Shown: piece after piece, positions 1 through 64,000 of the stretch | How the letters are laid out: every line of letters starts with the position of its first letter | Position numbering within the stretch: position 1 is the stretch's first letter | Assembly (NCBI GenBank): GCA_044892525.1 | Contig: CM097887.1 | Span: forward strand, 112,694,397 to 112,758,396 | Reading direction: 5' to 3' | Source: Schmidtea polychroa | Lineage: Eukaryota | DNA length: 64,000 nucleotides | Notes under the pieces: model-generated | Databases searched by the model: none | What the model was told of the DNA's origin: nothing | The model's input: the letters and a program-made list of their open reading frames with translations, nothing else | Made by a program: the position numbers and the translations under genes

Positions 1-519
1 AAGTCAAATTTAATTTACGAAATGTAAACTGTACTGAATTTACCGATATGTTAGAAAAAGATGAAACAATCTTGAAAAAAATGCATTCCGTTGAAAAATA
101 CAAAAAATAAAAGAACAAAGGAACTAGAGGCACACGTACCCCACTGTGACGCATTATGGGAATTGAACATCATCCCCAGTCACCATTTACTCGATCGGTA
201 GCACAACCTCTCTCTGTATAGCCAATACCAATCCCTGAAAATACTACCATGCCAAACGCAGCCTATCCTCCAAACCCGAGTCAAAATCATTACAAAGGAC
301 CCGCTGAATGCGCAGTCAACGAGCCAAAGCTCGATGGCTAGCCGAACTAGTCCCCTGGCTCCTGCTCCAGCTCAGATGACTGTCTCTCAGTCGAGTGCGC
401 AGCAACTCCCAGTGCTATATAGACTTCGTAATGCGAACCTGGATGACTCCAACTTTTATATGGACGATTTTTATGACAATAAACGGTGTTCATTACCCCT
501 GATAACTTTAATCAAATAA
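1..519 (+). pseudogene. Degenerate ORF remnant upstream of RNA motif copy A; possibly a distant member of the repeated ORF family
   Basis: Broken frames ending in an acidic/aromatic tail (NLDDSNFYMDDFY), then AATAAA, then the motif ~130 nt later: the same layout as the other units. No clear N-terminal homology visible. Confidence 0.3.
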
Positions 520-651
520 ATATTTAGTTTTTAGCTTTTTAAATGAATTAAAATGTGTGCTATTTCCACTCGTAAACCCGAATCTTTCTCTTACTCCTTC
601 CCAAGACCCTTAGTTTATCAGTACAAAGTGTTAATTTCTTTATTTTTCATA

Positions 652-791
652 GACGTAAGCCCCTTCTATCGACAGTCCTGTTTGTTGAGGAAGGTGCGAC
701 GCGAACAGTCGGATTAAGCCAGCTCACCTCTACTCGCGCTTTCCACAGCTGTATACAGTACCGACGCGTTTCACACCAACGGGTATAACAG
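652..791 (+). ncRNA. Conserved structured RNA motif, copy A
   Basis: GACGTAAGCCCCTTCTATCG...AGCTCACC...CTGTATAC-AGTACCGA-CG..CG-G-GTATAACAG matches the blocks at 45863, 47492, 58266, 59149 and (minus) 27363. Confidence 0.55.
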
Positions 792-1199
792 ATTGATAAT
801 TTTCAAACATAACCAATACAAGGATTACTTATACGAACATCCAGAAGTTAATGATTATTAATTCTAACGTTTCAAATTAAATGATTACTATCTCAAGGAT
901 TTCAAATCCAACAACTGCTAATTCAAGTATTAACAAAACAAGACAATATTCGAATCATTGCCGATGTGGGGCAAAATATTACACTCGATTATTTAGAGGG
1001 ATGCACTTACATTATTCCACTCCCATAAAAACTATAATATGATACAAGAAAATTATTTAAAAAATTTTAAATCTTACCGCTATGAATAGTCATCGATTGT
1101 ATTATATTGTAAACAAATCAAAAATAGGTTTGTTAGAATTTCGAGAAATTAAAGGGGTTAATTCGACTTTCGAAAGACATTAAGTCTGGAATAGATTTA

Positions 1200-1430
1200 T
1201 TCAATATGAAAGCACTAAAAAGGCAATCGCAAAGCACTGAAGTCGACCTATCTAGTACCACAAGACATTTTTTAGAAAACATTCCTATTCTAAAAGGATA
1301 CAACAGATCAAAATACCATCTGCGTTGTAAAAAGTTTATAACTAAAAAGCGTTCCAATACATATTGGAGATACAAAAATGTTCTACAAAACCACTTTATG
1401 TGCTGGTAAATGCTGCTCCGAGAAATCTTA
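1200..1430 (+). pseudogene. Possible piggyBac-like transposase C-terminal Cys-rich remnant
   Basis: HFLENIP...RCKKFITKKRSNTYW..K....FMC resembles the decayed zinc ribbon at the end of piggyBac transposases; a TTAA-terminated end (CAGTCAATGTGTTAA) lies at 4074-4088. Confidence 0.3.
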
Positions 1431-2306
1431 TAAATTTAAATTCGACGGACAAGAACTCAAATTGAGACTAATGACTATGTACCTTATGAAGTATAAATGC
1501 CTTTTTTGTGTTCTTAATTCTTGTGCGCAAGGTCCTCAGTGCTTTCTGTGTTTGTAGTGTGTAATTTGACTTGTATATATAGTAAGTGTATTTTCTGATT
1601 TGAAATTGAATTGGAGATTTAAAAACGATTTTATATAAATCTGATACTACCTTAGTGTCTGTGGTGGTCCTATTTTGATTAACAGTACCTTTGAAATTCC
1701 CATCATCAAATATGATTGACTCATCAATTGAATCTCAAATTCAATTCCAAAATAATAATTTATTTCAAAAAGATACACCCGGAAATATTCAAAGTTTTAC
1801 AAAGCCGAAATTAAACCACTTGATGTGGTAAAAATAACAAAAACTTGCCAGAATCAAATAACTAACTTCCAAAACATCGATTAATAAACATTGCATCATA
1901 ATACATTCCAAAGAAAAACAAACGCGCGAACCGGGGCGAGCTAAAAACCGCACAAACAAGTACAAAATAATTATCTTGCAAGGGCTCACATGACAACAAA
2001 AAAATTCTCAATCTTTTGTGTATCGATATCCGAAAAATCCCATTGTCTGCATATGATTAATCAAGTAGGAATTGCGTGAATATCATATTACGTGAATAAA
2101 GTAAACCAATCAAATGGCACCAAGATATTGAATACTGTCAATACTGTCAGTAAATAACAATTTGCAGCGGAGTTTTATTAAATTCAAATTCGTTATAAAA
2201 AATTATTTAGTTTTCTTTAAAATCAAATATGGTTTTAATTAATTTAAATCGGATTTTATTAAATTCAAAATTCAATTTCAGATTATCAATTATCAATACC
2301 ATAAAT

Positions 2307-3920
2307 CAGTGATGCCCACAATATTTTCAACGAGTGCCAAAACAAAATTTTCTTAAATAAATAGTGCCAATTTAAAAAATTCAAATGGATCATCATTCAG
2401 CGCTATTTTAAGTTGAATATTTAAATTTGAATTTAGTAATCGATTTCTATGTTTATTTTTAATTATTTTCAAAGCTGAAAATAATTGCTCGCAAGAATAA
2501 GTACTGCCAAATAAAGAGAATATTTTCATTGCTAAATTCCAATTTTTAGGAAAATTTTCCTGAGTAATTTGAATGTTGTAAAATTTCAACAAATCATTCC
2601 CGCTATCAAAGAAAGCTGATTTTAATCTACTAAAGCTTTGAATATCATTCAATTCTAATTGAAATTCAACTGGAGAAGTATGAATATCAGTTGAAAATAG
2701 AATTGCAATTATATTAAATAAGTTTTTCATTATCAAAAATCGAACTGAGCAATAAGTTCATCTATTTCAATAATGGATCTTTCTTTATCAATCTGATTAT
2801 TATTAGAGACTTCAATAAATCATTTAAAAAGAAAAAAATTATTATTTTCAAATTGATTTTTGAATAAATTAAGCTTTTGAAGAAATTTAGTGATAGTAAA
2901 ATATAAATCGACAATGGTTTGATTGTTTCCTTGTAATTTTAGATTTAATTCATTCATGCTGTGAAAGTAATTAAATTGAAGTATTCAATTTCCAGATTTA
3001 AATAGATTTAAATAATGTAATTAAAGTAAATAATAAAATTATAAATTAAAATAATAAATTAAATATATTTAAGAATGATTGAAGATTAAAATATAAAATA
3101 TTTATTGAATGCTTGTGTACGAATATTCCCTATTCAATTATTAACTCATGCTTGCGAAAATATCCTCTAAGCTAAAAACAGTGATTGTTTGTGTTGTTTT
3201 TAAAAATATAGTTTTGTTTTGTTTTTAAAATATGGATGTGATTAATTTAAGAAACCAAACTTCTAATACATGTACTCAGTAATATCTACTAGGAAAGCTA
3301 AATTTTGCTTAAATTCGATAGAAATTATTTCTTCAACAATTTGATTATTTAGTACAAAAAAATCACAAATTTCTTGATAAATATAAAAAAATCTTTCAAG
3401 GCATTTTCCCCGACTAAGCCATCGAACTTCGGAAAAATAAAGAACATCAAAATATTCAGCATCAGTTTCAATTAAAAATAATTTGAATTTCCGATTAGTT
3501 AGTGAGTTGTTAAGAATATTAATGCATTTGATGATCATTTTCATTGCAGGTTGTAAGCCAATATTTTTTATGCAAAAATTTTGTTACAGTGGAAAAATTT
3601 TACATTTTATATATTTAGTGAATTTAAATGAGATTTGAGTAATGCAAAGAATCCTGAATGCTTTCCTATCAAAGCTGGAACTCCGACGGTTACAATAACA
3701 GTTAATTTTTTCAAATCCAATTTATAAATATTGATAATTTCCAAGAATGAACCTCTTGTATTTTCCGTTAATATATCTAGACAAAAAATGTTCATCGATA
3801 CTCAATGATTCATCAATACTTCTAATAAAATAACATTGTTTCGTAAACTTCAACAAATATGGAAGTTTAAAGAGTACCAATAAAAAGGCAAAAGCGTGCC
3901 ACACTTTTGATCACCACTGA
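2307..3920 (-). mobile_element. Decayed hAT (SPIN/Charlie, GTF2IRD2-like) transposon
   Basis: Minus-strand fragments: IVTVGVPALIG (TDGAPAMIG-like), FSEVRWLSRG, FGSTYSCEQLFS..K..K...RNRL (dimerisation domain). CAGTG-type ends; no TSD found. Confidence 0.8.
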
Positions 3921-5269
3921 TCTACTGAAAATAATGCAAACCTTACAACGGGACAATATAACAAATGCTATTTTTATTATGGACAATGCACCTTTTCACA
4001 AAAGTATAGCTGTACAATCGTGTATATCTTCAATGAAAGTTATTAACGTCTAACCCATCGGTGGGTCACGTGGCAGTCAATGTGTTAAACTTATGTTAAA
4101 ATAATTAAAATACATAATTTCGATATATGAAATATAATTTACGTAAACCGAAATTCCATTTTACGAAAGACTTTTTCTGAACGAATTAATTTCGTTAAGC
4201 GAGTGATAGGTGTATATAAATTACAAAATTGATAAGCTAATAATTCCTAATTTTATCCGCAACCCTTAAAGTTAAGAAATGCTTGTTGTTCGTCACCTGT
4301 CCTTTGAAAAATGCGTTGTTGAAATCATTTGTTGTCGATGAACATGATTTCTTAGATTGTTACTGTAAAAGTTATTATTAGTTGACAACATGAATAACCA
4401 TGAATAATGGATGAATTATTTAATTAAAGATAAAAATTGGCACCATATAAAATTGAGATCATTACAGCTCATTTTAAGGATTAAATTTTAGAAAACAATC
4501 AAGGCGACAATGTTGCTTTCAAAATCTACATTCAAAATCTTGCTGACATTGGAATTTAGTAAATACTTTATATAAAAACATGATACCAGCAGTCTCTGTC
4601 AACCAACATCGGGGTCACTTATAAAAACAAAATGATTTCTTTTGTTACTGATGACAACTGTAACGTTTTGTGAAATCGTTTAAACTTGTCTACTACTCCC
4701 AAGTTGTCTTATCAAGTGTTTACAGATACATACAAGTAAATTTCGATGATTCAACATTTTATGGTTCGACAGCACGATCGTTCGCCCACCTAAAATACCT
4801 GGATGATGAACCATCGAGCAGTTTTAATAATAATATTTTATTGACCCATAAAAAAGGAGACCCTTTATAATTTAAAATTTGAACTTCTACTGGTGGCTTT
4901 CTGTAATATTTTGTGATTACTTGCCAGTCGTTATATCTTCATTATTGATCATCGAGATAGTTGACTATTAAGATGTAAACATATTAAACAGAAAAAATGA
5001 GCCAGTAATGAATAATAAAAGATGCACATCTAAAGAGCATGCACTGCAAACGAAGGATTTTATACATCTGTAACATGTATTATAGACTGAGTACATGAAA
5101 AGAAGTAACAATGTGATGAAGATTAATATGTGGTTTTGTATAATATGCTTGTTATAATATTTTATAAATAAAGAGAATTTAAAAATATTATTTTTCAAAT
5201 TGATTTTTGTCGATAATATTTGTATATTTTATAATTCTTAATTTTATATTTTACCTTAATTGAAGAAAT

Positions 5270-5650
5270 CGACAACATGATTAGAAGAAAATCAAAAATA
5301 TATAACTGAATTTGAAAAGACCAACGACTATCGCCATGTTCAAAGCGTTTTTAATGTTCCTAGGAGTACTTTGCCTAGTATTATTAAAAATAAAGAAAAA
5401 ATTTGTACGTTTTTAAAATGCGATTATTGTAACAACAAAACCGATAAGACAACCAAAAACCTCTATTTCCTGACTTAGAGAAATCTCTTTATTTATGGTT
5501 TCTACAAAAACGAGCTCAAAAAATTGTGGTTTAGAATCTAGCTTTAATTATCAAGGCAAAGGAATTTGCCTCGTTAAAAATAACAGATTTTAATGCAAGA
5601 GATTTCAAGTGTAACAAGTTTAAAAACAGGTACGATATAAAATACGAATT
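5270..5650 (+). pseudogene. Tigger/pogo transposase N-terminal (CENP-B HTH) remnant
   Basis: Frameshifted VPRSTLPSIIKNKEKI ... DLEKSLYLWFLQKR ... IIKAKEFA ... FKNRYDI; cut off abruptly where gag begins. Confidence 0.6.
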
Positions 5651-6542
5651 TTGAGAGGAGAGCCCGAAAGGTTCGACGATTTTTTCACTGAAATTTCTCA
5701 ATTTGCAGAGGCCTGTGGTTGGACACCTGATGAGTTAAAAATGAGAATCCCATTATATTTAAAAGGATATGCATTACAAGCATATAACAATTTTAAGTGT
5801 AAAGGAAATAATTTTGGTCAACTCGTAGGATATCTGAGAGCAGAAATAGTAATTGATAGCGATTTACAAAAGATAAATGTTCAAAAATTCAGAAACAGAT
5901 ATCAAGGTACTAGAGAATCAGTTGGTGAATATGTATATACAATTACGGAGGCATTTGGTGCAGGTGAGCACACAACAAAATTAATTGAGGACCAGTTTTG
6001 GAATGGTATACAAAAATATTTATATAAAGCATTAATTATGGTAGAATATAGTAATTTAAATGAATTAGTTCATAAAGCTAAGCGTATAGAAGCAATACAA
6101 CGAGACAGATTTAGCTCACATGTAGATGCAATGGAAATCCAAAAGCCCATAGAGGTAAAATCTGAGTTGGGTAAGTCAGATGACAACATCCCCTGGGAGG
6201 AGATGAAGCAACTATATTTCAACTTTGTAAAAAATAGACGAAGGGTAAGCCCGAGTCCGGATAGAAGTCAATCGTCTGAAAACAGGAGGAGATTTGATAA
6301 TGTGAGAAACAGAATTTTTGAGAGTAGAAACACTTTTGATAGTGATAATCGATATGAATATAATAGAAATAATTATACGAGAGATAATCGAGGCGATTTT
6401 AGTAGAAATAATTTGAGAAATAATAAATATGATAGAAGTAATAGGTATGATAATAGAGATAATACAAATGATTTGAGACGTAGACAGACAAGTCCATATA
6501 AACAGAATTCATAAGGAGAAATGCGAGGAAGCCCTTATAATA

Positions 6543-7868
6543 CAGGGTTTTTCAATATTTAATCCACTTTTCAAAATATTTAATCCTCTTTTCAAAATAT
6601 TTAATCCTTTCAAAAAATTTAATCTTATTTTAAAAAGACCCATAAATGAGAAATAATATTACTCTTTCAAATGACATTAGAAGAATAATTTGCCAAAAAT
6701 ATGAAGCGGGAAAGACAGCAATTCAAATTTCAAAGGATTTAGAGCTCAAGTATAAAACAGTAGTATCTGTTCTGAGAAAATTCAAAACCGCCAGCAAAAT
6801 TGATTCGGAAAAATCAAAGACGGGTAGAAAGAAAGTACTGAGCCTTCCTGCAATTTCATTAATTAAAGAAAAGATAGGTGAGGATGTTTCGATAACTTTA
6901 AAAAATATTAAGACAGCGCTGGAGCACGATTTAAATATTTCGGCGTCGGTTTCATCAATATTTAGAGCTATCGATAATTTTTCATATACTTTTAAAAGAC
7001 TCTCCTTGATTCCCGAAGCAAGAAACAACACTGCGAATATTGCAAGAAGAAAGGAGTATGCCTCACAGTTTATGCTTTTAAGCATTGATAACGTGGTCTT
7101 CTTGGATGAGATGGGCCCCAATTGCAGCATGAGAAGATCATATGGGAGGAGTTTAATTGGGACAACTCCAAAAAAAACCGTGAGATCCATCAGATCTAAA
7201 AATTATTCGATATCGGCAGCAATCACAAGACAAGGAATTTTTCACTTCAAAATACAGGATCATGCGTATAATGGTATTGACTATCAATCTTTTATTAATA
7301 ATTTGATCACAAGATTCGAAAAAAATGGGCTAGAGAATAGGATTTTTATAATGGATAATTGCTCTATGCATATGGGTATAGGAGTAAGATCTTTAATTGA
7401 AAAATCTGGTCATTCTTTAATTTTTCTTCCTCCTTATAGTCCCCAACTAAATCCCATTGAAGAGCTATTTTCAGTATGGAAGGGGCTAATTAAGGCGAGA
7501 AATTGTATGTCTGTTGAAGAGTTATATGACTCCATTAGAACTGTCCATGATGAAATATCGGCAAGAAATTGCATTTCTTATTATGATCATATGCTTTCTT
7601 TTATCGCCAAGGCATTAAGAGAGGAAGATTTTTAATTAAATAAAATATAGTCTTATATTCTTGATTATTTACGAATTTTTTTTTGCCTCACATTGATTCC
7701 GAAAATATGATTTAATATTTCGAAATAGGATTAAATTAAATAAGATTAAATAAGATTAAATAAGATTAAATTTTTTGAAAGGATTAAATATTTTGAAAAG
7801 AGGATTAAATATTTTGAAAAGTGGATTAAATATTTTGAAAAGAGGATTAAATATTTTGAAAAACCCTG
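6543..7868 (+). mobile_element. Intact IS630/Tc1 DNA transposon with TA target duplication
   Basis: Ends CAGGGTTTTTCAA... / ...TTGAAAAACCCTG flanked by TA at 6541-42 and 7869-70. TIRs are built of ~21 bp units TTTTCAAAATATTTAATCC(A/T)C. Confidence 0.95.
6646..7635 (+). CDS. Tc1/IS630 transposase, DD34E, 329 aa
   Basis: Uninterrupted ORF with HTH N-terminus and VFLDE / IMDN / PPYSPQLNPIE; 34 residues between the second D and E. Confidence 0.95.
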   Translation: MRNNITLSNDIRRIICQKYEAGKTAIQISKDLELKYKTVVSVLRKFKTASKIDSEKSKTGRKKVLSLPAISLIKEKIGEDVSITLKNIKTALEHDLNISASVSSIFRAIDNFSYTFKRLSLIPEARNNTANIARRKEYASQFMLLSIDNVVFLDEMGPNCSMRRSYGRSLIGTTPKKTVRSIRSKNYSISAAITRQGIFHFKIQDHAYNGIDYQSFINNLITRFEKNGLENRIFIMDNCSMHMGIGVRSLIEKSGHSLIFLPPYSPQLNPIEELFSVWKGLIKARNCMSVEELYDSIRTVHDEISARNCISYYDHMLSFIAKALREEDF

Positions 7869-8353
7869 TAATGATGATAGAGATAAAGTAAATTTTAATG
7901 GACAGATCAGATGTTATAATTGTCAAAAATATGGCCACTTAGCTAAAGTGTAATAATGTGCGAAGCGAATCGCCTAATAGAGTGAGATTTAAAAATGAGC
8001 CTGAGATGAAACAGATAAATAGTTCTGAGTTGATATCAGCTAATGACGAAATAAATAGTTTGAGAGAGGAACTAAGAGAATTTAAAACTCAATATGGGAG
8101 ACTTATTGAGAGAAAGCTAGAAATGTCATTGAATGAGTTTCAGTGTTTTAACAATGATGTAGATATAGATAATGAGGAGTTTCGAGAGGCAAGAGAAGCG
8201 GATGAAAAATTTATTGCAGAAGCAAATAGATGTAAAGAATTAAAAGAGGAATTGAAAGATGATAATGAGACATTGCGTATAATAAATAGAGTTCAAGTCG
8301 ATGGAATTGACTTAGAATATTTGAGAAACTTGATACCACTAATGGTAAAGAGA

Positions 8354-8484
8354 CAATGATGATAATGACAAGAGTATTTGAATTAGAAATAGAATTGAAA
8401 GAAATGATAAAATGTTATGGTAACATTTTATCATTTCTTTCAATTCTATTTCTAATTCAAATACTCTTGTCATTATCATCATTG
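8354..8484. repeat. Perfect 64 bp inverted repeat with 3 nt loop
   Basis: 8354-8417 is the exact reverse complement of 8421-8484 (loop TGG), checked base by base. Confidence 0.97.
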
Positions 8485-8935
8485 AGACGAGGTAGAGGAA
8501 GGCCTCGAAAATCTGAAATAGCCGAAAAGTCAGATGGCAGAAAGGCAGCAGAGCGTTTAAGAGATATTGCAAATAATATGAGACAGGAAGTTCCAAAAAA
8601 TCAGGATAATGACAAAGATATAAAAATGATAACGGAGTTAGTTAAAGCAATGAATATGAAACGATTTCCGGAAGCAAAACCATCAGCGTTAATAAAAAAT
8701 ATAGTTAAAAAGATTAAATTAATGGAAAAAGAGATTAGAGAATTGAGTGCAGAGGAAGCGAATGAAGAGACAGTGTTAAAGATATTATTTACAACAGGAG
8801 TTAATAGAGATAAAGTGATTACGGCGATGGCATATTTAATAGGAAGATACAAAAACTTTTGCGAATGAATCCAAAGAATCAAATAGAAAATATTGCTAAA
8901 ATGATATATAATAAACTAAAGATAGATGCTATGTC

Positions 8936-11218
8936 ATGGATAAAATTAAAGGGGGATGGAAAATACTGTATGATGAGAGTCTAATCAAAAGTGCTCAGGA
9001 AAGCGTAGAAGATAATATTAATGTAGAAATAGATGATACGGAGAAAACAGTAAAAAATCTAGTAAATAAAACAACTATGAGACCAGGTCAAAAAGAAAGA
9101 AAGTCGACAATGTCAATAGTAATTATAGTAATAACGTTATTGTTAGATCTGATAAAAGGAAACAATGCGATCATAGCGTATGACTGTCAGAATCCCAAGT
9201 GGGGACAAAAATATTCATTGCTGGATGTAGAAAATTGCCCAGAGGCTAATCCAACCAAATTAATTGTAGCAGACCCCAAAATTTTCCATATATATCAGGA
9301 ATCTGACTTCATTCACACAGAAGCAGGAGAATGTATCGTCAAATATTCAGAGGAAAGTTTTGTGTGTAACAAGGTGGCAAGAACAATATTAACCCCAACA
9401 TGGGCACCAGAAGCAATAATAATAACGCCAGTTGAATGCGAAAATGCATTTAAAACAAAAAAGATAAAAACGCCAGGCGGGTTTGAATTAAATGCGCAGG
9501 TGGGAGCACGAGTAAGACAATTAGTAAATGTTGTCGGATGGTCATCAACAGGAGGATATTGTCAAGGAGGAAAATACAAAATATGGGGTCATATGGTAGA
9601 CGATATTGTAGTAAGACGACAATATTATATTGAATTAAGAAAATTCAAAGCGTAATTCGATAGTTCATCAAGGAAAATTATGACACATAAATTCTGCACA
9701 CTAGATGAGACAAGCTGCGATACAGGCGAATCCATGATTATATATAAAGTAAACAAATACGAATGTCATCTAACTAAGCTAAAGACACTGAAATTCAGGA
9801 CGATACGAGGTAAACAATTTACGGATGTAGAATCCAAAAACATTAAAGACAAAAAACGGCGAGCAACGATAATCCAAGAGAAGGATACCAACGATATACA
9901 TGGCAGACTCAGAAACAGAAGCCATGAGATTTGTAGGGAAAGGTGAGAGTATTAAATGTGGTAAAGCAGTGATAAAGACAAACTATGAGGGTATATATAT
10001 ATCAGTGGAAGCGAGATCATGGAAGCAAAGTCAAAAATAGATCAATTCGATGTTAAATTAGCGTCATATTTTAACAATAAAATCGATTATTTTTATCATC
10101 ACCAATTAGTACAATTAGATAAAGTGTATCAAGCAACCATTGCAAGTGATTGTAAACTTAACAGAGAAATACTAAGAACAAAGATGACGGTTGCAGTCAC
10201 AAACCCAGATCTAATGGCACCAATTTTATTTGCAGAGAAAGGTAGTAGTTGGGGGAAGTGATACAAACATTTCAGTGTAAACCTGTCAGTGTATCATTAG
10301 CAACGCATAATAAATGTACAAACGAGTTACCTGTTGTGTATTAAGGAGAAACCGTATATCTCCAACCAATAACAAGGATATTAACAGACAAAGATTATGT
10401 TCCGAAAAAAATTGATAAATGTACTAATCTGTTAGATCCGTTATATAAGATAAACGATGATATGTGGATTACAATGTCGGACAGAAAAGAAGCGACTAAA
10501 CCACAAAAACTCGAATTAACTGAGCTTGAGAAAAAGTTAGAATTCCAGGAAGTTAACGAAATGGATAACAATGGGATGTATACGAGAGAGGCGATAGAAA
10601 GCGCCAGGAAACATATGTTATTTCCTCATGAAAAAGAAAAGGTTCTTTGAATTATGGTAAATAAAATCATCGAGAATAGTTATGGAGGGAATTATAACTT
10701 CGATGTGTTACTATCAAAAGAACACTTTAAGAAAGTTGTATATAAAGTGTTATATAGTATATGGGAATATTTTGCAATTCTTGGAAATACATTTTCAAAC
10801 CATCCTAGGAATATATTATACAGTAGCATTGCTTAAAATGATATGCTCATCATTGGTTTCGTTGAGACAATTGAGACAAGTTTTTGGCAACTCATACAAA
10901 ATGATGACATTTTTATGCCCATTCATAGCTAAATATTTAATTACTGGGAAACATGACAAGGAAATCAAACAAATGAAAATACTAAGAGATGAGAAGGAAC
11001 CAATGATCAACAATGAAAAAGAGGACGATACAAACAAATTTGAAAGTACTGAGCCACAAGTTGGGTTATACGATAGTCAAAGAGAGCAATTGAGAGAATT
11101 GGGAAATAATATGGAAGTTAGAATCCCAGGTGAAAATAGTAATTGCCATTGTGCTTCAAGGAAAATATATGGATGCTATGGATTAGAACTTGATGAAATA
11201 TTAGTGAATTTAAACTAA
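8936..11218 (+). pseudogene. env: Envelope-like glycoprotein, chuvirus (Jingchuvirales) G-type, several stops and frameshifts
   Basis: Signal peptide then AYDC..SLLDVENC; DCKLNREIL; GEVIQTFQCKPVSV...CTNELPVVY.G...LQPITRIL; GMYT...LFPHEKE; hydrophobic TM segment near 10760-10930. Confidence 0.8.
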
Positions 11219-13020
11219 GCCAGACCGAAACTTAAGATAGTTATTAATAGTATAATAATAAACGCACTATGTGACACAGGCGCAGCAGCTTCTATGATCA
11301 GGGAAGATCAGTTAACAGAGAATCAGAAAAGAAACATATCAAGTACAAGAGATAAAGTCATCTCATTATCTTCACATTGTATACCACTAAAAGGTGATAT
11401 TGAACTAACAGTCCACTTTTCGGATCAGGTAGAACATGTTTTCAAGGTAGTAGCTGAATGTAAGTGTGTATGTATCTTGGGGATGGACATACTCAGTAAG
11501 TTAAAAAATTGCGTAATTGATGTGGCAGATAGTAGAGTTACGCGGAAAGCAATACATCGAGACGCTAGATTTTCAGAAGTAGTTGCATTAGAAACATTTG
11601 AATTAGAATACCAAAGTGATCATATAATCCCAGTAAAGGTCAATGTCAAAAGTGAGGACACTTTTATTTTTGAACCTGAAACGGCATTAACAAGAAATCA
11701 TAATATAATGCTAACAAACGAGTGTGTGGTGCCAGAAAAGGGAGTGATACCAATACGAATTGCGAATTACGAGAGAAATAAAGTAAAAATTCATAAAGGT
11801 ACGAAACTGGGGAAATTGTTCAAAGGTGAACTAGAAAAAACATTGGAAGTATGTGAGGTGTCGATAACGAGAGATAGCAGTGAACGAGTGGTCGAACAGA
11901 GTAGAGCTAATAAAATTAAATTGTATGACAAAATTAAAATAAATAATAATTATTTAAACGAAACACAGCAATTACAGTTACAAATATTACTTGATGAATA
12001 TAACGATGTTTTTGCAAAACACGAATTTGACTTAGGAGATACTGATATAATTAAACATGTGATTGATACAGGAAATGCTAGACCAATAAAACAGAGACCC
12101 TACAGTGTACCATATAAACTAAGGGAGGAAATAAAGCGACAAATTAAAGAATTAAAAGAGGCAGGTGTAATAAAACAAAGCTTTTCACAGTGGGCATCAT
12201 CTATTGTACCAGTTAGAAAGAAAGATGGAGAAATTAGAATGTGCATTGATTATCGTAAATTAAATGACGTAACAGTAAAAGACTCATACCCATTCCCAAA
12301 AGCACAAGAACAATATGATAAACTTAGAGACACTAAATATTTTACAGTAATAGATGCAAATAAAGGAAGAGGGAGATGCGGAAAAGACAGCTTTTGTGAT
12401 AGAAGATGGGTTATATGAATACACAAGATTACCTTTTGGGTTAACTAATGCGCCAGCAACATTTCAACGTTTAATGAATACAGTATTAGTAGACGTACAA
12501 CATTGCGCAGTATATATGGATGATATATTAATTTCATCAAAAACATTTGAGGAACATCTAAAAGATATAGCTAACGTACTAGAAAGATTAAGAAAAGCTA
12601 AAATCAAAATAAAACCCACAAAGTGCAAATGGGCGGAGCCTTCAGCATTATTCTTAGGACACATAGTTACTGTAGACGGCATAATACCCAATCCCGATAA
12701 AATCGACGTAGTTAAAAAGTTTCCAGTACCAAAAACATTACAACAAATACAGGGATTCTTAGGACTTACAGGGTATTATCGTAAATTTATACAAGATTAT
12801 GCAAAAATAGCAGCACCATTAATTGAATTAACTAAGGGAGTTAAAACAAAGGGTGAAAGCAAGGGGGTATTAATAGTACAGGAGATAAATGATAAAATTA
12901 GTAAACCCCAAAAAAATGGAAAGATGAACATCAAAAGGCCTTTGATCAACTAAAGGATAAATTAATAACAGCACCAATACTAAGATATCCAGACTTTAAG
13001 AAACAATTTATCGTCATGAC

Positions 13021-13760
13021 AGAAGAGGCATTGGAAATTTATTACGAAAATCCATCAATGAATCAGTTCTGTGTGTCCAAACGCGGATTTGTAAAGATTT
13101 TAGCGTTGGCTCAATATCAAGCCAATAACAAATACAAACTAATAACGATTCAGTTCCCACCGAAATTCATCACAGCGGCTTCTTTAAAATCTATGTACAT
13201 TAAAATCGAATCCGACAATGCGATGGAACAAAGGAAACATATATGCGGAAAGCTTGACGAACTGCATGCATGTGATTGGAAACGAAAGCTGTGGGGACGA
13301 AAATTACATTTATGGAAAGCGGACTAAGACCAATTATATTATTTGTGGATCTGTTTTTTTTGCATGGAAAATTATTTGCGCTACTTACCGGAATTTGCGA
13401 ATGGAGGTAATTCGATTGGAGCTTCAGAACGATATGAAACTAATTGGAGCTCTAGTATCGAATGGAAACGTGTAAAGAAATCAAATATGAAAGATTCGAA
13501 GATTAATTGAAAATGTTCCTGGGATTTGGTGGAGAAATTAATATAGATTTATATTTTAGGTATTTTGCTTATCAGTATTTAATTTGTGTTTAGATTTTCA
13601 ATATTTTTAAAATCAACTTTGGCGATGCCATCATTTTGTTTGAATGTATTTCTGGTTGAATTTTCTTATTTGGATCAGATATAATATTTGACACGTTAGA
13701 TGAAATGAGATTTAAAACTATCTGTCATTAAGAACCAACATAATTTTTAAAATTGGCAGT
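13021..13760. other. Unrelated ~740 bp segment replacing the DAS..GAVL motif of RNase H
   Basis: pol reads QFIVMT, breaks, and resumes at QEEEKGKDYVIAYAS. Confidence 0.6.
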
Positions 13761-13886
13761 CGTGACATCATACCTCAAGAAGAGGAAAAAGGTAAAGACT
13801 ATGTAATAGCTTATGCAAGTAAGACATTAAAAGGAGCACAGATTAGGTACTCAACAATTGAAAGAGTGTTATGCTATAGTTTTTGC

Positions 13887-14059
13887 NNNNNNNNNNNNNN
13901 NNNNNNNNNNNNNNNNNNNNNNNNNNNNNNNNNNNNNNNNNNNNNNNNNNNNNNNNNNNNNNNNNNNNNNNNNNNNNNNNNNNNNNNNNNNNNNNNNNNN
14001 NNNNNNNNNNNNNNNNNNNNNNNNNNNNNNNNNNNNNNNNNNNNNNNNNNNNNNNNNNN
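13887..14059. other. Assembly gap (173 N)
   Basis: Run of n characters inside the RNase H region. Confidence 1.
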
Positions 14060-14582
14060 ATAAAGATACGTCGAGTAGATTATTAAAATGGGCAATGAAG
14101 ATACAAGATATGAACATAAAAATTGCATACAAACCAGGTAGAATAAACCGAAATCCAGATGCACTATCACGAATTCCTGAGTTAGGAGCACTTGAAGTAT
14201 TTGTACCAATAACAGAAAAACCCATAGAGATATACGAGGAACAGATGAGAGACCCGGAACTCTTCAAGATAAGAGAGAAAATAAAAGGGGGAACTAATCA
14301 GAAGTATAAAATTTGTAAAAAAGTGATTGTCATTGAAGACTTTAGCGGTAAACAGTTAATAGTAGTACCACAAAGACAAATTCTTTTAGTACAATATCAT
14401 GATGGAGATTTAGGGGGTCATTTATCAAGTAGGAAAACAGCAAAACCACCAAATTAGCAAGACCATTCAAAGGACCATACGAGGTAGTGAAAGTCGTACA
14501 AGAGAATTTACACCTACAAAAACATAAAAACGAGGATCCCATAATAGTACATGTTAATAGATGAAAGTGAGAAGAAACAGAG

Positions 14583-15464
14583 TTGATAGAGAAACCTTCT
14601 CACAAGTATGGGTTACGATCACAAAAGGCACTAATGATGGCAGTAACATTTTTGAGAATTATAGGGTTGTGTAGACCAAGTGAAATTGAAAATAAAAACA
14701 TGCACTCAGTAGAGCACATGGCCGAAGATATTTTAATCAACATCGCATCACATCAGATTAAAGTATATAACCTAAATAAATCACCAATAAGGAATCTATA
14801 TCTAGAAACGAGAGACAATATACCCAAACTTATGAAAAAGATTGAGAATAAATCTACTAATGAATTTAAAAGAGGAGATATCGTTGAATTTATAAAGTTA
14901 CAACCTAATACTAGTTACACACTTGGTGCACAATGGGATACGATGGTTGACACATCACAAGTATGGTGTAAAAGGATAAAAACAAACATAGATAAACCTA
15001 TAGACAACACCATATCAACAACTATTATAACAACAACTACTACAAATTCAATATCCCAAACCTTACCTCAATTTCAACAGTCGGTACAAACAATAACAAA
15101 CACAGATAGAGAAACGATGTATAAAGCTGTTAGATATATATACAAAGAATCGATGATGGTAACGCCAAGACTATTTGATAAATACCTGATAAAACTACCT
15201 ACGGGGAAACCAATAATTATTAATAACTGGGATGAACTAAGAGCATTTCAAGTAAAACCTACTAAACCACGATGGCCTTTCTATGTAATTTCATCAAGCA
15301 TTTTAGCATTAAGTATTTTAGCTATTATCACCAGTGTTCAAGTGTATAAAAAATACAAATGGAAAAGGCAGCGGTATCGGTACCGACTGGTCAGAAATGT
15401 ACCAGGGCATTTTCATTTGGATAAGTATAGGTCAGGACAATACACAATGTCCTCATTGGTTTAA
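14583..15464 (+). CDS. Post-integrase type I membrane protein: signal-like segment, FN3-like domain, Thr-rich stalk, TM, basic tail
   Basis: Follows HKYGLRS (typical gypsy pol end); FIKLQPNTSYTL matches the FN3 L-x-P-x-T-x-Y signature; TTIITTTTT stalk; TM WPFYVISSSILALSILAIITSV then KKYKWKR. Confidence 0.65.
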   Translation: MIEKPSHKYGLRSQKALMMAVTFLRIIGLCRPSEIENKNMHSVEHMAEDILINIASHQIKVYNLNKSPIRNLYLETRDNIPKLMKKIENKSTNEFKRGDIVEFIKLQPNTSYTLGAQWDTMVDTSQVWCKRIKTNIDKPIDNTISTTIITTTTTNSISQTLPQFQQSVQTITNTDRETMYKAVRYIYKESMMVTPRLFDKYLIKLPTGKPIIINNWDELRAFQVKPTKPRWPFYVISSSILALSILAIITSVQVYKKYKWKRQRYRYRLVRNVPGHFHLDKYRSGQYTMSSLV

Positions 15465-15578
15465 AAATAATGTAAACAATTTCTATTGGTCAATGATAAG
15501 ATTTAAACTCACATATATTAATATTATTATTTATATTGAAGCGTATAAGGTAAAGCCTCAAATGCGCTGTAAATATGT

Positions 15579-17467
15579 ATGTATATTGTCTTTTTAGAAA
15601 AATTCAATCCAACAATATCAGAATCAATCCCAAACAATTCAACCCTATGCAACGTCCAGTCCAACAATACAAAAATCTACAAAATAAAATCACCAATCAC
15701 CATCAGAAGTTTCCCTAACCAGGTCTGCATACCTAACGAAATGAAGTGCGAAATCGAAGAAAGAGAAATGCACTTAGTCAAATTTAATGAAGCCCGAAGA
15801 ATAAAGCTGAGAGATATAATAGGCACCTATGATACGTTCGAAAATGCAGACAGCAGCAAGTGAAGGAAGAAAAGTCCCACGTAGAATGCTGTTCCACATG
15901 ACCAGAACTGAGGTCTCATTATGTCAACAACAAATTCCAATCATAACAACGAGCAACTGCACGGTGGTGATCAAGACAATGAAAACTAATCGAAGCGTAC
16001 CAAACGATTTCAACAATTTGGTCATTCAAATGAACAACTTACCCTGTGTGATGGCAATAGAAATTCTATACGTTCCAACTATACCCAACCCTTTCAAAGA
16101 ATTAGATATGATACAGTCAGAAATCATAATACATGAAGATTTCATCTCAAAACGAATGTCATTCACACATCAGCAGTTGTCAATCCCCGAAAGACAAAGA
16201 GCAATCATGTTCGTCGATGTCAAAGAGGTATGTGACATCAACAACAATCTTAGACCAGTCGAGATATACATTAGAAATTTTAGAGGGAAAATTGTGTACA
16301 ATAAAAAGGTGACTCCACGCACCAAAATCCAACACTATTACCCAGAAAAGACAAGAGCAGACAGAGATTCGATAAGAGGAAATGAAGATGAATATCAAGC
16401 ACTAATCGATATACAGAAGCTGCTACTAGGAAAAATCATTGTGGGATACGAAATAATAAAGAAACTCAAGACGTTGACATTAGATCTGTACAATGTCATG
16501 GGAGTCAGAGAGTTAGCTGAAGATGTGTTCATGTGTTCATTTGTAAAAAATGTAGCACCACACAGAATCAAATTGTCAAATCTCGCATATAAAGTAATCG
16601 CAGCACACCCAAAATGGAAGAAAGACAAAGCAATCAACAACATCCTCAAAAAACCCGAACCATTCTTAGCAGAAGATACAACATTAATCGCAAAAGTCAT
16701 TTACCTCATAGTCGAAAAGCAATGGGAAGAAGTCATAAGGTGGGACATGACAGCATTCCAAAAGGATAATAATGGCCATCAACTCATTCCAATAGAAGAA
16801 AACAGCGATGAGTCAGAGGAATTTGAGGAAGATATATATATCGAACCCTCACAAAGAGAATTAAAATTCAATAAAGACGGAAGCAGACGTACCTTTGAAG
16901 ATGAACTAATGGACAGTGATGATGATATCATATTCGTCAAGGAGGACAAAAAACCACAATCAATCACAATCAAGGAAGAACCTCAGGCATCAAGTAGATC
17001 CACGATGTGATTTGGACTCGGATGAAGAATATTTCTCACCGGACGAAGCAATGCAGGTAGATGACGAACTAGGACCAGAGCCAAATGTCGAGTTGGAGGA
17101 GCCAAATTTCATCATTAAAGAGGGAAGATCCACTATTTCGGAAAAGGAAATACACCAACACTTCGGTAGACGAATTATTGATGGTGATGTGTTGAAATTG
17201 GCATTGAAAAAAGGATTTCAGAGGGCAACAATGTACATAAACGGCTGTGAAATAGAATTGGTCCTCATCGATAAAGGTAATGAGGACATTACTTTATCGG
17301 CCCTAGGAGTGTTGGATGACAGAGGAAGGAGAATTAAAGAATTTGAGCTGACCCACTATTATAGAACGGCCAGCAACAAATTTAGAGTAAACATATATGT
17401 GGAGCCTAAACAATCAAATCAGCCAGATGAGCCAGATCCTTCAAACAATTCAAAACATTTATATTGA
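15579..17467 (+). pseudogene. Accessory ORF (two frameshifts) containing a REXO4/ISG20-like DEDDh exonuclease domain, apparently non-catalytic, plus acidic tail
   Basis: FVDVKE..IYIRNFRGKIVYNKKVTPRTKIQHY...IQKLLLGKIIVGY...LKTL...IKLSNLA...LAEDT aligns by eye with the ISG20/REX4 pattern. Confidence 0.65.
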
Positions 17468-19849
17468 CAATTATGTGTAATAATTTACTTTATTTGTGTT
17501 GACTAAATTCATTCGTGTTATAATGTATATTTACTTTATTCATGCTGTGTTATTTATTTATCTGTACATGCTAATTACGGAAAAATTGAATGTTTATGGA
17601 GAGGCTAATAAATTTACTTTTAATGAATTGCTAACCCTGTGAGGAATCAAAGGGAAAAATAATGCTTAAGATACTTGAGAATAAATAAAACCATTACGAT
17701 TCATTTATTTAGTATTTGTTATGCAATTAATTGGATATAAAAATTTTCGCTAAAGCTTTTTATTTATAATATGGTTTTATCTATTAAACACCAAAATTTT
17801 ATAGAAATACGTACCAATTATATTTTTTAATATATATTTTGGTACAAATAATATTTATTAATCTTTGTTTCCTATGGTTTGATGATAGTGTATAATACTA
17901 CAACACTATGTTACTATGGTTTTAACTCAAAGTCCAGAGCATTGTATGCTGCGCTATATGACAACGGAAAGCTAATTTGGTTGTTTTCAACAAAGCTTAT
18001 CTTTAATTTGGGAAGAAGTGAACAGTTTCTGACAACTATAAAAAATATTTTCAAATGAGTTCATGCAAAAAACTCAACTCTTTATAAGTTAGCTTGTTCT
18101 ATAAAGCTCAATATTTTTTCAAATTTTTATTTATTCCCGAATGAAATGATTTTAAATTAAAATGTCGAACCATCGAATGTAATTGAGTTAGGGGTGTCGA
18201 AAAATCGAAATTCGTTATAAATGCAAAAATACAATTTCGTTAAATAGGCGAAAAATACTTGTAATTTGGTAAATACAAAATGAAGACTCAAAAGTACACA
18301 CATACTATGATGCTGACTTTAGTAACATACAATTAAGTTGAACTCAAAGTGATCTCAAAACATCCAGAATGAGTTCTTGTTACAATCCTAAATAAGATCC
18401 TGTGAAAAAATTATGCACAAGGCTAACCTCTAATTATAACAATATTAAGTTCTTCAAAAATGAACTTCGAATGACATTTGGGTACTTTCCTGTTAATTCA
18501 TCGAAATTAAATTTTTTATTATTCAATTTATATGTCAATATTAATTTGCGATAAAATAACTATTTGACTTTAACCTAATGAAAGCAGTAAATAATTTTTT
18601 ACAAAAGCACGACGTTGTGCGAAAAATCGTCTTTGTGGGTTTAAAGCAAATGGATCGACATGATCGTTGGAGTTTCCACCGAGATACTTGCAAGCAAGAC
18701 AGTCTTGTATGGAAATGGACGTGGCAGCAGGGGTCACGACTAACATACAGACAAATGATGCTTTTCATATATTGCTAATCAAAGGAGTTAACTAGAATAT
18801 CATCCTATTAATCAGAATTGAAATGTTGCTCATTTTCACTGCTAATTAATTTAGTTATCCTCGGCTAATCAAAAACAACCTTTGAAATCGACAATGGCCT
18901 CTTCACAAGACAAAAAAAAGATTTCTGTCGAGCGACCTTTACCGTGAGTTTAATGAATGTGTAATGCTCTATATAGATAAGCGATAATATACTTAAAGGA
19001 ACAACAGCTATTTCAGATAAATTACGTCTATACAATTCTATAATAATACTTTCAAGTTGCAAACCTCTTATAGTTAATCAATATTTGAAATTTAAATACC
19101 AGCACTGGTATAAATACACAAAAGATAGAGAAGTCTTGGAAAACAGTTATGAACGCAAAAAACGTCACATATCGAATTCATTTATGCCGAAAAAAAATAA
19201 AGTTCGTCAATTGAATATATTCGAAGCTGTTTTGCATAATCATTGTAAATTCTATAATAATACTTTCACTTAATAAAGACTTATTTTGTATTAATATGCC
19301 ATTATATAAATCTTAATAAATAATTAACAGGTACAGCTATATATTGTAATAATCGCTTAGCAACTTATAAAATTGCAGTGAAGCCACGTTATCAAAAAAA
19401 CACCAATCCATATATTTCTTATGTTACACTAGAATTAATTCTCGAAACAAAATACATGAATATTAAAAGAATAATTTATTAAGATGCCTTACGGAACATA
19501 TGTATCAATCGATGAAAGTGAAATTGATGCGATTAAAATATTTTGGCTATAGTGAACTATATTATTAAGAGGTACTGATTTTTATAACTAAATTTTAATC
19601 AAAAATTAATTTAAAAAATAACAAAATTGCAAATACTTGTTTGTCTTAACTATTTAAAAAATATTCTGTACTCATTTTGACCTTTATTGCTTCATAGAGA
19701 ATAATATTATAAAAAAATATTATTAATTAAGCATGTATTTTTAATAAGCATGTAGAATTAAAGACAATAAAATGGTTAATCCAAAAAAAATTTAATAAAA
19801 CCAGTTATTTGCGAAAAGTGTGGAAATTTCTGTGAATTAAAAATATTGT

Positions 19850-20590
19850 AAGATATAAATGGATTTGTTTAGGATTGTATCAGCCAAAAAGAAAGTGGCA
19901 AACATTATTTCAAAAAAGGTATCACAGCAGGAAGTTTCTTTGAAAATTAAAAAATATCATTGTATAAAATATCGATAATAATGTTTGAATGGAGTTTTGA
20001 AATACCAGTTAAGTGTGTTATGCTTAAAACTGGCCTAAGTAATAAAACTATAATTCAATAATATTGTTATTTTCGTGATGTGTGTTCGCATTGGTTACTT
20101 TTAAACCTTATTATGTTTGGTCGTTCAACAAATCGAAAATTGTAAAACTATCGGGGATATGCTAGGTGAAAAGTGGATGTTCAGTATCTGGGATTAGGAA
20201 ATGGGATTAATTTATCTAGAACTCGTGCATAATAGAAAATTAATTACACTTTTTCCGACATTGCAAAGATTTGTTGTTGTGGGAACTACAATATGGTCTG
20301 ATGAGTATTCAACATATACTGGCGGTCCGAATTATCCACCAGGTATTGAATCGCCATGGCATTTTTGGGTCCTTTTAATCACTATGTTTTATTTCATTTC
20401 CTAAAATTTCAAAATTATCAAATAATGTTGAAGAGATTTGGAGTTCGGCCAAGCGAAAATTTAAATATATGTATAGAATCATTGAAAATATGTTTGCAAG
20501 CTATCTAGATAAATGGATGCGGAGAAAAAGAGTTTCAACAACAAGAAACATTTTTGATGCTATTATATTACATATATCTGAGTGGTATGT
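19850..20590 (+). mobile_element. Merlin (IS1595/ISXO2-like) transposase pseudogene
   Basis: ELVHNRKLITLFPTLQRFVVVGTTIWSDEYSTY and NNVE..WSSAKRK...YLDKWMRRKR motifs in broken frames. Confidence 0.75.
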
Positions 20591-21349
20591 AATTTTAAAA
20601 TAATTTAACTGTTTTATTTTTGCTCTTATTTTATATTATTTTAATTTATTTATTGGTTTTTTTTAATTAAATTTTTATTTACCTCTATTCAATAAAGCCA
20701 ATATTTTATATCAAACGATGAAATTAATTTGGAAAATAAATTACTATTGTGTTAATAAATTCACCTTTCCTTTGTATTAAAACATCATTACCTTAAAAGT
20801 GTTTCAAACTCTAATATGACAGAAAGCTAAAAAGTAAATTGTAGAATATCAGTATGTGAACTTGTCGAAACTAATTCAACTTGTATACCAGAGATTTGTT
20901 TATTAACATTCTCTTTTGTTATTACTGGACCGTATGACTTCAATGTAAATCATCATAACTTTATTGATAAACATCGAGCAAATATGGGAGATCATTGTGT
21001 GATGGGAAAGAATAACGCACATCTTCCATTCATATTCCCAGTCACTTTGGAAACATTGAAAATATTCTTAACTCCAGAATCCCATCCAATAATGTATGCT
21101 GTCAATAATATAAATGTACCCAATTTTCACGATGAAAAATCAATTTCATGAATTTACGTATTAACGATATTGGAATTTGTGTAAATGATTTTAGGTCATA
21201 AAACATAATCCAAATATTGATAGTTTTGCTTTAGTCATTATTTTTAGCATACCTATTCTTAACTATAATTAACATTTTTTAAATAAATAATGTTCAAAAA
21301 ATCGTACATAATATAAATTATTTTAATAAAAATGATATTAATAATTTAA

Positions 21350-21884
21350 GAATTACCTTTGTGTTGAGTTCGTGGCCTAATAAATTCAAATTTTCAATTT
21401 TCCTTTCCCTAATCGGCTTGCGAGTTTCACTTTTAGCAGTTGAAGTTTTATCATCCCTTTTTATTCTACTTGTCCGTGTAACAAATAAATGTTGATCATT
21501 GGATGTAGTTTTTATTTCTTTCTTACAAATGATTTCACGTGTGTCTGCTTTCCCATTAGATACATAAGAAGTCCCTTTATTTTTTAATCGCTTGTATTTT
21601 TCATTTTCTGAATCATTACTAGTGGACAAATGTTTAATATTTTTATCCTTGATGGTAGTTTGAGAATTATCATATTTATGAGAACCAAAATTTTGAAGAA
21701 ATTCATTTAAATGAATTTTGATTTGCTGATTTTGAATTGATTTAATCAAATCGAAATCAAAGGATAATTCAAGCACTAAATTGCGTTTGTCAAAATTGAA
21801 TTTATTTGGTTGCGAAAAGCTTTTATAAAATCCAATCGTTTGATCAAATTTAGAAGGAGAATAGAATGATAACTTCTTTAGCAT
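21350..21884 (-). CDS. Possible exon of an unidentified spliced gene (Lys/Ser-rich)
   Basis: 188 aa open frame that runs into an AAAG|GTAATT donor-like site at ~21357; no recognisable domain. Confidence 0.25.
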
Positions 21885-22636
21885 TAGTCAATAAATTTAA
21901 AATCTTAAGAAATCTATTACTTTGTCATTGTCGTCTTCTGCTCCTACTTTATGCAAATTAGGACAGTGATATACAGAATTGGGGAATGTTGTAATAGATT
22001 GCTTTATTCCTATTCATTTATAATTAAAAGTTTTGTCATTTACAATTAATTGCATGTTACCTGAATTGATAAAACGGAACATAATTTAATGAAATTGAGT
22101 CCGAATATCGCTTAAATTTATTACATAAAATTAAACACTATTATACCTGATATTTAAAGTACGATGTTTAAAGAAATGTTCAATTGCAATAATGTAATGT
22201 TACAGAAACTAGACCCACAATTTGTAAATCATAATTTTTAGACATATTTAAACAACAATTGCTTTTCAGTCATATTGAAATGAAACGTATGTGAAAATAT
22301 TATTTATTACATTTGATTTTTAAATAGAATGAATTTTAAAAATAACCATTAAAGAACCAGAAAAAAATAACAGTATGAAAAAGTTTTTATTTAAGAATTT
22401 TGATTTAATTTCTTTTTTAAATTATTACGTTATACATTTAGTACAATTTTTTAATGTCTTTAGATATGGTGGGTTACAGGCCTCACTGATAAGAGAGCGG
22501 TGCAGGGACACAAATCATCGGGGCCCACAATATAATCATACTTGGTTTTTTATATAATTAAATAATTTTAAAAATCTAAGTTTGTGATAATTATGGTTTA
22601 TATGTATCATGGCATTTCATAAGTAATAAATAAGAT

Positions 22637-22751
22637 AGTTATGTAAAGTTTTGTTTAAATAATATTCGTTGTAGCGTGTTTTTGAAAAATATATTTTATT
22701 GAATTATTATTGATTTATTTTATGAATTTAGAAGTTGAAGACATCATAACT
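22637..22751 (+). repeat. 5' LTR (115 bp, AGTTATG...CATAACT)
   Basis: Matches 27084-27195; 7 bp terminal inverted repeat. Confidence 0.95.
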
Positions 22752-22763
22752 GGCGACCACGCC
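22751..22763 (+). promoter_or_regulatory. Primer binding site TGGCGACCACGCC, overlapping the last LTR base
   Basis: TGG start directly at the LTR end; tRNA identity (possibly Ser) not verified. Confidence 0.8.
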
Positions 22764-22805
22764 AAGGAAATCAATGCGATAGGGAAAAAGAAAGGAACTA
22801 AGAAT

Positions 22806-23969
22806 ATGTTAGATTCCTTGTCAAAACAAGCACGTGAGATGCTAAATTTTAATGTAAGAAAGTTTGACGGAAAAGTTGGATCTGAAGCCGAACTTTGGCT
22901 AAAGGATATTATGGAATGGCTGAGAATAGAAGATCAAAGTCTAGTAGACGCATTGGATCTTTTGTTGACAGATGCGGCATCGATGTTATGGGATGCGGCG
23001 AAAATGGCGAAGATGACCGATGAAATGGCAAAAGAGTGGTTTATAGAAACTTTTACAGTAAGGAAACCCATTACTAACAAGATTGTGGAACTAGCTCAAA
23101 TTCAGCAAGAGAGAGATGAAAGATTCCAAGTCTTCGAAATACGAGTAAGAAGTTTAGTTAAAAGTGTATTTAGCTCTGTAATGTCTGATGAACAGATTGT
23201 TCGAGACATTATTTCAAACAGAGCGAAAGACGATAGAGTAAAAGAAATATTCTTATCAGGGAAAGTGACAAGTTTTGAAGATGCCAGGGATATGGCAAAA
23301 ATTCAGGAGAAGATCGAGATGACGAATGACAATAAATTCAATATTGATGCCATAAGAAGAGACTCTTAAGCATCAGTGATGAAAAATGGAAAATTCGAGG
23401 GTAGACGAGACCAAAGAACAATTGTGAAGACAACTGCACATCAACGCGACGAACACCGAGAGATTAATCATGAGAGGAATAGACCTGGTAATGGTCGGTT
23501 TGTACCAATTGTAAATGAAGACAAGAATGAAAATGAGCGGTATAGAGGACGATATGAGACAGGAGAACCAGAGAGAAGAATACCTACAGTATCGCTTAAA
23601 GATATTGCAAGAAGGTTATTTAATGACAGCAAGGGAAGAGATTCGCCTCATCCAGTGAAACTAACACCAGGTCAGTGTTTTTGTTGTGGAGAAAAAGGGC
23701 ACCCGCGTTTTGAATGTCCTATGAAAGACAAATGTCTAATCTGTGGAAAAGAAGGTCATGGATTCAGAGATTGTTTTTTGCTTAAAAATAGAAATGGATA
23801 TCAGAAGAGAGTGGCATGTATTTACGAAGAAGATCACGAAAGAAATAATGGTGATTTCACAGAAGATTTATACAGTAATTACGAAGAAACGATAAAAAAA
23901 TCAATGGATAAACCAAAAAACAAGGACGATCCCATTGCTTTCATTTCGTCAGTGGGGTCGACACAATAA
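22806..23969 (+). pseudogene. gag: gag with two CCHC knuckles and one in-frame TAA (23367-69)
   Basis: KFDGKVGSEAELWL capsid motif; CFCCGEKGHPRFEC and CLICGKEGHGFRDC; both ORF pieces are in the same frame. Start codon approximate. Confidence 0.9.
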
Positions 23970-26900
23970 TCAGTAGAAAGAAGCGAAATGAAGACATGAT
24001 GCAGAAGATGTATGAGACGACTGGCAAAAGAAAGTGGAGTAAGATTGTAATAAACATGACGGCGATTGACATGCTTTGGGACTCTGGAGCGTCAGTATCA
24101 GTTATGAGTGGAAAAAGTTGGACAAAGATCGGGAAACCGAGGTTGAAGCAGAGCACAATTTCTCTTTGTGGAGTATTTTCGACGGGAATGGAAAGACCGT
24201 TAGGAGCAATGACGATAGATGCTGATTGGAATGGGAAAAAAGAATTATTAATGTTATAGTTGTCAAAGATATACGTCCAGATTTCATTGGGGGTGTAGAT
24301 ACAATGGAGAGATTTGGTATTCAACTGGTAGAGGTGGACAATATTGAAGCGTCACAAGTAGGGAGGACATATGTGGACTCACAACAAGAAGAGAAAGCAT
24401 TATTAATGCTTGGAGACAGGAAGAATGAACAGTTAGACATATTGCTACGGAAGTTCAAAGGTATTTTTATGGCTTCAACTTTTGATCTCGGGTTTACGAA
24501 AGTTGTTCAGCATGAAATGAATATAGTAGGTGGGCCTGTAATGTTACAGCCAAGAAGACAACCAATGCATTTAGAACAAAAGCTTGACGAACTTGTCACA
24601 AACTTATTAGAAGCGAGAGTTATTAGAAAATGCAAAAGTGCATGGAACGCGCCACTAGTAATTGTGGCTAAGAAAGATGGATCAATACGGATGTGTGTCG
24701 ACTATAGAGGGTTGAATGCGATCACTGAAAAGATATCTTTGTCAATGCCAGATAGACGATTTCTACTGGATTGTCTGGCAGATTCAAAATATTTCACATC
24801 CATCGATCTAGGTCAAGCATATTATCAAGTTGGAATGGCGAAGGAAATTCAAGAGGTCACGGCTTTCAGTACAAGGCAAGGACAGTTTTGTTTTAACCGA
24901 CTTCCTTTTGGACTAGCAACCGCCCCTGCGACGTTTCAAAGAATGATGCACTCAATGTTGGATGGAATATTATTTAAGGGTGTTGTTGTCTACCTCGACG
25001 ACATTCTTGTCTATGGAAAAGACAAAGAGGAGCACAATAACCGATTAGAGGAAGTATTCAGAAGAATTCAACTAGCGGGGTTGAGAATTAACCCAGAAAA
25101 ATGTAATCTGTATAAAGAAGAATTTACATTCCTAGGGCACACTGTAAGTGCAAGTGGGATCAAAACGAACGACAAGAAGATTAAAGAGATTCAAGATGTA
25201 GAAATACCAGTATGCGCCAAACAATTAAGATCCTTTTCAGGTAACACCAATTACTATAGGAAGTTTATAAAAGACTATGCGAAAATTGCGGAACCTCTAC
25301 ATGCAGCTACGTCCGGCTGTGAGAAAAAGATTAATTGGTCAGAAGATTGCAACAATAGTTTTGAATTACTTAAAACAAAGTTGTGTGAAGCTTCAATTCT
25401 AGATTACCCAAGAATGGATAGAAACTTTATTCTGGATACAGACGCTAGTTTTGGGGCTATCGGAGCAGTTTTATGTCAAGCTAAAGAAGATGGTACTGAA
25501 GTGGTAATTGCATATGGGTCGAGACACTTGACCGCACATGAAAAAGGTTATTGTGTGACTAGGAAGGAGTTACTTGCTATACACGAATATGTAATGTATT
25601 TTAAACAATATCTATACGGAAAGTCATTTGTAGTACGAACGGATCACAAGGCGTTGGTTTTCATGAGATACACAAAAAAACCGATAAGCCCGCAATTTCA
25701 AACCTGGCTAGCCAACCTTTCCGGATATGATTTCGATCTTCAATATAGGAAAGGAGAGGAACATGGAAATGCGGACGGAATATCAAGGATTAAAGGGATG
25801 TTATGTGCACAATGCCAGACTAGACATGAAGACGCAAAAGAAGAAAAAGCCAGAGTAAGACATATCAGCTCATTACAGAAGACTGAGTCGATGACAAAAC
25901 TCTTAGAAAAGCAACAAGATGATGTAGATTTCATTCACATGACAAGAGTGTTACAGGGAGAAGAGAAAAAAGATGACTTGAATAAAAAGAAATTTCCTTT
26001 CAATTTGCATAACAACATAAAATTAGAAGATGGGTTTTTATTATTAGAGAAGAATGGTAAAGATGTCATCCTGGTGCCGATAGACTACTCAAATACGTTA
26101 GTTAAAGGAATACATACTGAAATGTGTCACATTGGAGTAAAGAAATTAATTAGCTATATGAGCAACATATTTTTTTGGCCAAACATGCAAGAAACTATAC
26201 AAAACTGTTTGCGAGTATGTGAGATATGCTGCAGAAGGAAAATAGTGCAGGAGAAGACAAAGGAACGATTGTTGCCGATAATAAGTTCAGAATTTTTAGA
26301 ACAGTTGGTCATTGATATAGCACACATGAAGAATGGTGGAGTGTACAAGTATATGCTAGTTATCATTGATCGTTTTAGCAAAATGGTCAGTCTGACCGCA
26401 CTGGAGAGACAAGACGAGAGATCGATTTTCAAAGCCATATTGGAGAAGTGGATATACCGTTTTGGAAAACCGCGAAATTGTCTGTCAGACAGAGGGAAGA
26501 ACTTCGATAGTGGTTTTATGAAAACAAATCTAGGAAGACTGGGTATTACGCAACAGTTCAGTTCACCATATCAGCATCAATCTAACGGTTTAGTTGAGAG
26601 AACAATACGGACAGTCAGAGACTTGCTGGCGACATCATTAGCAGGTGGACTAGGAGAGCGAAATTGGGCGGAGTTACTTCCTCGAGTAGGATTTTGTATC
26701 AACGTGACACAACAGAGCGCGACGGGATTTTCTCCATTTGAAATTGTTTTTGGGAGGAAGATTAACCTTCATTCAACATTGCCTCAGACGACATTGGATA
26801 CAGTTGAGATATAGATTGGTAAGAGAGAACAGTGAGAAAGCAGCTAAACGAATGAAAGAGATGGAAACAGAGAAGAGAACGAATCGATGTTTCACGGTGG

Positions 26901-27073
26901 GGGAGAAAGTATTAGTTCGGAAAGAACCACAAAATCGCGACAAAGATGGACTACAGTATGAAGGTCCGTTTGTCATATCAAAGTTTTTGTCAGAACACCA
27001 GGTGGAATTGAGTGACGGGACGACAAAGAAACTTAGACGAATTGAATGGCTTAAGAGATGGGCAGTTCCTTAA
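23912..27073 (+). pseudogene. pol: pol (PR-RT-RH-IN, GPF motif) with two single-base frameshifts (~24240, ~26810)
   Basis: LWDSGAS; YLDD; TDASFGAIGAVL; HTEMCH..C..C; IDI/SDRG/NGLVER; EGPFVI. No chromodomain. Confidence 0.95.
23915..23960 (+). promoter_or_regulatory. -1 ribosomal frameshift signal (A_AAA_AAC plus downstream stem-loop)
   Basis: Heptamer at 23915-21 is in the gag frame, the -1 frame is open from 23912 into the protease, and CGATCCCATT/AGTGGGGTCG pairs 5 nt downstream. Confidence 0.75.
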
Positions 27074-27083
27074 AGAAGGGGAG
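27072..27083 (+). promoter_or_regulatory. Polypurine tract
   Basis: AAAGAAGGGGAG immediately before the 3' LTR. Confidence 0.9.
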
Positions 27084-27195
27084 AGTTATGTAAAGTTTTT
27101 AAATAATATTCGTTGTAGCGTGTTTTTGAAAAATATATTTTATTGAATTATTATTGATTTATTTTATGAATTTAGAAGTTGAAGACATCATAACT
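27084..27195 (+). repeat. 3' LTR (112 bp)
   Basis: Matches 22637-22751. Confidence 0.95.
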
Positions 27196-27362
27196 AAGAT
27201 AACTAAAACAAATGTTTTATAAAATATATTGCAGAGAGGGCTTGTACTGAAAAATTGCACCGGGGACCCGGCCTGGCTCTTGACGACCCTGGTTACAGGT
27301 AAGCCACATTTTATCCTTTGGTGCTGTTTCCAGATTAACCCAGAATACAGAATGTTGTACCG

Positions 27363-27499
27363 CTCGATACCCTTTGAGTAATCAGCGTTGGAACTATATC
27401 GAGTCGATGAGTACCAGCGAAAAGTGAGTATTCCTTTGTATACTATAATCGACAAGTACTCAAGTGGTTTTGTGGACTACAGATAGAAGGCATGAGTAC
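27363..27499 (-). ncRNA. Conserved structured RNA motif, divergent copy E
   Basis: Reverse complement reads CCTTCTATC...ACTCAC...CTCGATAT-AGTTCCAA-CG..-G-GTATCGAG. Confidence 0.5.
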
Positions 27500-27617
27500 A
27501 CTTTAATTAGGTCCCTGCTACACTAATCGTTTCGACGGACAAAATTAAATGTGAAACCCTTAGATATATTTATTCCGAAGATATTGACATGATCACATAA
27601 CGATTTAAAATTGTTCT

Positions 27618-27995
27618 TTAGTCAGAAGAGATCTGCGACACACCTTGAGACAAGCAGGGACGCTTCTTTTTCTGGGTGGCTGATCGCAGTTTGGCGATAT
27701 CCATCATCTCTGTCACCACTGGTGAAATTTGCTTGGTCAGCTCTTGGTCAGTGGAATGTTGGTGTACCTGGTTCTCCAGCCGTTGCACGTTTAGCCGAAG
27801 AGCCTTCATCTCGATTTAATCATGCGCACTCTGGAGTTGAAGTTGTATGATCTGTTTCAGCTTCTTCTGCCTCTCTGTGGGACTAAGCAACGTGCTCTCA
27901 ATCTCTCTGCACCGTCCTCTGAACTTGATAATCCAGCGCCGTAGCTGCCCCACTTGTTTAAGCGAAGCCTCTTTATTGGACCTACAGTTTTCCAT
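27618..27995 (-). pseudogene. Short divergent member of the repeated coiled-coil ORF family, one internal stop
   Basis: MENC...IIKFRGRCREIESTLLSPTERQKKL aligns with IGRYKKKIDELEGTWFTPAQMKETQKKL; CTTTCAG acceptor 12 nt upstream; KKKRP near the end. Confidence 0.55.
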
Positions 27996-28634
27996 TAATT
28001 AGATCACTGAAAGATAAAAGAAAACTTTAATTTGTAAAGGTGTACATCTGTCACTGAATTAATTCTAAAATAAGATACGTCATATTCACGATAACTCATG
28101 TATTCCTTTCGTCTGTTTACTGGGTTATGTGTTCATGTTGTGTTTTAGTGAATTTTATACGCAAAACTTCTTGCTTTTGTTAAATTTTTCTTTTAATTTG
28201 TCATTATTACTTTTGTTTAGTTGGTGCTTTACTCTTCTTTATTTTAACTTTACTTAGTGCTAGGTAAGCATGTTGTGTACCAATACATTTCGTCACGGTA
28301 TCTTTACTTGAGCCTTAACTCAGTGTTTGCCAAACAGACCATGCCTAAACACAAATTTTATATTTAAAATGTGTCTGGTAGATACTCCAAGTCCTGGGGT
28401 GTTTAATTATTTACTTACAATTTAGCTACTGGTTTTAAAATTATTGAGATGAATCTATCGAACCTACTTTTTCTAGAGAAAATATATATTAAAAAATACC
28501 CTATTACAAACATGTTTTATACTTATGAAGGATTGACAAATATAAAACATTGATAAAAATTGATAAAATTTTGATAAAAATTGTAACTAATTTATTTTCA
28601 AAAATTACCTAACACTGAAAGTTGTATATTAGAC

Positions 28635-29380
28635 CAGGTGTATCAAACTTAGAAGGTACCAAGGGCCGCATAAGGTAATTTAAGTACACTGTGGGTCACA
28701 TAAAAAACATAAGAGGCACTGTAACATTTTGTATTATATTTAATTTGCATACATACTACATAAACCTATTGCCTCTTAACGCTAAATTTAATAATTCTGA
28801 TTGAAATTTTGAAGGATGGCATGAAAAAGAAATTTTTATTATTAATTACAAATACAATTATTCTTGCCCTGGGGTTTGATGCCTCTTTTTCATAAAAATT
28901 GTTGTTATATTCGGCTTAAATAAAAAAAAGATGAAAATAATTATCATTAAGCTTTGCTCTTTCGGATGTTTTGGTTAATTTCATAAATGAAAATAACTGT
29001 TCGCACAAATAAGTGGAACCGAAAATTACCACAAATTTTAGGGGAAATGTTTTTAAGTTAGGATAACGTTTGGGGAGGTATGAATAAAAAACAGGTATCC
29101 TAACTTTTAGATACTTAACTCTGAGAGTAGAATCTGATTGTATTTCAATTAACTCCATCTGCCAGTTTTCTTCTGCTTTTACAACATCAAAGTTAAATGA
29201 TGCCGAGAATAATGAAAAATTTTTATCCAAATTTTCACGTGACAATAAGTTTTCCATAAGTTTAGTTTTGCAATGAAGCATTTGATATCATCGTACAATT
29301 GAGTGATGAGTTTGTTTTTGCCTTGTAATTTAGAATAAATCACTTAAATTTGCAGTAATGTCCACAGAATATGCTAGATC
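28635..29380 (-). mobile_element. hAT (SPIN-like) 3' fragment
   Basis: FGSTYLCEQLFSFMKLTKT dimerisation motif; CAGGTGTATCAAACT terminus. Confidence 0.8.
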
Positions 29381-30044
29381 CCAATTAAACCAAAGGCAAA
29401 ATTAACGATAAATCAGAACAGAAACCACAATTACCGAGGGTGTGAAGCCAGAGCATCAATATCCGTTGAGATTGCGGGTTGTTAGATGGACATTATTCCA
29501 GTCTATGGCGATGGAGATAGACTATCTGCATTTTATCAGAACCTATTAAGGATTTCATATATTCACAACATGCGATAATAAGACACGGTTTAGTTTCACT
29601 TTGTATTAGGATTACGAGATAACACGTGAACTAAACTACGAAAACAAAAAATGGTTTCTTGATGACTTCAAAGCTCAGGCAAACTATAAATTACATGTAG
29701 TCGTATTCCAGTTTTTGTGGAATATTTGGGCTACTTTCCTAGTGTCATATTGGATACTTATGCTGAGGTTCTCAAATCTGAACTTGATGGTTATTATATA
29801 AATAAGAACACAAACACTGTTTCAAAAACTTTATTTACCCTTTGCTATATAACCCTACTTGCTATGCACTGAGATCTTTGTAGGGATTCCGCCTATTTGG
29901 TGGTCTTCTTAGTTGTTCCTATCAATATTATAACCATCTCAACCTTCACCAGATCCGTCTAATATATATTATAATAAGTATTTATTATCGCTATAAACCT
30001 CACAAAGGAGCCTTAATGCTCCAAAAAAGCTTACATTTATTTAG

Positions 30045-30356
30045 ACCAAACAGAATCAACCCCCACAAAGACTTGCCGCCTCCAATGGAACCAATACTGA
30101 CATACCAAACGGTCAAACACCTGAACCTGCAAATCCCATCACAACTTCATCATTCAATCCAATCTCCAATCCAATCAATCCATCCTTTGACATTTTATGT
30201 ACCAAACAGAATCAACCCCCACAAAGACTTGCCGCCTCCAATGGAACCAATACTGACATATCAACGGTCAAACACCTGAACCTGCAAATCCCATCACAAC
30301 TTCATCATTCAATCCAATCTCCAATCAATTCAATCCATCCTCCGACATTTTTTGTG
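30045..30356 (+). repeat. 156 bp tandem duplication (2 copies)
   Basis: ACCAAACAGAATCAACCCCCACAAAGAC... at 30045 and 30201; near-identical, with a 1 nt deletion in copy 2. Confidence 0.95.
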
Positions 30357-31214
30357 TATTATCCTCTTTGGTTTTGTGTTGTCTACGAATATCTCACCAC
30401 CACTATTGTCTAACTATTACTGAGCAATATATCTATATTTATATATGTACCCCTCCCAAAGCATTACCTTATTTATAATCCAATTATCTATAATACAACC
30501 CAACAATAAGGACCCTCAGTAACGAATCAATCCAAAAGACGTTTAACAAATACTCAAAGAAACAGCTCTAGAAAAAATCAAGGGTTGAGAATCAACCCCA
30601 CAATTACTATGCTTGATGCTGGCATACCTATGCTGACATCCAAAGAATGACAAACTAGAAACTGCAAAACTACAATGACGAGAATCAATCTCTCCTTAGG
30701 TCATGTGGCCACTTGAAAATTTAACTAAAATAAAATTTTATTTTTTATTTTTTTTTGTTAGTTATGTAATTTGTATACTCGAAATTATATTGCAATATCA
30801 ATTTCTGAATTTGCAACACATCAACTTACATGTGTGTTGGAAATTCATTAGCAGTTTATTATACGAATTTATAATTGGTTTCAAAATATTATAAAAAGAA
30901 GAACCACACGAAAATACCACTAGCAATGTCTATAATAAAACATACACACAAACAAGCGAATAAAATGTACCAAAATCAGAAAATATAATTATTTTTTGGA
31001 AATTTTTGATAAAAAAGAAAATTAATTTTAATAACATTTAAAATCTTGATATTAATTATTAATAATTAAAAATCACTTACATGATTTTCCCAATAAATAA
31101 AACAATTTGAAAATCTTCAATAATTATCAGCAAATCATGTAATAAATTTTTGATAAATTTTAAATAAATAAAACAATCCGAAAATCTTCAATAATTATCA
31201 TTAAATCATTTAAT

Positions 31215-31380
31215 AAATTTATAATCATTTTCTTGAATAGTGCTGTAGCTCCTCATCTTTTCTTCTTTCGTCGACCATGGAAAAATTGTTGGCATATAAT
31301 CAATGTGACAGGATTCAAGATTTGGTTTTCCAATAGCAAAATGGGCCTTTCTAAACACCCATAACCAGCAATAATCGAAT
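31215..31380 (-). pseudogene. THAP-domain-like fragment among short-intron signals
   Basis: KAHFAIGKPNLESCHIDYMPTIFPW resembles the HF...DY.P.IF end of THAP fingers; GTAAGT/GTGAGT donors on the minus strand at ~31080 and ~31490. Confidence 0.35.
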
Positions 31381-33824
31381 ATTTCATTTTAATATCTTAT
31401 AATTTAATATATAATAATTAATTTAATATTAATAATATTTAGTTAATAATTTCAAAATTTTTAATTTATTTAAGTAAAAAGTAAACTCACCGAATAAAAA
31501 ATTTGTACATTTAGTTTTCTTCATTTAACCCCAAAAATCGCTAAAAAATTAATTAATTACTTTTATTCTAAATTTCAATTATTAATTTCATTAAAAGTTA
31601 CTGTAAGAACAGGAATGAGATTCAAAGTTCTAATTGATTTCCCCATATTTGGTTTCAATTTATTATCATTTATAAACTTTGGTCTATAGATCTTAGAAAA
31701 TGTGGGATGACATTCTATTTGTCAAGGAAGAAGTTTTACTTTCAATAAACATTTCAAAATTTCATTAACCCTTTCCTGAATGAGAAGAGGATGAGATTCT
31801 ATTTCGTATTCTCTTTTTAGTCATTCCAATTTTACTTTCTTTTCAAATTCGAGGTAAGGAAACTAAGTTTGACAAACATTAATAATAAAAAACAGAAATT
31901 CTCATATTGGCAGATTGAATTTCATTTAAATTTTTCCTTTTAATCAACAAAATTATATATTAGGTGAAAGTTTAATTAAAAATTAAGCAATATATTTCTC
32001 TTTTTCACTGCCATTGTCTAGCATTAACTATAAGTAAAATTTCTTAATAGAATAATTTTAAGATAAACCTACATAATAATGAAATGAAATAAAAAAAATA
32101 ACAAAAATTAATTATTACCTTGCCTTCTCACAGAAATAAAGGTTGTGATGAAAGTATTGGGAACAATTAAAATGTCTATTATGTTTCTACTACTTTAGTC
32201 ATTCCAATTTTACTTTCTTTTCGAAGTTGCAGAATAAAGTTGGCATTGAGAATGGTAATCGAATAATTGGAGTTTATTATAAATACAAAAGCCAACGAGA
32301 GAGAGAGAGCCTGCCTATCAAACAGCAGGGAGAAATCTATTGAAGAGAATGAGTTGCTGTGTATGATATTATTCCTTCCCGTTGATAGCAAAAAGCACAT
32401 TTTCAGGCACCTAAAATACCGAATCAGAGGAGAGATTTGGTAATGTGTCGGTCAGGCTACTCTCGAGTAGGCAGAGAGTGTGTTTGTGTGCACCAGTTAC
32501 ACCCAATTCCGAAATTGAGTAACCTCTATAATTTACGTTGGTGTGCACACCAGTTGAGTGAGTCACCATTTACGTGAAAATGAAGTTACTCAATTTCATT
32601 TATTCAATAATTTATTAGCAACAAAAATGGTTTTCAGGTAATTTCTTTAATTTCAAGTATATTTTAAGACTTGAATTTTGATCTTATATAATTATGAGAT
32701 CATTATTCAAGTTCTTAAATATTACTGTTAGTCATCATTTATAATATAATATTAATAATTAAATTTCAGGTGTTTTTTAGGAAATTAATGATATTTTATG
32801 CAGTAATATGGAATTATTTCGCTAAAATGTAAGTTAGATATTTTTATATTTATAAATAAATAAAATTAATCACCAAACACATTTATTTTTTTAAGACATT
32901 TAGGGAAAAATCGGCGTACATGAACGAAATAATTTTTTAAATTTTTATAATCTTCTTTCTGCAACTCATTTTCGATGGCTTTTTTCTTTCTGTAAATCAA
33001 AAGATCCCGAAGGACCTTCAATATTTGAAATGCTGCCTTCACACATACTATAAAATATTTTAATAGTTTGTAATTTAATGAATAAAACTTACATTGTATT
33101 TTCTTCTTTTAACCTAAAGCTCAAGGTAGAGCTGTCGGAATCTAAATTAAAATTATTTTCTTCCATTTTTTAATAATTTTAAAATAATTATATTTTAACA
33201 ATATATTAACAGTTATTTGATTCGGAAAAAAAACCTATATAAGAATTTTGCATGTATTTTTCATCATGTGTTTTGTGTTGAGTTATTTTTTCTCACCTTC
33301 ACAAAACCTACAATAAAGTTATTAAATTTCGGAATGATAAATTTCTACACACAGGTAAGTTTGTGTGTTCCTATAATATATATTTATTGATTTTTTTTAG
33401 ATTATAGAAGTTATTAAATTTCGGAATTAGGTGTATGTATAATACACACAAATACACACAAATGCACAGACGCAATAAATGTACGATGGTGAATAATTTT
33501 TTAAATGCTCAGTTGACTACTACTCGATTAATAGGAAATTTTTTTACCGCTTGTGTGTTTGGAAGGGGGTAAAAAAAACTCATAACTTGATGAGGATTAC
33601 ATGTAATATGCGTTTAGACTCACTCAAAAAGTTTCGACAAATTTCGAGATATTAATATCGGAATTCTCAGCCGAATTGTCTGAAATTATGTTGACAAAAT
33701 AAGATCGCAATCGTTCCTAATATGTCGTAGATAATTTTGACTGTGTTCGTGGCAACACATTGCGCTACATTGACGGAATACTTGAAATTGACCTTGGTGG
33801 CGATTTCTATTATGAACTATAGTG

Positions 33825-34080
33825 AGTAGTAGGATGTGTCACCTCCAGGACATGTCACATCCAGGACACTCCCTACCCCCCAAAGGTCAAGGTCAATTTT
33901 TTTAAGTTCAAGGTCAATTTCTTTTTTCCCCCTTGAATACATCAACTCAAATTTAACAAGGTTAGTCACACAAATCGAATTGTGAAATCAAACAAATCCA
34001 TTTAATAAAAATTAAAATCATCGACATACACAACCGCCGCTTGCTCGCCCGCCCGCTCCGAAGGGGCTGTCGCGGTAGTT
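33825..34080. mobile_element. Possible Polinton/Maverick terminal region
   Basis: Begins AGTAGTAG (Polinton-type terminus), contains GGTCAAGGTCA repeats and a GC-rich patch, 1.2 kb from a pPolB fragment. No partner TIR in the window. Confidence 0.35.
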
Positions 34081-34455
34081 TGTAAATTTGGTTTAGTTTG
34101 AATATTATTATTTGAAACATAGTTTTATTATTTACAATATTCAAAGTATTAATAACAAAGATAAAGAAATAAATGTTTATTAAATGTATATAGTATGATA
34201 CTCATTAATATACATTGAACATGCTTTACATTTGTGAACATTTTAAATTTGAATTTTAAGGATTACCTTCGATAGATTATATTGAATAATGGTTCATTAA
34301 AAAGGTCTTGAAGAGCTCTATCCAATGGTTATATATTTGAAGATATAATGTTTGTACACAATATAGTAAGTATTATTATTTTTATTATTATTTTTATTAA
34401 CAAACTACATCCTAATAAAATACTCATAATAAAACACATCAAATTATTAAAAAAA

Positions 34456-34602
34456 ACATGATATTATTACCTGTATTTTCGTTCACTATACAAAACAATT
34501 CAACACATGATATTATTACATGTATTTCCGTTCACTATACAAAACAATTCAACACATGATTTTATTACCTGCATTTCCGTTCACTATACAATACAATTCA
34601 AC
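34456..34602 (+). repeat. 49 bp tandem repeat x3
   Basis: ACATGATATTATTACCTGTATTTTCGTTCACTATACAAAACAATTCAAC units at 34456, 34505, 34554. Confidence 0.95.
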
Positions 34603-35218
34603 AAAAAAAATATTTGAAATAAAAGTTGAGAATGAAGGTTAAATTTTATAAAACAAGGTTAAATGAATTTCTACATCTAAGCTCTAATTTGTCTGCAGTA
34701 GAAAAATATGGAAAGTAATTATTTTGTAAATACCAACTTAGGAAAATTAAAACAAACCGAAATAAAAATGCATTATTCAAAACGATAAAATAGAAAATAA
34801 TTATTTTCTGTATTTTTATTCCCATCTTTTCACTTTAACACGATTGCAGATCTGATAAGGCGAGGGTCATTGATGACTACCTACAATCTTGGCCATCGAT
34901 GGACATCTATTTAACTTTTGGTGGCCAACTGTAAACGGGTTCTTATTTTTAAAAATTTTTTAAAAAATGCTATAAAAATAAAATATTTTATTCTCATACA
35001 AATAAATTCATTATTTTAAAAGAAATTTTGTCAAATATCAATAAATTAAAGATAAAATATAATTTCTCATAATTTTATTTGAATAATAATCAAAAGATCC
35101 AAAAAGTGAAAAATTGCTAATGATGCAAAGGTGGCACAATAATGACTGGCTAATCGGCATGATAAAGAACGTAATCAGTTACACTGCCCAGAAATGTTCG
35201 CCTTAATAAACCTTCTCC

Positions 35219-35975
35219 TCAATTTGCCATTAGTATGATATCAGCCCGATGGTCGTGACAGACAGAGATTATGCATTCTCCATCAGCAAAAGGAAGATTT
35301 TGGCTAAGAGCCCAACCATACAGATTATTTATATCAATATATAGTAATTCTGTATTATCAGAAGCAGCAACGTAATGTTTGTTAACAAATGTTAACCCAC
35401 CACGTATTCCTCCTTCGTAAAAATTGAACATTTCCATGTCCTGTAAAAGTTCTATAGGCTCAGTTAATGTCATAAGCGCTGAGGCCCATGACATACCCGG
35501 AATACCATAAAAGTTTAGAGGTTCTAGACCATTGTATGCAATGGCCTTGGCACGGAATTGTTGGAAATAGTCCGCAATGAGGAATACATCCAATTTTTGA
35601 TAAGTTAACATATAGTCAGCCAATTTAGTACAACGTTGTTGAGTCCAAATAAGTTGAGCCTTAGCATACTCATCTTCAGTAACACCAGACCAAATAGGAG
35701 GCAATTCATAAGTGGTTTCAAGTACATCCAAATCAGTCGCATAATCATAAGGAAATATGGCTTTAGCATCTATTATTAGCCTATCAAAAACCAACGAAGT
35801 CAAAGGAAGATCAGTTAGAGTTTTTACAGCCTTAGCCAAAGAACAATTAACAAATTGCATGCTGTCGATAAAACGAACAGCTAATTTTTTAATGTGAACA
35901 ATCATGAAAAGTTTGACAAACGAACTCAAGAATTTGGAAAGGCTTGTGGTGCTTCGCGTTTTCTTTAGCAGATAC
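35219..35975 (-). pseudogene. Protein-primed family B DNA polymerase fragment (Polinton/Maverick type)
   Basis: RFIDSMQF..SL..V..L; LDV.LIADYF..FR; LEPLNFYGIPGMSWA; IELLQD....EGGIRGG; LYIDINNLYGWALSQNLP. Truncated on both sides. Confidence 0.9.
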
Positions 35976-35989
35976 TTCAACATTTTAAA

Positions 35990-37214
35990 CGACAGCGGGG
36001 GAGATAAAGACAATAAAGACGACAATAATGACGAGAGAGACCGAAATGGGAATAAAGAGGAAAAGAAATCAGAGGAGAATAATCAAAGGAATAACGACTC
36101 AAGTACAGAAAAGGAGGAGAACACCCACGGAAACCGAACAAAAGAAGAAAAATCAAACAATGGAAAACAGAGGGTATGCCTACCTTTTACCAACAAGGAA
36201 ATAGAGACAAATATAATATTAATGATAATTGTACTGACCATGATAGAGTTAGTAACAGCCCACGGAGGAACGAGAACGATAAAGGAAACTAAGGTAGCCG
36301 AAAATCAGGACAGTAAAGAGGAAGAATTAAAACAAGAAAAGAAAAAGCAAGTACAAGAGCAACAGTGGGAATTAAAAGAAGAATGGGGCCTAAAGGAAAA
36401 GTGCATACTAGGAAGATGTATGTCTAGAGCGTATCAGAGATTAGTACTGATAAACGAGGACACAGAACCGATAACAGAAGTAAGAATACAAGAAGCATAC
36501 CGAAATCGAGACGGGAAAAGAATAACGAACGTGAAAGGAAAAGAGGTGCACCTAGGAAAAGGAGGTGAAGTAGTAATAACACAGCTCCAACCAAGAAAAG
36601 AACACAAAGTCTGTATTTCAAGATTAGGACCGGGTGAAAAATGCCATCAATATGTGACACAACAACAACCCCCAAAAAAATACACGGTTTGTCCCTGGAG
36701 GAACGAATCAAAAAGGGAATGCCGACGATACCCGGGGAAAAGAGGGAAGAAAAGAAAAAACAACGACGAAAAGGACGAAGGAGGAAAACACAAGAAAACC
36801 GGCGAGGAAGCTCAGGACAACTATGTTTCGGAGGAAGAGATGGAAAAAATACAAAAGATGGCAAAGGAGGGTATGAACGAGGAAATAGCAAGAATGCGAG
36901 AGATGATGAAAGGAAATGGGAAAAGAGGAAACGAGAAAAGTACAGAAGCGATATCAACATTAACAAACGAGGAAAAACCAGAGAGTATAAGCGTAAAGCA
37001 GATGATGTGGATCAGTGGGATAATAATAACAGGGGCATTTCTAATCATAACGGGGGGAACAATAAAAATAATTAAAGATAAACGACATCGCGGAGAACTG
37101 GAGATGACCCGAATCAGAAATTTCCAACATCGAGTGAAACGACCAAGTGATATCAAACAAGAACAGTGGGTGGAGGCCTGGAACGCTCAGCGCCCTCCAA
37201 ACTCACGTATATAG
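35990..37214 (+). CDS. Charged leader, signal/TM segment, FN3-like domain, charged stalk, TM, tail (5' end lost at the junction)
   Basis: IILMIIVLTMIELVTA; GGEVVITQLQPRKEHKVCIS...KCHQYVT; TM MMWISGIIITGAFLIITGGTI. Confidence 0.65.
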
Positions 37215-37374
37215 AAAGGAATATGACTGTATATAATTGTAAAAAGTAAGTATCTTTTATGTATATAACAGTACTATATCTTTATATAAGCGCGGTATCA
37301 ATATTATAAAATAACGGGGATCATAAAATGAAATTAACTTTAGATAAGAGTTGAAAAGTGTATATAAATTAAGA

Positions 37375-37734
37375 ATGGAGCAAGGAAATAACGAAATGAA
37401 CCACAACACAGTAACTGAAGAATTATGGAAGCAACAATGTGCCGTATTAGCACAATTAGTGTCTAATTTGCAAGAACGAGGACTGACGATGCAAAGGAAC
37501 CTAATCGAGAGTATGAACAGAGGATTTAGTTATTTAAAAATAATTGAAGACCAGAGGTTAAAAATCGAACAAATGCAAAGAGAGATAGAGAGGATAACCC
37601 AATATAGCCGAAGACAGGAAATCGAACTAGAAAGAATGATGGAGGAAGCAGAACAGACAGAAATGGAAGACTGGTCAGAATGGTTAACGAACAGGGGAGA
37701 GGGCGGACACGAAGCCGACTCTTCCGAACCATAA
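37375..37734 (+). CDS. Hypothetical coiled-coil protein, acidic tail
   Basis: 119 aa ORF from ATG 37375, heptad-rich, bounded by AT spacers. Confidence 0.6.
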   Translation: MEQGNNEMNHNTVTEELWKQQCAVLAQLVSNLQERGLTMQRNLIESMNRGFSYLKIIEDQRLKIEQMQREIERITQYSRRQEIELERMMEEAEQTEMEDWSEWLTNRGEGGHEADSSEP

Positions 37735-37819
37735 ACCAAACCTAAATTAAAATGTAAATAATTGTAAATAAAATATCGAACCTGTATCGATAAGAACTAT
37801 ATGTATATATAATTATAGA

Positions 37820-39208
37820 ATGGATAAACGACAAAGAGAAGAGTTCAGAGAGATCGTCGAACAAGTCAGAAAATCTACATCGATCAGAATACACAAACAT
37901 GTTATGTGCGGAATATGTGAAAAGTTGCTAAAGGAACCCCACCAAACCCTATGTGGATGCAGATTATGTAAGGAATGTATCAGTGAAGCAATAAAGAATA
38001 GACCACAGTGGTGCCCGGTGTGTAAAGAGACACTAATATCGAGTCTAGAAGACACTAACGAGGATAAAGCCGCAGTGAAAGACATGTTAAACACCAATCT
38101 GGGATGTAAAAATACCCCATGCGAGTGGAAAGGAGTAATATGGAAAGTAATGCAACATATGGGAGAATGTAGGTACAGAGTCGGCCATTGTGAAAGGTGC
38201 CATAAAACCAGTCGAGCAAGCGAAGAAAAAGAGCATCAAAGCCAGTGTGAAGAGAGACTAGAATGATGTGAACATTGTGGAGAAATAGATACGTGGAAAA
38301 ATCTCATCATCAAACATCACAATGTCCAAGAGGAAAAGGTATGTGCAGAGTTCAGTGGGGAATGCCTGAACGGATGCGAGGAAGGGAGAATAATAAAAAT
38401 AGCCCAACACCTAAAGGAATGTGAAATGAAAAGAATGACATGTGTACTAGGTAAATGGGGCTGTCAGAAACTACTACACCGAGGAGAGTTACCACATCAT
38501 TTAGTAGAAAATGCTTCAACCCACGCAGAAATGTGGTCGACTGCGTTACAAGAAAGTGAAGAGAAAGTAAAACAAATGGAGATAGAGATAACATCGTTGA
38601 AAGTGTTAGTCAAAGAACTACTAGAAGAAAGAGAAGCGTTCGAAGAAGCTCGGGCAAACATAAAGATGCAAATAAATCGTATAGAAATCAGCAATAATCA
38701 GGCCAAGGTGCTACATCAAAAGATAACTGAGATAAATCTAAATGAAGTAATACCAACCGCACCCTACGTATGGAAAATAACGGGAGTAAAAGAAAGAATA
38801 CGAAAAGCAAAAACCGGAGAAGAAACAAAAATAACGAGTCCCGCATTCCAGTCTTGGAAAAATGGGTACAAAATGAAAATGAAGATATATCCCAACGGGG
38901 ACGGCACCGGATTAGATACACACTTTTCGGTTTTCTTTCTGTTATGCGAAGGGGAATACGACGAAATAATAGAATGGCCGTTCCAGGCGAAGATCGACAT
39001 CGCACTAATGAACGACCGAAACATCCACGAACAAAGCTTCAAGACGACGGGAAACCAAATGTGTTACCAGAGACCTACGGAAGAAGAAGGATCAGCAACG
39101 GGAGCGCCTACGTTCATTCTACAACAAAAAGTAGAGGATATGGCGAGAAATGACACAGTATATATCAAGATGACCGTGAGGAAAGAGGGGAAGGGTAGAA
39201 CAGAGTAA
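37820..39208 (+). pseudogene. Intronless TRAF-family protein (RING, TRAF zinc fingers, coiled coil, MATH), one in-frame TGA at 38264-66
   Basis: CGICEKLLKEP.Q..CGCRLCKEC....CPVC; CKNTPCEWKG; WKITG..SPAF..GYKMKMKIYPNGDG.G..THFSVF..LCEGEYD.IIEWPF. The two ORF-track pieces share a frame with 53 open codons between them. Confidence 0.92.
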
Positions 39209-39402
39209 CCAATCGAATAATGTGGTATATAATAATCTGTATATATCGATGTATATAACCAATAAAATATTATATAATAATAGTATGAAAAACCCTAAAT
39301 ACGAAAAACCCAAAAATGATGCGAAAAATTTCCGAAGAAACAGTAACTAATGAATAAATTTTTACCATAATAAAAAGATTAATCGATATCTATGATTTAG
39401 AA

Positions 39403-39744
39403 ATGACACAAGAGAAAATAACCGAAACTACGATAGCCCCAACCAATACCAACAAGACACAAATTCGCCGAGAATATAGCGAAAAATGGAACAAAGTAAT
39501 GTTCCAACTAACTAACCTCACCCGAAATTACATCGAAGAAGCTAGAGAAGATGAGAACAGTAAATATCAATGGCTAATACACAATTTAAGAGAGGAGGCT
39601 GAATCGTGCAAAAGAGCGTCGAAATGGGCGTCATTAGAAAATACCCGCCAAGAAGCGCACAGCCACTACTTGAAACAGCTGGTGCAGGAAGCGAGAAAGA
39701 GGCTCACTGACGAAAACGCAAAACGCGAAGCGGAAAACAAATAG
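39403..39744 (+). CDS. Hypothetical helical protein
   Basis: 113 aa ORF; TTTAG|AAATG context. Confidence 0.55.
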   Translation: MTQEKITETTIAPTNTNKTQIRREYSEKWNKVMFQLTNLTRNYIEEAREDENSKYQWLIHNLREEAESCKRASKWASLENTRQEAHSHYLKQLVQEARKRLTDENAKREAENK

Positions 39745-39755
39745 AAGGAAGAAAA

Positions 39756-40414
39756 ATGATGCATTTATTGGCAGAGGCCAGAAAATGGAAAAGACAAAAT
39801 AGTGAAATGAAAAAGGAGATGAAAGAATTGCCCATGAGACTCGGATATGAAAGTGAACAGGGCAAATGGGAACAAAATTTAATAATAAAGGAAGAATTGA
39901 AACGGTTGAGAAAGGTCGCCGCCCGAAGCCAAACATGCAGACAAAGGCTATGGAGTTTGAGCGACATTTGGCAATGAAATGCGACATAAGAGAACACGAG
40001 AATGCAGCAATGGAAGAAATGATACTTCAGCAATCAGGACGAGTCGTGGAACTGGTAAATAAGGTCGCAGCACTGGAACGAGATGTCAATGGATACCAGG
40101 GAGCACTGGAACAAAGAAATATGGTATTAGCAGGAAAAAATAAGAAGTTGGAAAACGAATGGAAAATGTATACCGAAAATCTCAAAAATCTGGAGACAGA
40201 GATCGAGAAATGGAAGGGCGAGGAAAAGATAAAAGAGTTAGATAGACAATTAGAAGCCAAAGATGAAGAGACGAGATACCTCACCTATTTGCTCGACGAG
40301 GAATTGAATATCACTAGAGCATTACGAGATGAAGTTCATGAGTTGAGAGCTCAAATTCCCCAATATTACATACCATATGACATCCAGCGGTCGATAGCGA
40401 TGAAGGCTACGTAG
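39756..40414 (+). pseudogene. Coiled-coil protein, probably one frameshifted ORF
   Basis: Overlapping ORFs 39756-39977 and 39866-40414, E/K/L heptad-rich. Confidence 0.55.
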
Positions 40415-40603
40415 GCCAGGAGGAAACCTTCGTATAAAAGGGATCAAAAAGATAAAAAACTAAAAATCGGGACGTATATCCCAAACAAAAAAATTAAAGT
40501 ATTGTAAAAGTATTCAAGGGATTGTAACCCAAACTATTAAATTTTATATAAATGTATACGTATAAGTCGCACTATAGCGCACCATTAACTGTACATATTA
40601 TAG

Positions 40604-41311
40604 ATATGAAAATCAAGGAAATGATAGAAATCATGAGTGATGTGGAAGAAGGAGAGATTGTAACGGAAACAACAGAAACACAAACGCTAGAAGCAGAATT
40701 GCGGGCAGAGAAGTGTGAAAACGAGAGACTGGTAAACAAGTACATAGAGGACCGGAAAATAATAAAGATATTAAAGAAAGAATGCAGAGTGCTAGGGGAA
40801 GTAAAAAGAGAAGCAGAAGAGGAAAATGAATGGCTTCACGAACAAAGGAATGCGAGGGGAAAACTGGGAACAGATAGCGGAAGAACTATGGAAAGAAAGG
40901 GCAAGCCTTAAAGCAGAAGAAGTGATTGAGGACTACTGGAAAACTGAGGCGAAGGAGCGCCAAACAGCTATAAATAAATTAAAACGACAACTGGAAGAAA
41001 ACCAACGGGAAAGTAAAGAAATGAGGAAGTGGGTCCGCAAATATAGAGAAATAGAAAGAAAACATCAACAACAAAATTACCTGCAAGAAAACGAACAAGA
41101 CTTCCTACAAATTGAGCTAAAAAGAAACCTTGAAAAGAAAAGGGAAGAAATTAGACGCTTGGAAAAAGAAATTAGACATTTAAAGAGAGAAGCCCGTGAA
41201 AAAGACCGACAATTGGAAATGCTGCCCGAGTTAAGACACAGGGTTATTAAAGCAGAGTCCACCTTGATGAGAATCGCCGAAAATAACCCCAAATCAGAAC
41301 CATTAAATTAA
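40604..41311 (+). pseudogene. Coiled-coil protein, frameshifted
   Basis: Overlapping ORFs 40552-40911 and 40826-41311 with continuous heptads. Confidence 0.55.
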
Positions 41312-41347
41312 GGGTCACTAAGACCAATTGTAAATAAAACATAATAA

Positions 41348-42004
41348 ATGTATAATAGTATCATGCGAGGCGAGATGATGATAACAATGATGGTATTGAT
41401 GATTCTGATGGAGAGCCAACAAATAAATGCCCAACCGAAAACCGTACGAGATTACCGAAATCAAAATCAAGAACCCAAACAAGAATCCTGCCAATGCACA
41501 TACCCTATGACCGTAAAAACCAATATTATCCAAACCATTCAATCAACCCGATCACACATCAACAACATCCGAACAATGTGTAAAAAGAATCCCATTTGTA
41601 AAATGATAAACAAACAAATCCTCGAACAAATCCAACAATTCGACCAGTTGGAACAACAAATGCAACAAGAAAATTTTGGAAATCTTGTAGAAAAGCCAAA
41701 AACACCCCCAGAAACTAGCGAGGCTTATTATCTCATGTGTGTAGTGATCACCGAAACTACTTTATTGTGTCTGGTAACTCTCTTAAAAATTTACGAAATA
41801 AAGAAACAATGTCAAAGTACGAAAACCAACAACACCCAACCAAACCCAGATGAAATAACTAACACCATCGCAAGCCCACCCAGATTATCCAGTAACGGAA
41901 CTCCGCAACCAACATCCAGTCGTCAAAATTACATCAATCTCCAAATTCATCAACCACCCCAACCAGGCCGTCAGAGCAATCCATCTATATCGTCACTGAA
42001 CTAA
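41348..42004 (+). CDS. Predicted single-pass membrane protein (signal peptide, Cys-containing ectodomain, TM, P/S/Q-rich tail)
   Basis: MMITMMVLMILMESQQ; CQC...CKKNPIC; TM AYYLMCVVITETTLLCLVTLL; tail with NYINL. Confidence 0.65.
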   Translation: MYNSIMRGEMMITMMVLMILMESQQINAQPKTVRDYRNQNQEPKQESCQCTYPMTVKTNIIQTIQSTRSHINNIRTMCKKNPICKMINKQILEQIQQFDQLEQQMQQENFGNLVEKPKTPPETSEAYYLMCVVITETTLLCLVTLLKIYEIKKQCQSTKTNNTQPNPDEITNTIASPPRLSSNGTPQPTSSRQNYINLQIHQPPQPGRQSNPSISSLN

Positions 42005-42239
42005 AACATTGTGTGTAAATTAATGTGTATATGAACTATCACCTTAAGTGATACTGGCTTGGTCTTGCTTTGACCTTTATCTTACAATAAAATTTTTATC
42101 ATTGTTGTATAATTTTTCTCGTTTGTGTTATATTTTTTTTATGAATGAATGAGTTAAGTTAATTATGCAATTGCGGGACGCAATTTTGATGGGTCCCCGA
42201 GTGATTTGTTGGGCTGAATCGAAAATTTAATCGTTGAAA

Positions 42240-42870
42240 AATAAGAAAGTAGGAAAGTAGAACATTAAGGAAAATAAAAATAAAATAAATGAAATCAGAG
42301 ATAAAATAGAATAAGATATAAGGAAAATAATAATTAAGACATAAGAATTAAAACAAAAAATAAAATTAAGAAAAGATTAAAATAGAACAACAAGTTGACA
42401 AATAAATAAGGAGGAATTCAAGAAATAATAAGGAAATTAAGGAAATAAATAGAAAAACATATTAAAAATAAAGAAAATAAGGAAAAACAACCTAAAAACA
42501 AGAAAATTATATTAAATTAATAGAAATAAGCGGTACTCAACTCTGATTGGTCCGCACAAATAAGAATTTGCTATATATACAACCACCAAAATCATTAAAT
42601 TTACTGTTAACCCCGAGCATTTTATAGGTAAGAGAGAATGTTTAAATTGTCTACTGTTAACCCCGAGCATTTTATAGACATCCACAACTTACGGAGACAC
42701 ATTCAAGAATCAGAGACACTAACCGAGCAACAGTTCATTCAGAGAATTCATAGCTACTTACAATCAATTCGAAGCTAAGCGATTTGTCACAGCAATCGAT
42801 ATTCCATCAACAAACTCATTCAGAGCGACTCACATTAATTTTTCGATCCAGCCTAATTCGACAGTAAGGG
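42240..42870 (+). promoter_or_regulatory. Promoter module 1: A-rich tract, CTGATTGG (42543), TATA (~42572), short exon, GTAAG donor (42864)
   Basis: Same order as modules at 52210 and 59410. Confidence 0.55.
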
Positions 42871-44848
42871 ATTTTATTTCATTTATTTATTTAAATTCGA
42901 AGTTAACAGTATTATGTATCTTTAATGAATAATTAAAAATTTTGAAAAATAACATTGACTCTCTTTTCATTTGATCCCAATTAATGATTTCGATAAAGTA
43001 AATAATTTAAAGGTCTAAAAGTAGTTATTAGTGATAAATGAGCGATTGCACAATCTTTATGATTACTGTTATGAAATACCTTTTTTATGATTTTTTAAAG
43101 TAACGAGTAACGTGGAGTTGAGGAACCGCAGATCATGGTATGAGGTGCCTTCGGGAGCTCTGCCGGTGGATCTGAGGTTCTTCAATCACGCAGCTAGATT
43201 GGGCCGAAATGTGAAGGTTTCTTCGCGGGTCCAATCGCTGAAGGATTGACTCAAAATTAGACAGAATGAGGAAAAACGATTTAGATTAGTTATATGAATT
43301 TAGAACGAATACCGAAATGTACAGTGATTGAGGTGGACATTACATCTGCAGTGAGTTTATTTCCATCCTGAGGAACCATGCGATCCTGAGTCTAACTTTT
43401 CGCTAGCATCGTCGTAATCAGTCCAATTTGACTCTAACATCGTACTAAATTCCACACTTATGTTCGGTTAATTAAAAATTAGGACGAATTCTATATTCCT
43501 TCATTTTTCAGTTAAAAATAAATAAAGCTCTAATGTATAAATAACATTTATTAAAATTAAAGTAAAGACATAACTCCTGATAATCATTTATTTAACTTAT
43601 ACTTACTAGTAAACTAGAAATACCCGTTCAGCAGTTTCCACACCATCACATCAGGATGTCTATCATCGAAATAATATCCACATAGAGTAGGGAGTTGAAT
43701 TGTAGAACTTTTTCATCAAGTAATATCTAGAATTGAGGAAAATCTCCAAACATAGTAAATAATTCCAAAAAATCCAAACGAGAGAATTGTCATGAAAATT
43801 GAACGGTTGAGAATTTGTCCATATGATGTGCGAGTGCAGATAAATTTTCCATTGAGTAACACTAGCATGACTATGGGTAGCAACACCAGCGTTGGAATTA
43901 CCTGAGAATTACACACGAGGATAGATGATAATCACGCAGCGAGTGCATGGCTAATCATAGTAGTCTGTGTTCCATATGTCGTATTTAGTGTAGATTCTAG
44001 CATTACGACTGATAACGACGGGATATTGATTACTCGTCATAGTAGCTCCATGAATAGCAGATGATGGCTCTCATGGATTTTGTGTTGAAATGCGATCAAC
44101 GAAAGATAACTACATGCAGTAACATTTCACAAACCACTCATCTGGAAAATTTTCGAATGAATTAAATTTAACTGATAATAGAATGACTAAATGGATAATA
44201 ATAGACAATTATAATTTGAATTAAATAATTTAAAGGATAACCGAATGACCAAGTGCGTAATTGTAGACCAGTATGAGTTAACCTAAATAATTTAAACGGT
44301 AAAGGGCATTGTTAAATTAAGTGGGGATAATTGGGACCTGCTAACTAATGATGGAAAACTAAAGCCAAGCGTTAATAATAGAGTCGGAAATTGTAAATTC
44401 GAGTGTTACGAGTGATCTAACGAACAACTAATAGTAATTTTGAATAATAGGTAAATTAATTCGAGTTCGTGAATAATAACATTTTGAATAATCACGGTAA
44501 ATGTTTTAAATGATAATTAAGGGTGTTTTAACAGCTACTCAAATGTACCTTTTAATAATCAGATATGTTTATAGACCAACAATCATGGGGCAATTTAGTA
44601 ATTAATAAACCTTCTCAATTTCTAAGTTAAAGATTTATTTGCATTCGTCAATGCTATCCCTTTACTGAACTATTCGTTAAATAAAAGCGATGTTACAAAA
44701 TCGTCTAGAAGGGAAATCCATCCCCCCACTTATTCCGAATACCCGCTAACTGCTGACAGTGACTAACCAACCTCATTCGACCTGCGATCTTATTCATATA
44801 AAAGATTTAGTAAGTCGTTATAGTTCCTTATTTTACAGTTGATCAATT

Positions 44849-45592
44849 ATGCTGCCAACTACGAAATCCACCTTACGTCCTTGCTTCTCTTGCGAGGACA
44901 AAAACGCGATTATAAAGGATCTTCAGGCCCAGATCGGGCGCTACAAAAAGAAGATAGATGAGCTGGAGGGCACTTGGTTTACCCCCGCTCAGATGAAGGA
45001 GACTCAAAAGAAGCTCCATCGTAGTGAGCATTGTCGGGACGCGCTCATCTCGGAAAGCCGTGCCCAGAGAAGCCTTATTAAAGAACAGTCAGAAGCGCTG
45101 CACAAAGTCTACGTACAGGCAGCTACCACACAAAAAATCGTACAGATTCCCATCAAAGAGGCCGATAACATCTTCCCGCCTCATCATAACCCCTCATCAA
45201 AACCATCTCCACCGTTCAAGAGACCATGTCGAGACTGCGTGGAGACCGAACTGTCACCTATGCGACCGGACGTTGTCATCACAGGTACTAGTAAGACCTC
45301 AACTGCTGGTACCTCTGTATCCGCTGCGCTTCAGCAAGTCGCATCTACAAGCAAACCCAAACAATTATCTCGTGCGGAACGTAAGAAGAGACAGCGTGAG
45401 CGCGCATCCACCAAGCCAAACATCCCATCGATAGAAAACTCAACCAGTGGTAGTAGTTCGCGCGTGTCCATCGACTTGACAGTAGGACCCCCGGCGCGCA
45501 TCATCTCAGCAGCTGGCGTGACGTTGGAGGAAAACGCCTCCGAATTCTTTAATCTGGATGAGTTACTCGCCGACACCGAATGGGGAAAGTAA
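44849..45592 (+). CDS. Repeated ORF family copy B, 247 aa (CxxC, coiled coil, Arg-rich motif, acidic-hydrophobic tail)
   Basis: Intact ORF; TTTTACAG acceptor 10 nt upstream; homologs at 46467, 54817, 57219, 58400, 27995(-). Confidence 0.85.
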   Translation: MLPTTKSTLRPCFSCEDKNAIIKDLQAQIGRYKKKIDELEGTWFTPAQMKETQKKLHRSEHCRDALISESRAQRSLIKEQSEALHKVYVQAATTQKIVQIPIKEADNIFPPHHNPSSKPSPPFKRPCRDCVETELSPMRPDVVITGTSKTSTAGTSVSAALQQVASTSKPKQLSRAERKKRQRERASTKPNIPSIENSTSGSSSRVSIDLTVGPPARIISAAGVTLEENASEFFNLDELLADTEWGK

Positions 45593-45862
45593 GAGAACCA
45601 CAGCGGCATTCCCGAAGCCTGTTGCGAAGTCGAACTACATTTGTTGGGGTGTTTTTCTTTTCCTTCGACAAACATTCGTGATGTGTACAGTTGAATCCTT
45701 GTGTCTAAATGTTGAAATTAATAAATTTTGTTGTTTTATATATTTTCGTTTATGAATAGTCAGACTTTGATTAAATAGGTTAAATAAAGCGTCTTCGAGA
45801 GCTAAGGAATAATCCCCGATATGTTTTCGCGAAATTCTGACAAACGGTGGTGTAATGAGATG

Positions 45863-46134
45863 GACGTAAGCCCTTCTATCGGCAGTCGTGAATGGGAAGT
45901 CGAGGCCTCAGCAAGGAGTAGTTTTAAGGCAGAAGCTCACCTGCCTGCTGGCGTCTCGCCTGCATAGTGCAGTACCAACGTGAAGTAATTCACGGGCACT
46001 ATGTTGGAGGAAAGTTATGTGGGGTTTCACTCCAGGTTGACAAGGCAGTAGCACATTTTATTCGAGATGGACAATCCACCCTTAGACCAGCCAATATCGT
46101 AGAGTAGTCAGCCGAGGTGTAACCCCAACATAAT
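45863..46134 (+). ncRNA. Structured RNA motif copy B (core 45863-46004, second domain 46014-46134)
   Basis: Stems GGCAG/CTGCC, GCATAGTGC/GCACTATGT, CGTGAA-GTAA-TTCACG; GTTATGTGGGG/CCCCAACATAAT. Confidence 0.7.
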
Positions 46135-46466
46135 GGTGGATACGAGCCCAGGGTAGTAATTAAATATCAACCTTAGATGAACTTACTTGCGTAACCACTT
46201 AATCGAATAAATCAAAGGGAGAGCTGCGAATTAAAATCGTTTCACCAACATGGGAAATTTCACCATCTTTTTCGCATTCGTCAAATCGACAATTTACACT
46301 TAAGTTGAATTGTGCTGTAAACATCTTAGTAACAGAGTTGGATGTTAAGATAAGTTCTTTCTTGGTGTTCGTTGAATACCCGCCCGCGAATAGCCAGTTA
46401 GTCGAGTCTATATTTTAAAATTGATTCTTGTATATTCCACATCTCACATTTGCCTTTATAGTTATC

Positions 46467-47216
46467 ATGACACCAACTGCCAAGCCTGCGTTACGTCCTT
46501 GTTTTTCTTGCGCGGACAAAAACGCCATCATCAAGGACTTACAAACCCAGATTGGGAAATACAAAAGGAAGATCGATGAGCTAGAAGGGACATGGTTCAG
46601 TCCCGCTCAGATGAAAGAGACCCAGAAGAAGCTCCATCGTAGTGAGCATTGCCGGGACACTCTAATCTCTGAGAGCCGTGCCCAGAGAAGTCTAATCAAG
46701 GAGCAGTCGGAGGCGCTGCACAAAGTCTATATCCAGGCAGCCGCCACCCGGCAAATTGTCCAAATTCCTATAGGCGAAGCCGATCAGCTCTTCCCAAGGC
46801 ACCACGACACCTCGTCAAAGTCGTCGCCACTATCTAGAAAGCCTTGCAAAGGGTGCGTAGAGACTCAGCTCTCGCCCAAGCCAGCCGACGTGATCTTTAC
46901 CGGCACCAGTAAAACGACTCAATCTATCGTTTCTACCTCCGCCCTGCCTCTCGTCATTAGCAGCTCCTCAAAGCCTAAGCGTCGGCAACTGTCACGTGCT
47001 GAACGCAAAAAGAGACAGCGCGAGCGTGCATCTACAAAGCCGAACGTCTCCTCAACGGAAATTCCAACCAGCATCAACGATTCTCACACGACCATAGACC
47101 TAACCACTGGACCCCCAGCACGGGTTATTTCAGCAACTGGAGTAACCTGGGAGGAGAACGCCTCCGAGTTCTTTGATCTGGATGAGTTACTCGCCGATAC
47201 TGAATGGGAGAAATAG
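46467..47216 (+). CDS. Repeated ORF family copy C, 249 aa
   Basis: Intact from ATG 46467; CTTTATAG acceptor 5 nt upstream; 73/79 identical to copy B in the N-terminal core. Confidence 0.85.
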   Translation: MTPTAKPALRPCFSCADKNAIIKDLQTQIGKYKRKIDELEGTWFSPAQMKETQKKLHRSEHCRDTLISESRAQRSLIKEQSEALHKVYIQAAATRQIVQIPIGEADQLFPRHHDTSSKSSPLSRKPCKGCVETQLSPKPADVIFTGTSKTTQSIVSTSALPLVISSSSKPKRRQLSRAERKKRQRERASTKPNVSSTEIPTSINDSHTTIDLTTGPPARVISATGVTWEENASEFFDLDELLADTEWEK

Positions 47217-47491
47217 GAGGCCACGGTGAGCGTTCATAATGATATCCAAAGACTCCATCTACCTTTGTTGTGATATTTTCCCCTCTTATTAAAAACATGG
47301 AAATGTGCATGGTTAAGTTCTGTGTTGTAATATAGTAACCAATAAACCTTACTGTCTATTTTGTTTTCTTTTCCTTTCAAGATTAGTCTGATTATGATTA
47401 AGGACGTCGAGCTAAAAACTTTAGAGGCCCAGTAAACAAATGCCGATCTGTGCTCAACGAAATTTCGCTAGGCGGTTGGGTACTGAGAACG

Positions 47492-47764
47492 GACGTAAGC
47501 CCTTCTATCGGCAGTCGTAAGTGGAAAGTCGAGGCCTCAGCAAAGAGTAGTTTTAAGGCAGAAGCTCACCTGCTTGCTGGCGTCTCGCCTGCATAGTGCA
47601 GTACCAACGTGGAGCAATTCACGGGCACTATGTTTGAGGTCAAGTTATGTGAGGTCCCACTCTGAGTTGAACGGCGAAAACGGATAATATACGAGGTGGA
47701 CCATCATCCCTTAGCGAAAAGAGGTATCGTGGACAGAATCAATCGAGTGGTACCCCAGCATAAC
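47492..47764 (+). ncRNA. Structured RNA motif copy C (core 47492-47633, second domain 47644-47764)
   Basis: 7 differences from B over ~142 nt of core; GCAA tetraloop in place of GTAA. Confidence 0.7.
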
Positions 47765-48627
47765 AGAAACATTTGGTATTTTATATAAAATAACAAACTT
47801 GAGTAAATTATTTTTTCTTGATTCCCTGATTTTATAAAAGTGAAATCTCGGGAATCGGGATTATAAAAATCCAGAAATTTCCCAAGATTACGCCCCGAAG
47901 AAATCCCGGGAAGGACCCACTAATTAAAAGTCGATATAATTATAGAATAAAGAGAATATTTAATGTAAAATTTTTATTTATTTTCATTTAGCAAATTAAA
48001 TTTACTTTTTATTGAATTTAAACGTCATTAGATTACAATATTTGTTATAAAATGTACTTTAACACACGGGCCATAAAAATGTTTCGCGGGCTGGATGCGG
48101 CAACAGCTAGCTAGCGCTCCGATTTACTGTAACTTACAAATCGTAACTATTTACTGCTCAGCAAACATTAATTATTTCAATTCAATTCCATGTTTATGAA
48201 ATGAATAATTGCCTACAATAATCCTACATATTTATAAATCCTCGCCTGCAATGATGATCATCACATAATAATTTACAAAACGAAACAATTGGTTGCATTT
48301 GAATTTCGTGAAACAAATTTCTTCTAATTTTTATCAGTTGAGATCTGCATCGATTTCAAATTTTAAAATGAATATTGAATTTGGTTATTGAATTTTTGCA
48401 TAATTTTGAATTTTGGTTGCTGATTTTGGAACTTCATTTTTAGAAGTACCAATAATGTCGATCCCGCTTCTATTGGGTATGAAATTATTGTTGATGATGC
48501 CCCGTTTCTGTTGGAGATGATGCTGCAGTTGATGCCCAGAATGTATTTTAGTTGCGGATTCGGAATAAAAATGTGAGTTTGTATTTGTTATGTATTGTAA
48601 AAAGAACTTCATAATAAAATATTTAAA

Positions 48628-48631
<4 letters not shown>

Positions 48632-48696
<65 letters not shown>
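48632..48696. repeat. (AAT)n microsatellite, about 21 units
   Basis: Direct reading. Confidence 0.98.
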
Positions 48697-48697
<1 letters not shown>

Positions 48698-49059
48698 TAT
48701 TATATGGATTTAAATAATAAAAATGAAGATATTTAAATACATTAAATTCTCTTTTCATGCGATTTTGAAATAATGCGGTGAAACAATAATTTCTCATTTT
48801 ATCACAAATGATGACTCATCTAACATTAATAGACACCCCAGCCTGTATTATAGATTGGATTGTTCAGTGCAAACGGATGTAAACTAAGTGCGCAATTGAT
48901 ATGTTCAAAAAAATTTGTTTAAAAACAAATCTATCCACGTATTATTTTTATGGCTATTTATTACTCAGTCAGTAGAAAACAAAACTCTGTAAAAGGTTTC
49001 AATGTTTTTCTAAAGAATTAAGTTTAAGTTTTTCTAAATTTTTTTTATTACTCTTAAGA

Positions 49060-50660
49060 AAAATGTGTGATAGTAATAACAAAAAACAATTAATTTAGGC
49101 GAATCTAATATTAGAGCACTTAAAAAAATAATGTGGCAATAAGAAAATCAATTATATCGAATACAAAATTGAGTTCTAAAATTTCATCATATTCAAGAAA
49201 CACCTTAATAGAAAAAACAGAAAAGGCGTTCGCAATTTGGATTAAAGATGTAACAGAAAAAAAATATTCTAATAGTTTGACATTTAATTAACCAGAAAGG
49301 TCTTCGATTTTACGGACAACTGAAGGTATCAGAGTCATCTAAATCTTCACGTGGAAGCAATTCGAAATTCTGGGCCAGTACAGGATTATTAAAAAATAAG
49401 AAACTGGTTTTCTAAAAGGATAGTCTTTCCATAATTTGTAGATAAAGGTGAGATCGCTTCTGCAGACCAAGAAGCTGCTAGAAAATATCCTCAAAAGTTA
49501 GTCAAAATTATTAAAGATGGCAAAGATTATTTTGGAAAAAAATGCCGAACCGCATCTACTTCACAAAGTCCGAAAAAACTGCCAATGATCGAGTAACTTT
49601 CTTGCCTTCCTGAAAAACTTTTAGAGATCGAATGTTAAAACCGCTGAATGTAAATCAATCTTTAAAACCACGTGCATTAAAAGTAAAAAATCTAGAGAAA
49701 CTACTCGCACATTTCATGGCAAACCAGAACGCCTAAGTAACTACGCCTATTTTCACTGAGTGGTTCAATAAATGCTTTGTACCAGAAGTCGAAAAATATA
49801 TGAAAGAGAAGGGTCTCGAATTTAAGATCCCAATAATTCTTGAAAATGCAGGTCATGCAAATTTAGAATTCATTATAGAAAATTATAGAATTATAGAATT
49901 CATTTTTTCCCTCCAAACACAACCAGTTTTATTCAACCATTAGATAAGGGAATTAATTCGATATTTTAAAAATCATTATAACAAGTTTACTTTTCAATTC
50001 ATATGAAACAATCACAGTTGCTGAAGTTTGGAAAAAATTTAATGTTTTGAACTGTATAAACCATGCTGCATTAGCAATTTCTGAAATAAAACAGCAGCTT
50101 GATTTGAAATTCAGACTCTGAATGCGTATTAAAAAGAAATGAATCAAATCAAATAACAACCATATCATCAGAAATTATTTCACTGGCCAGATAAATTGGT
50201 GGTGAATGTTTTGATACATTTGGCGAAAAGATGTTCAAAAATTGCTTGTGGACGAAGCCTTAAGAGATGACATTTTGTAATGTATGGTATTAGGTCCTAT
50301 CGAAGATCCTGCAGAAGACAATGGACCAGAAGAAGAACCAGTCTCACTTAACGCAAATTTAATTCGGGAAGGCCTTGAACTTTCCAGTAAATTGGAAAAT
50401 ATTTTCCTATTAAATGATAAAGATTCAGAACGCGCCTTGAAATTCAAACGTGATCTGAAATTTTGGAAGTCAGGCTACCGAGAACTCTACAAGCCGAGTG
50501 TTTAATTGCTGACAATTTTGTCAAAGAAAAAAATTAACCGAAATTCATAAGGAACTATATTACTATGCAGATCTGATAAGGTGATTATATCTTCAAGTGA
50601 AAAAAGTGATTTCGCACCAATCCAGAAACGAATTCGTACATTATCAGAAAGCGAAGAATG
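49060..50660 (+). mobile_element. Decayed Tigger/pogo (TIGD1-like) transposon
   Basis: GESNIRALKK; GEIASADQEAARKYP; KPRALK; FTEWFNKCFVPEVEKY; FFPPNTTSFIQPLDKG in broken frames. Confidence 0.85.
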
Positions 50661-51149
50661 ATCTATTTAGCTTCTATATATTTTTAAAATAAAGTTTAGC
50701 TTATGTTTTTTATGTTTTCAATGAAATATTAAATTTCAATAAAATACGAGAAAATAAATTTAGATTTACACCTATTTATGTTCAATATTTTTAGCAATTT
50801 TCCATGATTTTTCAGGATTTTTCAGGATATTTCTTAATTTTTTATACGATTTTTGATTCATTTTAAGAAATTATTTAGGTTTTATGCGATTTTTTGTGTA
50901 AATGGAACGAATCTATCATTTTGCATATAAATATATTTCTCTGTGCGAATTTTTTATTTCTGCAATAAAGAGTAATTTTCAATATATTCACGATTTATTG
51001 AAAACGTAGTATATAGATTAACCATAATTTTAACATTAATAAATTTGGATCATGTAAAAAAATGACATTATGAGTCATTTTTTTACATGTTATTGATTTC
51101 AATTAAATAATTAATTTATTTAGATAACCATGAATTTTGAAAATGAAAT

Positions 51150-52075
51150 TATCATGACAAATGAGCAACTCGTTACATGGCTTTTCACTAACAAGTGGAT
51201 AGACGAAGTTGTAGTTTGTAAAACATGTAACCATGGCATGATTTTAAAAAAGAGTAAAGATAAATGAATTGGTCATGAGTGGCGTTGCATCAACTACGAA
51301 TGCCAAACATATCAAACCTCATATTCATTGCGTAAAGGAAGTTGTTTGATATGTTTGATTAATAAAAAAAATATTTTTGCTCAATTTAAATAAATTATTA
51401 TTTAAAAACTCATAATCATTATACATACGGAAGTGGATTCTTTTGATAATATTAGTCAATGGAAATCGAATCTAGGGAGAATTATTTTATCTGATACAAT
51501 TGTTTTGGCTTTTGGCTTTTTTTAACTGATGCATATAAATATAAAATAAATTTTAAAAAATATTTAAATTAAAAAAATCATTTAAATCATTATACTTTAT
51601 TTAAATCCTTATAACATGAACTCGGAAAGTTTAGAAGAATCTATAGTTACAATGACCAAAGCAGAATTAACTACCTGGATGTTTCAAGAAGGTTACTTCC
51701 ACCGTAACATGCAATGCCTGGGCCCTGTGGGTCCTCTTTTAAGCTTGAAAAGTCATCAAGCTATGTCGATGGTATGCCTTGGAGATGCTATTCCAACGAA
51801 TGCACATTCTATAAATCGAGAAGATCTGTCAGAGAATCCATTTTTCGAATCATTGCCAACGGAAACGAAAAAAGTACTTAAAGTGCTTATTCGTATATCA
51901 ATTGGACAAACACGTTGTTCAATTCTCAGAGGCATACGGATATCTTCGCCAACGTATAGCAAGATAATTTCATTGCTTGTCAAAAGAATGACAACATCTA
52001 ACATACTTTTAAATAAGCTATGGAGCACAGGTACTGTTGTTCATGTGGACGAAACCATGCTTAACTATAAATATA
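51150..52075 (+). mobile_element. Two Merlin/ISXO2-like transposase 5' fragments
   Basis: LVTWLF..VVCKTCNHGM..WRC...C...YSLRKGS zinc ribbon (51150-51345); second copy ending GTVVHVDETMLNYKYK (first catalytic D). Confidence 0.7.
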
Positions 52076-52209
52076 AAAGTGCTGTGCTAAAACCTGAATT
52101 TTCTATAAAGTGTTGGGCTTAAAGTTATAGAAACCGGAATGAAGCTGTAAGAATTATAAAAATCGGAATGAAGCTGTAAGAATTAGAAATGGGGACGAAT
52201 TGTTAAAAG

Positions 52210-52885
52210 CTACCCTTTTTACAAATAAATAAAAATTAAATACCATATTAAATAAAGTTGAGTGGAATAGTTAAGAAAATTAAATAATAAAAGGAGAAAA
52301 CAAGAAATTAAAAACAACAAGAAATCCGTGTAAGGAAACCATGAATACTACAAAAAAAAACTACAAATCAAGTAACCATACAAACAAATAAAAGAAAATA
52401 ATTAAATAGGACAACGAAACAACAACGGAGAATGAAAAATAAATAAAGTTCAGCATAAAAACATAAAATAAACACAAAAGAAAGTTAAAGTAGCAAACCA
52501 CACGCAGAATTATCAACGGAAACCCACTAAAATATGTAAAATATAAAAATTAAATAACCGAATAAAATAGATAATTAAAACAAATAAATAATATAAGGAA
52601 AATGAATAAAAACCTAAAAAATAAAGAAAATAGTGAAATTACACCCCAACTAAGTCCTGATTGGACGAAAATTAATATATAAAGCGGTCATTTAGTTAGT
52701 TCTAAATTTCTAAATTCTTAGGACAGACTCCTACTAAGTAAGAACCAGTAAAATCACAGGGACTTACGATAAAACTCCAAGGACAACATTCTAGATATCA
52801 AATCAATTATTACAGCTTCATTCCGAAGGACTCAACGAATCGATTCAGCCTATTGAACAACAGAATTAAGACAAAAGTAAAACGA
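52210..52885 (+). promoter_or_regulatory. Promoter module 2
   Basis: A-rich tract then TCCTGATTGGACGAAAATTAATATATAA, 28 nt identical to module 3; donor-like GTAAAA at 52877. Confidence 0.6.
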
Positions 52886-54816
52886 TTTTTATTTTTATTT
52901 TATTTCATTCATCCACATATATATTAAATCACGAATGTAGTTGTATTAATTAAAATATTATGATTAACCAAAATATCCAAATTTTCTCTTCATGGAGCCC
53001 AGCGACGATACCGTCTGGACGTCTGTGTATGATTGCTAATGCCGCCCCGAAAATTACGATGCAGGATATCCATGAATTACAACGATTACGAGATTTCAAG
53101 AGGATTTGAAGGTCATCAGCAACACTAGTCGGGAATTATGATAATAATATTGATTTTGGAGAAAGATTTTGTAGCAGACGTATAGATTGAGTTTAATGCT
53201 TCGGTATAAGAAATGACAAATGGGGTGATGATCATCATATGCAGAGGCAAAGGATATGGTCGCTGGTAAGTAGTATTTATGTATAATGATTGGTATTTCA
53301 TATATGTTGATTTTGATTTATTATGATAAACATGCAAATAAGGTGTCGAACCGTCTAGCGTGGTCGTCCGATAATAGTCGGTACTTGTACCGGTGGTTTT
53401 CGGGTGAACCATGAGAGGTGGTAAGACGGAAAGTAGCTCGACAAAAAAATTGTTAAATGCAGAGAGGAGTGGTAGTATCATCTTCGAGGTGTAAGAAAAA
53501 TCCAATGTAATCACAGGCGATAATTCAAAGATAATTCAAATTACAACAATTTTGAAATTGTAGGCTTTCCAGACACAGAATAGTCACTGAGAGGACTTTC
53601 GTAGATCAGTTATTTAATTTCCGAGGATTTGCTAGCCGACACCGTCTCAATAATCACCAGTATCTTTTCACGTTAATTCTTTACCAATCTCATTCTCGGT
53701 TTGATAACAATTATCTCACGTTTAGTACGACATTTTCTGCGAAATCGGATTTACAAACATGCACAGATATGGACTAGGGAGAATTTTTCAATAAATCCAG
53801 TTATCGTTTTAGTAGCTACAATCCATCATTTTCCCATGAAAATTCATCGACGTAAATTCTCGCGATAGATCAATCAGTTGCCTCATCGAAATAAACAAGA
53901 TGTAGGTATCAGCTTCGCCGTCTCGTCCGGTTGTTACGAGGTAATTAAGATTGTTTACAAGTTTTCGTAAACACATTAAGAATCCTTCATGTACATTGCC
54001 AGATCTATTATCTTAAATCACTTTTAAACAATTCGGGTCGACCGCGACAAAATTCAGTTTTAACAATCATCGTAAGATTGACCATTAAACCGATAGTCTT
54101 GATCTACTACCGGATGAACCGGATAAACACAATAGAAGCCATAAATCAATTCGGAAATTTCACCTTCAACTAACGCTATCATTTAGGTAATAAAAATGAC
54201 ATAATCCTTGCAGAATAAATAATATCATTGTGTAAAATAAATAAGCTAATTCTCGTAAAGTACATAATTTAATTCTCGTAAAATAAATGATAAAATTCTA
54301 GTAAAATAAATAAATAAATGCCATTTAGTGCCACTCACGAATTGAGAATTTGACAACCATATAGCTATATTATAATTACTGAGGTATTCAGTTCATTCAG
54401 TCGAAAAGATACTTAGAGATTTAAAGAAATCATATTTCTAGAATACTAGCACCAATCAACCGAGTAAATACAAGCGTTAAGAGACAGTTGTATGCCTTTT
54501 CCGAGTTACACAAATTTCGAGTTTCATAATGATATCGGACGTCACCATACTTTCGTAATACCCCCACAGTTAACCTATGACCTATCTAGATAATTTGCTA
54601 CACATTAAATTATTAATTTGTTTCATTTTTGATCAAGTCCTTCCCACCCTTGAACTTAATCGACTGCATAAATTTCCGAGCTAGGTGTATGATGCGAATA
54701 CTACAAATGATTACACCATATAGTTATCATTCTTGGGAAATCTGACCAACGAGCACGTCCGAATATTGATTAGGTAAACACCTCAACGAAGTAAAAATTG
54801 CATATTATATTTAGCT

Positions 54817-55390
54817 ATGTCGGAGCCAAATTTACCTCCTCGCGGACCAAAACCGTCCTTTCCATGTTCAGACAAAAACATGGATATCAAGAAGCTGCAC
54901 ATAGGGGTTCTCAAAAAACGTATCGACACGCTAGAACACACGTGGTTCTCCCCACCACAAACGAAAGAGGAGAAGATGAAGGTACTCAGATTAGAGCACT
55001 GCCATAACAGTCTCTTAGAAGAAAGTCGTCAACGACTGACTATTAAAGCACAATCCGAAGCCCTCCACAAGATCTACTCCGAATCGGAATTACAGAAACG
55101 AGTTAGAGAATACCCGATCAAGGACGGGGTAAAGGTATTCCCGCTTCACCATCGAGCGGAGGAGAAATCATTGAGCCCGTTCTGAGCAAGGCAGCGGAAA
55201 ACCCTACTCTTTCTACACCTATCACTCATGAGACCATTCCTATCACTCACCCAGTCAATACCGAAAAATCAGTCAACTCAACTCCTGAGAAACGTAAACG
55301 GCCGCCTAGAGCCGATCGAACAGCAAAACGAAGAGAAAAGATGGAGGCATTAGAGGCTTCGTTATTTGCTCCCCAATCCGCTGTTGGGCT
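54817..55390 (+). pseudogene. Repeated ORF family copy, frameshifted at ~55180 and 3'-truncated
   Basis: FPCSDKN.DIKKL..LKKRID.LE.TWFSPPQ.KEE..LEHC..QSEALHKIY; KRKRPPRADR in the next frame; TTTAG acceptor 2 nt before ATG. Confidence 0.8.
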
Positions 55391-57218
55391 AAACTTTGAG
55401 GGTGAGAAAACTGGATCGAATGAGAAAAAGAAGCCCGAAAAAATTAATAAAATAAGATAAAAATAACTTGCAACCAAAATCTTAGTAATATATAGGAAGA
55501 AACAAATAAAATACCAATAAAAGAAATAGGAATAAGTAACAAAATAATAAAACCCTTAAGATTTAAAAATAAGACAAAAAGGAAACTACCTAATGCGCAT
55601 AACAGATAAAGGGGAAATAGAATAGCAAAAATGTAAGAAAAATAAACGAGAAATTAAAGAAATAGAATAAAAATAAAACCATTCCTAAATAAATTCGTAA
55701 GCTAATTAAAACAAAAAATTATATCGCAAAAAAATGACAATAAATCTATAGAAGATAAGAGAAAAACAATAAACATTAAGAAAATAATAAAATAATAATA
55801 AAAAATAAAATAAGGTCACTAAAATTCACCATATTATCTCCAGCAGATTTGGAAGAGACAGCGAATTGAACGAATCTCTTGAGTAGAAGAGCTTACAGGA
55901 CGTCTGCAAAATATTCAGTTCGACTCTTTCCTGACTCATAATATAGAGGTACACAATTTTCGTGTAAGGTGTAGTCACTAGAAATCTTGGTCGGAGACGT
56001 TTATAACCAGCACAATCCAACGTCTTTCCGAATAGACTGACATGATTTGACATGAAAGTATGATAGCATCAATAGAGTGTTAGCGGCTAAACCTGATTTT
56101 TCGTCTAACTAAACGTCCGAAGCAGGATCTGCAATTAATGTCTTTGACAGACAATTATCAGATAAGAATCGCCTCTACATAGAATTAATTCTCCTTCGAT
56201 AAGTAAGGTAAACAATCGCCCGGAGTTATGACAGACTGCACGAGAATTAGCATTTGATTAGAGTTGCCCGGAGAATCACTGACCGTTCTTGATAAGTCAC
56301 GATCGAGGCAAATCGGCCCACACACTGAACTGCTGGGTGTTTACCATAGTAGAGATAAAAATCTCCGACATATCACCAGCTAAGACAACTTCTAGATATC
56401 GGCATGAATTTCCAGCAGACACAGCAATTGATAATGTCAACAATTAGGAAAATCGCTAGTTCAGCCAACTTACCGACGAAAAATTTCCATTTGTCAGCAA
56501 GATTAGATCATGTCAAGAGGCTCATTACAATACAGGCACACTAACGCATTGCCTAATTTTTAGGATAGTAGGTATTCCCGCTTCACGGCAATGATGAGGT
56601 GAGGCACAGTCGTAGCCAGTTCGTGTGCTCCGAATAGATAATGGGGTTAAGACATAATTAGATGCTGTAAAAATCCCCATTTCATTTTTAGACGGGAATA
56701 TCTCTAATGATTACCTAACATTACATAATCACGATTCATGTTCCTACGATAATTTTCACTTCCCCTAACAAAATGTCTAGTGCGTGGGCGATATCGGTTA
56801 ACATACTTACTAGAAAGGAATCGCTGGCTTATGAATAATACGCGCAATCAACTAAAACAAATTCACCTAATGGTCGGGCGTCAAATGCAGTTACCAGCCA
56901 GTAGCAATGAGGGGCAAGAGCGATATTAGGTACACATAAAATCTACTAATAAAAATAAAATAATGATTGTCAAATTAAACTAATCACCATATTGGTAATA
57001 TCGCGAATGGAGTTGATAATCCCCGTTTTCTTTTGCATGAATTGCGTTAATGGAGCGTGGGTCACCTGTGGGTAAATTTTGAATGTCATGCGAGTGGTTA
57101 AAATTTACTAGGAGTCGCAGTAGAAGGTGGCGAACCACAGTCGGTATCCACTATCTGATACTATAATAATGTATGAACGATTGTAAATGGTGATGATAGG
57201 AATTTTCTTTAACTCTAG

Positions 57219-57983
57219 ATGACCGCACCGACCAAATCAGTCAAAGATCTTCGTCCGTGTTTCTCTTGTTCGGACAAAAATGAAGATATCAAGAAGCTAA
57301 ACATCTATATCGGGGCCTTGAAGAAACGGATTGATCTATACGAGGGCATGTGGTTCTCCCCGCCACAAATGAAGGAGGAGCGTAGTAAAATTTTGAGATT
57401 GGAGCACTGCCGTGACAGTCTCCTGGAAGAAAGTAGGTGCCAGAGGCTAACGATAAAAGCCCAATCAGAGGCCCTACATAAGATTTATACGGACGTCGAG
57501 ATTTCTAAAAGGGTCCGAGAATATCCAATCCAAGACGGGACTAATGTGTTCCCGATACACCATCAGTCAGCTGGAGCCCCATCAACGACTAGCTGCAAGG
57601 GACATGGCTCACAATCGTCACCCATTCTCGCTCCAGCTCTCTCAGGTTCTAGGCCTATGACAAAGGGTCCATCGGACCCCATCTTGGCTCCGATTCTTCA
57701 GCCTCACCATGTGCAACCATCAGTAGAAACCACAACGCCAAATCGGAAACGTAAGAGGCCGACGCGCTCTGAGAAGAATCAAAAGCGCAGGAACGCCATC
57801 GCCGCGCTAGAGACTTCACTATCAGTGGCCCAATCCACCATCAAGGAGATCTTAAATTCCTATTCAATTCCAACTAAGGAAGTATTCCGGGTGGTTCCGG
57901 CCGACGGTATAAAGTTCATTGCAGATCGCCGGTTGCCCGTGGACATAGATGAAATGCTAGCTGAAGGGGAAGTTTTCCCGTGA
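57219..57983 (+). CDS. Repeated ORF family copy D, 254 aa
   Basis: Intact ORF; CTCTAG|ATG acceptor; RPCFSC...WFSPPQMKEE...QSEALHKIY; RKRKRPTRSEK; VDIDEMLAEGE. Confidence 0.85.
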   Translation: MTAPTKSVKDLRPCFSCSDKNEDIKKLNIYIGALKKRIDLYEGMWFSPPQMKEERSKILRLEHCRDSLLEESRCQRLTIKAQSEALHKIYTDVEISKRVREYPIQDGTNVFPIHHQSAGAPSTTSCKGHGSQSSPILAPALSGSRPMTKGPSDPILAPILQPHHVQPSVETTTPNRKRKRPTRSEKNQKRRNAIAALETSLSVAQSTIKEILNSYSIPTKEVFRVVPADGIKFIADRRLPVDIDEMLAEGEVFP

Positions 57984-58265
57984 TCTGGAACAGCACCAAC
58001 TTCCAATCCATTTCCTCTGAAAATGATCCTCAGCATCGTCTGACAATCTGTCTGTATGTTGCCCTCTGCTTTGTAATCTTCTATGTAACAAGTTATTGTA
58101 ATTCGTGTGTTTTGTTGGATTAATATAATTTTTCTTGGCATTTGATGAGTTATTTACGAGATTGTTAAGTGAATTGCACGACTTGATTGATAAATTGAAT
58201 GTAAGTCATCAGATGAGGGTCGTCCCCCTGGACCAGGGTCGTACCGAGTTATGTATGAAAGCATG

Positions 58266-58402
58266 GGTAAGTCCTTCTACGGCACCTTAGAACCCGAACC
58301 GTGAGTGAGTTAATAGTAGTCCTAAGGCAGGGGCTCACCTGTTAGCGAACTCCAACCCATGTGCTCATCACCAACGTGTGAACATCATCACGGGCACACA
58401 TG
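58266..58402 (+). ncRNA. Structured RNA motif copy D
   Basis: GGTAAGTCCTTCTACGGC...TAGT..TAAGGCAG-GGGCTCAC-CTG...CACCAA-CGTG..CACG-G-GCAC. Confidence 0.6.
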
Positions 58403-58660
58403 AGGGATATCAGGAAAATCATCACAGATATGCTGGGAGAGGGGACTGAGCGAACTAGACCAATGGTATGCCCTGTACTGAAAACTTTCTTTCCTCCCCA
58501 CATAGCCAACACCGCTATCACTAAGATCAGTACTAACCCTCAGCCAACGGTACTACCTGACTCATTCAGAATAATTTCACCGGCAATAGTGGCACTGGCG
58601 AGAGATCCTGGACTGCAGGTTGATATTGATGCCCTGCAGACCGAGGGAGAAATGATGTGA
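58400..58660 (+). pseudogene. C-terminal remnant of the repeated ORF family
   Basis: RIISPAIVALARDPGLQVDIDALQTEGE aligns with copy D RVVPADGIKFIADRRLPVDIDEMLAEGE. Confidence 0.55.
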
Positions 58661-59148
58661 GAACCGATATGCAGAAGATTAGAAATGAATTGTTGGAATA
58701 TCTTATCCCTGATGTGCGCGAGATGATTTGAATTTTCCTGGACTATTGTGACTAATGGTGTAGCGAAAAAGTTAAATAAGTGTTGAATATGGCGATATGT
58801 TCATCCTATTTTATGAGTGTGGAATAACAATGAAGTGGTATAGTAGGTTTAGAGGATGCTGAGAAATTGAATGAGGGAAACCTAGAAAATTGATTATCTA
58901 TAGCAGGACACAAACTCATTTTCATCCATCGACCGTTTGATTTGGCGTCTGAATTTTTACTACTGAAAGATTCTAACCAACTTACAATCTGCGTGGCATG
59001 ATAATACTCAATCTTGATTTTTCCGGGAGGATTTATTATGATGATTAATTTCATCAACAAGGGAGGGAAAATGTCTGAATTGTTACTATGAAATAGAGAG
59101 ATATGGATGCCGTCTCCTTGGACCAGAGACGTGATAACGAAAATAAGA

Positions 59149-59354
59149 GGTAAGACCTATCGACACTCTAGAACCCGCACTGTGAATATTGAGGAGAGTA
59201 ATCCTACCATAGGGGCTCATCTGTCCGCAAGTTCCGACCTGCGTATACAGTTCCACCATGAACAACTTTCATGGGTATACGTATGGGAGATGAATCACAA
59301 ATCATGAAGGGTACTTGGGGGAACAACTGAGCATACCAACCACCCTGAGTACCC
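59149..59354 (+). ncRNA. Structured RNA motif copy F (core 59149-59282, short second domain 59309-59354)
   Basis: GGTAAGACC-TATCGAC...GGGGCTCAT...GCGTATAC-AGTTCCAC-CATGAA..TTCATG-G-GTATACGT; GGGTACTT/GAGTACCC. Confidence 0.65.
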
Positions 59355-59409
59355 AACAAAAGTAATTAAATAAAATCTTGTTTTAACATCAAATTGGGGT
59401 AATCAGTCA

Positions 59410-60040
59410 AGTATTACGAAAAATAAAGAATAAGAGAGGGAGAAATAATAAAATAAAATAATAGACAAAATCACCAAATTAAAATAAACAAGAAATAATT
59501 CTCAAACGAACAGGAGACACAACCATAACTGATAAGCAGAACAAAATAGCTAGGAAAAAATAAAGCAAAATACCAGAAAAACAAAATATTAACAATAAAA
59601 CGAATAATAATCAACAGAAAACAATAAAAACAAAAATGAATAAAATACAAAGTCACAAACAGAATGACCAACAGAATCCGACAAAAGAAAAAGAAAAAAA
59701 TAAGAATAACTAAATTAGCAAGTTGATTATAAAATAAAATAAATATATAACCTTAAAGAAAAGCAATTTAAAAGAAATAAAAATAGAATTTTACAACATG
59801 CCTGGATCCTGATTGGACGAAAATTAATATATAAGAACAACAACTTGACTGATTCCCTCAATTCTAAAAAATTTTCATTCAGGCAAAACTGTTCACGGTA
59901 AATTATAAATTCTAAAAATTTTTCATTCAGGGACTATTTCAGCCCCAACCACTTACTCGGAACCATCATAATTACAGCGTACGATTCGATTTAAGAAATT
60001 TAAATTCATCGTACGAAGAAAGGAAAGAAAACGTAAATCT
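59410..60040 (+). promoter_or_regulatory. Promoter module 3
   Basis: A-rich tract, CTGATTGG (59809), TATATAA (59828), donor-like GTAAAT (60033). Confidence 0.6.
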
Positions 60041-61789
60041 TGATTTATTTTTAATTGTGTATAATTATTTTTGTGTATAATAATTATTGTGTATAATTAT
60101 TTTATGTAATATTCGAATAAGTTAAAATATTATCACATAGTTTATTCTCTTTTCTCTTCACTTCATTTATTTAATAATTTACATTAAATGCCCAATAGTT
60201 TATGATCTAATGATGCCATTTTCAAGGAAGAGTGATTTGAGCACAGTTCGAATAGTTCATATGAATGATGAATGCCTCAGAAGTAGTTCCACGAGGATTA
60301 GGATTTGGTAGAGATCAGTGAGCTTGTATTGTGGATAAGGAAGAGCAATTGACTCTCCTGAGGCAGAGATAACGGAAGGAGAACGACGAATAGAGGTTGG
60401 GAGCATGGTGAGTAGCGTGAGGAATTAGTCCTGGTAAGAATTAGATATTCGAGATTTGAATAGAAGGAGGAGCCAAAAACCAGTAGGAACTGTGGCCGAA
60501 GAGTAAGATAGATCGAGAATAGTAGTCATTGGACATGTAGCCATTTAGAGTAGGATTGAATGGGAAGAGGAGATTTCGGTTGTCGAAGGATGGAAAACCG
60601 TAAGTAGGTAGTTAAGAGCACCCTGTAGCAAGGGGGTCCTGGCGGGGGGTCTGGTTTTTTGATTATCTAATTGCTGCAGGGAGTCCTTCTTGTAATACCA
60701 ATTCCTCACGCAGTTGACTTTCTTGTCGTAGATTTTGGTAGATTTTGGAACACCAGATCTCAGCGAGACGACGATAACTTGTATTAAGTGGTTCGCTTTT
60801 TATTTTATCTAGCAAAGCAAAAAGTGTCAAATTATTTCTTGGCATTTTGGCAAGAGTCAAATTTTTGAAAAATAAAATTGACAAAAAATAAGTTCAAGCA
60901 CTGTTAACGCGCGAGGTGTATTGGTGACTGAAAAATAAGCAACAAATGAGACAGTTGTTACGTGCCAGGTGTATTGGTAACTGAATAAGATCGGTGCGGC
61001 TTGGCGCCACGCCAATCAGCTGAGACAACGCATCATATTAAATTCTTTGTACATATTTTTCTTGAGAATGTGTAACATAATGTGCTGTGATCTTAAATTT
61101 ACTGTCCCAATTAAGCGGAACGTGGTCCAATTAAACATATCAATTTATTATTGATTTCTTGGTTTGGTATCGGTTCTTTGAGATTTGTCCCAATTAAGCG
61201 GAATCGTTTTCGGCCATTATACAGCTTGAGGTGGGGAGGTATTTATGAAAAGTGTAAATTTTACTTTTATAAGTTTAATATATTTAATAAATATTAAATA
61301 AGTTTATGTCAAAAATCATTCAAGGAATTAAAATCATTCTTCAGAGATCAGTTAAATTAATAATAAACTACCTTTATAATAAATTCAAATTTTGAATTTT
61401 GCTTCAAATAACCGATTTGAAGGTTCCATTATTTAAAATTGGGATTTCATCATAACTTTGAATAATAATAATAAATTTCATAATTGATTCTAAATGTTAT
61501 CTGAATTGATAAATGGAATATAATTTTAATAAATTGAACAAAATTATCACTTAAATTTATAATAAAATCTAGTAATACTATATATAGTATCCAAATTACG
61601 GTTCGATATTCGACTCTCAATTTATAAATGATAATGATTAAACTTATTTAAACAAGTGATCTTCAATCATTTTAAAATAAAAAGTAAGAACTAAATATTA
61701 ACTTTCTAACTATATTTCTGTCTATATTTTTAAATAAATTTAATTATTTAAATTTTTTAAATTATAATGATGCTATTTTTATTATAGAG

Positions 61790-62277
61790 CAGAGGTGTGC
61801 AGCCAAAAGTGGTCCGAGGGCCACTTTTAGGAAAATTATTTTTATAGGGCCAGAAAAAATTTAAAAATATGAACAGATTAATTATTTTATTCTTTCTGTG
61901 ACTTTGAACTCTCCACAAGAGAATTAATGTCCGGTGAAATCCCGGATATTGCTAATCGCAAGGAACTTTCAAGATGATGATCAGTTATCCTGGATCTCTG
62001 AACTGATTTAACGAATTTCATTCTGGAGAATAGCTGCTCACACTTGTAAGTGCTACCAATCAAAGCCAGTCGCTTTTGAACAAATCTTGATAGATTTGGA
62101 AATTCGCTTGCTGGAAAATGTTTAATAAAAACATGAAAATTTTATAGGAACAATTAAAAGAAGAAGATTCGCGGAGCCTTTTAGCTATCAAAGTATAAAA
62201 CTCAATTTATTCGTATGTTTTTTGATTTCCACGGGCCAGAAAAATTCGCCTCGCGGGCCACCATTTGCACGCCACTG
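61790..62277. mobile_element. Non-autonomous hAT element (MITE)
   Basis: Perfect 8 bp TSD TTATAGAG (61782-89, 62278-85); imperfect TIR CAG(A/T)GG(T/C)GTGCA. Confidence 0.9.
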
Positions 62278-62362
62278 TTATAGAGGGATTTTTTATTGTA
62301 TTACATTTTAATTTAATCCCTATTATATTTAAATTATTAAAACAAATTAATTAACTCAAAAA

Positions 62363-62740
62363 ATGGTGCAAAGAAAAAAGCAGCTTGAACAAGCAACACA
62401 AGAAACTATTATGAGAAAATACAACGCTGGAAAAACTCAAAAAATTTGGTGAAGAGTTGAAATTGAATCAAAAATTACAAAAATAGGAAGAATCTTCGTG
62501 ATTAAAAAGAGCCTCGAAAGTCAAAAAAATTAATTAAATCAAGGAATTGCTAAAATCAGCAATTAGTGAAGATGTTAGCATTCCATCGAGATCTTTAAAA
62601 AATGAATTTAGAGAAAATTTGGGAATTAACGCTTCCATAACATCAATTTCAGAGTATCTTAAGAACAGGAATTATTCTTTAAAAAAGTTGTGTTGATGTT
62701 GAAAGCCAGAAATGCAATCAAATTAATTGAAAGTCGGTTT
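62363..62740 (+). pseudogene. Tc1/IS630 transposase N-terminal remnant
   Basis: ISEDVSI..LK....ENLGINASITSIS.YL.N.NYSLKKL parallels the 6646 transposase (EDVSITLKNIK..LNISASVSSI). Confidence 0.6.
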
Positions 62741-64000
62741 TATTTTTTAAACTATTTTAAAATAAATTATTTTAGAAAGATATTAACTAAGATATAAACC
62801 TTTTATATTATATTTTTAAATAAAATATTCACTGATCATCCATTAAAGACGTCCTCTTCAAAGGAGGAGAGAGTCACCACATAGGGGTATATGGGGATGA
62901 TATAGAAGGAGTTCAAGTGCTTATGACATATTCGGTTGCACCTTCAGTTACAAATTGTACTTATATTAAAATCCGCATATGAAATTTCAGACTATAATTT
63001 AATTTGTCATTGTCAAGAAAATCTCATAATATTTTTGTAATATTGTTGGTTAGAATTTTTTGTAACATCCAACACCCCTGGTATTTGAGAACAATCTTCT
63101 CAGTTCTCAGTTTCTTTAAAAAGTAACTCAAAAAAACTACTTGAGTTTCCCCCACAGCACGATCTAACCTCATCCTTTCACCTGATATTTATTGCTAGGC
63201 GATGTTGATAGTGTGCTAGATGTGTAAGAGTAAGAGTAAGATTTTATATGGAACTAGTAAAGCTCCAATTTACTACGGGTCCATGGATTATTAATAGTAG
63301 GTCTGCGTAAGTTAGGTTCGTTAAAACGAGAGAATGTTATCTCGGGCGTTCAGTGACATCAACTATTATATGCGACTTGTCTTGTGTTAGGGAATAAAAT
63401 CTTGTTAGTCAATTAGTTTTGATTTGTTGTGTACATATAGATCTGGGTGGCTGGATCCAAAAATTGAGAGCTTATTTTAATGAATCAGAAATAAATAGCC
63501 TAAAAAATCGCATCAAGATGAATTAAGATTTATGATCATACACCAAATAATACAAAATAATGTACCTAGAACGTGGAGAATAAGTAAAACACGTGTTGGG
63601 TTATTGAGTTGGTGATAAAATCTAATGTGACTCTGACTCCAAGCGTGTCTTTATATAATTCACAAATAACACTTGACAACAGAAATCTTTATTGATAATC
63701 ACAAATAAACTTTCACTTGACACTGACAATAAATTCAATACTCTGCTGGGTGACTATACAGTGCTTATTGCAACACTCGGTGAGGAATAGCACTTTCGTA
63801 TAACACCGGATTAAAAGATCACAAATGACTGATTGGTTTCTAAACTGGGATTTTAAGCTGGTTGTTTTCTATGACTTTCTTTCAAACTTTATCCAAATAA
63901 TCAATAACTTCTTTTCGTTTTATTATTCAACTAATTTTTCTCTTCAACTTTTCTCCAATAATTATTTTCCACAATTATTTCCTTTACAATTATTTTAACA

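Follow-up and report, generated by a model that had tools for sequence, protein, structure and literature searches.

Organization of the Element in the Window

The open reading frame at positions 15829–17010 (+ strand, 393 aa) of the window, i.e., of the whole 64-kb stretch of DNA analyzed here, represents the middle part, with a broken frame, of a 3′ accessory gene (ORF2) that belongs to a gypsy element of the Burro-like gag-env-pol type (Table 1). In a preliminary description of this DNA, the ORF was described as retroelement cargo resembling a catalytically dead exonuclease of the ISG20/REXO4 type. The ORF and the motifs quoted for it are present, and its location 3′ of the gag-env-pol polyprotein agrees with cargo of a retroelement. 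The ORF is not the whole gene, which is an ORF2 of ~625 aa where open; frame breaks cut this ORF out of its middle. Comparison with an open natural copy in the TBLASTN program revealed frame changes near 15852 and near 16993; therefore, the first ~8 codons of the ORF and its stop at 17010 are by-products of the breaks. The remnant of ORF2 occupies approximately 15600–17464, and this copy probably makes no full protein. In many other copies, ORF2 comprises 722 codons from stop to stop and ~625 codons from the first likely AUG.

Table 1. Features of the Burro-like element identified in the window.
Feature	Position	Strand	Evidence
gag region, interrupted by a Tc1/IS630-type transposon	5654..8421	+	89–92% DNA identity to natural copy L073 at 5654–6542 and 7869–8421
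Tc1/IS630-type DNA transposon, inserted secondarily and bounded by terminal inverted repeats	6554..7862	+	DDE_3, E = 6e-28; 77-nt inverted arms
env (class III fusion glycoprotein) with a Bcl-2-like stretch before it; broken here	8483..11218	+	PF24664, E = 9e-15 and 3e-9 in window pieces
pol (protease, RT, RNase H, integrase start), broken	11219..14443	+	Pfam RVP, RVT_1, RT_RNaseH_2; BLASTN to L073/L074
Polyprotein C-terminal extension with hydrophobic, membrane-anchor-like segment	14426..15464	+	Translation; 78% aa identity to L074, dN/dS 0.28
Conserved non-coding motif followed by a T-tract/AG similar to a splice acceptor (putative), immediately before ORF2	15543..15597	+	Tract in 8/8 family-A loci with anchor; upstream motif kept in 6/7 aligned loci
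Jelly-roll (double-stranded beta-helix) domain at the N-terminus of ORF2, with a frame break near 15852	15672..16075	+	TBLASTN to open copy; model pLDDT 95.8
ISG20/REXO4-fold pseudo-exonuclease domain (predicted)	16189..16743	+	Family profile, AlphaFold model, motif tallies
Residues at catalytic positions: Asp (kept); Lys; Lys; Phe; Thr	16216; 16222; 16462; 16663; 16678
Acidic tail and C-terminus of ORF2, with a frame break near 16993	16744..17464	+	dN/dS 0.11–0.14
Short purine tract	17305–17309	+	Directly before 3′ LTR
3′ LTR start, shortened in window copy	17310..17500	+	82% over 97 nt to L073 LTR start; match to L002 stops after 191 nt

The general plan was established from natural copies: an LTR, one long frame encoding gag, a Bcl-2-like stretch, env, protease, RT, RNase H, integrase and a hydrophobic tail, then ORF2, then an LTR. 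The LTRs have TG...CA ends and are accompanied by a target-site duplication and a primer site; 4-bp duplications were recognized by eye in three of four copies, and the fourth sits in a TA repeat. The size of the element between the LTR ends is 13–16 kb. In the open copy L073, a single open frame runs from gag through PF24664 (E = 6e-88) to RT, with env in frame between gag and pol. The Bcl-2 match of this copy (E = 6e-5) is under the Pfam cut-off, as are the Bcl-2 matches recorded for family A, to which the window element belongs, and for its sister family B (E from 6e-5 to 6e-3). A ubiquitin domain is over the cut-off in family B and was not detected in family A. In the RT tree, which was built from partly non-overlapping pieces with one outgroup family, the RTs of family A were distinct from those of B/C (47–57% identity).

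Compared with L073/L074 in the BLASTN program, the window pol includes an unrelated stretch at ~13024–13775 and lacks the integrase core. For the gag side, no 5′ LTR was found, and a matching LTR pair is absent within the 64-kb window. The C-terminal extension of the polyprotein shows no Pfam match over the cut-off. A perfect 64-nt inverted duplication with a 3-nt spacer (8354–8484) lies at a deletion point in the polyprotein gene. In family A, the C-terminal part of ORF2 passes through the purine tract into the 3′ LTR. Internally deleted copies without env and pol that retain gag-side sequence and ORF2 were observed as well (L031:2398-6165, L032:299-5317, L047:705-3671, also L079/L080); three of them have apparently the same junction and read through to ORF2 without a frame change (up to 1673 aa), which suggests a non-autonomous subfamily.

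The region upstream of ORF2 contains a TATA-like core and a short inverted pair, kept across subfamilies with saturated synonymous sites and followed by the T-tract and AG. This segment is likely an expression signal, and its sequence would be compatible with an internal promoter, an RNA hairpin or a splice signal. In a sequencing run that we presume to be RNA, contigs covered ORF2 and pol alike, and no joint at the acceptor-like site was seen among the rows listed; this result speaks neither for nor against expression.

Several other features of the window were recorded. At 22654–27195 lies another gypsy element, which lacks env and whose two 98-nt terminal repeats are identical; L078 contains a copy of it with 98% identity. 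An intron-less TRAF-like gene with a stop (37772–39208) encodes RING, TRAF zinc finger and MATH domains; around it lies a strongly A-skewed, ORF-dense block (~35900–42000), possibly cargo of another element. Four related ORFs (44843–47216, 54778–55185, 57219–57983) encode a coiled coil and a basic tail, and a 1.6-kb tandem repeat contains two of the four; the three ORFs scanned gave no Pfam match over the cut-off. The piece at 35219–36082 (− strand) is, as we assume from its motifs, like the protein-primed family-B DNA polymerase of Maverick/Polinton, and ORFs similar to it flank several natural copies (L075, L077, L079).

Domain Structure of the ORF2 Protein

The N-terminal domain, absent from the preliminary description, was seen in the model of a natural 380-residue stretch built from 65 sequences. 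Residues 1–153 form a double-stranded beta-helix, for which the best matches are prolyl-4-hydroxylases (Z 11.8 and 11.4), with Z 11.8 and rmsd 3.4 over 148 aligned residues for 2jij. Ofd2 (Z 10.2) and ALKBH6 (Z 10.1) follow, and plain cupins are close behind (Z 9–10). Viral replicases and 2OG oxygenases were among the matches in the viral structure library. A search with the N-terminal domain gave no PDB sequence match and no usable Atlas match. As for the HxD/E...H iron triad, no HxD/E position is common to the 53 rows aligned; one His and one Glu/Asp are conserved, each in 49 of 53. On the model, the N-terminus of ORF2 resembles 2OG-oxygenases and lacks the iron triad.

The second domain is poorly recognizable in the window protein by itself: the 393-aa sequence has no Pfam match, and its best PDB sequence match is ISG20 with E = 0.34. 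In the Atlas, residues 115–310 were placed with RNase_T clusters at 0.94. A profile built from 28 genomic copies matched ISG20L2 (E = 3e-12) and ISG20 (E = 8e-9). The AlphaFold model from the same number of copies (pLDDT 87.1) predicts a DEDD fold and matches ISG20 in Foldseek with E = 2.7e-9 (TM 0.74/0.81), as the preliminary description had supposed. Structural comparison placed ISG20 first (Z 20.4, rmsd 2.6 Å over 162 residues) and Pan2 next (Z 16.2), with RNase D in 40th place (Z 9.6). The family-A domain contains a 13-residue insertion before ExoIII. The RNase_T family of Pfam was not matched by any family-A protein and was matched by 33 of the 65 aligned relatives.

Catalytic Positions in Family A and in Sister Families

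The genome search yielded 127 frames with a match, and in 96 of these a single frame covered 85% or more of the domain; after removal of 20 duplicate loci, 47 family-A and 29 B/C places remained. In the 47 family-A copies, the first position of ExoI is acidic throughout (D 43, E 4), the second, normally Glu, is K 44 and R 3, the ExoII Asp (ISG20 D94) is always Lys, the ExoIII His is always Phe, and the ExoIII Asp is T 46 and M 1. The missing ExoIII His and the replaced catalytic residues are therefore shared by the sister copies, and the family consensus is not intact. Since 27 of the 47 copies belong to the subfamily of the window, the weight of this evidence lies in the pattern across subfamilies down to 44–47% identity.

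Two of the earlier motif readings require correction. The substitution in "DVKE" is real; D-V-K aligns with D-C-E, so that the catalytic Glu is represented by Lys and the following Glu is not conserved. The "ED" motif is present but was read with a shift of one residue: the ISG20 counterpart of its Asp is E153, the position is variable (in the 47 copies, D 36, Q 5, H 4, Y 1 and N 1), and Thr occupies the place of the catalytic Asp.

Sister families B and C of the same genome, which the preliminary description did not include, keep the DEEDh motif. Family B was found by a genome search with PF00929; its domain reads D-A-E / GHDLQNE / HSAxED and by itself matches ISG20 at E = 5e-7. Family C is 50–55% identical to B and also high-copy. 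In the 29 B/C places, the tally is D 27 and E 27 for ExoI, E 29 for ExoII, and H 28 and D 28 for ExoIII. The His-Gly loop of B/C is gone in family A, which has a new conserved PEPF motif and a helical insertion.

According to the available text of PMC5388505, the single change D94G abolishes the activity of ISG20, and the HBV epsilon RNA is still bound. Since this change alone inactivates ISG20 and four of five positions are replaced here, family A has in all likelihood lost catalysis. The model and the tallies argue strongly for an ISG20-like fold without two-metal catalysis, and the family-A domain is very probably a pseudo-nuclease.

Copy Number, Age and Selection

At least 150 domain matches in the genome were counted among the matches listed, with 1091 candidates. 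Family A consists of subfamilies at ~97, 77, 68 and 55% identity, plus one near 46%. LTR pairs were found in five of six neighbourhoods (100, 99.9, 99.9, 99.8 and 97.2% identity); as the LTRs are 99.8–100% identical in four of the six, the families are young and recently mobile.

For the motif-less domain, dN/dS was 0.037 and 0.025 in the two unsaturated pairs; in more distant pairs, synonymous sites are at or near saturation. The comparison of the window domain with L073/L074 gave 0.048 (6/432 vs 32/123) and 0.025 (5/438 vs 40/117). Values for other parts of the element in the same comparison were 0.080 (PR-RT), 0.115 (env) and 0.146 (gag), and that for the intact family-C domain was 0.059. 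By this measure, constraint on the domain matches that on PR-RT and exceeds that on env or gag. With dN/dS of 0.03–0.05, the ORF2 protein is maintained, its exonuclease-fold domain being under strong purifying selection, although the window copy is dead, a state that the preliminary description had missed. The same values and the agreement of all 47 copies indicate that catalytic loss is a family trait and not decay of the window copy.

Related Proteins and Origin of the Domain

An exhaustive search with the family-B domain found 1085 proteins at E ≤ 0.001, the best 150 of which were read; word-index searches returned 1, 4 and 4 proteins. In the phylogenetic trees, 58 public proteins grouped with the 15 genomic rows in a single clade, which is separate from REXO4-like proteins of the canonical type (support 1.0 and 99.1). 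These public proteins, known from protein sequence alone, are unannotated, and the jelly-roll plus exonuclease architecture has no Pfam description as a whole. Degraded motifs occur in 15 of the 58, three of these 15 being fragments; other degraded lineages lost the first Asp as well (Ser, Ala, Asn, Val).

Trees of the exonuclease part only grouped the degraded proteins together (support 0.978 and 92.9). A 335-column tree with masked motif columns (57 rows after eight short ones were dropped) placed them in at least four places. The AU test of a single origin gave p = 0.0105 (strict) and 0.049 (one intact row allowed inside), with constrained searches shorter than the free one and 5000 replicates. 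A single loss thus appears to be rejected, with these caveats, and the alignments suggest that catalysis was probably lost two or more times.

Among host DEDDh genes, we take L049 to be ERI1-like, L132/L133 to be an intact REXO4 with an intron, and L134 to be a further REXO-like exon, judging by motifs. The host REXO4 is intact, intron-containing and 50–62% identical to canonical proteins, with 25–31% identity to the B/C cargo. Recent capture from host REXO4 was rejected on this comparison; since the host gene is close to canonical proteins and far from the B/C cargo, the capture is old. It seems quite probable that the capture of a REXO4-type exonuclease by an ancestral element took place long ago, that the enzyme was then fused with the jelly-roll domain, and that catalysis disappeared more than once.

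Possible Function of the Motif-Less Domain

Because the cutting residues are replaced in every copy examined and the domain is nevertheless under selection, it may bind RNA instead of cutting it. We tentatively propose, with slightly less than an even chance of being right, that the protein binds the RNA of its own element without cleavage. Lysines that have replaced metal ligands would take over the part of the cations and grip the phosphate backbone; the element RNA (its 3′ end or a stem) would thereby be capped or covered and shielded from host exonucleases and silencing factors, and active relatives would trim or destroy such RNA. A polyanionic ligand is pointed to by lysines at two ligand positions, by the repeated replacement of ExoI Glu by Lys/Arg (6 of 11 other degraded proteins, with Glu in 34 of 34 intact ones) and by the net charge, which is +4 to +11 in nine family-A representatives and on average −0.4 in 34 intact-motif cargo proteins. 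A precedent for binding after loss of activity is the D94G form of ISG20. Against the argument from charge, canonical REXO4-like domains average +4.3, the B/C domains have +1 to +7, and four of the 11 other degraded proteins are net acidic.

RNA binding by ISG20 needs ExoIII, as reported in the available part of PMC5388505. This is the most remodelled part of the family-A domain (His to Phe, Asp to Thr, the 13-residue insertion and the lost His-Gly loop), which speaks against a cover for RNA, and the aromatic residues replacing two histidines could merely close the pocket. The decoy suggested in the preliminary description is unlikely in the form of a decoy of ISG20. The closest gene of the host is the intact REXO4, with its low identity to the B/C cargo; ISG20 is an interferon-induced gene (PMC5388505, available text), and interferons are described as known in jawed vertebrates only (bioRxiv 10.64898/2026.05.30.728932, available text).

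According to the first rival explanation, a rather unlikely one, the dead domain is a protein-binding scaffold or decoy that binds a host partner (e.g., a REXO4 cofactor or client, or a silencing factor) or positions the jelly-roll, with no RNA contact. It would account for the pocket histidines replaced by Phe/Tyr, for the PEPF motif and helical insertion, and for replacements that differ among degraded lineages (charges −7 to +11); the polyprotein carries other host-interaction domains (Bcl-2-like, ubiquitin), and in human PML a DEDDh fold is retained that is dead and for which no role as a nuclease was demonstrated (PMC10123124, available text). Lysine at both former metal ligands in all 47 copies and the recurrent Glu to Lys/Arg change fit a polyanion better, and the low identity to host REXO4 is at odds with close mimicry of this protein.

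The placement of ORF2 is like that of foamy-virus tas/bet and HIV nef. A trans-activator or RNA-export factor for the LTR of the element, with the acidic tail as an activation region, would suit this placement, the overlap of the family-A gene with the purine tract and 3′ LTR, and the conserved upstream motif, which suggests separate expression. In addition, two elements are 97% identical over gag-env-pol and 67% over ORF2, so that ORF2 and the LTR have been exchanged as a cassette between elements with nearly the same pol. Physical linkage alone explains such a cassette, however; the family-B gene ends ~2.4 kb before the LTR, and copies with 95–97% identical domains have LTR starts that often align over 100–300 nt only (best segment only). 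We consider this explanation improbable.

Still less probable is a functioning enzyme with a rebuilt site, in which the kept ExoI acid and the lysines would support one-metal or metal-free catalysis. The acidic first ExoI residue of all 47 copies and selection as strong as on the intact family-C domain agree with it, but the D94G change alone abolishes ISG20 activity, four positions differ here, and the first Asp was lost in other degraded lineages. Decaying baggage with substitutions as pseudogene damage has a negligible probability: the window copy is broken in ORF2 and polyprotein and many genomic copies have stops or short frames, but the motif tallies, with the same replacements across subfamilies as low as 44–47% identical and with saturated synonymous sites, and the dN/dS of 0.03–0.05 contradict decay for the family, so that it is true of the window copy only.

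The proposed binding of element RNA may be part of a broader scheme, which we consider unlikely as a whole. The envelope-bearing retroelements of this group would have in common an ancient protein for RNA handling, with two domains (a 2OG-oxygenase fold lacking the triad and a REXO4-type exonuclease) and two states: the active one would destroy silencing-triggering RNA, and the pseudo-enzyme, reached several times by change of metal ligands to lysines, would cap RNA. The arenavirus nucleoprotein is thought to destroy RNA that would trigger silencing. If the scheme is true, the element encodes a protein that suppresses RNA surveillance by the host, and its two states occur side by side in one genome; in animals, few cases are known in which an element encodes a means against host RNA surveillance. 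High-copy, recently active families of one genome that carry an intact-motif or a motif-less gene, each under selection, represent a natural paired experiment, which bears on the need of retroelements for an exonuclease fold and on the origin of pseudo-enzymes.

Comparison with Known Systems

The Burro architecture, DEDDy exonuclease cargo of rotifers and dead DEDD folds of host genes are already known from the available texts of the reports cited below. Planarian Burro/GYPSM1 are giant gypsy elements of >30 kb with MATH, BIR and ankyrin domains (PMC6431247). In these, in the flatworm GAG-ENV-POL errantiviruses (PMC13524379) and in the elements described here, gag and pol enclose an in-frame env; a mononegavirus-like fusion protein and many young copies are also shared. 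Of the Bcl-2-like and ubiquitin-like domains that precede env in the known elements, the former was seen here under the cut-off in A and B and the latter over it in B. The architecture suggests that the host is a planarian. Burro sensu stricto differs, as the elements described here are 13–16 kb long and MATH, BIR and ankyrin domains are absent from the scanned polyproteins. The env of family C (L083) resembles, by eye, the "Smed_errantivirus_1" env row in the supplement of PMC13524379.

In the available main text and seven supplements of PMC13524379, the word "exonuclease" occurs 0 times, and in that of PMC6431247 it is used only for rotifer Terminons. In the literature covered, including the available texts of PMC6431247, PMC13524379, PMC8532177, PMC6338049 and PMC7968707, we found no mention of Burro-like elements that carry a gene of the REXO4/ISG20 type, nor of the jelly-roll that accompanies it or of lineages without the motif; Repbase and Grohme et al. 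2018, which lie outside this scope, may annotate ORF2.

A parallel on the side of cargo is provided by bdelloid rotifer Juno/Vesta LTR elements and Athena/Terminons, which have a captured DEDD exonuclease, a 3′ accessory ORF3 and the change of DEDD to DEED as in B/C (PMC5408684, available text). The rotifer ORF3 protein is RNase D-like, of the DEDDy type with intact residues, whereas ORF2 encodes a REXO4/ISG20-like DEDDh domain with a jelly-roll, motif-less in some lineages; intact relatives of family A carry the ExoIII His, unlike the DEDDy type.

Human ISG20 (PDB 1wlj), ISG20L2 (7yw5) and REXO4 have the same fold and the same order of strands and helices as the ORF2 domain, which differs in its 16–18% identity to them, four of five changed catalytic residues, the 13-residue insertion, extra domains and being element-encoded. 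Loss of catalysis with retention of the DEDD fold is seen in Exuperantia (5l80), with Z 10.5 to the family-A model, and in amniote PML (PMC10123124); Maelstrom and EXD1 are host DEDD pseudo-nucleases with reported RNA binding (PMC5408684). All four are host genes of other DEDD subfamilies, and none is transposon-encoded. Finally, a fold of the 2OG-oxygenase type occurs on a retroelement or virus in the AlkB/2-ODD cargo of orchid gypsy elements (PMC9289625, available text) and in viral AlkB; these are active demethylases, whereas the jelly-roll of ORF2 is joined to an exonuclease fold and shows no conservation of the iron triad.

Follow-up and report, generated by a model that had tools for sequence, protein, structure and literature searches.

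Why does a complete TRAF gene, with its RING, zinc fingers, coiled coil and MATH domain in one intronless frame, lie among repeats in a planarian genome, and what would such a gene do there? We addressed this question for a 64,000-nucleotide stretch of Schmidtea polychroa DNA (hereafter the window; contig CM097887.1, positions 112,694,397 to 112,758,396), in which the gene occupies 37820-39208 of the forward strand. It translates as a single frame of 462 codons plus a terminal stop, with one internal TGA at 38264-38266, and translation together with Pfam searches bore out the one-frame architecture that an initial annotation had proposed. The RING was recovered as zf-C3HC4 (residues 30-68, E 7e-5, above the PF00097 cut-off) and the C-terminal domain as MATH_2 (E 8e-27) and TRAF-mep_MATH (E 6e-26). 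Indeed, the protein has the N-terminal RING and TRAF zinc fingers of the TRAF family, the latter by a weak zf-TRAF match (E 0.007, below the cut-off), as well as the C-terminal coiled coil and MATH domain, the coiled coil being placed by alignment to TRAF3 (8zuk/1flk) and not from a fold. The nearest solved relatives of the MATH, or TRAF-C, domain (38765-39178) are TRAF1, TRAF3 and TRAF2. When an open sister copy of the gene was compared with solved structures, TRAF1/2/3/5 C-domains were matched at E about 1e-27, and its N-terminal part matched TRAF6/TRAF5 RING-zinc-finger structures at E about 1e-14; the core MATH motifs of vertebrate TRAFs (YxNGDG, WPF and QRP) are kept. The RING (37907-38023) is of the C4C4 type, like that of host triclad TRAFs, and the Cys noticed earlier in place of the usual His is genuine, since all eight ligand positions, the fourth included, are Cys in 42 of the 42 element copies that cover them. 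The A-rich composition shared with the neighbouring sequence was likewise confirmed: AT skew is 0.33-0.58 across 36-42 kb of the window, and the gene is 41% A and 18% T, compared with 27-34% T in six host TRAFs. A full HMMER search with this TRAF matched 6,070 proteins, where a word-indexed homologue search with its C-terminal part as query had returned 849 candidates and none at E 0.001.

The gene is not a single-copy locus free of retroelements, a situation that would have spoken against its proposed mobility. In a DNA search of the 781-Mb genome, for which the best 40 of 357 candidates were scored, 40 of 40 matches covered the whole TRAF at 92-100% and were spread over all four large contigs. 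A 24-mer from the MATH part had 102 exact genome matches, against 0 for a control, giving at least 102 loci. In other copies that were fetched, likeness to the window begins at about 35980, spans six accessory ORFs and enters an LTR, and upstream of this cassette they encode a polyprotein that was read piecewise and comprises about 4,270 codons. The polyprotein contains Retrotrans_gag, two CCHC knuckles, a Monjiviricetes fusion glycoprotein (E 5e-70), protease, RT, RNase H, integrase and ankyrins, and its order in these copies is gag-env-PR-RT-RH-IN-ankyrin, so that env separates gag from PR-RT-RH-IN. The LTR has TG...CA ends and a length of about 4.17 kb; 4-bp target duplications were found at one full-length insertion and one solo LTR, and the stretch just past the 5′ LTR resembles what we take to be a tRNA-Pro primer site. 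The repeat unit measures 26.2 kb plus one 4.2-kb LTR, and one insertion spans about 30.4 kb. The two LTRs of the full-length insertion with the 4-bp duplications are 99.6% identical, and the family has therefore moved recently. The element is thus a Ty3/gypsy LTR element of Burro type, ~30 kb long, and the TRAF is third among its 3′ accessory genes; the Burro-type assignment was made by setting the architecture against the published description of Burro1/GYPSM1. Its fixed position in the element, its at least 102 loci and the Burro architecture together sustain the original proposal that a retroelement carries and multiplies it. Paired TRAFs 26 kb apart had been considered as lying within LTRs, a reading that was rejected because they belong to tandem elements with a common LTR. 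Such head-to-tail tandems were seen at L021-L025 and L031-L035, and the units of the former are 100% identical over long stretches, from either very recent duplication or an assembly effect.

The copy in the window is a dead, 5′-truncated remnant, and its TRAF is not a functional gene, because the polyprotein is lost, the TRAF has a private stop and two further cassette genes are split between frames. Everything 5′ of 35980 is missing. The internal TGA is present in only 1 of the 43 copies examined, that of the window, which rules out programmed read-through or a selenocysteine codon. What remains, all on the forward strand, is the first accessory ORF (35980-37214, truncated at its 5′ end; a 434-codon frame in other copies), a 119-aa ORF (37375-37734) homologous to the 153-codon pre-TRAF ORF of the sister family described below, the TRAF, two coiled-coil genes that each lie in two frames here (39403-40414, a 368-codon frame in other copies; and 40552-41311, a frame of about 253 codons in other copies), and a last ORF of 218 aa (41348-42004), which has no Pfam match and, as judged by eye, is hydrophobic at its start and again in a second stretch. 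The 3′ LTR follows at 42207-46130, with TG...CA ends, and holds a 247-aa ORF at 44849-45592.

Four relatives of this ~250-aa ORF occur in the window (44849-45592, 46467-47216, 54817-55185 and 57219-57983), all without a Pfam match, and as the one at 44849-45592 sits within the LTR, the LTR itself encodes a protein-length frame. A separate repeated unit of 1.63 kb (46130-47760, forward strand), akin to the 3′ part of the LTR and outside the core element, starts exactly at the LTR end, and the same two ends recur at seven other places at 93-95%. To the left of the truncation, a young and unrelated repeat of 624 bp (35282-35905, reverse strand) includes a fragment of DNA polymerase B; 39 of 39 other scored matches to this repeat stood at 99%. 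We rejected the idea that this fragment and the cassette move together, as the window itself gave the only junction-spanning match among the 40 scored. The window also holds a second broken, env-carrying gypsy element at 5741-17467, with Monjiviricetes fusion pieces and extra 3′ ORFs, whose RT is about 56% identical to the Burro-type RT; a DDE_3 transposon bounded by long terminal inverted repeats interrupts this gypsy element at 6554-7862, and one of the ORFs of the gypsy element includes an inverted repeat (8354-8484) whose 64-bp arms match perfectly and lie 3 nt apart. A compact gypsy element at 22654-27195 has two identical 98-bp direct repeats, each leading into a gag start.

The full-length TRAF frame is open in 36 of the 43 copies examined, which comprise the 40 best DNA matches and three more of at least 102, a set that favours complete copies and so overstates the open fraction. 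For 39 of these copies (three tandem twins and one partial copy were dropped), pairwise dN/dS was 0.10-0.17 in all six divergence bins, or about 0.13, with out-of-frame controls at 1.5-1.6, as estimated by a simple, rough counting method from copy pairs that are not independent. The dN/dS comparison suggested at the outset therefore indicates purifying selection. By domain the values were 0.09-0.15, with MATH the most constrained (0.094) and the RING at 0.12. Variable sites common to several copies fall 41/36/145 on codon positions 1/2/3, and changes private to one copy also lean towards the third position (64/47/118). In six matched elements dN/dS was 0.137 for the TRAF compared to 0.034 for the RT, and neighbouring accessory ORFs gave 0.11-0.18. 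The TRAF is a working element gene, constrained like the neighbouring accessory ORFs and less than the RT, and we regard its status as element cargo under selection as nearly certain. Since its dN/dS is no lower than that of the neighbouring accessory ORFs, this selection demonstrates usefulness, not an immune role.

A second element family, 90-91% identical in its RT to the window's family, carries the same kind of cargo. A probe from its TRAF had 227 exact genome matches, and thus at least 227 loci, and the dN/dS of this TRAF was 0.18 (10 copies). The sister cassette has the same order and homologous ORFs, with a TRAF at the same position that is 30% identical to that of the window's family; directly after it lies an extra BIR-RING IAP gene, and a further MATH domain lies within the polyprotein, between gag and env, in a frame of 4,791 codons. 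All three of these survival-related parts were seen at L121:555-1730 and L094:1414-2874. The polyprotein MATH and the 487-frame TRAF had been considered to mark two families, which was rejected as both occur in the same element. Examined for the same marks of Burro1 proper, the window's family showed no MATH domain in its polyprotein and no BIR/IAP gene. The cassette position of the TRAF, common to both families, suggests one old capture that predates their split; the TRAFs of the two families join in the tree with an SH-aLRT of only 84-91.

From where was the gene captured? The initial annotation had taken the lack of introns as a sign of retro-capture, on the understanding that host TRAFs normally contain introns. 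In this genome, however, seven host-type full-length TRAFs are likewise single open frames, so that a lack of introns is no argument for retro-capture here. Similarly, the Cys-for-His RING does not set the element gene apart, as it is common to 9 of the 9 host-type frames checked and to named Dendrocoelum TRAFs, although only 17 of the 99 database TRAFs that have the motif show the Cys form. Both odd cues are host traits, and they therefore point to a triclad donor and do not show retro-processing. The best named database relatives of the element TRAF are triclad TRAFs of Dendrocoelum and Dugesia. The host locus L041, the one for which copy number was checked, is single-copy at full length, and its identity with D. 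japonica TRAF2-like A is 71%. The beginning of its frame (~130 nt, L041:2750-2886) has matches at 81-88% to many short, dispersed repeats. Quick trees place the element TRAFs beside triclad genes, apart from a host cluster on contig 2, and in a tree without the sister family and three long rows the nearest rows are host TRAFs. The phylogenetic comparison thus placed the element TRAF next to triclad host TRAFs but singled out no donor gene: the element TRAF has a long branch and an odd composition, and its placement outside the triclad group was not rejected (p-AU 0.31). An ancient capture from the TRAF lineage of the planarian host itself is likely, and we have reasonable confidence in a host-triclad origin.

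Element copies also bear on counts of planarian TRAFs. In a MATH profile search, the best 150 of 1,551 candidates included about 94 element-type matches (about 80 from the second element's TRAF, 13 from the MATH in its polyprotein and 1 from the window's family) and about 56 host-type matches, classes that were assigned from match signature and frame length with 14 element-type rows fetched and checked, and that do not represent genome-wide proportions. The host-type matches group apart from the element genes in the tree, and contig 2 contains a large cluster of host-type MATH exons with frames of about 180-210 codons (L049-L070). The earlier suggestion that a mobile TRAF could inflate apparent family size is therefore partly right: element copies add to genomic counts (at least 102 and at least 227 loci, and about 94 of the best 150 matches), but the separate host expansion, with about 56 of those 150, is real. 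For S. mediterranea, passages of PMC6109357 and PMC7586133 describe a TRAF/MATH expansion, with 121 MATH domains in transcripts in the former and 282 TRAF/MATH transcript contigs in the latter, and the string 'transpos' is absent from the text of PMC7586133.

The sequence before the TRAF bears on how it may be expressed. An 85-bp spacer (37735-37819, forward strand) precedes the gene. It contains an AATAAA that resembles a poly(A) signal, 53 nt ahead of the TRAF ATG, and an acceptor-like TAG that lies one base ahead of this ATG. The spacer is nearly invariant, 67 of 89 positions being unchanged across 38 of 38 copies, and its AATAAA and acceptor-like TAG are arranged alike in the sister family. 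Of the 11 accessory ORFs that the two families have, 8 show, by raw count, an AG no more than 4 nt from their first ATG, and two of the other three have a TAG before a second in-frame ATG. As judged from this conservation of the DNA, the acceptor-like sites suggest that the cassette genes are expressed as separately processed subgenomic mRNAs. The TRAF mRNA would be cis-spliced from an LTR leader to the site before its ATG, or would receive a trans-spliced leader there; spliced-leader trans-splicing is in use among flatworms. Contigs from runs only guessed to be RNA covered 30 of 30 bins (X1), 22 of 30 (X6) and 8 of 30 (X7) over the TRAF region of a sister copy, a coverage that we do not count as evidence of expression.

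What might the protein do? TRAFs form trimers through the coiled coil and MATH domain, bind receptor tails in the MATH groove and take part in RING-dependent ubiquitin signalling, and TRAF2 partners with cIAP. The element protein may trimerise in the same manner, its MATH groove may bind receptor tails or adaptors, and it may compete or co-assemble with host TRAFs. In this way it could dampen cell-death or innate-immune signalling where the element is expressed, to the benefit of the element. We favour such a role as a signalling modulator, with somewhat better than even confidence, because it fits the TRAF-IAP pair of the sister family and the TBK1 dependence of host TRAF genes in planarian innate responses, which is described in part of PMC13563047. 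Apoptosis and ubiquitination domains are also prominent in Burro according to passages of PMC6431247. The anti-death reading is less strong for the window's family, from which the IAP gene is absent. In the portion of PMC8532177 that concerns BURRO1 RNAi in S. mediterranea, the smedwi-2 phenotype was not rescued, so that a large host effect is not indicated in that species. Taken together, it is quite probable that the full-length TRAF is a selected 3′ cargo of a giant Burro-type element, likely captured from the host and likely dampening cell-death or innate signalling, with a dead copy in the window. A bolder version is more speculative, and we put it forward only tentatively: Burro elements would possess a complex-retrovirus-like cassette whose subgenomic mRNAs encode a captured cell-survival module, consisting of the full TRAF in the window's family and of adjacent TRAF and IAP in the sister family, like the TRAF2-cIAP pair. 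Planarian cells that express transposons would be shielded from death by this module, which would also blunt innate signalling by TRAF/TBK1, and some of the planarian 'TRAFs' studied would be transposon products.

The main rival to signalling modulation is that the element retains the TRAF to serve its particle cycle, such as ubiquitin-dependent trafficking, budding, or turnover of Gag/Env or of a restriction factor, and not for host survival signalling. The retention of all eight RING ligands, the RING dN/dS of 0.12, the envelope protein that the element encodes and the additional MATH between gag and env in the sister polyprotein would all suit this role. We nevertheless consider it rather unlikely, since the whole TRAF architecture is kept along with MATH motifs common with TRAF1/3, the strongest constraint falls on MATH, and an IAP accompanies the TRAF of the sister family. 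A different beneficiary is conceivable too, as the copies might be partially domesticated and kept for the host, for example as extra wound- or stress-induced TRAFs; host TRAFs are indeed needed for survival and regeneration in S. mediterranea (part of PMC7586133), and the third-position lean of single-copy private changes could reflect such retention. Many source lineages would explain those changes equally well, however, and the RT and the other accessory ORFs are equally or more constrained, as expected from selection during element replication, while the window's copy has decayed; host benefit is therefore improbable.

Two further explanations have still less in their favour. The element might have been the source of the host TRAF expansion, given that several host TRAFs consist of one open frame, as expected of retrocopies. 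We strongly disfavour this possibility because the element TRAFs group apart from both the contig-2 cluster and the single-frame host TRAFs, the latter have counterparts in Dugesia and Dendrocoelum, and the A-rich, T-poor composition of the element is absent from host genes. Finally, the window's copy, with its stop and without a polyprotein, might be taken by itself for a neutral passenger or a lone host gene among repeats, a view refuted by the fixed position of the TRAF in the element at no fewer than 102 loci, a dN/dS of about 0.13 and 36 of 43 open copies.

These results sharpen a published hint, that of apoptosis and ubiquitin domains in Burro, to a complete TRAF with a dN/dS of about 0.13 at more than 300 loci in two element families. 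Studies of planarian TRAF/MATH counts, RNAi and expression should tell genes borne by elements from those of the host. Provided that host survival signalling is indeed modulated by the protein, innate immunity would be the target of a retrotransposon accessory protein, and this in an animal in which the genome is carried by somatic stem cells.

The principle itself is not new, as the published text of PMC6431247 already reports, in the passages on Burro, a TRAF domain in these elements, even in an accessory ORF. Our literature search found no other paper on a full-length TRAF in Burro elements; it did not extend to Grohme et al. 2018, whose Burro-2/3/4 figures and supplements may already show the ORF. 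In the parts of PMC8532177 and PMC11410931 that mention Burro, TRAF does not appear. Among host proteins, the triclad TRAFs (Dendrocoelum lacteum TRAF-2/-4/-5, Dugesia japonica TRAF2-like A, and L041-L044, L046 and L103 of this genome) resemble the element TRAF in architecture, in a length of about 450-480 aa, in the Cys-type RING and, in this genome, in the single frame, but are only 27-31% identical to it, with none evident as donor. The vertebrate TRAF1/2/3/5 match its MATH domain at E about 1e-27 to 1e-23, but are longer proteins, with a His-type RING in fish TRAF2-like rows, and the element MATH has several substitutions. Among elements, passages of PMC6431247 describe Burro1/GYPSM1 of Schmidtea mediterranea with MATH_TRAF_C in the polyprotein, BIR, ankyrins, and env between gag and pol, and the Dugesia tigrina Burro-like element with MATH_TRAF_C in an accessory ORF. 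As so described, Burro1/GYPSM1 is similar to the window's family in its size of about 30 kb, its long LTRs, its giant polyprotein with PR-RT-RH-IN, ankyrins and env between gag and pol, and its TRAF-derived cargo, whereas the polyprotein of the window's family is shorter (about 4,270 codons) and lacks the in-frame MATH, and its cassette lacks an IAP gene. The comparison with published Burro domain content, made by description, thus agrees on the gag-env-pol-ankyrin order and TRAF cargo and differs on the polyprotein MATH and the BIR. The Burro1/GYPSM1 description is best fitted by the sister family, with its MATH-containing frame of 4,791 codons and its BIR gene. The Dugesia tigrina element, in the same partial account, is like the window's family in having a polyprotein without MATH and a TRAF domain in a separate accessory ORF, but that ORF is called upstream, whereas the TRAF of the window's family lies downstream of pol, before the 3′ LTR. 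Where the TRAF part of Burro1/GYPSM1 is described there as a MATH_TRAF_C domain only, the window's family carries a complete TRAF, from RING to MATH, as a separate 3′ gene.

Follow-up and report, generated by a model that had tools for sequence, protein, structure and literature searches.

The segment 42207–46130 (LTR B) of the window, the stretch of 64,000 nucleotides of Schmidtea polychroa DNA analysed here, is a 3.9-kb 3′ LTR of a giant Ty3/gypsy element of the Burro/GYPSM1 type. To judge from its anatomy, which is visible in the sequence, this LTR holds a whole putative transcription unit, composed of a promoter, an exon, an intron, an ORF and a poly(A) signal. The evidence supports a selected, probably spliced, basic coiled-coil protein as the product of the ORF. 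By analogy, the layout of the LTR suggests a self-regulation like that of complex retroviruses.

LTR B (3,924 bp, + strand, TG...CA) is delimited by homology to paired terminal repeats, which begins and stops exactly at its ends. The preceding segment, 35980–42206 (+ strand), is the 3′ part of the internal region, with TRAF/MATH (Pfam matches) and coiled-coil accessory ORFs, and is 88–95% identical to the 3′ internal region of three full elements; the element in the window lacks its 5′ part, including gag/pol. Many matches to the ORF in the genome occur as same-strand pairs with a spacing of ∼26 kb. In the three elements examined, terminal repeats that are 98.6–100% identical flank gag/pol, and a 4-bp TSD is readable in two. 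Element X1 (90% identity between its 3′ internal region and positions 35980–41757 of the window) has repeats of 3,842 bp (100% identical) and element Y1 repeats of 4,192 bp (99.9%); both begin with TG and those of X1 end in CA. The TSDs are CTAC (X1), ATAA (X3), AAAG (solo LTR D) and CCGC (solo LTR E). The primer site matches tRNA-Pro(TGG) genes of this genome over 18 nt. In the X1 polyprotein, env lies in frame between gag and protease, followed by the order PR-RT-RH-IN and ankyrin repeats, which is the Burro/GYPSM1 layout. These paired repeats, with gag/pol inside and TSDs, bear out the long-LTR model of the first-pass annotation and its pointer to Burro. The independent non-autonomous unit that it had proposed is the LTR itself.

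Further LTR pieces lie in the window. The conserved motif at 45863–46003 recurs at 47492 (95% over 149 nt) and also at ∼58270, ∼59150, ∼650 and ∼27480 (minus). What had been taken for a tandem repeat of ORF plus RNA proved to be something else: 46131–47760 (+ strand) comes from a different LTR subfamily (C) and represents the 3′ half of such an LTR, identified from genomic copies, with an intron end, an ORF (46467–47216) and a U5 motif from 47492. Its beginning (46131–46620) is almost fully covered by 8 other genomic copies with 91–94% identity, and four of the five copies inspected run on upstream into their own exon-1/intron region. At 57219–58402 and 58400–59354, described as two ORF–motif units, the motifs are present and the units are not separate: solo LTR E (55382–58511, + strand, ORF 57219–57983) is nested within the ORF of solo LTR D (52111–59358, + strand), which is decayed and interrupted by it, both being defined by their ends and TSDs. 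The promoter/exon-1 part of solo LTR E, present in a relative, is deleted here. The motif also recurs, as had been noticed, at 27995–27363 (minus) and 1–791, both decayed LTR pieces. The former (27291–28112, − strand) is the 3′ part of an M-type LTR, with a coiled-coil exon containing stops, the U5 motif and the LTR end, and the latter (112–787, + strand) is a fragment of a further family, truncated after U5 domain III.

The association of ORF and motif, which had been called constant, holds mostly in one direction across the genome. Starting from the ORF, the motif is found in 29/30, 15/15 and 11/18 cases, against 2/63 in the reversed control. Starting from the primer site, the U5 motif is found at 30/30 loci and the ORF at 21, so that 9/30 motifs stand without it. 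The genome-wide motif pattern gives 7,656 matches versus 13 for the control, a number to be read as an order of magnitude only, because 22 of the 100 first-listed matches are unrelated repeats.

The order of parts described in the first pass (CCAAT/TATA, exon, ∼2 kb intron, ∼250 aa ORF and motif) is present in the sequence, at 42543, 42864/44838, 44849–45592 and 45863–46003. An A-rich U3 (42207–42581, + strand) contains an inverted CCAAT box (42543) and then a TATA, an arrangement common to B, X1, E, D, F and one further family; M-type LTRs have a TATA and an initiator-like site in the promoter region. Transcription of LTR B would start near 42600, an approximate position, giving a putative non-coding exon 1 (42600–42863, + strand). 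Within it, a putative 50-nt mini-intron (42628–42677) contains the sole ATG of the exon, and X1 and Y1 have a similar duplicated AG/GT unit. The splice signals delimit a putative intron of 1,975 nt (42864–44838, + strand; donor GT at 42864, acceptor AG at 44838). A T-rich tract follows the donor in most of the full LTRs examined, and in 38 of the 44 distinct contexts of the ATG a YAG lies no more than 12 nt away from it; the acceptor is thus retained beside the ATG, yet the intron is unalignable between subfamilies. No intron-less LTR was matched genome-wide with a pattern drawn from B/X1-type ends only, both halves of which are present in the sampled loci. In contigs from runs of uncertain type (in part presumed RNA), the 42864–44838 joint is absent from the 15 joints listed out of 39, and in one set of these contigs U3 and intron are both covered, a pattern expected of DNA. 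In M-type LTRs, the coiled-coil exon begins with AG|TG at a fixed place (8/8 contexts) and exon 1 ends in A in M-like LTRs (5/5 sampled loci), and therefore splicing would create the start codon. A split start codon is not specifically marked by this A, because B, X1 and D, all with their own ATG, share it before the donor.

Downstream of the ORF, an AATAAA (45720–45725, + strand) followed by a U-rich tract, the same in X1, places the putative R/U5 border just 3′ of it. Elsewhere the signal varies, with variant hexamers in E and none visible at the corresponding place in F. In HTLV-1, the Rex response element lies in R and brings an upstream AATAAA near the cleavage site. By the same token, the gene could lie in U3, with genomic RNA starting at a second promoter near 45750–45860 and the motif representing R. 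An AATAAA that precedes the motif by 140 nt is compatible with this arrangement, as is a donor-like GTAAG in domain I of the motif in B, C, E, D and F. It is nevertheless very improbable, as the sole CCAAT/TATA set common to families is the upstream one, kept even by the ORF-less families F and M2, while the GTAAG is missing from M and the families share no TATA near the motif.

The ORF (44849–45592, + strand) encodes a 247-aa protein with, in order, a CxxC, two long helices with a conserved W-x-x-P turn between them, a disordered linker, a K/R-rich helix (∼aa 172–190) and an acidic-hydrophobic tail. Selection on the ORF, already suspected, is confirmed by dN/dS values of 0.05–0.14 where not saturated, synonymous sites being near saturation, which indicates purifying selection. 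Proteins of the clade range from 150 to 250 aa, and lineages only ∼25% identical still keep the gene in the LTR. A parallel homodimer is predicted (0.61 versus 0.01 for the best control; runs share at least 90% of contacts, with pLDDT of at least 79), at a score mark reached by 21/30 solved pairs and 0/23 single chains, with the proviso that coiled coils may pass by likeness. Of the earlier label ‘Arg-rich coiled-coil’, the coiled coil stands and the arginine richness is overstated for this genome: the basic helix, present in 12/12 proteins scanned, has 9–11 K+R per 20 residues, 5–7 of them Arg. Homologues from another source have an N-RRRRERRR-type run. The basic segment could be merely a bipartite NLS. 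As for relatives, Pfam gives no match above cut-off, and neither Pfam nor fold searches detect a host-like domain; fold searches return generic helical hairpins only, which do not exceed background (at best Z 10.3, with 64 residues aligned at rmsd 1.3). A word-index protein search, with a single sequence or a profile, finds no homologue, and none was found in viral or metagenome contigs. A search of 1.84 billion representatives yields only 10 weak matches (E 4e-7 to 7e-4), which are unnamed singletons, most of them fused to pieces of host genes.

The intron contains a pair of hairpins (43104–43243, + strand) that is absent from the first-pass annotation. Its stability is strand-biased (z −6.4 on the + strand versus −3.0 on the − strand), and 10 of its 52 pairs change on both sides among 8 sequences, a level of covariation attained by 0/500 shuffles. 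This segment is 88% identical to X1, whereas the remainder of the intron is unalignable to X1. Stable sense-strand intron hairpins occur in the B/C/F, M/M2 and E lineages and are retained in the ORF-less non-autonomous families F and M2; those of B, E and M have no clear common sequence, though the proteins are homologous. The pair is a better candidate for a response or export element than the 3′ U5 motif.

Since the whole putative transcription unit lies in the LTR, every 5′, 3′ or solo LTR could make a short spliced mRNA, which would encode a dimeric nuclear protein. Replication, on the other hand, would need an RNA of ∼29 kb in which the 5′ poly(A) signal is read through and the LTR intron is retained, at the 3′ end if nowhere else. 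It is tempting to propose, tentatively but ahead of any other reading, that the protein is a Rev/CERV-like regulator of the unspliced RNA of the element. Most likely, it would act as the element's own switch for the full-length RNA step, like HIV Rev or Cer1 CERV, by binding a structured site exclusive to unspliced RNA, for which 43104–43243 is the best candidate, and this binding would promote read-through, stability or export. ORF-less non-autonomous families, which keep both RNA elements, would use the protein in trans. This retention is just as expected if the RNA elements are signals bound by Gag or by the host, which speaks against a Rev-like model. So do the family F, without a visible poly(A) signal between intron hairpins and U5, and the protein itself: no match to the consensus of a classical leucine-rich CRM1 NES is found in the B, C or C2 proteins, and the matches in the E, D and M proteins are not common to them and lie for the most part within coiled-coil heptads. 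The acidic-aromatic tail of the B, C, X1 and C2 proteins (7–9 D/E in the last 25 residues) is more like an activation motif.

A transactivator and a host-directed cargo protein are close rivals of the Rev/CERV-like model. In the first case, the protein would be a transcriptional transactivator or anti-silencing factor (Tat/Tas/Tax-like) that targets the LTR promoter or nascent RNA; the intron hairpin, ∼500 nt downstream of the start, would be a TAR-like site. A dimeric coiled coil with a basic segment and an acidic tail would suit such a function, as would the missing NES in B and C and a second acceptor-plus-ATG ORF in M-type LTRs, which ends in an AT-hook-like RGRP motif. The M proteins, under the same selection, lack the acidic tail, and transactivation alone would not get round the intron and the poly(A) signal of the 5′ LTR. 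This function is unlikely, if far from negligible.

The conserved motif itself is the last ∼270 nt of the LTR, 3′ of the poly(A) signal and directly before the tRNA-Pro primer site; it is therefore probably outside the ORF mRNA. Domain I (45863–45887, + strand) is a weak hairpin with a conserved CCTTCTAT loop, defined by sequence conservation, and has no thermodynamic support (z −1.8 to +1.4 in 12 sequences). Domain II (45902–45957, + strand) consists of a long stem, an internal loop with a conserved CAC and a short upper stem; 18 sequences form 12.6 of 15 own pairs versus 10.0 ± 1.0 across families. Domain III (45963–46003, + strand) has a 9-bp stem, an 8x1 internal loop (AGUACCAA opposite G) and a 5–6-bp stem, with 12.8 of 14 own pairs versus 9.2 ± 1.5 across families, and 12.3 versus 9.6 in 20 new loci. 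Domain IV (46019–46130, + strand) is a terminal stem closing near the LTR end, present in the fold of each family with weak z (−2.1 to +0.4 in 12 sequences), and its end abuts the primer site in 5′ LTRs. With a plain MAFFT alignment of 30 U5 cores as input, RNAalifold gives 3 pairs only; as helices differ in length and are out of register in such an alignment, anchored pair counts were used. The claim of a conserved RNA structure thus stands for the recurrence and for two sub-domains, the covarying hairpins II and III; the whole motif folds no better than shuffles (z 0.24, 0.27 and −0.23). Pairing of the AGUACCAA loop with the tRNA D-arm was considered and rejected, genomic tRNA-Pro having no 6-nt match there.

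Short conserved loops in a structured RNA had also evoked an independent mobile unit based on a retrozyme, a viroid or a ribozyme, with likenesses to twister, pistol and twister-sister, two short words resembling twister-sister loops. These likenesses have no Rfam support: at E≤1, neither the window nor any of 9 loci matches a ribozyme family, and the sense strand of 7 LTR stretches has no hammerhead core. With ends, TSDs and a primer site of LTR type, the reading is largely refuted and scarcely credible.

The U5 motif would most likely serve the leader of genomic RNA beside the primer site, in packaging, dimerisation, priming or poly(A) control. This location also feeds the second close rival, in which the RNA structures and the gene are neighbours only: the structures would be ordinary cis signals, recognised by Gag, RT, tRNA or host export factors (CTE-like), and the gene would encode a host-directed cargo like the TRAF and ankyrin domains of the element. 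The motif is present at 30/30 primer-site loci and ends at the primer site, U5 is 95–97% identical among B, C and X1 versus a 16–26% difference in protein, and the passages on Burro in PMC6431247 report many host-like domains. A 6–7-nt match to the tRNA-Pro T-arm lies at the same place in 6/9 representatives (E, F and M families), as in the primer activation signal that PMC11251516 describes in HIV-1; a 7-nt match in a 292-nt region is, however, expected about once by chance, and it is missing in B and C2. Moreover, the protein has no host-like domain, and a gene sited under the genomic promoter is costly, yet kept in lineages ∼25% identical. Mere neighbourhood is an improbable, though serious, account.

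The Rev/CERV-like reading can be extended to a full Rev/Tat-like circuit evolved inside the LTR of a non-vertebrate retroelement clade, a combination that is rather doubtful when taken as a whole. The default product of each LTR, including thousands of solo LTRs, would be a spliced mRNA encoding a switch protein that dimerises and binds RNA; the switch would recognise the intron hairpin and license read-through and export of the 30-kb genome. Satellite families would drop the gene and keep the RNA elements, and one lineage would make its start codon by splicing.

Among known systems, the element is closest to Burro/GYPSM1, giant planarian Ty3/gypsy elements described in passages of PMC6431247. 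The likeness extends to a length of >30 kb with LTRs, a 4,700–4,800-aa polyprotein (gag with CCHC knuckles, then a fusion-glycoprotein env, RT, RNase H, integrase and ankyrin repeats) and a MATH/TRAF domain. It differs by its MATH/TRAF, here a separate ORF downstream of the polyprotein, and by BIR and BCL2 domains, not detected at E≤0.01. In the text on Burro in that source, the LTR is not said to contain a gene, an intron or an RNA structure, nor do the titles and abstract beginnings searched describe an LTR-internal Burro gene, which the supplements of Grohme et al. 2018 or Repbase may annotate. Burro elements fill planarian genomes and are de-repressed on loss of PIWI silencing, as described in parts of PMC8532177. 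With the retroviral U5 leader and its primer activation signal (so described in PMC11251516), the motif shares a structured RNA just 5′ of an 18-nt tRNA primer site and a T-arm-complementary 6–7-mer (E, F and M); it differs by the absence of an Rfam match, by the clade-specific 8x1 loop and CAC bulge, and by B and C2 without T-arm match.

HIV Rev/RRE, HTLV Rex, MMTV Rem and HERV-K Rec/RcRE likewise rely on a spliced mRNA (here putative), a basic segment, an oligomer (here predicted) and a structured RNA in intron-retaining RNA, according to the relevant passages of PMC3856414 and PMC6916052. Here there is no classical NES in B/C and no homology, binding and export are putative, and the gene, being contained in the LTR, is present in solo LTRs, unlike in Rev-like systems. 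MMTV sag, HIV nef and foamy tas/bet are also accessory coding sequences in or at the LTR; they sit in U3, 5′ of the start, and depend for transcription on the 5′ LTR or an internal promoter, whereas the ORF described here follows the promoter of the LTR itself and has an intron and a poly(A) signal of its own. The role of foamy Tas is outlined in a section of PMC3856414.

A selected gene wholly inside an LTR turns each solo LTR from an inert scar into a possible protein-coding gene and splice-acceptor trap, and the covarying hairpins are concrete targets for binding and reporter tests. Even if the Rev-like reading is false, an uncharacterised protein family and two RNA elements are added to a known element. 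The nearest parallel is CERV of Cer1, an LTR retrotransposon of C. elegans: in the passages of PMC10309623 that describe it, CERV is a nuclear, multimer-forming protein (properties predicted here) made from a spliced mRNA and needed for export of unspliced RNA, and it is set apart by its description as a large three-domain protein with a C4 loop, against 150–250 aa wholly inside the LTR here. Should the Rev-like reading be true, regulation of the complex-retrovirus type would have originated independently in this clade, beside CERV.

The coiled-coil gene and its downstream RNA are carried by the LTR of a giant Ty3/gypsy retroelement. Genome searches covered the 781-Mb assembly (four large contigs). 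With ORF B (44849-45592) as query they gave 6,956 candidates, 150 of which were scored; among the matches listed, many form same-strand pairs ~26 kb apart, and the ORF of LTR copy E shows like pairing behaviour. The pairs are explained by three fetched regions, where the ORF lies inside both terminal repeats of one giant element. The repeats of the fetched element X1 measure 3,842 bp, are 100% identical, start with TG, end with CA and are flanked by a CTAC target-site duplication. Directly after the 5' repeat, an 18-nt site is complementary to tRNA-Pro(TGG) of the same genome. The internal frame of 4,732 aa comprises gag, CCHC knuckles, a fusion glycoprotein, protease, RT, RNase H, integrase and ankyrin repeats, with a separate TRAF/MATH ORF downstream. 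This domain set matches the Burro/GYPSM1 layout given in PMC6431247, and the element is, on its predicted domains, of that layout. The first-pass annotation, which had proposed a very long LTR of a giant retroelement with Burro as comparison, is thereby borne out for ends, target-site duplication and adjacency to gag, RT and integrase. The element family is already known; in literature other than the original Burro paper (supplements included) and Repbase, neither a gene nor a structured RNA was found to be described within the Burro LTR. About 2,190 matches to tRNA-Pro(TGG) occur genome-wide, including a long tandem array with a 475-bp period from G000:C1 130901009 (L138-L141), and, judged by sequence, this arrayed tRNA is the primer tRNA of the element.

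In the AT-rich window, comparison with the fetched elements assigns 35980-42206 (plus strand) to the 3' internal part of a Burro-type element and 42207-46130 (plus) to its 3' LTR, B. The next copy, C (46131-47760, plus), had been taken for a tandem repeat of B; the ORF-and-RNA layout does recur, but comparison of genomic copies identifies C as the 3' half of an LTR of another subfamily. D (52111-59358, plus; target-site duplication AAAG) is a solo LTR, and E (55382-58511, plus; CCGC) is another, inserted in the ORF of D. Sequence comparison places decayed LTR pieces of more distant families at 27291-28112 (minus) and 112-787 (plus). At 59360-60780 lies the head of a further LTR, with an A-rich tract, CCAAT/TATA at 59809 and a donor; no ORF or U5 for it is detectable within the window. 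Neighbouring features include a decayed gypsy-type element (5624-17500) that carries gag, a Monjiviricetes-like fusion protein, protease and RT and is split by a DDE_3 transposon (6554-7834; 77-bp inverted repeats); a small gypsy-type element (22634-27195) whose 862-aa RT-RH-IN frame is bounded by direct repeats of ~118 bp; a mir-753 precursor hairpin above the Rfam gathering score (32660-32721); and a Polinton-like type-B DNA polymerase fragment (35219-36082, minus) adjoining the Burro element where its 5' part is cut off. Elsewhere, at L007/L048, an LTR end forms a ~450 bp palindrome with the inverted copy of itself that comes after it.

B, X1, E, D, the F family and one further LTR type share an inverted CCAAT box and, after it, TATA; the LTRs of family M have TATA and an initiator-like site. 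A donor with a T-rich tract lies about 100-340 nt past these elements. Transcription starting near 42600 would give an R of ~3.1 kb holding the whole gene; a gene in U3, with the genomic RNA starting downstream, is very improbable. ATG is present in 44 of 49 distinct ORF-start contexts, with YAG at most 12 nt away in 38 of these 44 (strict rule). Despite the kept acceptor, most of the putative intron sequence cannot be aligned between B and X1, and the genome search found no intron-less B/X1-type copies. The ORF is under selection: dN/dS is 0.05-0.14 in the 12 unsaturated comparisons among 26 pairs, the other 14 having saturated synonymous sites and pN of 0.18-0.26. In M-type LTRs the homologous exon starts AG|TG at the same place (8/8 contexts), mostly without in-frame Met, and M-like exon-1 ends carry a final A (5/5), which together suggest that the start codon arises through splicing, although B, X1 and D share this final A. 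Both copies of M2, an ORF-less family, have a final G. A duplicated ~50-nt unit at 42628-42677, with similar duplications in X1 and Y1, is a possible mini-intron, and the one upstream ATG in exon 1 lies within it. M-type LTRs (L145/L143, 4,286 bp; also L110, L114, L115, L119 and L125) contain, upstream of the coiled-coil exon, a second ORF of ~120 aa that has a separate acceptor and ATG; it has no Pfam match and ends in an RGRP motif, which we take to be AT-hook-like. In these LTRs, one exon 1 precedes two last exons that are putative alternatives. Between 42207-46130 and X1 (L031), U3 and U5 are 97% identical, and exon 1, intron and LTR-ORF synonymous sites are far more diverged (pS 0.61 vs 0.32 for TRAF), so the R cassette may have been exchanged between lineages.

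In the modelled protein, a conserved W-x-x-P turn connects two long helices (mean pLDDT 84); a disordered linker leads on to a K/R-rich helix, which, except in M, is followed by an acidic-hydrophobic tail. Two copies are modelled as an in-register parallel dimer (score 0.61, best of three controls 0.01; contacts agreeing to at least 90%, pLDDT at least 79). The dimer mark was reached by 21/30 solved pairs and 0/23 single chains in a microbial calibration, and by 17/29 and 0/30 in a eukaryotic one. Pfam and fold searches gave no named family or specific fold. Ten weak homologues (P0001-P0010) are unnamed public gene models, six with an N-RRRRERRR-type run; most are fused to unrelated host genes, which reflects either faulty annotation or genuine splice trapping by solo LTRs. 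One is probably from another species, since its host part is 56-90% identical to the studied genome and its ORF part at most 41%. No classical NES was found in the proteins of B, C and C2 (another LTR-ORF protein). That this protein acts as a transactivator is rather unlikely.

The RNA motif first described takes up the final ~270 nt of the LTR, downstream of AATAAA at 45720, and corresponds to U5. As a whole it folds no better than shuffles, but the claim of a conserved structure stands for two of its domains. Domain III (stem, 8x1 loop AGUACCAA/G, stem) and domain II (stem, CAC-bulged loop, stem) form alike folds from different sequences in 12 sequences. Anchored pairs in domain III number 12.8/14 within a copy vs 9.2 +/- 1.5 across families; 1.1% of 278 cross pairings reach the own median, and 63% reach the worst, decayed copy. 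For domain II the values are 12.6/15 vs 10.0 +/- 1.0. For domains I and IV, thermodynamic support is slight. In 20 new loci, picked by eye for diversity from genome-wide motif matches, domain III scores 12.3 own vs 9.6 across, and an ORF lies upstream clearly in 8, weakly in 1 and in none of the other 11. A ribozyme element is barely credible, as no Rfam family matches the motif in the window or LTR loci.

Pairing of ORF and motif, thought invariable, is frequent only. Among the first 30 primer-site matches listed, the domain III loop occurs in 30/30 and the ORF in 21/30, being absent in seven F and two M2 loci, with which the profile search agrees. F (L146-L151, L157-L159; 7/30 of these sampled sites) and M2 (L155-L156), recently amplified non-autonomous families with a gag-like frame and no pol match, share the tRNA-Pro primer site; they lack the LTR ORF and retain the two RNA elements. 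An F element measures ~15.5 kb and has 1.6-kb LTRs of 98-99.9% identity. M and M2 gave no match to RT either. It is unlikely that the protein is unrelated cargo and the RNA structures ordinary cis signals.

DNA-run read depth peaks at U5 and at 43019-43235. The latter overlaps a second RNA element, two long sense-strand hairpins in the putative intron (43104-43243, z -6.4), 88% identical to X1 vs 30-34% in the adjoining exon and start of the intron. In eight sequences 96.6% of cells pair and 10/52 pairs change on both sides; 0/500 shuffles score as high and slid controls pair at 35-47%, and a pair-type measure is not above shuffles. The covariation is support, not proof, because the structure derives from the same related sequences. 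F keeps this element; at the corresponding position M and M2 carry a conserved hairpin set of their own (3/40 pairs changing on both sides). E has a long intron hairpin, with z of -4.9 to -7.2 in four of five copies and -2.3 in the fifth; its purine-rich internal loop, GG opposite UGA/GUG (L096:4985-5110, L105:8690-8815, L099, L101), is reminiscent of RRE stem IIB.

By default, the LTR would yield a short spliced mRNA, and genome-length RNA would have to pass the 5' poly(A) signal and retain an intron. It is tempting to propose that the protein, predicted to be dimeric, basic and nuclear and to come from the spliced mRNA, handles this problem, with the intron hairpins, present in the right RNA species, as candidate target; U5, beside the primer site, would more likely serve packaging, priming or poly(A) choice. 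That the LTR protein is such a regulator of unspliced RNA is a plausible, still tentative reading, and the likeliest of those weighed. Its likeness to known systems lies in a regulator that would come from a spliced mRNA: in complex retroviruses a basic nuclear protein from a spliced product serves the unspliced RNA (PMC3856414), and Cer1 likewise uses a nuclear protein from a spliced product (PMC10309623).

Follow-up and report, generated by a model that had tools for sequence, protein, structure and literature searches.

The ORF at 44849-45592 of the window (the whole 64,000-nucleotide stretch of Schmidtea polychroa DNA analysed here) is a gene of an LTR retrotransposon, carried within the LTRs of the element. 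The carrier elements, giant gypsy retrotransposons, match Burro/GYPSM1 as described in the available text of PMC6431247. The kind of element, accessory regulators and LTR-encoded ORFs of retroviruses are all already known. We tentatively suggest, while hesitating to call it probable, that this ORF, a gene present in both LTRs, likely within R and likely reached by splicing, encodes a protein with the predicted role of binding unspliced RNA of its own element by an Arg-rich helix and promoting the accumulation or nuclear export of this RNA.

A gene in the LTRs of a giant Burro-like element

The copies of the ORF in the window, labelled B to E, are arranged with the surrounding element parts as follows.

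35980..42206, + strand: internal 3ʹ part of a Burro-like element, 5ʹ-truncated, with a RING-TRAF-MATH gene (here split between two frames) and more accessory ORFs
42172..42206, + strand: conserved motif at the position expected for the polypurine tract, not purine-rich; the same or near-identical in all four full elements
42207..46130, + strand: the B element's 3ʹ LTR, 3924 bp long with termini TGTTGGG...CCCAACA, following the 6.2 kb internal 3ʹ part
44849-45592, + strand: ORF B, 247 aa, with a CxxC, heptad stretch, conserved helical core, S/T/P linker, Arg-rich motif (aa 169-185) and acidic-hydrophobic tail
46131..47760, + strand: 3ʹ LTR remnant of another subfamily (last 1630 bp), holding ORF C and interrupted at 46131 by the B element
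46467-47216, + strand: ORF C, 249 aa, with an acceptor AG 5 nt 5ʹ of the ATG
52111..59358, + strand: solo LTR of a second lineage, target-site duplication AAAG, holding broken ORF D
from 54817, + strand: ORF D, a broken copy, with a frameshift after 122 codons and then split by LTR E
55382..58511, + strand: solo LTR E, target-site duplication CCGC, inside D's LTR and holding intact ORF E
57219-57983, + strand: ORF E, intact, 254 aa

The internal part at 35980..42206 is 76-89% identical in DNA to four full elements found elsewhere in the genome, and Pfam RING, zf-TRAF and MATH are matched within it. The remnant at 46131..47760 is 93-95% identical to eight loci whose LTR runs on upstream without the end of B's LTR. 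Because these eight loci are uninterrupted where the window shows that end, B and C adjoin through a nested insertion; a tandem gene duplication is not what joins them, since the junction at 46131 is an LTR end. Solo LTR E is ~1 kb shorter than its relatives, and the promoter motif described below is unmatched in it. The window also contains a hairpin of mir-753, a planarian family.

Searches of this genome returned at least 150 scored matches for the core of B (89-100% identity, 6120 candidates) and at least 150 for the core of E (84-100% identity, 6288 candidates). Together, the two queries put the ORF at 300 places or more, a lower bound that should not be read as a copy number. Among the best 150 matches listed in one core search were 19 same-strand pairs spaced 26.1-26.6 kb apart, and all four elements examined end to end carry an intact ORF in both LTRs. 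These four full elements are 29.3-30.6 kb each. Their LTRs are 3.76-4.19 kb long, 99.7-100% identical within an element, with termini TGTTGGG...CCAACA, and the elements are flanked by 4-bp target-site duplications (ATTC, TTAT, GTAG and CTTT). Each has a primer-binding site starting with TGG 7 nt 3ʹ of the 5ʹ LTR, putatively of the tRNA-Pro type. In none of the four is the 3ʹ LTR preceded by a purine-rich polypurine tract; the conserved motif listed above occupies this position instead.

The domain order is PR-RT-RH-IN in both elements scanned. Between their LTRs, these two elements encode Gag-CCHC, a fusion glycoprotein, PR-RT-RH-IN and ankyrins, followed by the TRAF gene. The env-like fusion glycoprotein is in frame, running from gag through the glycoprotein to protease, and a single open frame in the E-type element spans 4,635 aa or more. 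For BIR, BCL2 and dUTPase there was no Pfam match at E 0.001 in nine stretches that cover part of the elements; PMC6431247, in its available text, used HHpred for some of these domains. Gag, Env, PR, RT, RH, IN and ankyrin are 97-100% identical between two elements whose LTR ORFs are merely 36% identical. Hence, the LTR/ORF module moves separately from gag-pol. Two other structural assignments were discarded. The loci L073 and L074, one of five further pairs checked, were rejected as an LTR pair since the duplicated stretch exceeds LTR length, and a Penelope-type reading was dropped in view of the paired LTRs in full elements and the LTR end at the B/C junction.

It had been claimed from B and C that the protein family is under purifying selection. 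The counts were exact on recount: over the 39 codons from RPCFSC to PAQ the two copies differ at 15 synonymous and 5 non-synonymous codons, and 73 of the 79 core residues are identical. The 79-codon core has 30 synonymous and 6 non-synonymous differences, giving an NG86 dN/dS of 0.026 with synonymous sites close to saturation (pS 0.68). The claim also holds across copies, as had been proposed as a check, with omega far from 1 (0.11-0.14) in 46 intact ORFs of 240-256 aa taken from among the top matches, a choice of intact copies that biases omega downward. By codon maximum likelihood (MG model, kappa fixed at 1), the 32 B-type copies (242 codons) have an omega of 0.137 and the 14 E-type copies (234 codons) one of 0.107, and setting omega to 1 costs 498 and 418 log-likelihood units, respectively. 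Pairwise dN/dS in the core is 0.03-0.10 for diverged copies as compared with 0.47 for seven near-identical pairs (0.72 over their whole ORF). This is the pattern expected if the ORF is a mobile-element gene that is selected at transposition and decays once inserted. Of the motifs quoted in the original prediction, RKRKRPTRSEK and LPVDIDEMLAEGE come from copy E, beyond the positions (44849 to 47216) for which they had been given.

Predicted transcript of the LTR

The following features of the B element's LTR bear on how the ORF might be transcribed.

42545..42577, + strand: predicted LTR promoter, with a reverse CCAAT box at 42545 and a TATA box at 42572
42602..42627, + strand: predicted exon 1, start inferred at TATA+30, with no ATG; first copy of a ~25-nt repeat
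42628..42677, + strand: GT-AG mini-intron of 50 nt, whose final ~25 nt duplicate exon 1
43108..43245, + strand: double RNA hairpin, conserved and a candidate binding site, inside the 2.2-kb segment predicted to be removed for the ORF and retained in genomic RNA
44822..44838, + strand: predicted splice acceptor (pyrimidine tract and AG), 10 nt 5ʹ of the ATG of ORF B
45720..45725, + strand: predicted poly(A) signal AATAAA with a GT-rich tract, near the end of R
45863..46012, + strand: structured block, conserved, in predicted U5, with a donor-like GTAAG at 45866, about 145 nt past the poly(A) signal

Near its 5ʹ end, each of the eight full LTRs combines a TATA box and a reverse CCAAT box with an AG/GTAA donor. 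Exact CCAAT-TATA-donor matches number 449 (B-type) and 447 (E-type) genome-wide, and none occurred in reversed controls. The ~25 nt preceding the donor recur 44-54 nt downstream, with the second copy likewise ending in AG. Within an LTR, the repeat copies match at 20/20 positions in 35 of 47 distinct promoters (from 60 loci) and at 18/20 or better in 44 of the 47; between lineages, the repeat sequence agrees at about 11/20, which equals the control level (10.9). Identity between the copies climbs from 0.1-0.6 to 0.82-1.0 at TATA+30 and drops past the donor. TATA+30 is the usual distance from a TATA box to the start site. From these genomic footprints taken together, transcription likely starts 2.2 kb 5ʹ of the ORF.

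For one repeat type, the mini-intron is precisely absent in 18 LTRs and kept in 148; 12 of the 18 form six LTR pairs. Such losses could alternatively reflect slippage between the repeat copies. Past the repeat, copies differ from one another by 4, 5, 31 or 35 nt, and the difference is AG-ended in 6/6 comparisons, which amount to about two to three independent breakpoints. These length differences would fit the use of alternative acceptors.

An AATAAA lies between the stop codon and the U5 block in 29/29 B-type copies, and E-type copies have AATAAA in 5/18 and AATATA in 15/18. From the poly(A) signal 3ʹ of the ORF and the inferred start, R would be 3.0-3.4 kb (~3.1 kb) and U5 0.37-0.41 kb in all eight LTRs. 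The ORF thus very probably lies within R.

How would an ORF so far from the start be translated? Between the start and the ORF there are 40-56 ATGs, with none in exon 1. Hence, translation of the ORF would need a further splice that genomic RNA must avoid. A pyrimidine tract and YAG end 0-10 nt before the ATG of the ORF in 67 of 68 copies; among the other ATGs of eight LTRs, 35 of 565 are so preceded. The offset from acceptor to ATG is 0, 2, 5, 9 or 10 across copies, so the upstream exon has no fixed frame relative to the ORF. The protein is therefore likely made only from spliced RNA. Contigs from four sequencing runs aligned to 42207-47760 (278, 28, 0 and 1218 records) are evidence neither way: none of 15 listed joints, of 30, links a donor to the ORF acceptor. 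Two gapped patterns for spliced retrocopies onto the ORF acceptor gave two unspliced matches and none, respectively; a short mRNA that lacks the primer-binding site is not expected to be copied.

The hairpin at 43108-43245 folds with z -6.1 when read as the + strand, against -3.2 for the - strand, and lies ~0.4-0.8 kb downstream of the first donor across promoter loci. Across 16 distinct B-type copies, 97.5% of cells are paired and two-sided changes occur at 10 of the 53 pairs, a result equalled in 0/500 shuffles, although this control can be beaten by kinship among the sequences and the same alignment had supplied the structure. A shared loop motif is present in 15/22 B-type and 7/25 E-type promoter loci. 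The U5 block, found in 62 of 67 copies, shows two-sided change in 11 of 21 pairs across B and E types, and its single-sequence folding is ordinary (z -0.6). Neither block had an Rfam match at E up to 1, and hence neither has a known ribozyme or non-coding RNA identity there. According to the available part of a review (PMC12789967), a splice donor represses the 5ʹ poly(A) site both in HIV-1 and in foamy viruses.

The protein and its possible functions

The predicted N-terminal heptad stretch is supported: hydrophobic residues occupy a and d positions at 0.86 over residues 18-42, as compared with 0.09 elsewhere. The basic Arg-rich helix is likewise borne out by sequence, with 9-10 K/R per 17 aa in 7/7 representatives. 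Other features of the original prediction survive in part. The CxxC is conserved in this genome (C12 in 46/46 copies, C15 in 45/46; five Cys/His are kept in 45-46/46) but is absent from 14/14 distant relatives examined. The acidic-hydrophobic tail is present, with a net charge of -5.8, and matches the acidic activator-type pattern PhixxPhiPhi in 46/46 copies. In contrast, the leucine-rich export consensus occurs in just 5/46 copies within the last 45 aa, with matches elsewhere varying by lineage.

At the sequence level, the description of the protein as an orphan stands. There was no Pfam family above cut-off, no sequence match in the PDB and none there by profile. None of 35 local copies reached the cut-off for Rev (PF00424), although a distant relative, P0004, has a weak Pfam REV match (E 0.0013, 19.1 bits) below the cut-off of 22. 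Rev, Rex, Rec and Tat showed no significant sequence link in Pfam or the PDB. A word search for homologues with B alone found none among 982 candidates, and the ESM Atlas gave none at 0.9 or above, with query TM below 0.5 for the structure rows.

Searching 1.84 billion proteins with a profile built from 35 copies brought up 16. Distant relatives have the same helical core (hhalign probability 98% for P0003), and 9/14 of them have Arg-rich windows (at least 6 R in 17), for example TQRRRPNRNSRRRERRR. In 13 of the 16 public relatives, the protein record also carries unrelated Pfam domains, most likely as gene-prediction joins; LTR ORFs like these do in practice get mistaken for host genes. Two distant relatives were considered as members of the same element and rejected; used as queries, they were matched in this genome at only 31-51%, and hence belong to other elements.

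What might such a protein do? We propose that RNA would start at TATA+30 and that the 50-nt first intron would be removed at the 5ʹ end of packaged RNA. Minus-strand DNA would be copied up to the cap and would then jump to the unspliced 3ʹ copy; exon 1 would overwrite the end of the mini-intron during the jump, leaving the two repeat copies identical. The 2.2 kb from the mini-intron to the ORF acceptor would be removed for the protein and kept in genomic RNA to rebuild the LTR. The covarying hairpin in this segment would be the likely binding site of the ORF protein, which is predicted to self-associate through its heptad stretch and to export the element RNA. A solo LTR, if intact, would amount to a whole gene that can supply the protein in trans.

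Rev-like feedback is the best single reading because it accounts for a spliceable segment that is retained, a hairpin within it and an Arg-rich protein made after its removal, and because CERV is a precedent. It is weakened by the tail, which rarely fits the export consensus and resembles an acidic activation motif, by the chance that the basic helix is a mere nuclear localisation signal, and by the scarcity of the hairpin loop motif at E-type loci. More tentatively still, the LTR as a whole may be a complete intron-containing gene: the 3-kb R would encode both a Rev-like protein and the RNA that this protein targets, intact solo LTRs would act in trans, and each round of reverse transcription would copy the spliced 5ʹ end over the unspliced 3ʹ copy, so that the intron end stays identical to exon 1 and alternative splice sites are written into DNA.

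With the same LTR gene and transcript layout, the protein could instead be a transcriptional activator of the LTR promoter that works either through the hairpin while the RNA is nascent, as Tat does, or on DNA, as Tas and Tax do; the acidic tail would serve as its activation domain. We consider this unlikely, if less so than the other alternatives. A Tat/Tas-like activator comes close behind the Rev-like reading because the tail is activation-like (charge -5.8, PhixxPhiPhi in every copy) and seldom fits the export consensus. The five conserved Cys/His could bind zinc, the hairpin lies about 0.4-0.8 kb past the first donor, and the promoter and ORF are inherited jointly. However, TAR-type elements lie at the extreme 5ʹ end of R according to the available part of PMC12789967, whereas the hairpin here is 500 nt in. 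Furthermore, distant relatives lack the CxxC while most keep the Arg-rich motif, and an activator would leave the handling of unspliced RNA unexplained.

A role against silencing or in modulating the host (directed at piRNA or chromatin silencing, or at cell death), in the manner of the element's TRAF and ankyrin cargo and without binding of element RNA, is improbable for the protein. Burro bears host-modulating domains, SMEDWI-2 represses Burro (as stated in the available parts of PMC6431247 and PMC8532177, respectively), and the ORF diverges faster than pol. Nonetheless, selection on the core is strongly purifying and not of a diversifying kind, and no homology to a host protein was found in the searches above.

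Slightly less probable again is a different layout, compatible with any function, in which the ORF lies in U3, genomic RNA starts 3ʹ of the ORF, with the upstream TATA unit reserved for the ORF mRNA. An LTR-encoded gene in U3 is a known layout, that of MMTV sag, and TATAWA occurs between the stop codon and the U5 block in 13/29 B-type and 7/18 E-type copies. However, a CCAAT-TATA pair is found there in just 1 of 47 copies, and homogenisation of the repeat exactly from TATA+30 to the donor, together with the AG-ended losses, would require reverse transcription of the upstream 5ʹ end.

The host orphan gene family grown by tandem duplication that the original prediction implied had two head-to-tail copies 1.6 kb apart under purifying selection in its favour, but is refuted for these copies by the LTR U5 block that accompanies nearly all of them, the ORF in both LTRs of young elements and the LTR end at the B/C junction.

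Significance and comparison with known systems

If the Rev-like reading is correct, a selected regulator gene within the LTR would be one testable switch for element RNA, accessible to RNAi. This would matter for an element that is among the most active transposons of planarian stem cells, according to the available part of PMC6884822. The parts of the Burro literature covered give no account of how so large an RNA with strong splice and poly(A) signals is handled. Our literature search found no gene in a Burro LTR and no R of this size; it extended to sources other than figures, Grohme 2018 and Jurka 2007/Repbase, any of which may show one. The name Burro is absent from three supplement files of PMC11410931. 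A gene-bearing R more than ten times the retroviral range, if true, would alter the annotation of such LTRs and of their solo copies, and the exon-1 repeat would be a footprint that reveals the start site and splicing from DNA alone.

By description, the carrier shares with Burro/GYPSM1 (the available text of PMC6431247) a length of ~30 kb, a CCHC Gag, an in-frame fusion glycoprotein between gag and protease, PR-RT-RH-IN, ankyrins, TRAF/MATH and a high copy number; it differs in that TRAF here has an ORF of its own, 3ʹ of pol. That text, its figure aside, names no gene inside the Burro LTR. The additional ORFs of Grande, RIRE2 and Retand (the available text of PMC7264820) are likewise conserved orphan ORFs present in most copies of a family, but they are internal, mostly between pol and the 3ʹ LTR, and lie outside the LTR.

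CERV of the C. elegans element Cer1 is, like the protein predicted here, an orphan accessory protein of an LTR retrotransposon. In the available part of PMC10309623, it is made from a spliced mRNA (splicing is predicted for the ORF here), has a Cys-rich part and a leucine zipper, and is required for export of unspliced RNA. In contrast to the ORF here, CERV is 517 aa long, overlaps gag and lies outside the LTR, and the searches above brought up no sequence likeness between the two.

The resemblance to HIV-1 Rev and its RRE (and to Rex, Rem and Rec) lies in the Rev-resembling Arg-rich motif and in a structured RNA element within a segment predicted to be kept only in unspliced RNA. The protein here differs in its length of about 250 aa, its long helical core and its lack of a clear leucine-rich export signal, and both gene and RNA element are situated within the LTR.

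MMTV sag and lentiviral nef are located in U3, upstream of the start site. Like the ORF here, they lie in or overlap the LTR and are expressed from spliced mRNA, which for the ORF here is a prediction. The Sag mRNA is "singly spliced" in the wording of the available part of PMC12789967. Unlike sag and nef, the ORF here appears to lie downstream of the start, within an R of 3.0-3.4 kb as compared with the 15-250 nt given for retroviral R in that same part of the review.

Apparent exchange of the LTR and 3ʹ accessory module

Recombination appears to have exchanged the LTR, together with the 3ʹ accessory module, between Burro-like elements, as judged by comparing the sequences of two elements, L027-L029 (G000:C1:212.1 Mb) and L066-L069 (G000:C1:81.69 Mb; G000 is the genome searched). 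The polyprotein domains of the two elements are 97–100% identical. In the same comparison, identity is 36% for the LTR ORF, the conserved gene inside the terminal repeats, 68% for TRAF/MATH and 23% for the last accessory ORF.

Priming sites next to the LTRs

No polypurine tract is present upstream of the 3ʹ LTR, either in the window (42172-42206) or in the four full elements. At the corresponding position, all of these carry a GC-rich motif that is conserved, along with a short inverted repeat. Plus-strand priming may therefore be unusual. The primer-binding site starts 7 nt past the end of the 5ʹ LTR at loci L024, L027, L034 and L066. It includes CTCAGCC, a sequence complementary to the bases with which the B-type LTR begins.

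Nested and tandem elements, and other features of the window

Two of the Burro-type insertions in the window, at 46130 and 55382, each lie within another Burro-type LTR. Elsewhere, ORF matches occur in evenly spaced runs: one of four matches at 33.2-kb intervals (G000:C1:145063723-145163640) and one of three matches at 26.4-kb intervals (G000:C1:72646551-72699609). These runs probably represent tandem elements that share LTRs. The window also contains the following features:

6541-7870, Tc1/mariner-type element; it has inverted repeats, and its DDE_3 transposase frame spans 329 aa
8915-14457, decayed gypsy element, distinct from the Burro type, in which a Monjiviricetes-type fusion glycoprotein lies 5ʹ of PR-RT
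22634-27195, small gypsy element; its terminal repeats, ~118 bp long, are 96.6% identical, and its RT-RH-IN frame spans 862 aa
32660-32721, mir-753 precursor, over the Rfam cut-off
35219-36082, minus strand, DNA polymerase B fragment, protein-primed type (PF03175), located where the B element is truncated on its 5ʹ side
59811-59960, additional fragment of an LTR promoter; it carries the exon-1 repeat, but its donor has GC instead of GT

The DNA polymerase B fragment is probably a Polinton remnant. The mir-753 precursor has a weak likeness to bantam.

Public relatives of the LTR ORF

Most of the public protein relatives (13 of the 16, P0001-P0016) are in records with unrelated domains, including transporter, peptidase, phosphatase and actin domains. 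These records are probably gene models that absorbed an LTR exon.

What the first reader, a model, noticed from the sequence alone, without database searches (positions are those of the whole stretch)
45863..46134. Six-copy RNA motif with compensatory base changes and GNRA loops, matching no class I recognise
Seen: copies at 652, 27363(-), 45863, 47492, 58266 and 59149 share blocks GTAAG.CC(TTC)TATCG / GCTCAC in a hairpin loop / AGT(A/T)CC(A/G)A. The outer stem covaries: GCATAGTGC:GCACTATGT (B, C), GCGTATAC:GTATACGT (F), CTCGATAT:GTATCGAG (E), CTG-TATAC:GTATAACAG (A). The inner stem covaries too (CGTGAA:TTCACG, CATGAA:TTCATG), capped by GUAA or GCAA in B and C, with an invariant single G bulge opposite the 8 nt linker. 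G-U wobbles and GNRA loops mostly favour the ORF-sense strand. GUAAG.CC could pair with the GCUCAC loop as a pseudoknot. B and C differ at only 7 of ~142 nt while their flanks barely align. Inference: a functional RNA (self-cleaving ribozyme, export or packaging element, or replication signal).
Basis: partly seen in the sequence, partly recalled or inferred. Interest (0 to 1): 0.88.

Follow-up and report, generated by a model that had tools for sequence, protein, structure and literature searches.

The report
Conserved structured RNA after flatworm ORFs
A folded RNA element of about 150-270 bases occurs six times in this planarian-like window, always just downstream of a copy of an unannotated flatworm-specific gene. 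It is conserved far better than that gene, so it is most likely a control signal in the gene's messenger RNA, not a known ribozyme or a free-standing RNA gene.

Summary
Six copies exist: five robust and one (27345-27492, minus strand) decayed. Their stems covary: about 90% of cells pair, against 32-51% when partners are slid, and 13-18 pairs change on both sides. Nothing in Rfam 15 matches, even at E<=10.

New context: every copy lies in the 3' region of a roughly 1.6-kb unit. Each unit holds an intronless ORF of about 250 aa, or its remnant, from an orphan family with 16 distant relatives in a 1.84-billion-protein library. The protein is predicted as a long helical hairpin, a disordered linker, an Arg-rich helix and an acidic C-terminal helix.

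In the tandem units B and C, synonymous sites are saturated (pS 0.74) and pN is 0.16. Yet the 148-nt RNA core differs at only 8 positions, and none breaks a helix. G.U pairs outnumber A.C pairs 27:11, which favours the ORF-sense strand.

Best reading: a cis-acting, protein-binding 3'UTR platform, possibly bound by the unit's own Arg-rich protein. Retroposition signal, ribozyme and 3'UTR intron remain rivals. Function is untested.

The parts
76..198 (+). Unit A: short remnant of the family ORF. The rest is decayed or lies before the window start.
   Evidence: Profile of the family against six-frame pieces, E 1.1e-4, matching the 'IP..H' region.
652..797 (+). Unit A: RNA core (SL0, domain I, domain II). 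No recognisable domain III follows.
   Evidence: Hold-out model gives 33 bits, E 1.7e-5.
27621..27998 (-). Unit D: weak, broken ORF remnants upstream of the minus-strand motif.
   Evidence: Profile hits at E 0.1 and 3.5, in the right order and orientation. Weak.
27345..27492 (-). Unit D: decayed RNA core. It lacks GTAAG.
   Evidence: Hold-out model gives only 12.9 bits.
27235..27341 (-). Unit D: domain III long hairpin. An LTR element is inserted about 45 nt beyond it.
44641..44746 (+). Unit B: two upstream blocks (11-mer and 10-mer) shared exactly and collinearly with unit C. They are promoter-like or 5'UTR-like.
   Evidence: The only exact matches in the window, spaced 1633-1637 nt apart.
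44849..45592 (+). Unit B: intact 247-aa ORF of the orphan family.
45863..46010 (+). Unit B: RNA core. SL0 is about 45863-45888 (loop CTTCTATC). Domain I is 45902-45957 (23-bp hairpin with CAC bulge). Domain II is 45959-46008: outer stem 45962-45970/45996-46004, linker 45971-45978, inner stem with GTAA loop 45979-45994, and G bulge 45995.
46014..46134 (+). Unit B: domain III long hairpin. A polyadenylation-signal-like hexamer follows at 46206-46211.
46274..46383 (+). Unit C: the same two upstream blocks as in unit B.
46467..47216 (+). Unit C: intact ORF (249 aa from the first ATG), 74% aa identity to B.
47492..47639 (+). Unit C: RNA core. It differs from B at 8 of 148 positions, all structure-neutral.
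47643..47765 (+). Unit C: domain III long hairpin.
54817..55385 (+). Unit G: broken ORF (one frameshift, 3' part lost). No RNA motif is left.
57219..57983 (+). Unit E: intact 254-aa ORF, 36% aa identity to B and C.
58221..58407 (+). Unit E: small upstream hairpin (58221-58250) and RNA core (58264-58407). Domain III is missing because unit F's remnant abuts.
58487..58660 (+). Unit F: remnant of the ORF. The N-terminal part is absent and the middle is shortened.
59111..59290 (+). Unit F: upstream hairpin and RNA core (59146-59290).
59309..59355 (+). Unit F: short domain III hairpin. A polyadenylation-signal-like hexamer follows at about 59369-59374.

Best explanation
The motif is the conserved, multi-hairpin part of the 3' untranslated region of a flatworm-specific, intronless, multi-copy transcription unit of about 1.6 kb.

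Unit layout: short promoter/5' region, an ORF of about 250 aa, about 270 nt of free-evolving spacer, the RNA core, domain III, then a polyadenylation-signal-like hexamer. The RNA core consists of SL0, a 23-bp domain I with a CAC bulge, and a two-stem domain II with an 8-nt/1-nt asymmetric loop.

Shown: the RNA is read on the ORF strand and is under much stronger purifying selection than the ORF.

Inferred: it works in cis as a protein-binding platform that decides the fate of its own mRNA (nuclear export, stability, translation or RNP assembly). The most economical partner is the unit's own product. That protein is predicted to combine a helical oligomerisation module, an Arg-rich helix and an acidic C-terminal helix. 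This would resemble the way Arg-rich regulators of complex retroelements act on structured response elements. A host factor is an equally open partner.
For: Position:
- All six cores follow a family ORF or its remnant on the same strand. The core starts 271-283 nt after the stop codon in the three intact units.
- Polyadenylation-signal-like hexamers follow domain III in B and F.

Selection:
- B versus C ORFs have pS 0.74 (saturated) and pN 0.16.
- The core is 140/148 identical, with one compensatory pair, one wobble change, and the GNRA loop kept.

Structure:
- Cells paired are 89.7%, 78.6% and 91.2% in three tests, versus 32-51% for slid controls. Between 13 and 18 pairs change on both sides.

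Strand:
- G.U 27 versus A.C 11.

Conserved unpaired features, typical of protein or tertiary contacts:
- The SL0 loop, the CAC bulge, the 8-nt linker and the single G.

Protein:
- AlphaFold gives helices 16-39 and 46-98 (pLDDT >90), a disordered linker, a basic helix at 175-187 and a C-terminal helix at 236-243.
- An Arg-rich patch is conserved in the 16 distant relatives.
- B and C share collinear upstream blocks, so each unit is a complete gene-like module.
Against: - No expression, binding or RNA-end data are available, and only one 64-kb window of one genome could be read.
- With five or six sequences, two of them near-identical, the shuffle controls are not probabilities.
- Thermodynamics do not single out the sense strand. 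The whole region has z -2.0 on the sense strand versus -1.6 on the antisense, and per-copy energies are mixed.
- The near-identity of B and C in the core could partly reflect a short gene-conversion tract.
- The protein has no recognisable RNA-binding fold, and no homologue of known function was found.
Confidence: 0.45

Rival explanations
1. 3'-terminal recognition module of a non-autonomous retroposon. The unit would be an 'ORF1-only' element whose structured 3' end is recognised by the reverse transcriptase of a partner non-LTR element for target-primed reverse transcription.
For: - The element is multi-copy, with truncated and decayed copies (A, D, F, G).
- The ORF is intronless, with a coiled-coil plus basic architecture and no enzymatic domain.
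- The structure lies at the extreme 3' end, with stems conserved by covariation across deeply diverged lineages.
- Distant relatives in other flatworm gene sets are fused to unrelated neighbours (transporter, phosphatase, peptidases, ion channel, hAT transposase). This suggests dispersed copies.
Against: - No RT-encoding ORF carries this 3' end in the window.
- No target-site duplication or A-tail was found at the unit ends.
- B and C share upstream blocks and abut head to tail, yet they are diverged to synonymous saturation with both ORFs intact. This looks like an old tandem duplication kept by selection, not like insertions.
- None of the 16 relatives is fused to an RT or endonuclease domain.
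Confidence: 0.2
2. A self-cleaving ribozyme of a new class embedded in the 3'UTR, cutting the transcript to regulate it or to process a multimer.
For: - The RNA is compact and multi-helix, with invariant unpaired nucleotides at junctions.
- It is under very strong sequence constraint.
- Flatworm repeats are known hosts of small ribozymes. This rests on my own knowledge and on PMC2770079, listed, which I did not read.
Against: - No match to any Rfam ribozyme family at E<=10 on either strand in the two regions holding copies B, C, E and F.
- No conserved candidate cleavage context could be defined.
- The 1.63-kb unit does not fold as a rod or circle.
- GNRA loops and the apical loops are not conserved across copies.
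Confidence: 0.07
3. A structured intron within the 3'UTR. The core starts with a 5'-splice-site-like GTAAG in five of six copies, and an AG preceded by C/T-rich sequence lies in the 3' strand of domain III. Splicing would remove the element or make the mRNA a decay target.
For: - GTAAG sits exactly at the 5' edge of conservation in A, B, C, E and F, with a good exon-side context in E and F.
- AG-containing conserved strings lie 200-253 nt downstream in B, C and F.
Against: - D lacks GTAAG.
- In the model-fitted alignment GTAAG lies inside the covarying SL0 hairpin.
- The candidate acceptors are buried in the domain III stem.
- The region is about 50% G+C, in a genome of about 30%.
- No junction evidence is available.
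Confidence: 0.07
4. No RNA function. The B/C identity would be a gene-conversion patch and the stems would be inherited palindromes or a DNA-level signal.
For: - Antisense folds are about as stable as sense folds.
- The sequences are few and related, so shuffle controls can overstate significance.
Against: - Double-sided changes recur in many pairs among five independent lineages.
- All substitutions between B and C are structure-neutral.
- G.U bias is 27:11.
- The motif has kept a constant position behind ORFs that share only 36% aa identity.
Confidence: 0.05

Closest known systems
Response elements of Arg-rich post-transcriptional regulators in complex retroelements (Rev/RRE-type and Rex/RxRE-type pairs)
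   Same: A small protein with an oligomerisation module, an Arg-rich helix and a short C-terminal helix is encoded in the same unit as a multi-stem RNA. That RNA has conserved asymmetric internal loops and lies near the 3' end of the transcript.
   Different: No sequence or fold homology was detected. There is no retroviral gene context. Binding and export are untested. The likeness is architectural only and recalled from general knowledge.
3'UTR recognition structures of stringent-type non-LTR retrotransposons (for example R2, PMC11194090, seen as a listed abstract only) and ORF1-only derivatives
   Same: Both are structured 3' ends kept by covariation with little primary conservation between lineages. 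Both involve an ORF with a coiled coil plus a basic region and no enzyme domain. Both are multi-copy with truncated copies.
   Different: No RT partner, flanking duplications or A-tails were found. Upstream promoter-like blocks are conserved. The tandem copies are anciently diverged and both intact.
Histone mRNA 3' stem-loop system
   Same: The concept is the same: an intronless, tandemly arrayed gene family whose mRNAs carry a family-wide conserved 3'UTR RNA element.
   Different: This element is about ten times larger and multi-domain. Rfam finds no match. The protein is unrelated.
Small self-cleaving ribozymes of flatworm repeats (hammerhead, twister)
   Same: Both are multi-copy, compact, covarying RNAs in a flatworm genome.
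   Different: No covariance-model match at E<=10, and no evidence of cleavage.

Membership tests
Known self-cleaving ribozyme classes in Rfam 15 (hammerhead, twister, twister-sister, HDV-like, hairpin, pistol, hatchet, VS, hovlinc) | A match of sequence plus secondary structure to the family covariance model. | tested here: not met
   cmscan of the whole window at gathering thresholds found only mir-753. Scans of 45000-48500 and 57000-59600 at E<=10 on both strands gave no ribozyme family.
Deltavirus-like, viroid-like or retrozyme circular RNAs | A unit-length RNA that folds into a highly paired rod and is more stable than shuffled sequence. | tested here: not met
   The circular fold of the 1629-nt B-to-C unit is -445 kcal/mol, against -436 +/- 13 for shuffles. 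Only 13% of pairs lie on the main antidiagonal.
Non-LTR retrotransposon 3' recognition module / non-autonomous retroposon | The same 3' module at the end of an RT-encoding partner. | not testable with these tools
   None is present in the window. No flatworm genome collection was available.
Non-LTR retrotransposon 3' recognition module / non-autonomous retroposon | Insertion hallmarks: flanking target-site duplication, an A-rich or short-repeat tail, and no upstream homology between copies. | tested here: not met
   No convincing flanking repeats were found. B and C share collinear upstream blocks.
Arg-rich regulator plus response element (Rev/RRE-like logic) | An Arg-rich helix and an oligomerisation domain in a protein encoded with the RNA. 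| tested here: met
   AlphaFold model and alignment. This is architecture only.
Arg-rich regulator plus response element (Rev/RRE-like logic) | Specific binding of the protein to the RNA, with an effect on export or expression. | not testable with these tools
   No binding or expression data are available.
tRNA-like or SINE-type Pol III element | A tRNA, 5S or 7SL-like fold. | tested here: not met
   ARAGORN found 0 genes, and Rfam gave no hit.
Spliceosomal intron in the 3'UTR | A donor and an acceptor used in transcripts. | not testable with these tools
   A donor-like GTAAG is present in 5 of 6 copies, but there are no RNA data. GTAAG lies within the covarying SL0 hairpin.

The most novel reading that the evidence does not exclude
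A previously undescribed, flatworm-restricted two-component module. An orphan Arg-rich protein and a dedicated 150-270-nt structured RNA in its own 3'UTR would have co-evolved since before the split of the B/C and E lineages (36% aa identity). They would work together as a self-recognising RNP, for export, packaging or selfish propagation. Alternatively, the RNA could be a new catalytic class.
Probability: 0.25. Interest if true: 0.8.

Novelty: new variant of a known kind. Interest (0 to 1): 0.58.

Why it matters
- If confirmed, this would add a new, well-defined structured RNA family to a phylum with very few. It has four helical domains and clear covariation.
- It would give a first functional handle on an orphan protein family shared by free-living and probably parasitic flatworms.
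- The extreme constraint is unusual for a 3'UTR element. The core is 95% identical where synonymous sites are saturated. This suggests a tight RNA-protein or RNA-tertiary interaction worth solving.
- It also bears on how intronless, multi-copy genes or elements secure the expression of their mRNAs.

Tried and rejected
1. Known RNA families. Rfam at gathering thresholds and at E<=10, and ARAGORN, found nothing.
2. Deltavirus-like or viroid-like circle of the 1.63-kb tandem unit. It is not rod-like and no more stable than shuffles.
3. Relatives elsewhere.
   - The single-protein word search found none, and exact look-ups found none.
   - The profile scan of JGI metagenomes found none.
   - A DNA pattern scan gave 63 chance hits, all at 16 bits or less with the model.
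   - A viral-contig pattern scan found none.
4. Protein identity. Pfam, PDB sequence profiles, and BFVD and PDB fold searches gave nothing significant.
5. Alternative pairing of the 5' region with the 3' strand of domain II. Self pairs are no better than cross-copy pairs.
6. Likeness of the motif's 5' block to the ORF's N-terminal coding region. It appears only in the F/G pair and is judged chance.
7. A conserved complementary partner for the SL0 loop. Matches are at chance level and not collinear.
8. Terminal inverted repeats or flanking direct repeats around the units. None was convincing.
9. A seventh motif copy for unit G. None was found with filters off.
10. Literature. No paper describing this element or ORF family was found.

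Full report
SETTING. The window is AT-rich: about 25-35% G+C, with islands of 38-44%. Its only Rfam gathering-level hit is a mir-753 precursor at 32660-32721. From my own knowledge this is a planarian microRNA family. The window also holds fragments with a mononegavirus-type fusion glycoprotein, a retroviral-type protease and a MATH/TRAF domain. These fit the giant 'Burro' gypsy-like elements described for dugesiid planarians (PMC6431247). I therefore treat the window as planarian or flatworm DNA. This is an inference.

THE OBSERVATION.
- I label them A 652-797(+), B 45863-46010(+), C 47492-47639(+), D 27345-27492(-), E 58264-58407(+) and F 59146-59290(+).
- A covariance model built from them finds these six and nothing else on either strand, even with filters off.
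- Training sequences match their own model by construction, so I also built a model from B, C, E and F only. It recovers A at 33 bits (E 1.7e-5) but D at only 12.9 bits (E 0.32). A is an independent confirmation. D is a decayed copy.

STRUCTURE. RNAalifold and explicit pair counting support four elements.
- (i) SL0. This is a small 5' hairpin whose apical loop is the most conserved block, CTTCTATC. GTAA lies in an internal loop. Its closing pairs covary (GAC:GTC in A, B and C; GAG:CTC in F; GG:CC in E).
- (ii) Domain I. This is an irregular 23-bp hairpin. CAC is a conserved 3-nt bulge opposite a single T. In this domain 78.6% of cells pair, against 39-49% when partners are slid, and 14 of 23 pairs change on both sides.
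- (iii) Domain II.
- (iv) Domain III. This is a long hairpin of 45-120 nt, present in B, C, D and F. Its base is conserved between B and C.

However, it excludes the longer domain I. The proposed GUAAG/GCUCAC pseudoknot has a constant mismatch and no covariation.

STRAND. Across domains I and II there are 27 G.U cells against 11 A.C cells, which favours the ORF-sense strand. Folding energies alone do not discriminate between the strands.

CONTEXT (new). Every copy sits behind an ORF of one family, on the same strand.
- Intact ORFs of 247, 249 and 254 aa end 271-283 nt before the cores of B, C and E.
- A fourth ORF, G (54817-55385), is broken by one frameshift, has lost its 3' part, and has no motif.
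- F is preceded by an ORF remnant lacking the N-terminal part.
- A and D are preceded by weak remnants.
- E lacks domain III because F's remnant abuts it.
- B and C are head-to-tail units with a period of about 1.63 kb. Besides the ORF and 3'UTR, they share two exact upstream blocks at collinear positions. These are the only such matches in the window.
- Polyadenylation-signal-like hexamers follow domain III in B and F.

THE PROTEIN.
- It has no Pfam, PDB or BFVD relative.
- A profile search of 1.84 billion representatives found 16 proteins. All are unnamed UniParc entries. The conserved helical domain of about 90 aa and an Arg-rich patch are embedded in gene models fused to unrelated partners: a transporter, a phosphatase, peptidases, an ion channel, actin and a hAT transposase.
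- This pattern suggests a small intronless ORF dispersed in other flatworm genomes and mis-merged with its neighbours. Their species could not be resolved.
- AlphaFold predicts a confident helical hairpin (residues 16-98), a disordered linker, a basic helix (175-187) and a short acidic C-terminal helix.

SELECTION.
- Between B and C, synonymous sites are saturated (pS 0.74) while pN is 0.16. E versus G behaves likewise. The ORFs are therefore old and under purifying selection.
- Against that background the RNA core is 140/148 identical. The 3'UTR just upstream is 42-62% identical, and domain III 48-64%.
- The eight differences are one compensatory pair, one A-U to G.U change, one GNRA-to-GNRA loop change, and five in unpaired positions.
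- Either nearly every nucleotide is constrained, or a short conversion tract was followed by structure-neutral change. Both imply selection on the fold.

INTERPRETATION.
- Shown: a sense-strand, covarying, multi-domain RNA that is an integral 3'UTR part of a gene-like unit and evolves far more slowly than the ORF.
- Inferred: it is a cis-acting protein-binding platform for the mRNA's export, stability, translation or RNP assembly. The conserved asymmetric loops and the Arg-rich product of the same unit make self-recognition the most economical guess (confidence 0.45 for the whole statement).

RIVALS.
- An RT-recognition module of a non-autonomous retroposon (0.2). Multi-copy decay and dispersed relatives favour it. 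Counting against it: no RT partner, no insertion hallmarks, conserved upstream blocks, and long in-situ maintenance of B and C.
- A new ribozyme (0.07).
- A structured 3'UTR intron (0.07).
- No RNA function (0.05).

LIMITS. Only this window could be read for this genome, and no flatworm assemblies or RNA data were reachable. With five or six related sequences, the shuffle controls are indicative, not probabilities.

NOVELTY AND SCORE. The finding is real and unmatched in Rfam. It is attached to an orphan flatworm ORF family. I rate it as a new variant of a known kind, a structured cis-acting 3'UTR element of a multi-copy unit. Interest is 0.58.

Noticed in passing
window 32660-32721 (+): Full-length match to the mir-753 microRNA precursor family (74.3 bits, E 2e-15). 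It is the only Rfam gathering-level hit in the window.
   Followed up: partly
window 22654-27195 (+): Compact Ty3/gypsy-type LTR element. Its terminal repeats are 100% identical over 98 nt, and it has an 862-aa RT/RNase H/integrase ORF (24226-26814). It is inserted about 45 nt beyond domain III of motif copy D.
   Followed up: partly
window 5651-17467 (+) and 35904-42004 (+): Fragments resembling the giant 'Burro' gypsy-like elements of planarians: a mononegavirus-type fusion glycoprotein domain (8936-9655), a retroviral-type protease (11294-12418) and a MATH/TRAF ORF (38426-39208). The reading frames are split into many short ORFs.
   Followed up: no
window 6554-7862: Tc1/mariner-type element nested in the first Burro-like fragment. 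It has perfect 77-nt inverted termini (6554-6630 / 7758-7834) and a 329-aa DDE_3 transposase ORF (6646-7635).
   Followed up: no
window 8354-8484: Perfect palindrome with 64-nt arms that are 100% complementary, separated by 3 nt.
   Followed up: no
window 35219-36025 (-): ORF with a weak organellar/viral type-B DNA polymerase match (E 2e-6). It may be a Maverick/Polinton-like remnant.
   Followed up: no
window 59421-60130 and 52250-52976; also 55415-55830, 42221-42529, 48594-48740: A-rich repeat family. One pair is 62% identical over 761 nt. It recurs downstream of several units and of the second Burro-like fragment. Its nature is unknown.
   Followed up: no
window 56570-56586 and 55133-55149: Exact 17-nt copy of a piece of the G ORF lying 1.4 kb downstream. 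The flanks cannot be aligned.
   Followed up: yes
window 59152-59174 vs 54915-54937: The 5' block of motif F is 20/23 identical to coding sequence near the N-terminus of ORF G. No other motif/ORF pair shows this, so I judge it chance.
   Followed up: yes
window 13887-14059: Run of 173 N. It was left untouched.
   Followed up: no
window 30045-30355 and 34453-34603: A 156-nt tandem duplication (95-98% identical) and a 49-nt repeat in three copies.
   Followed up: no
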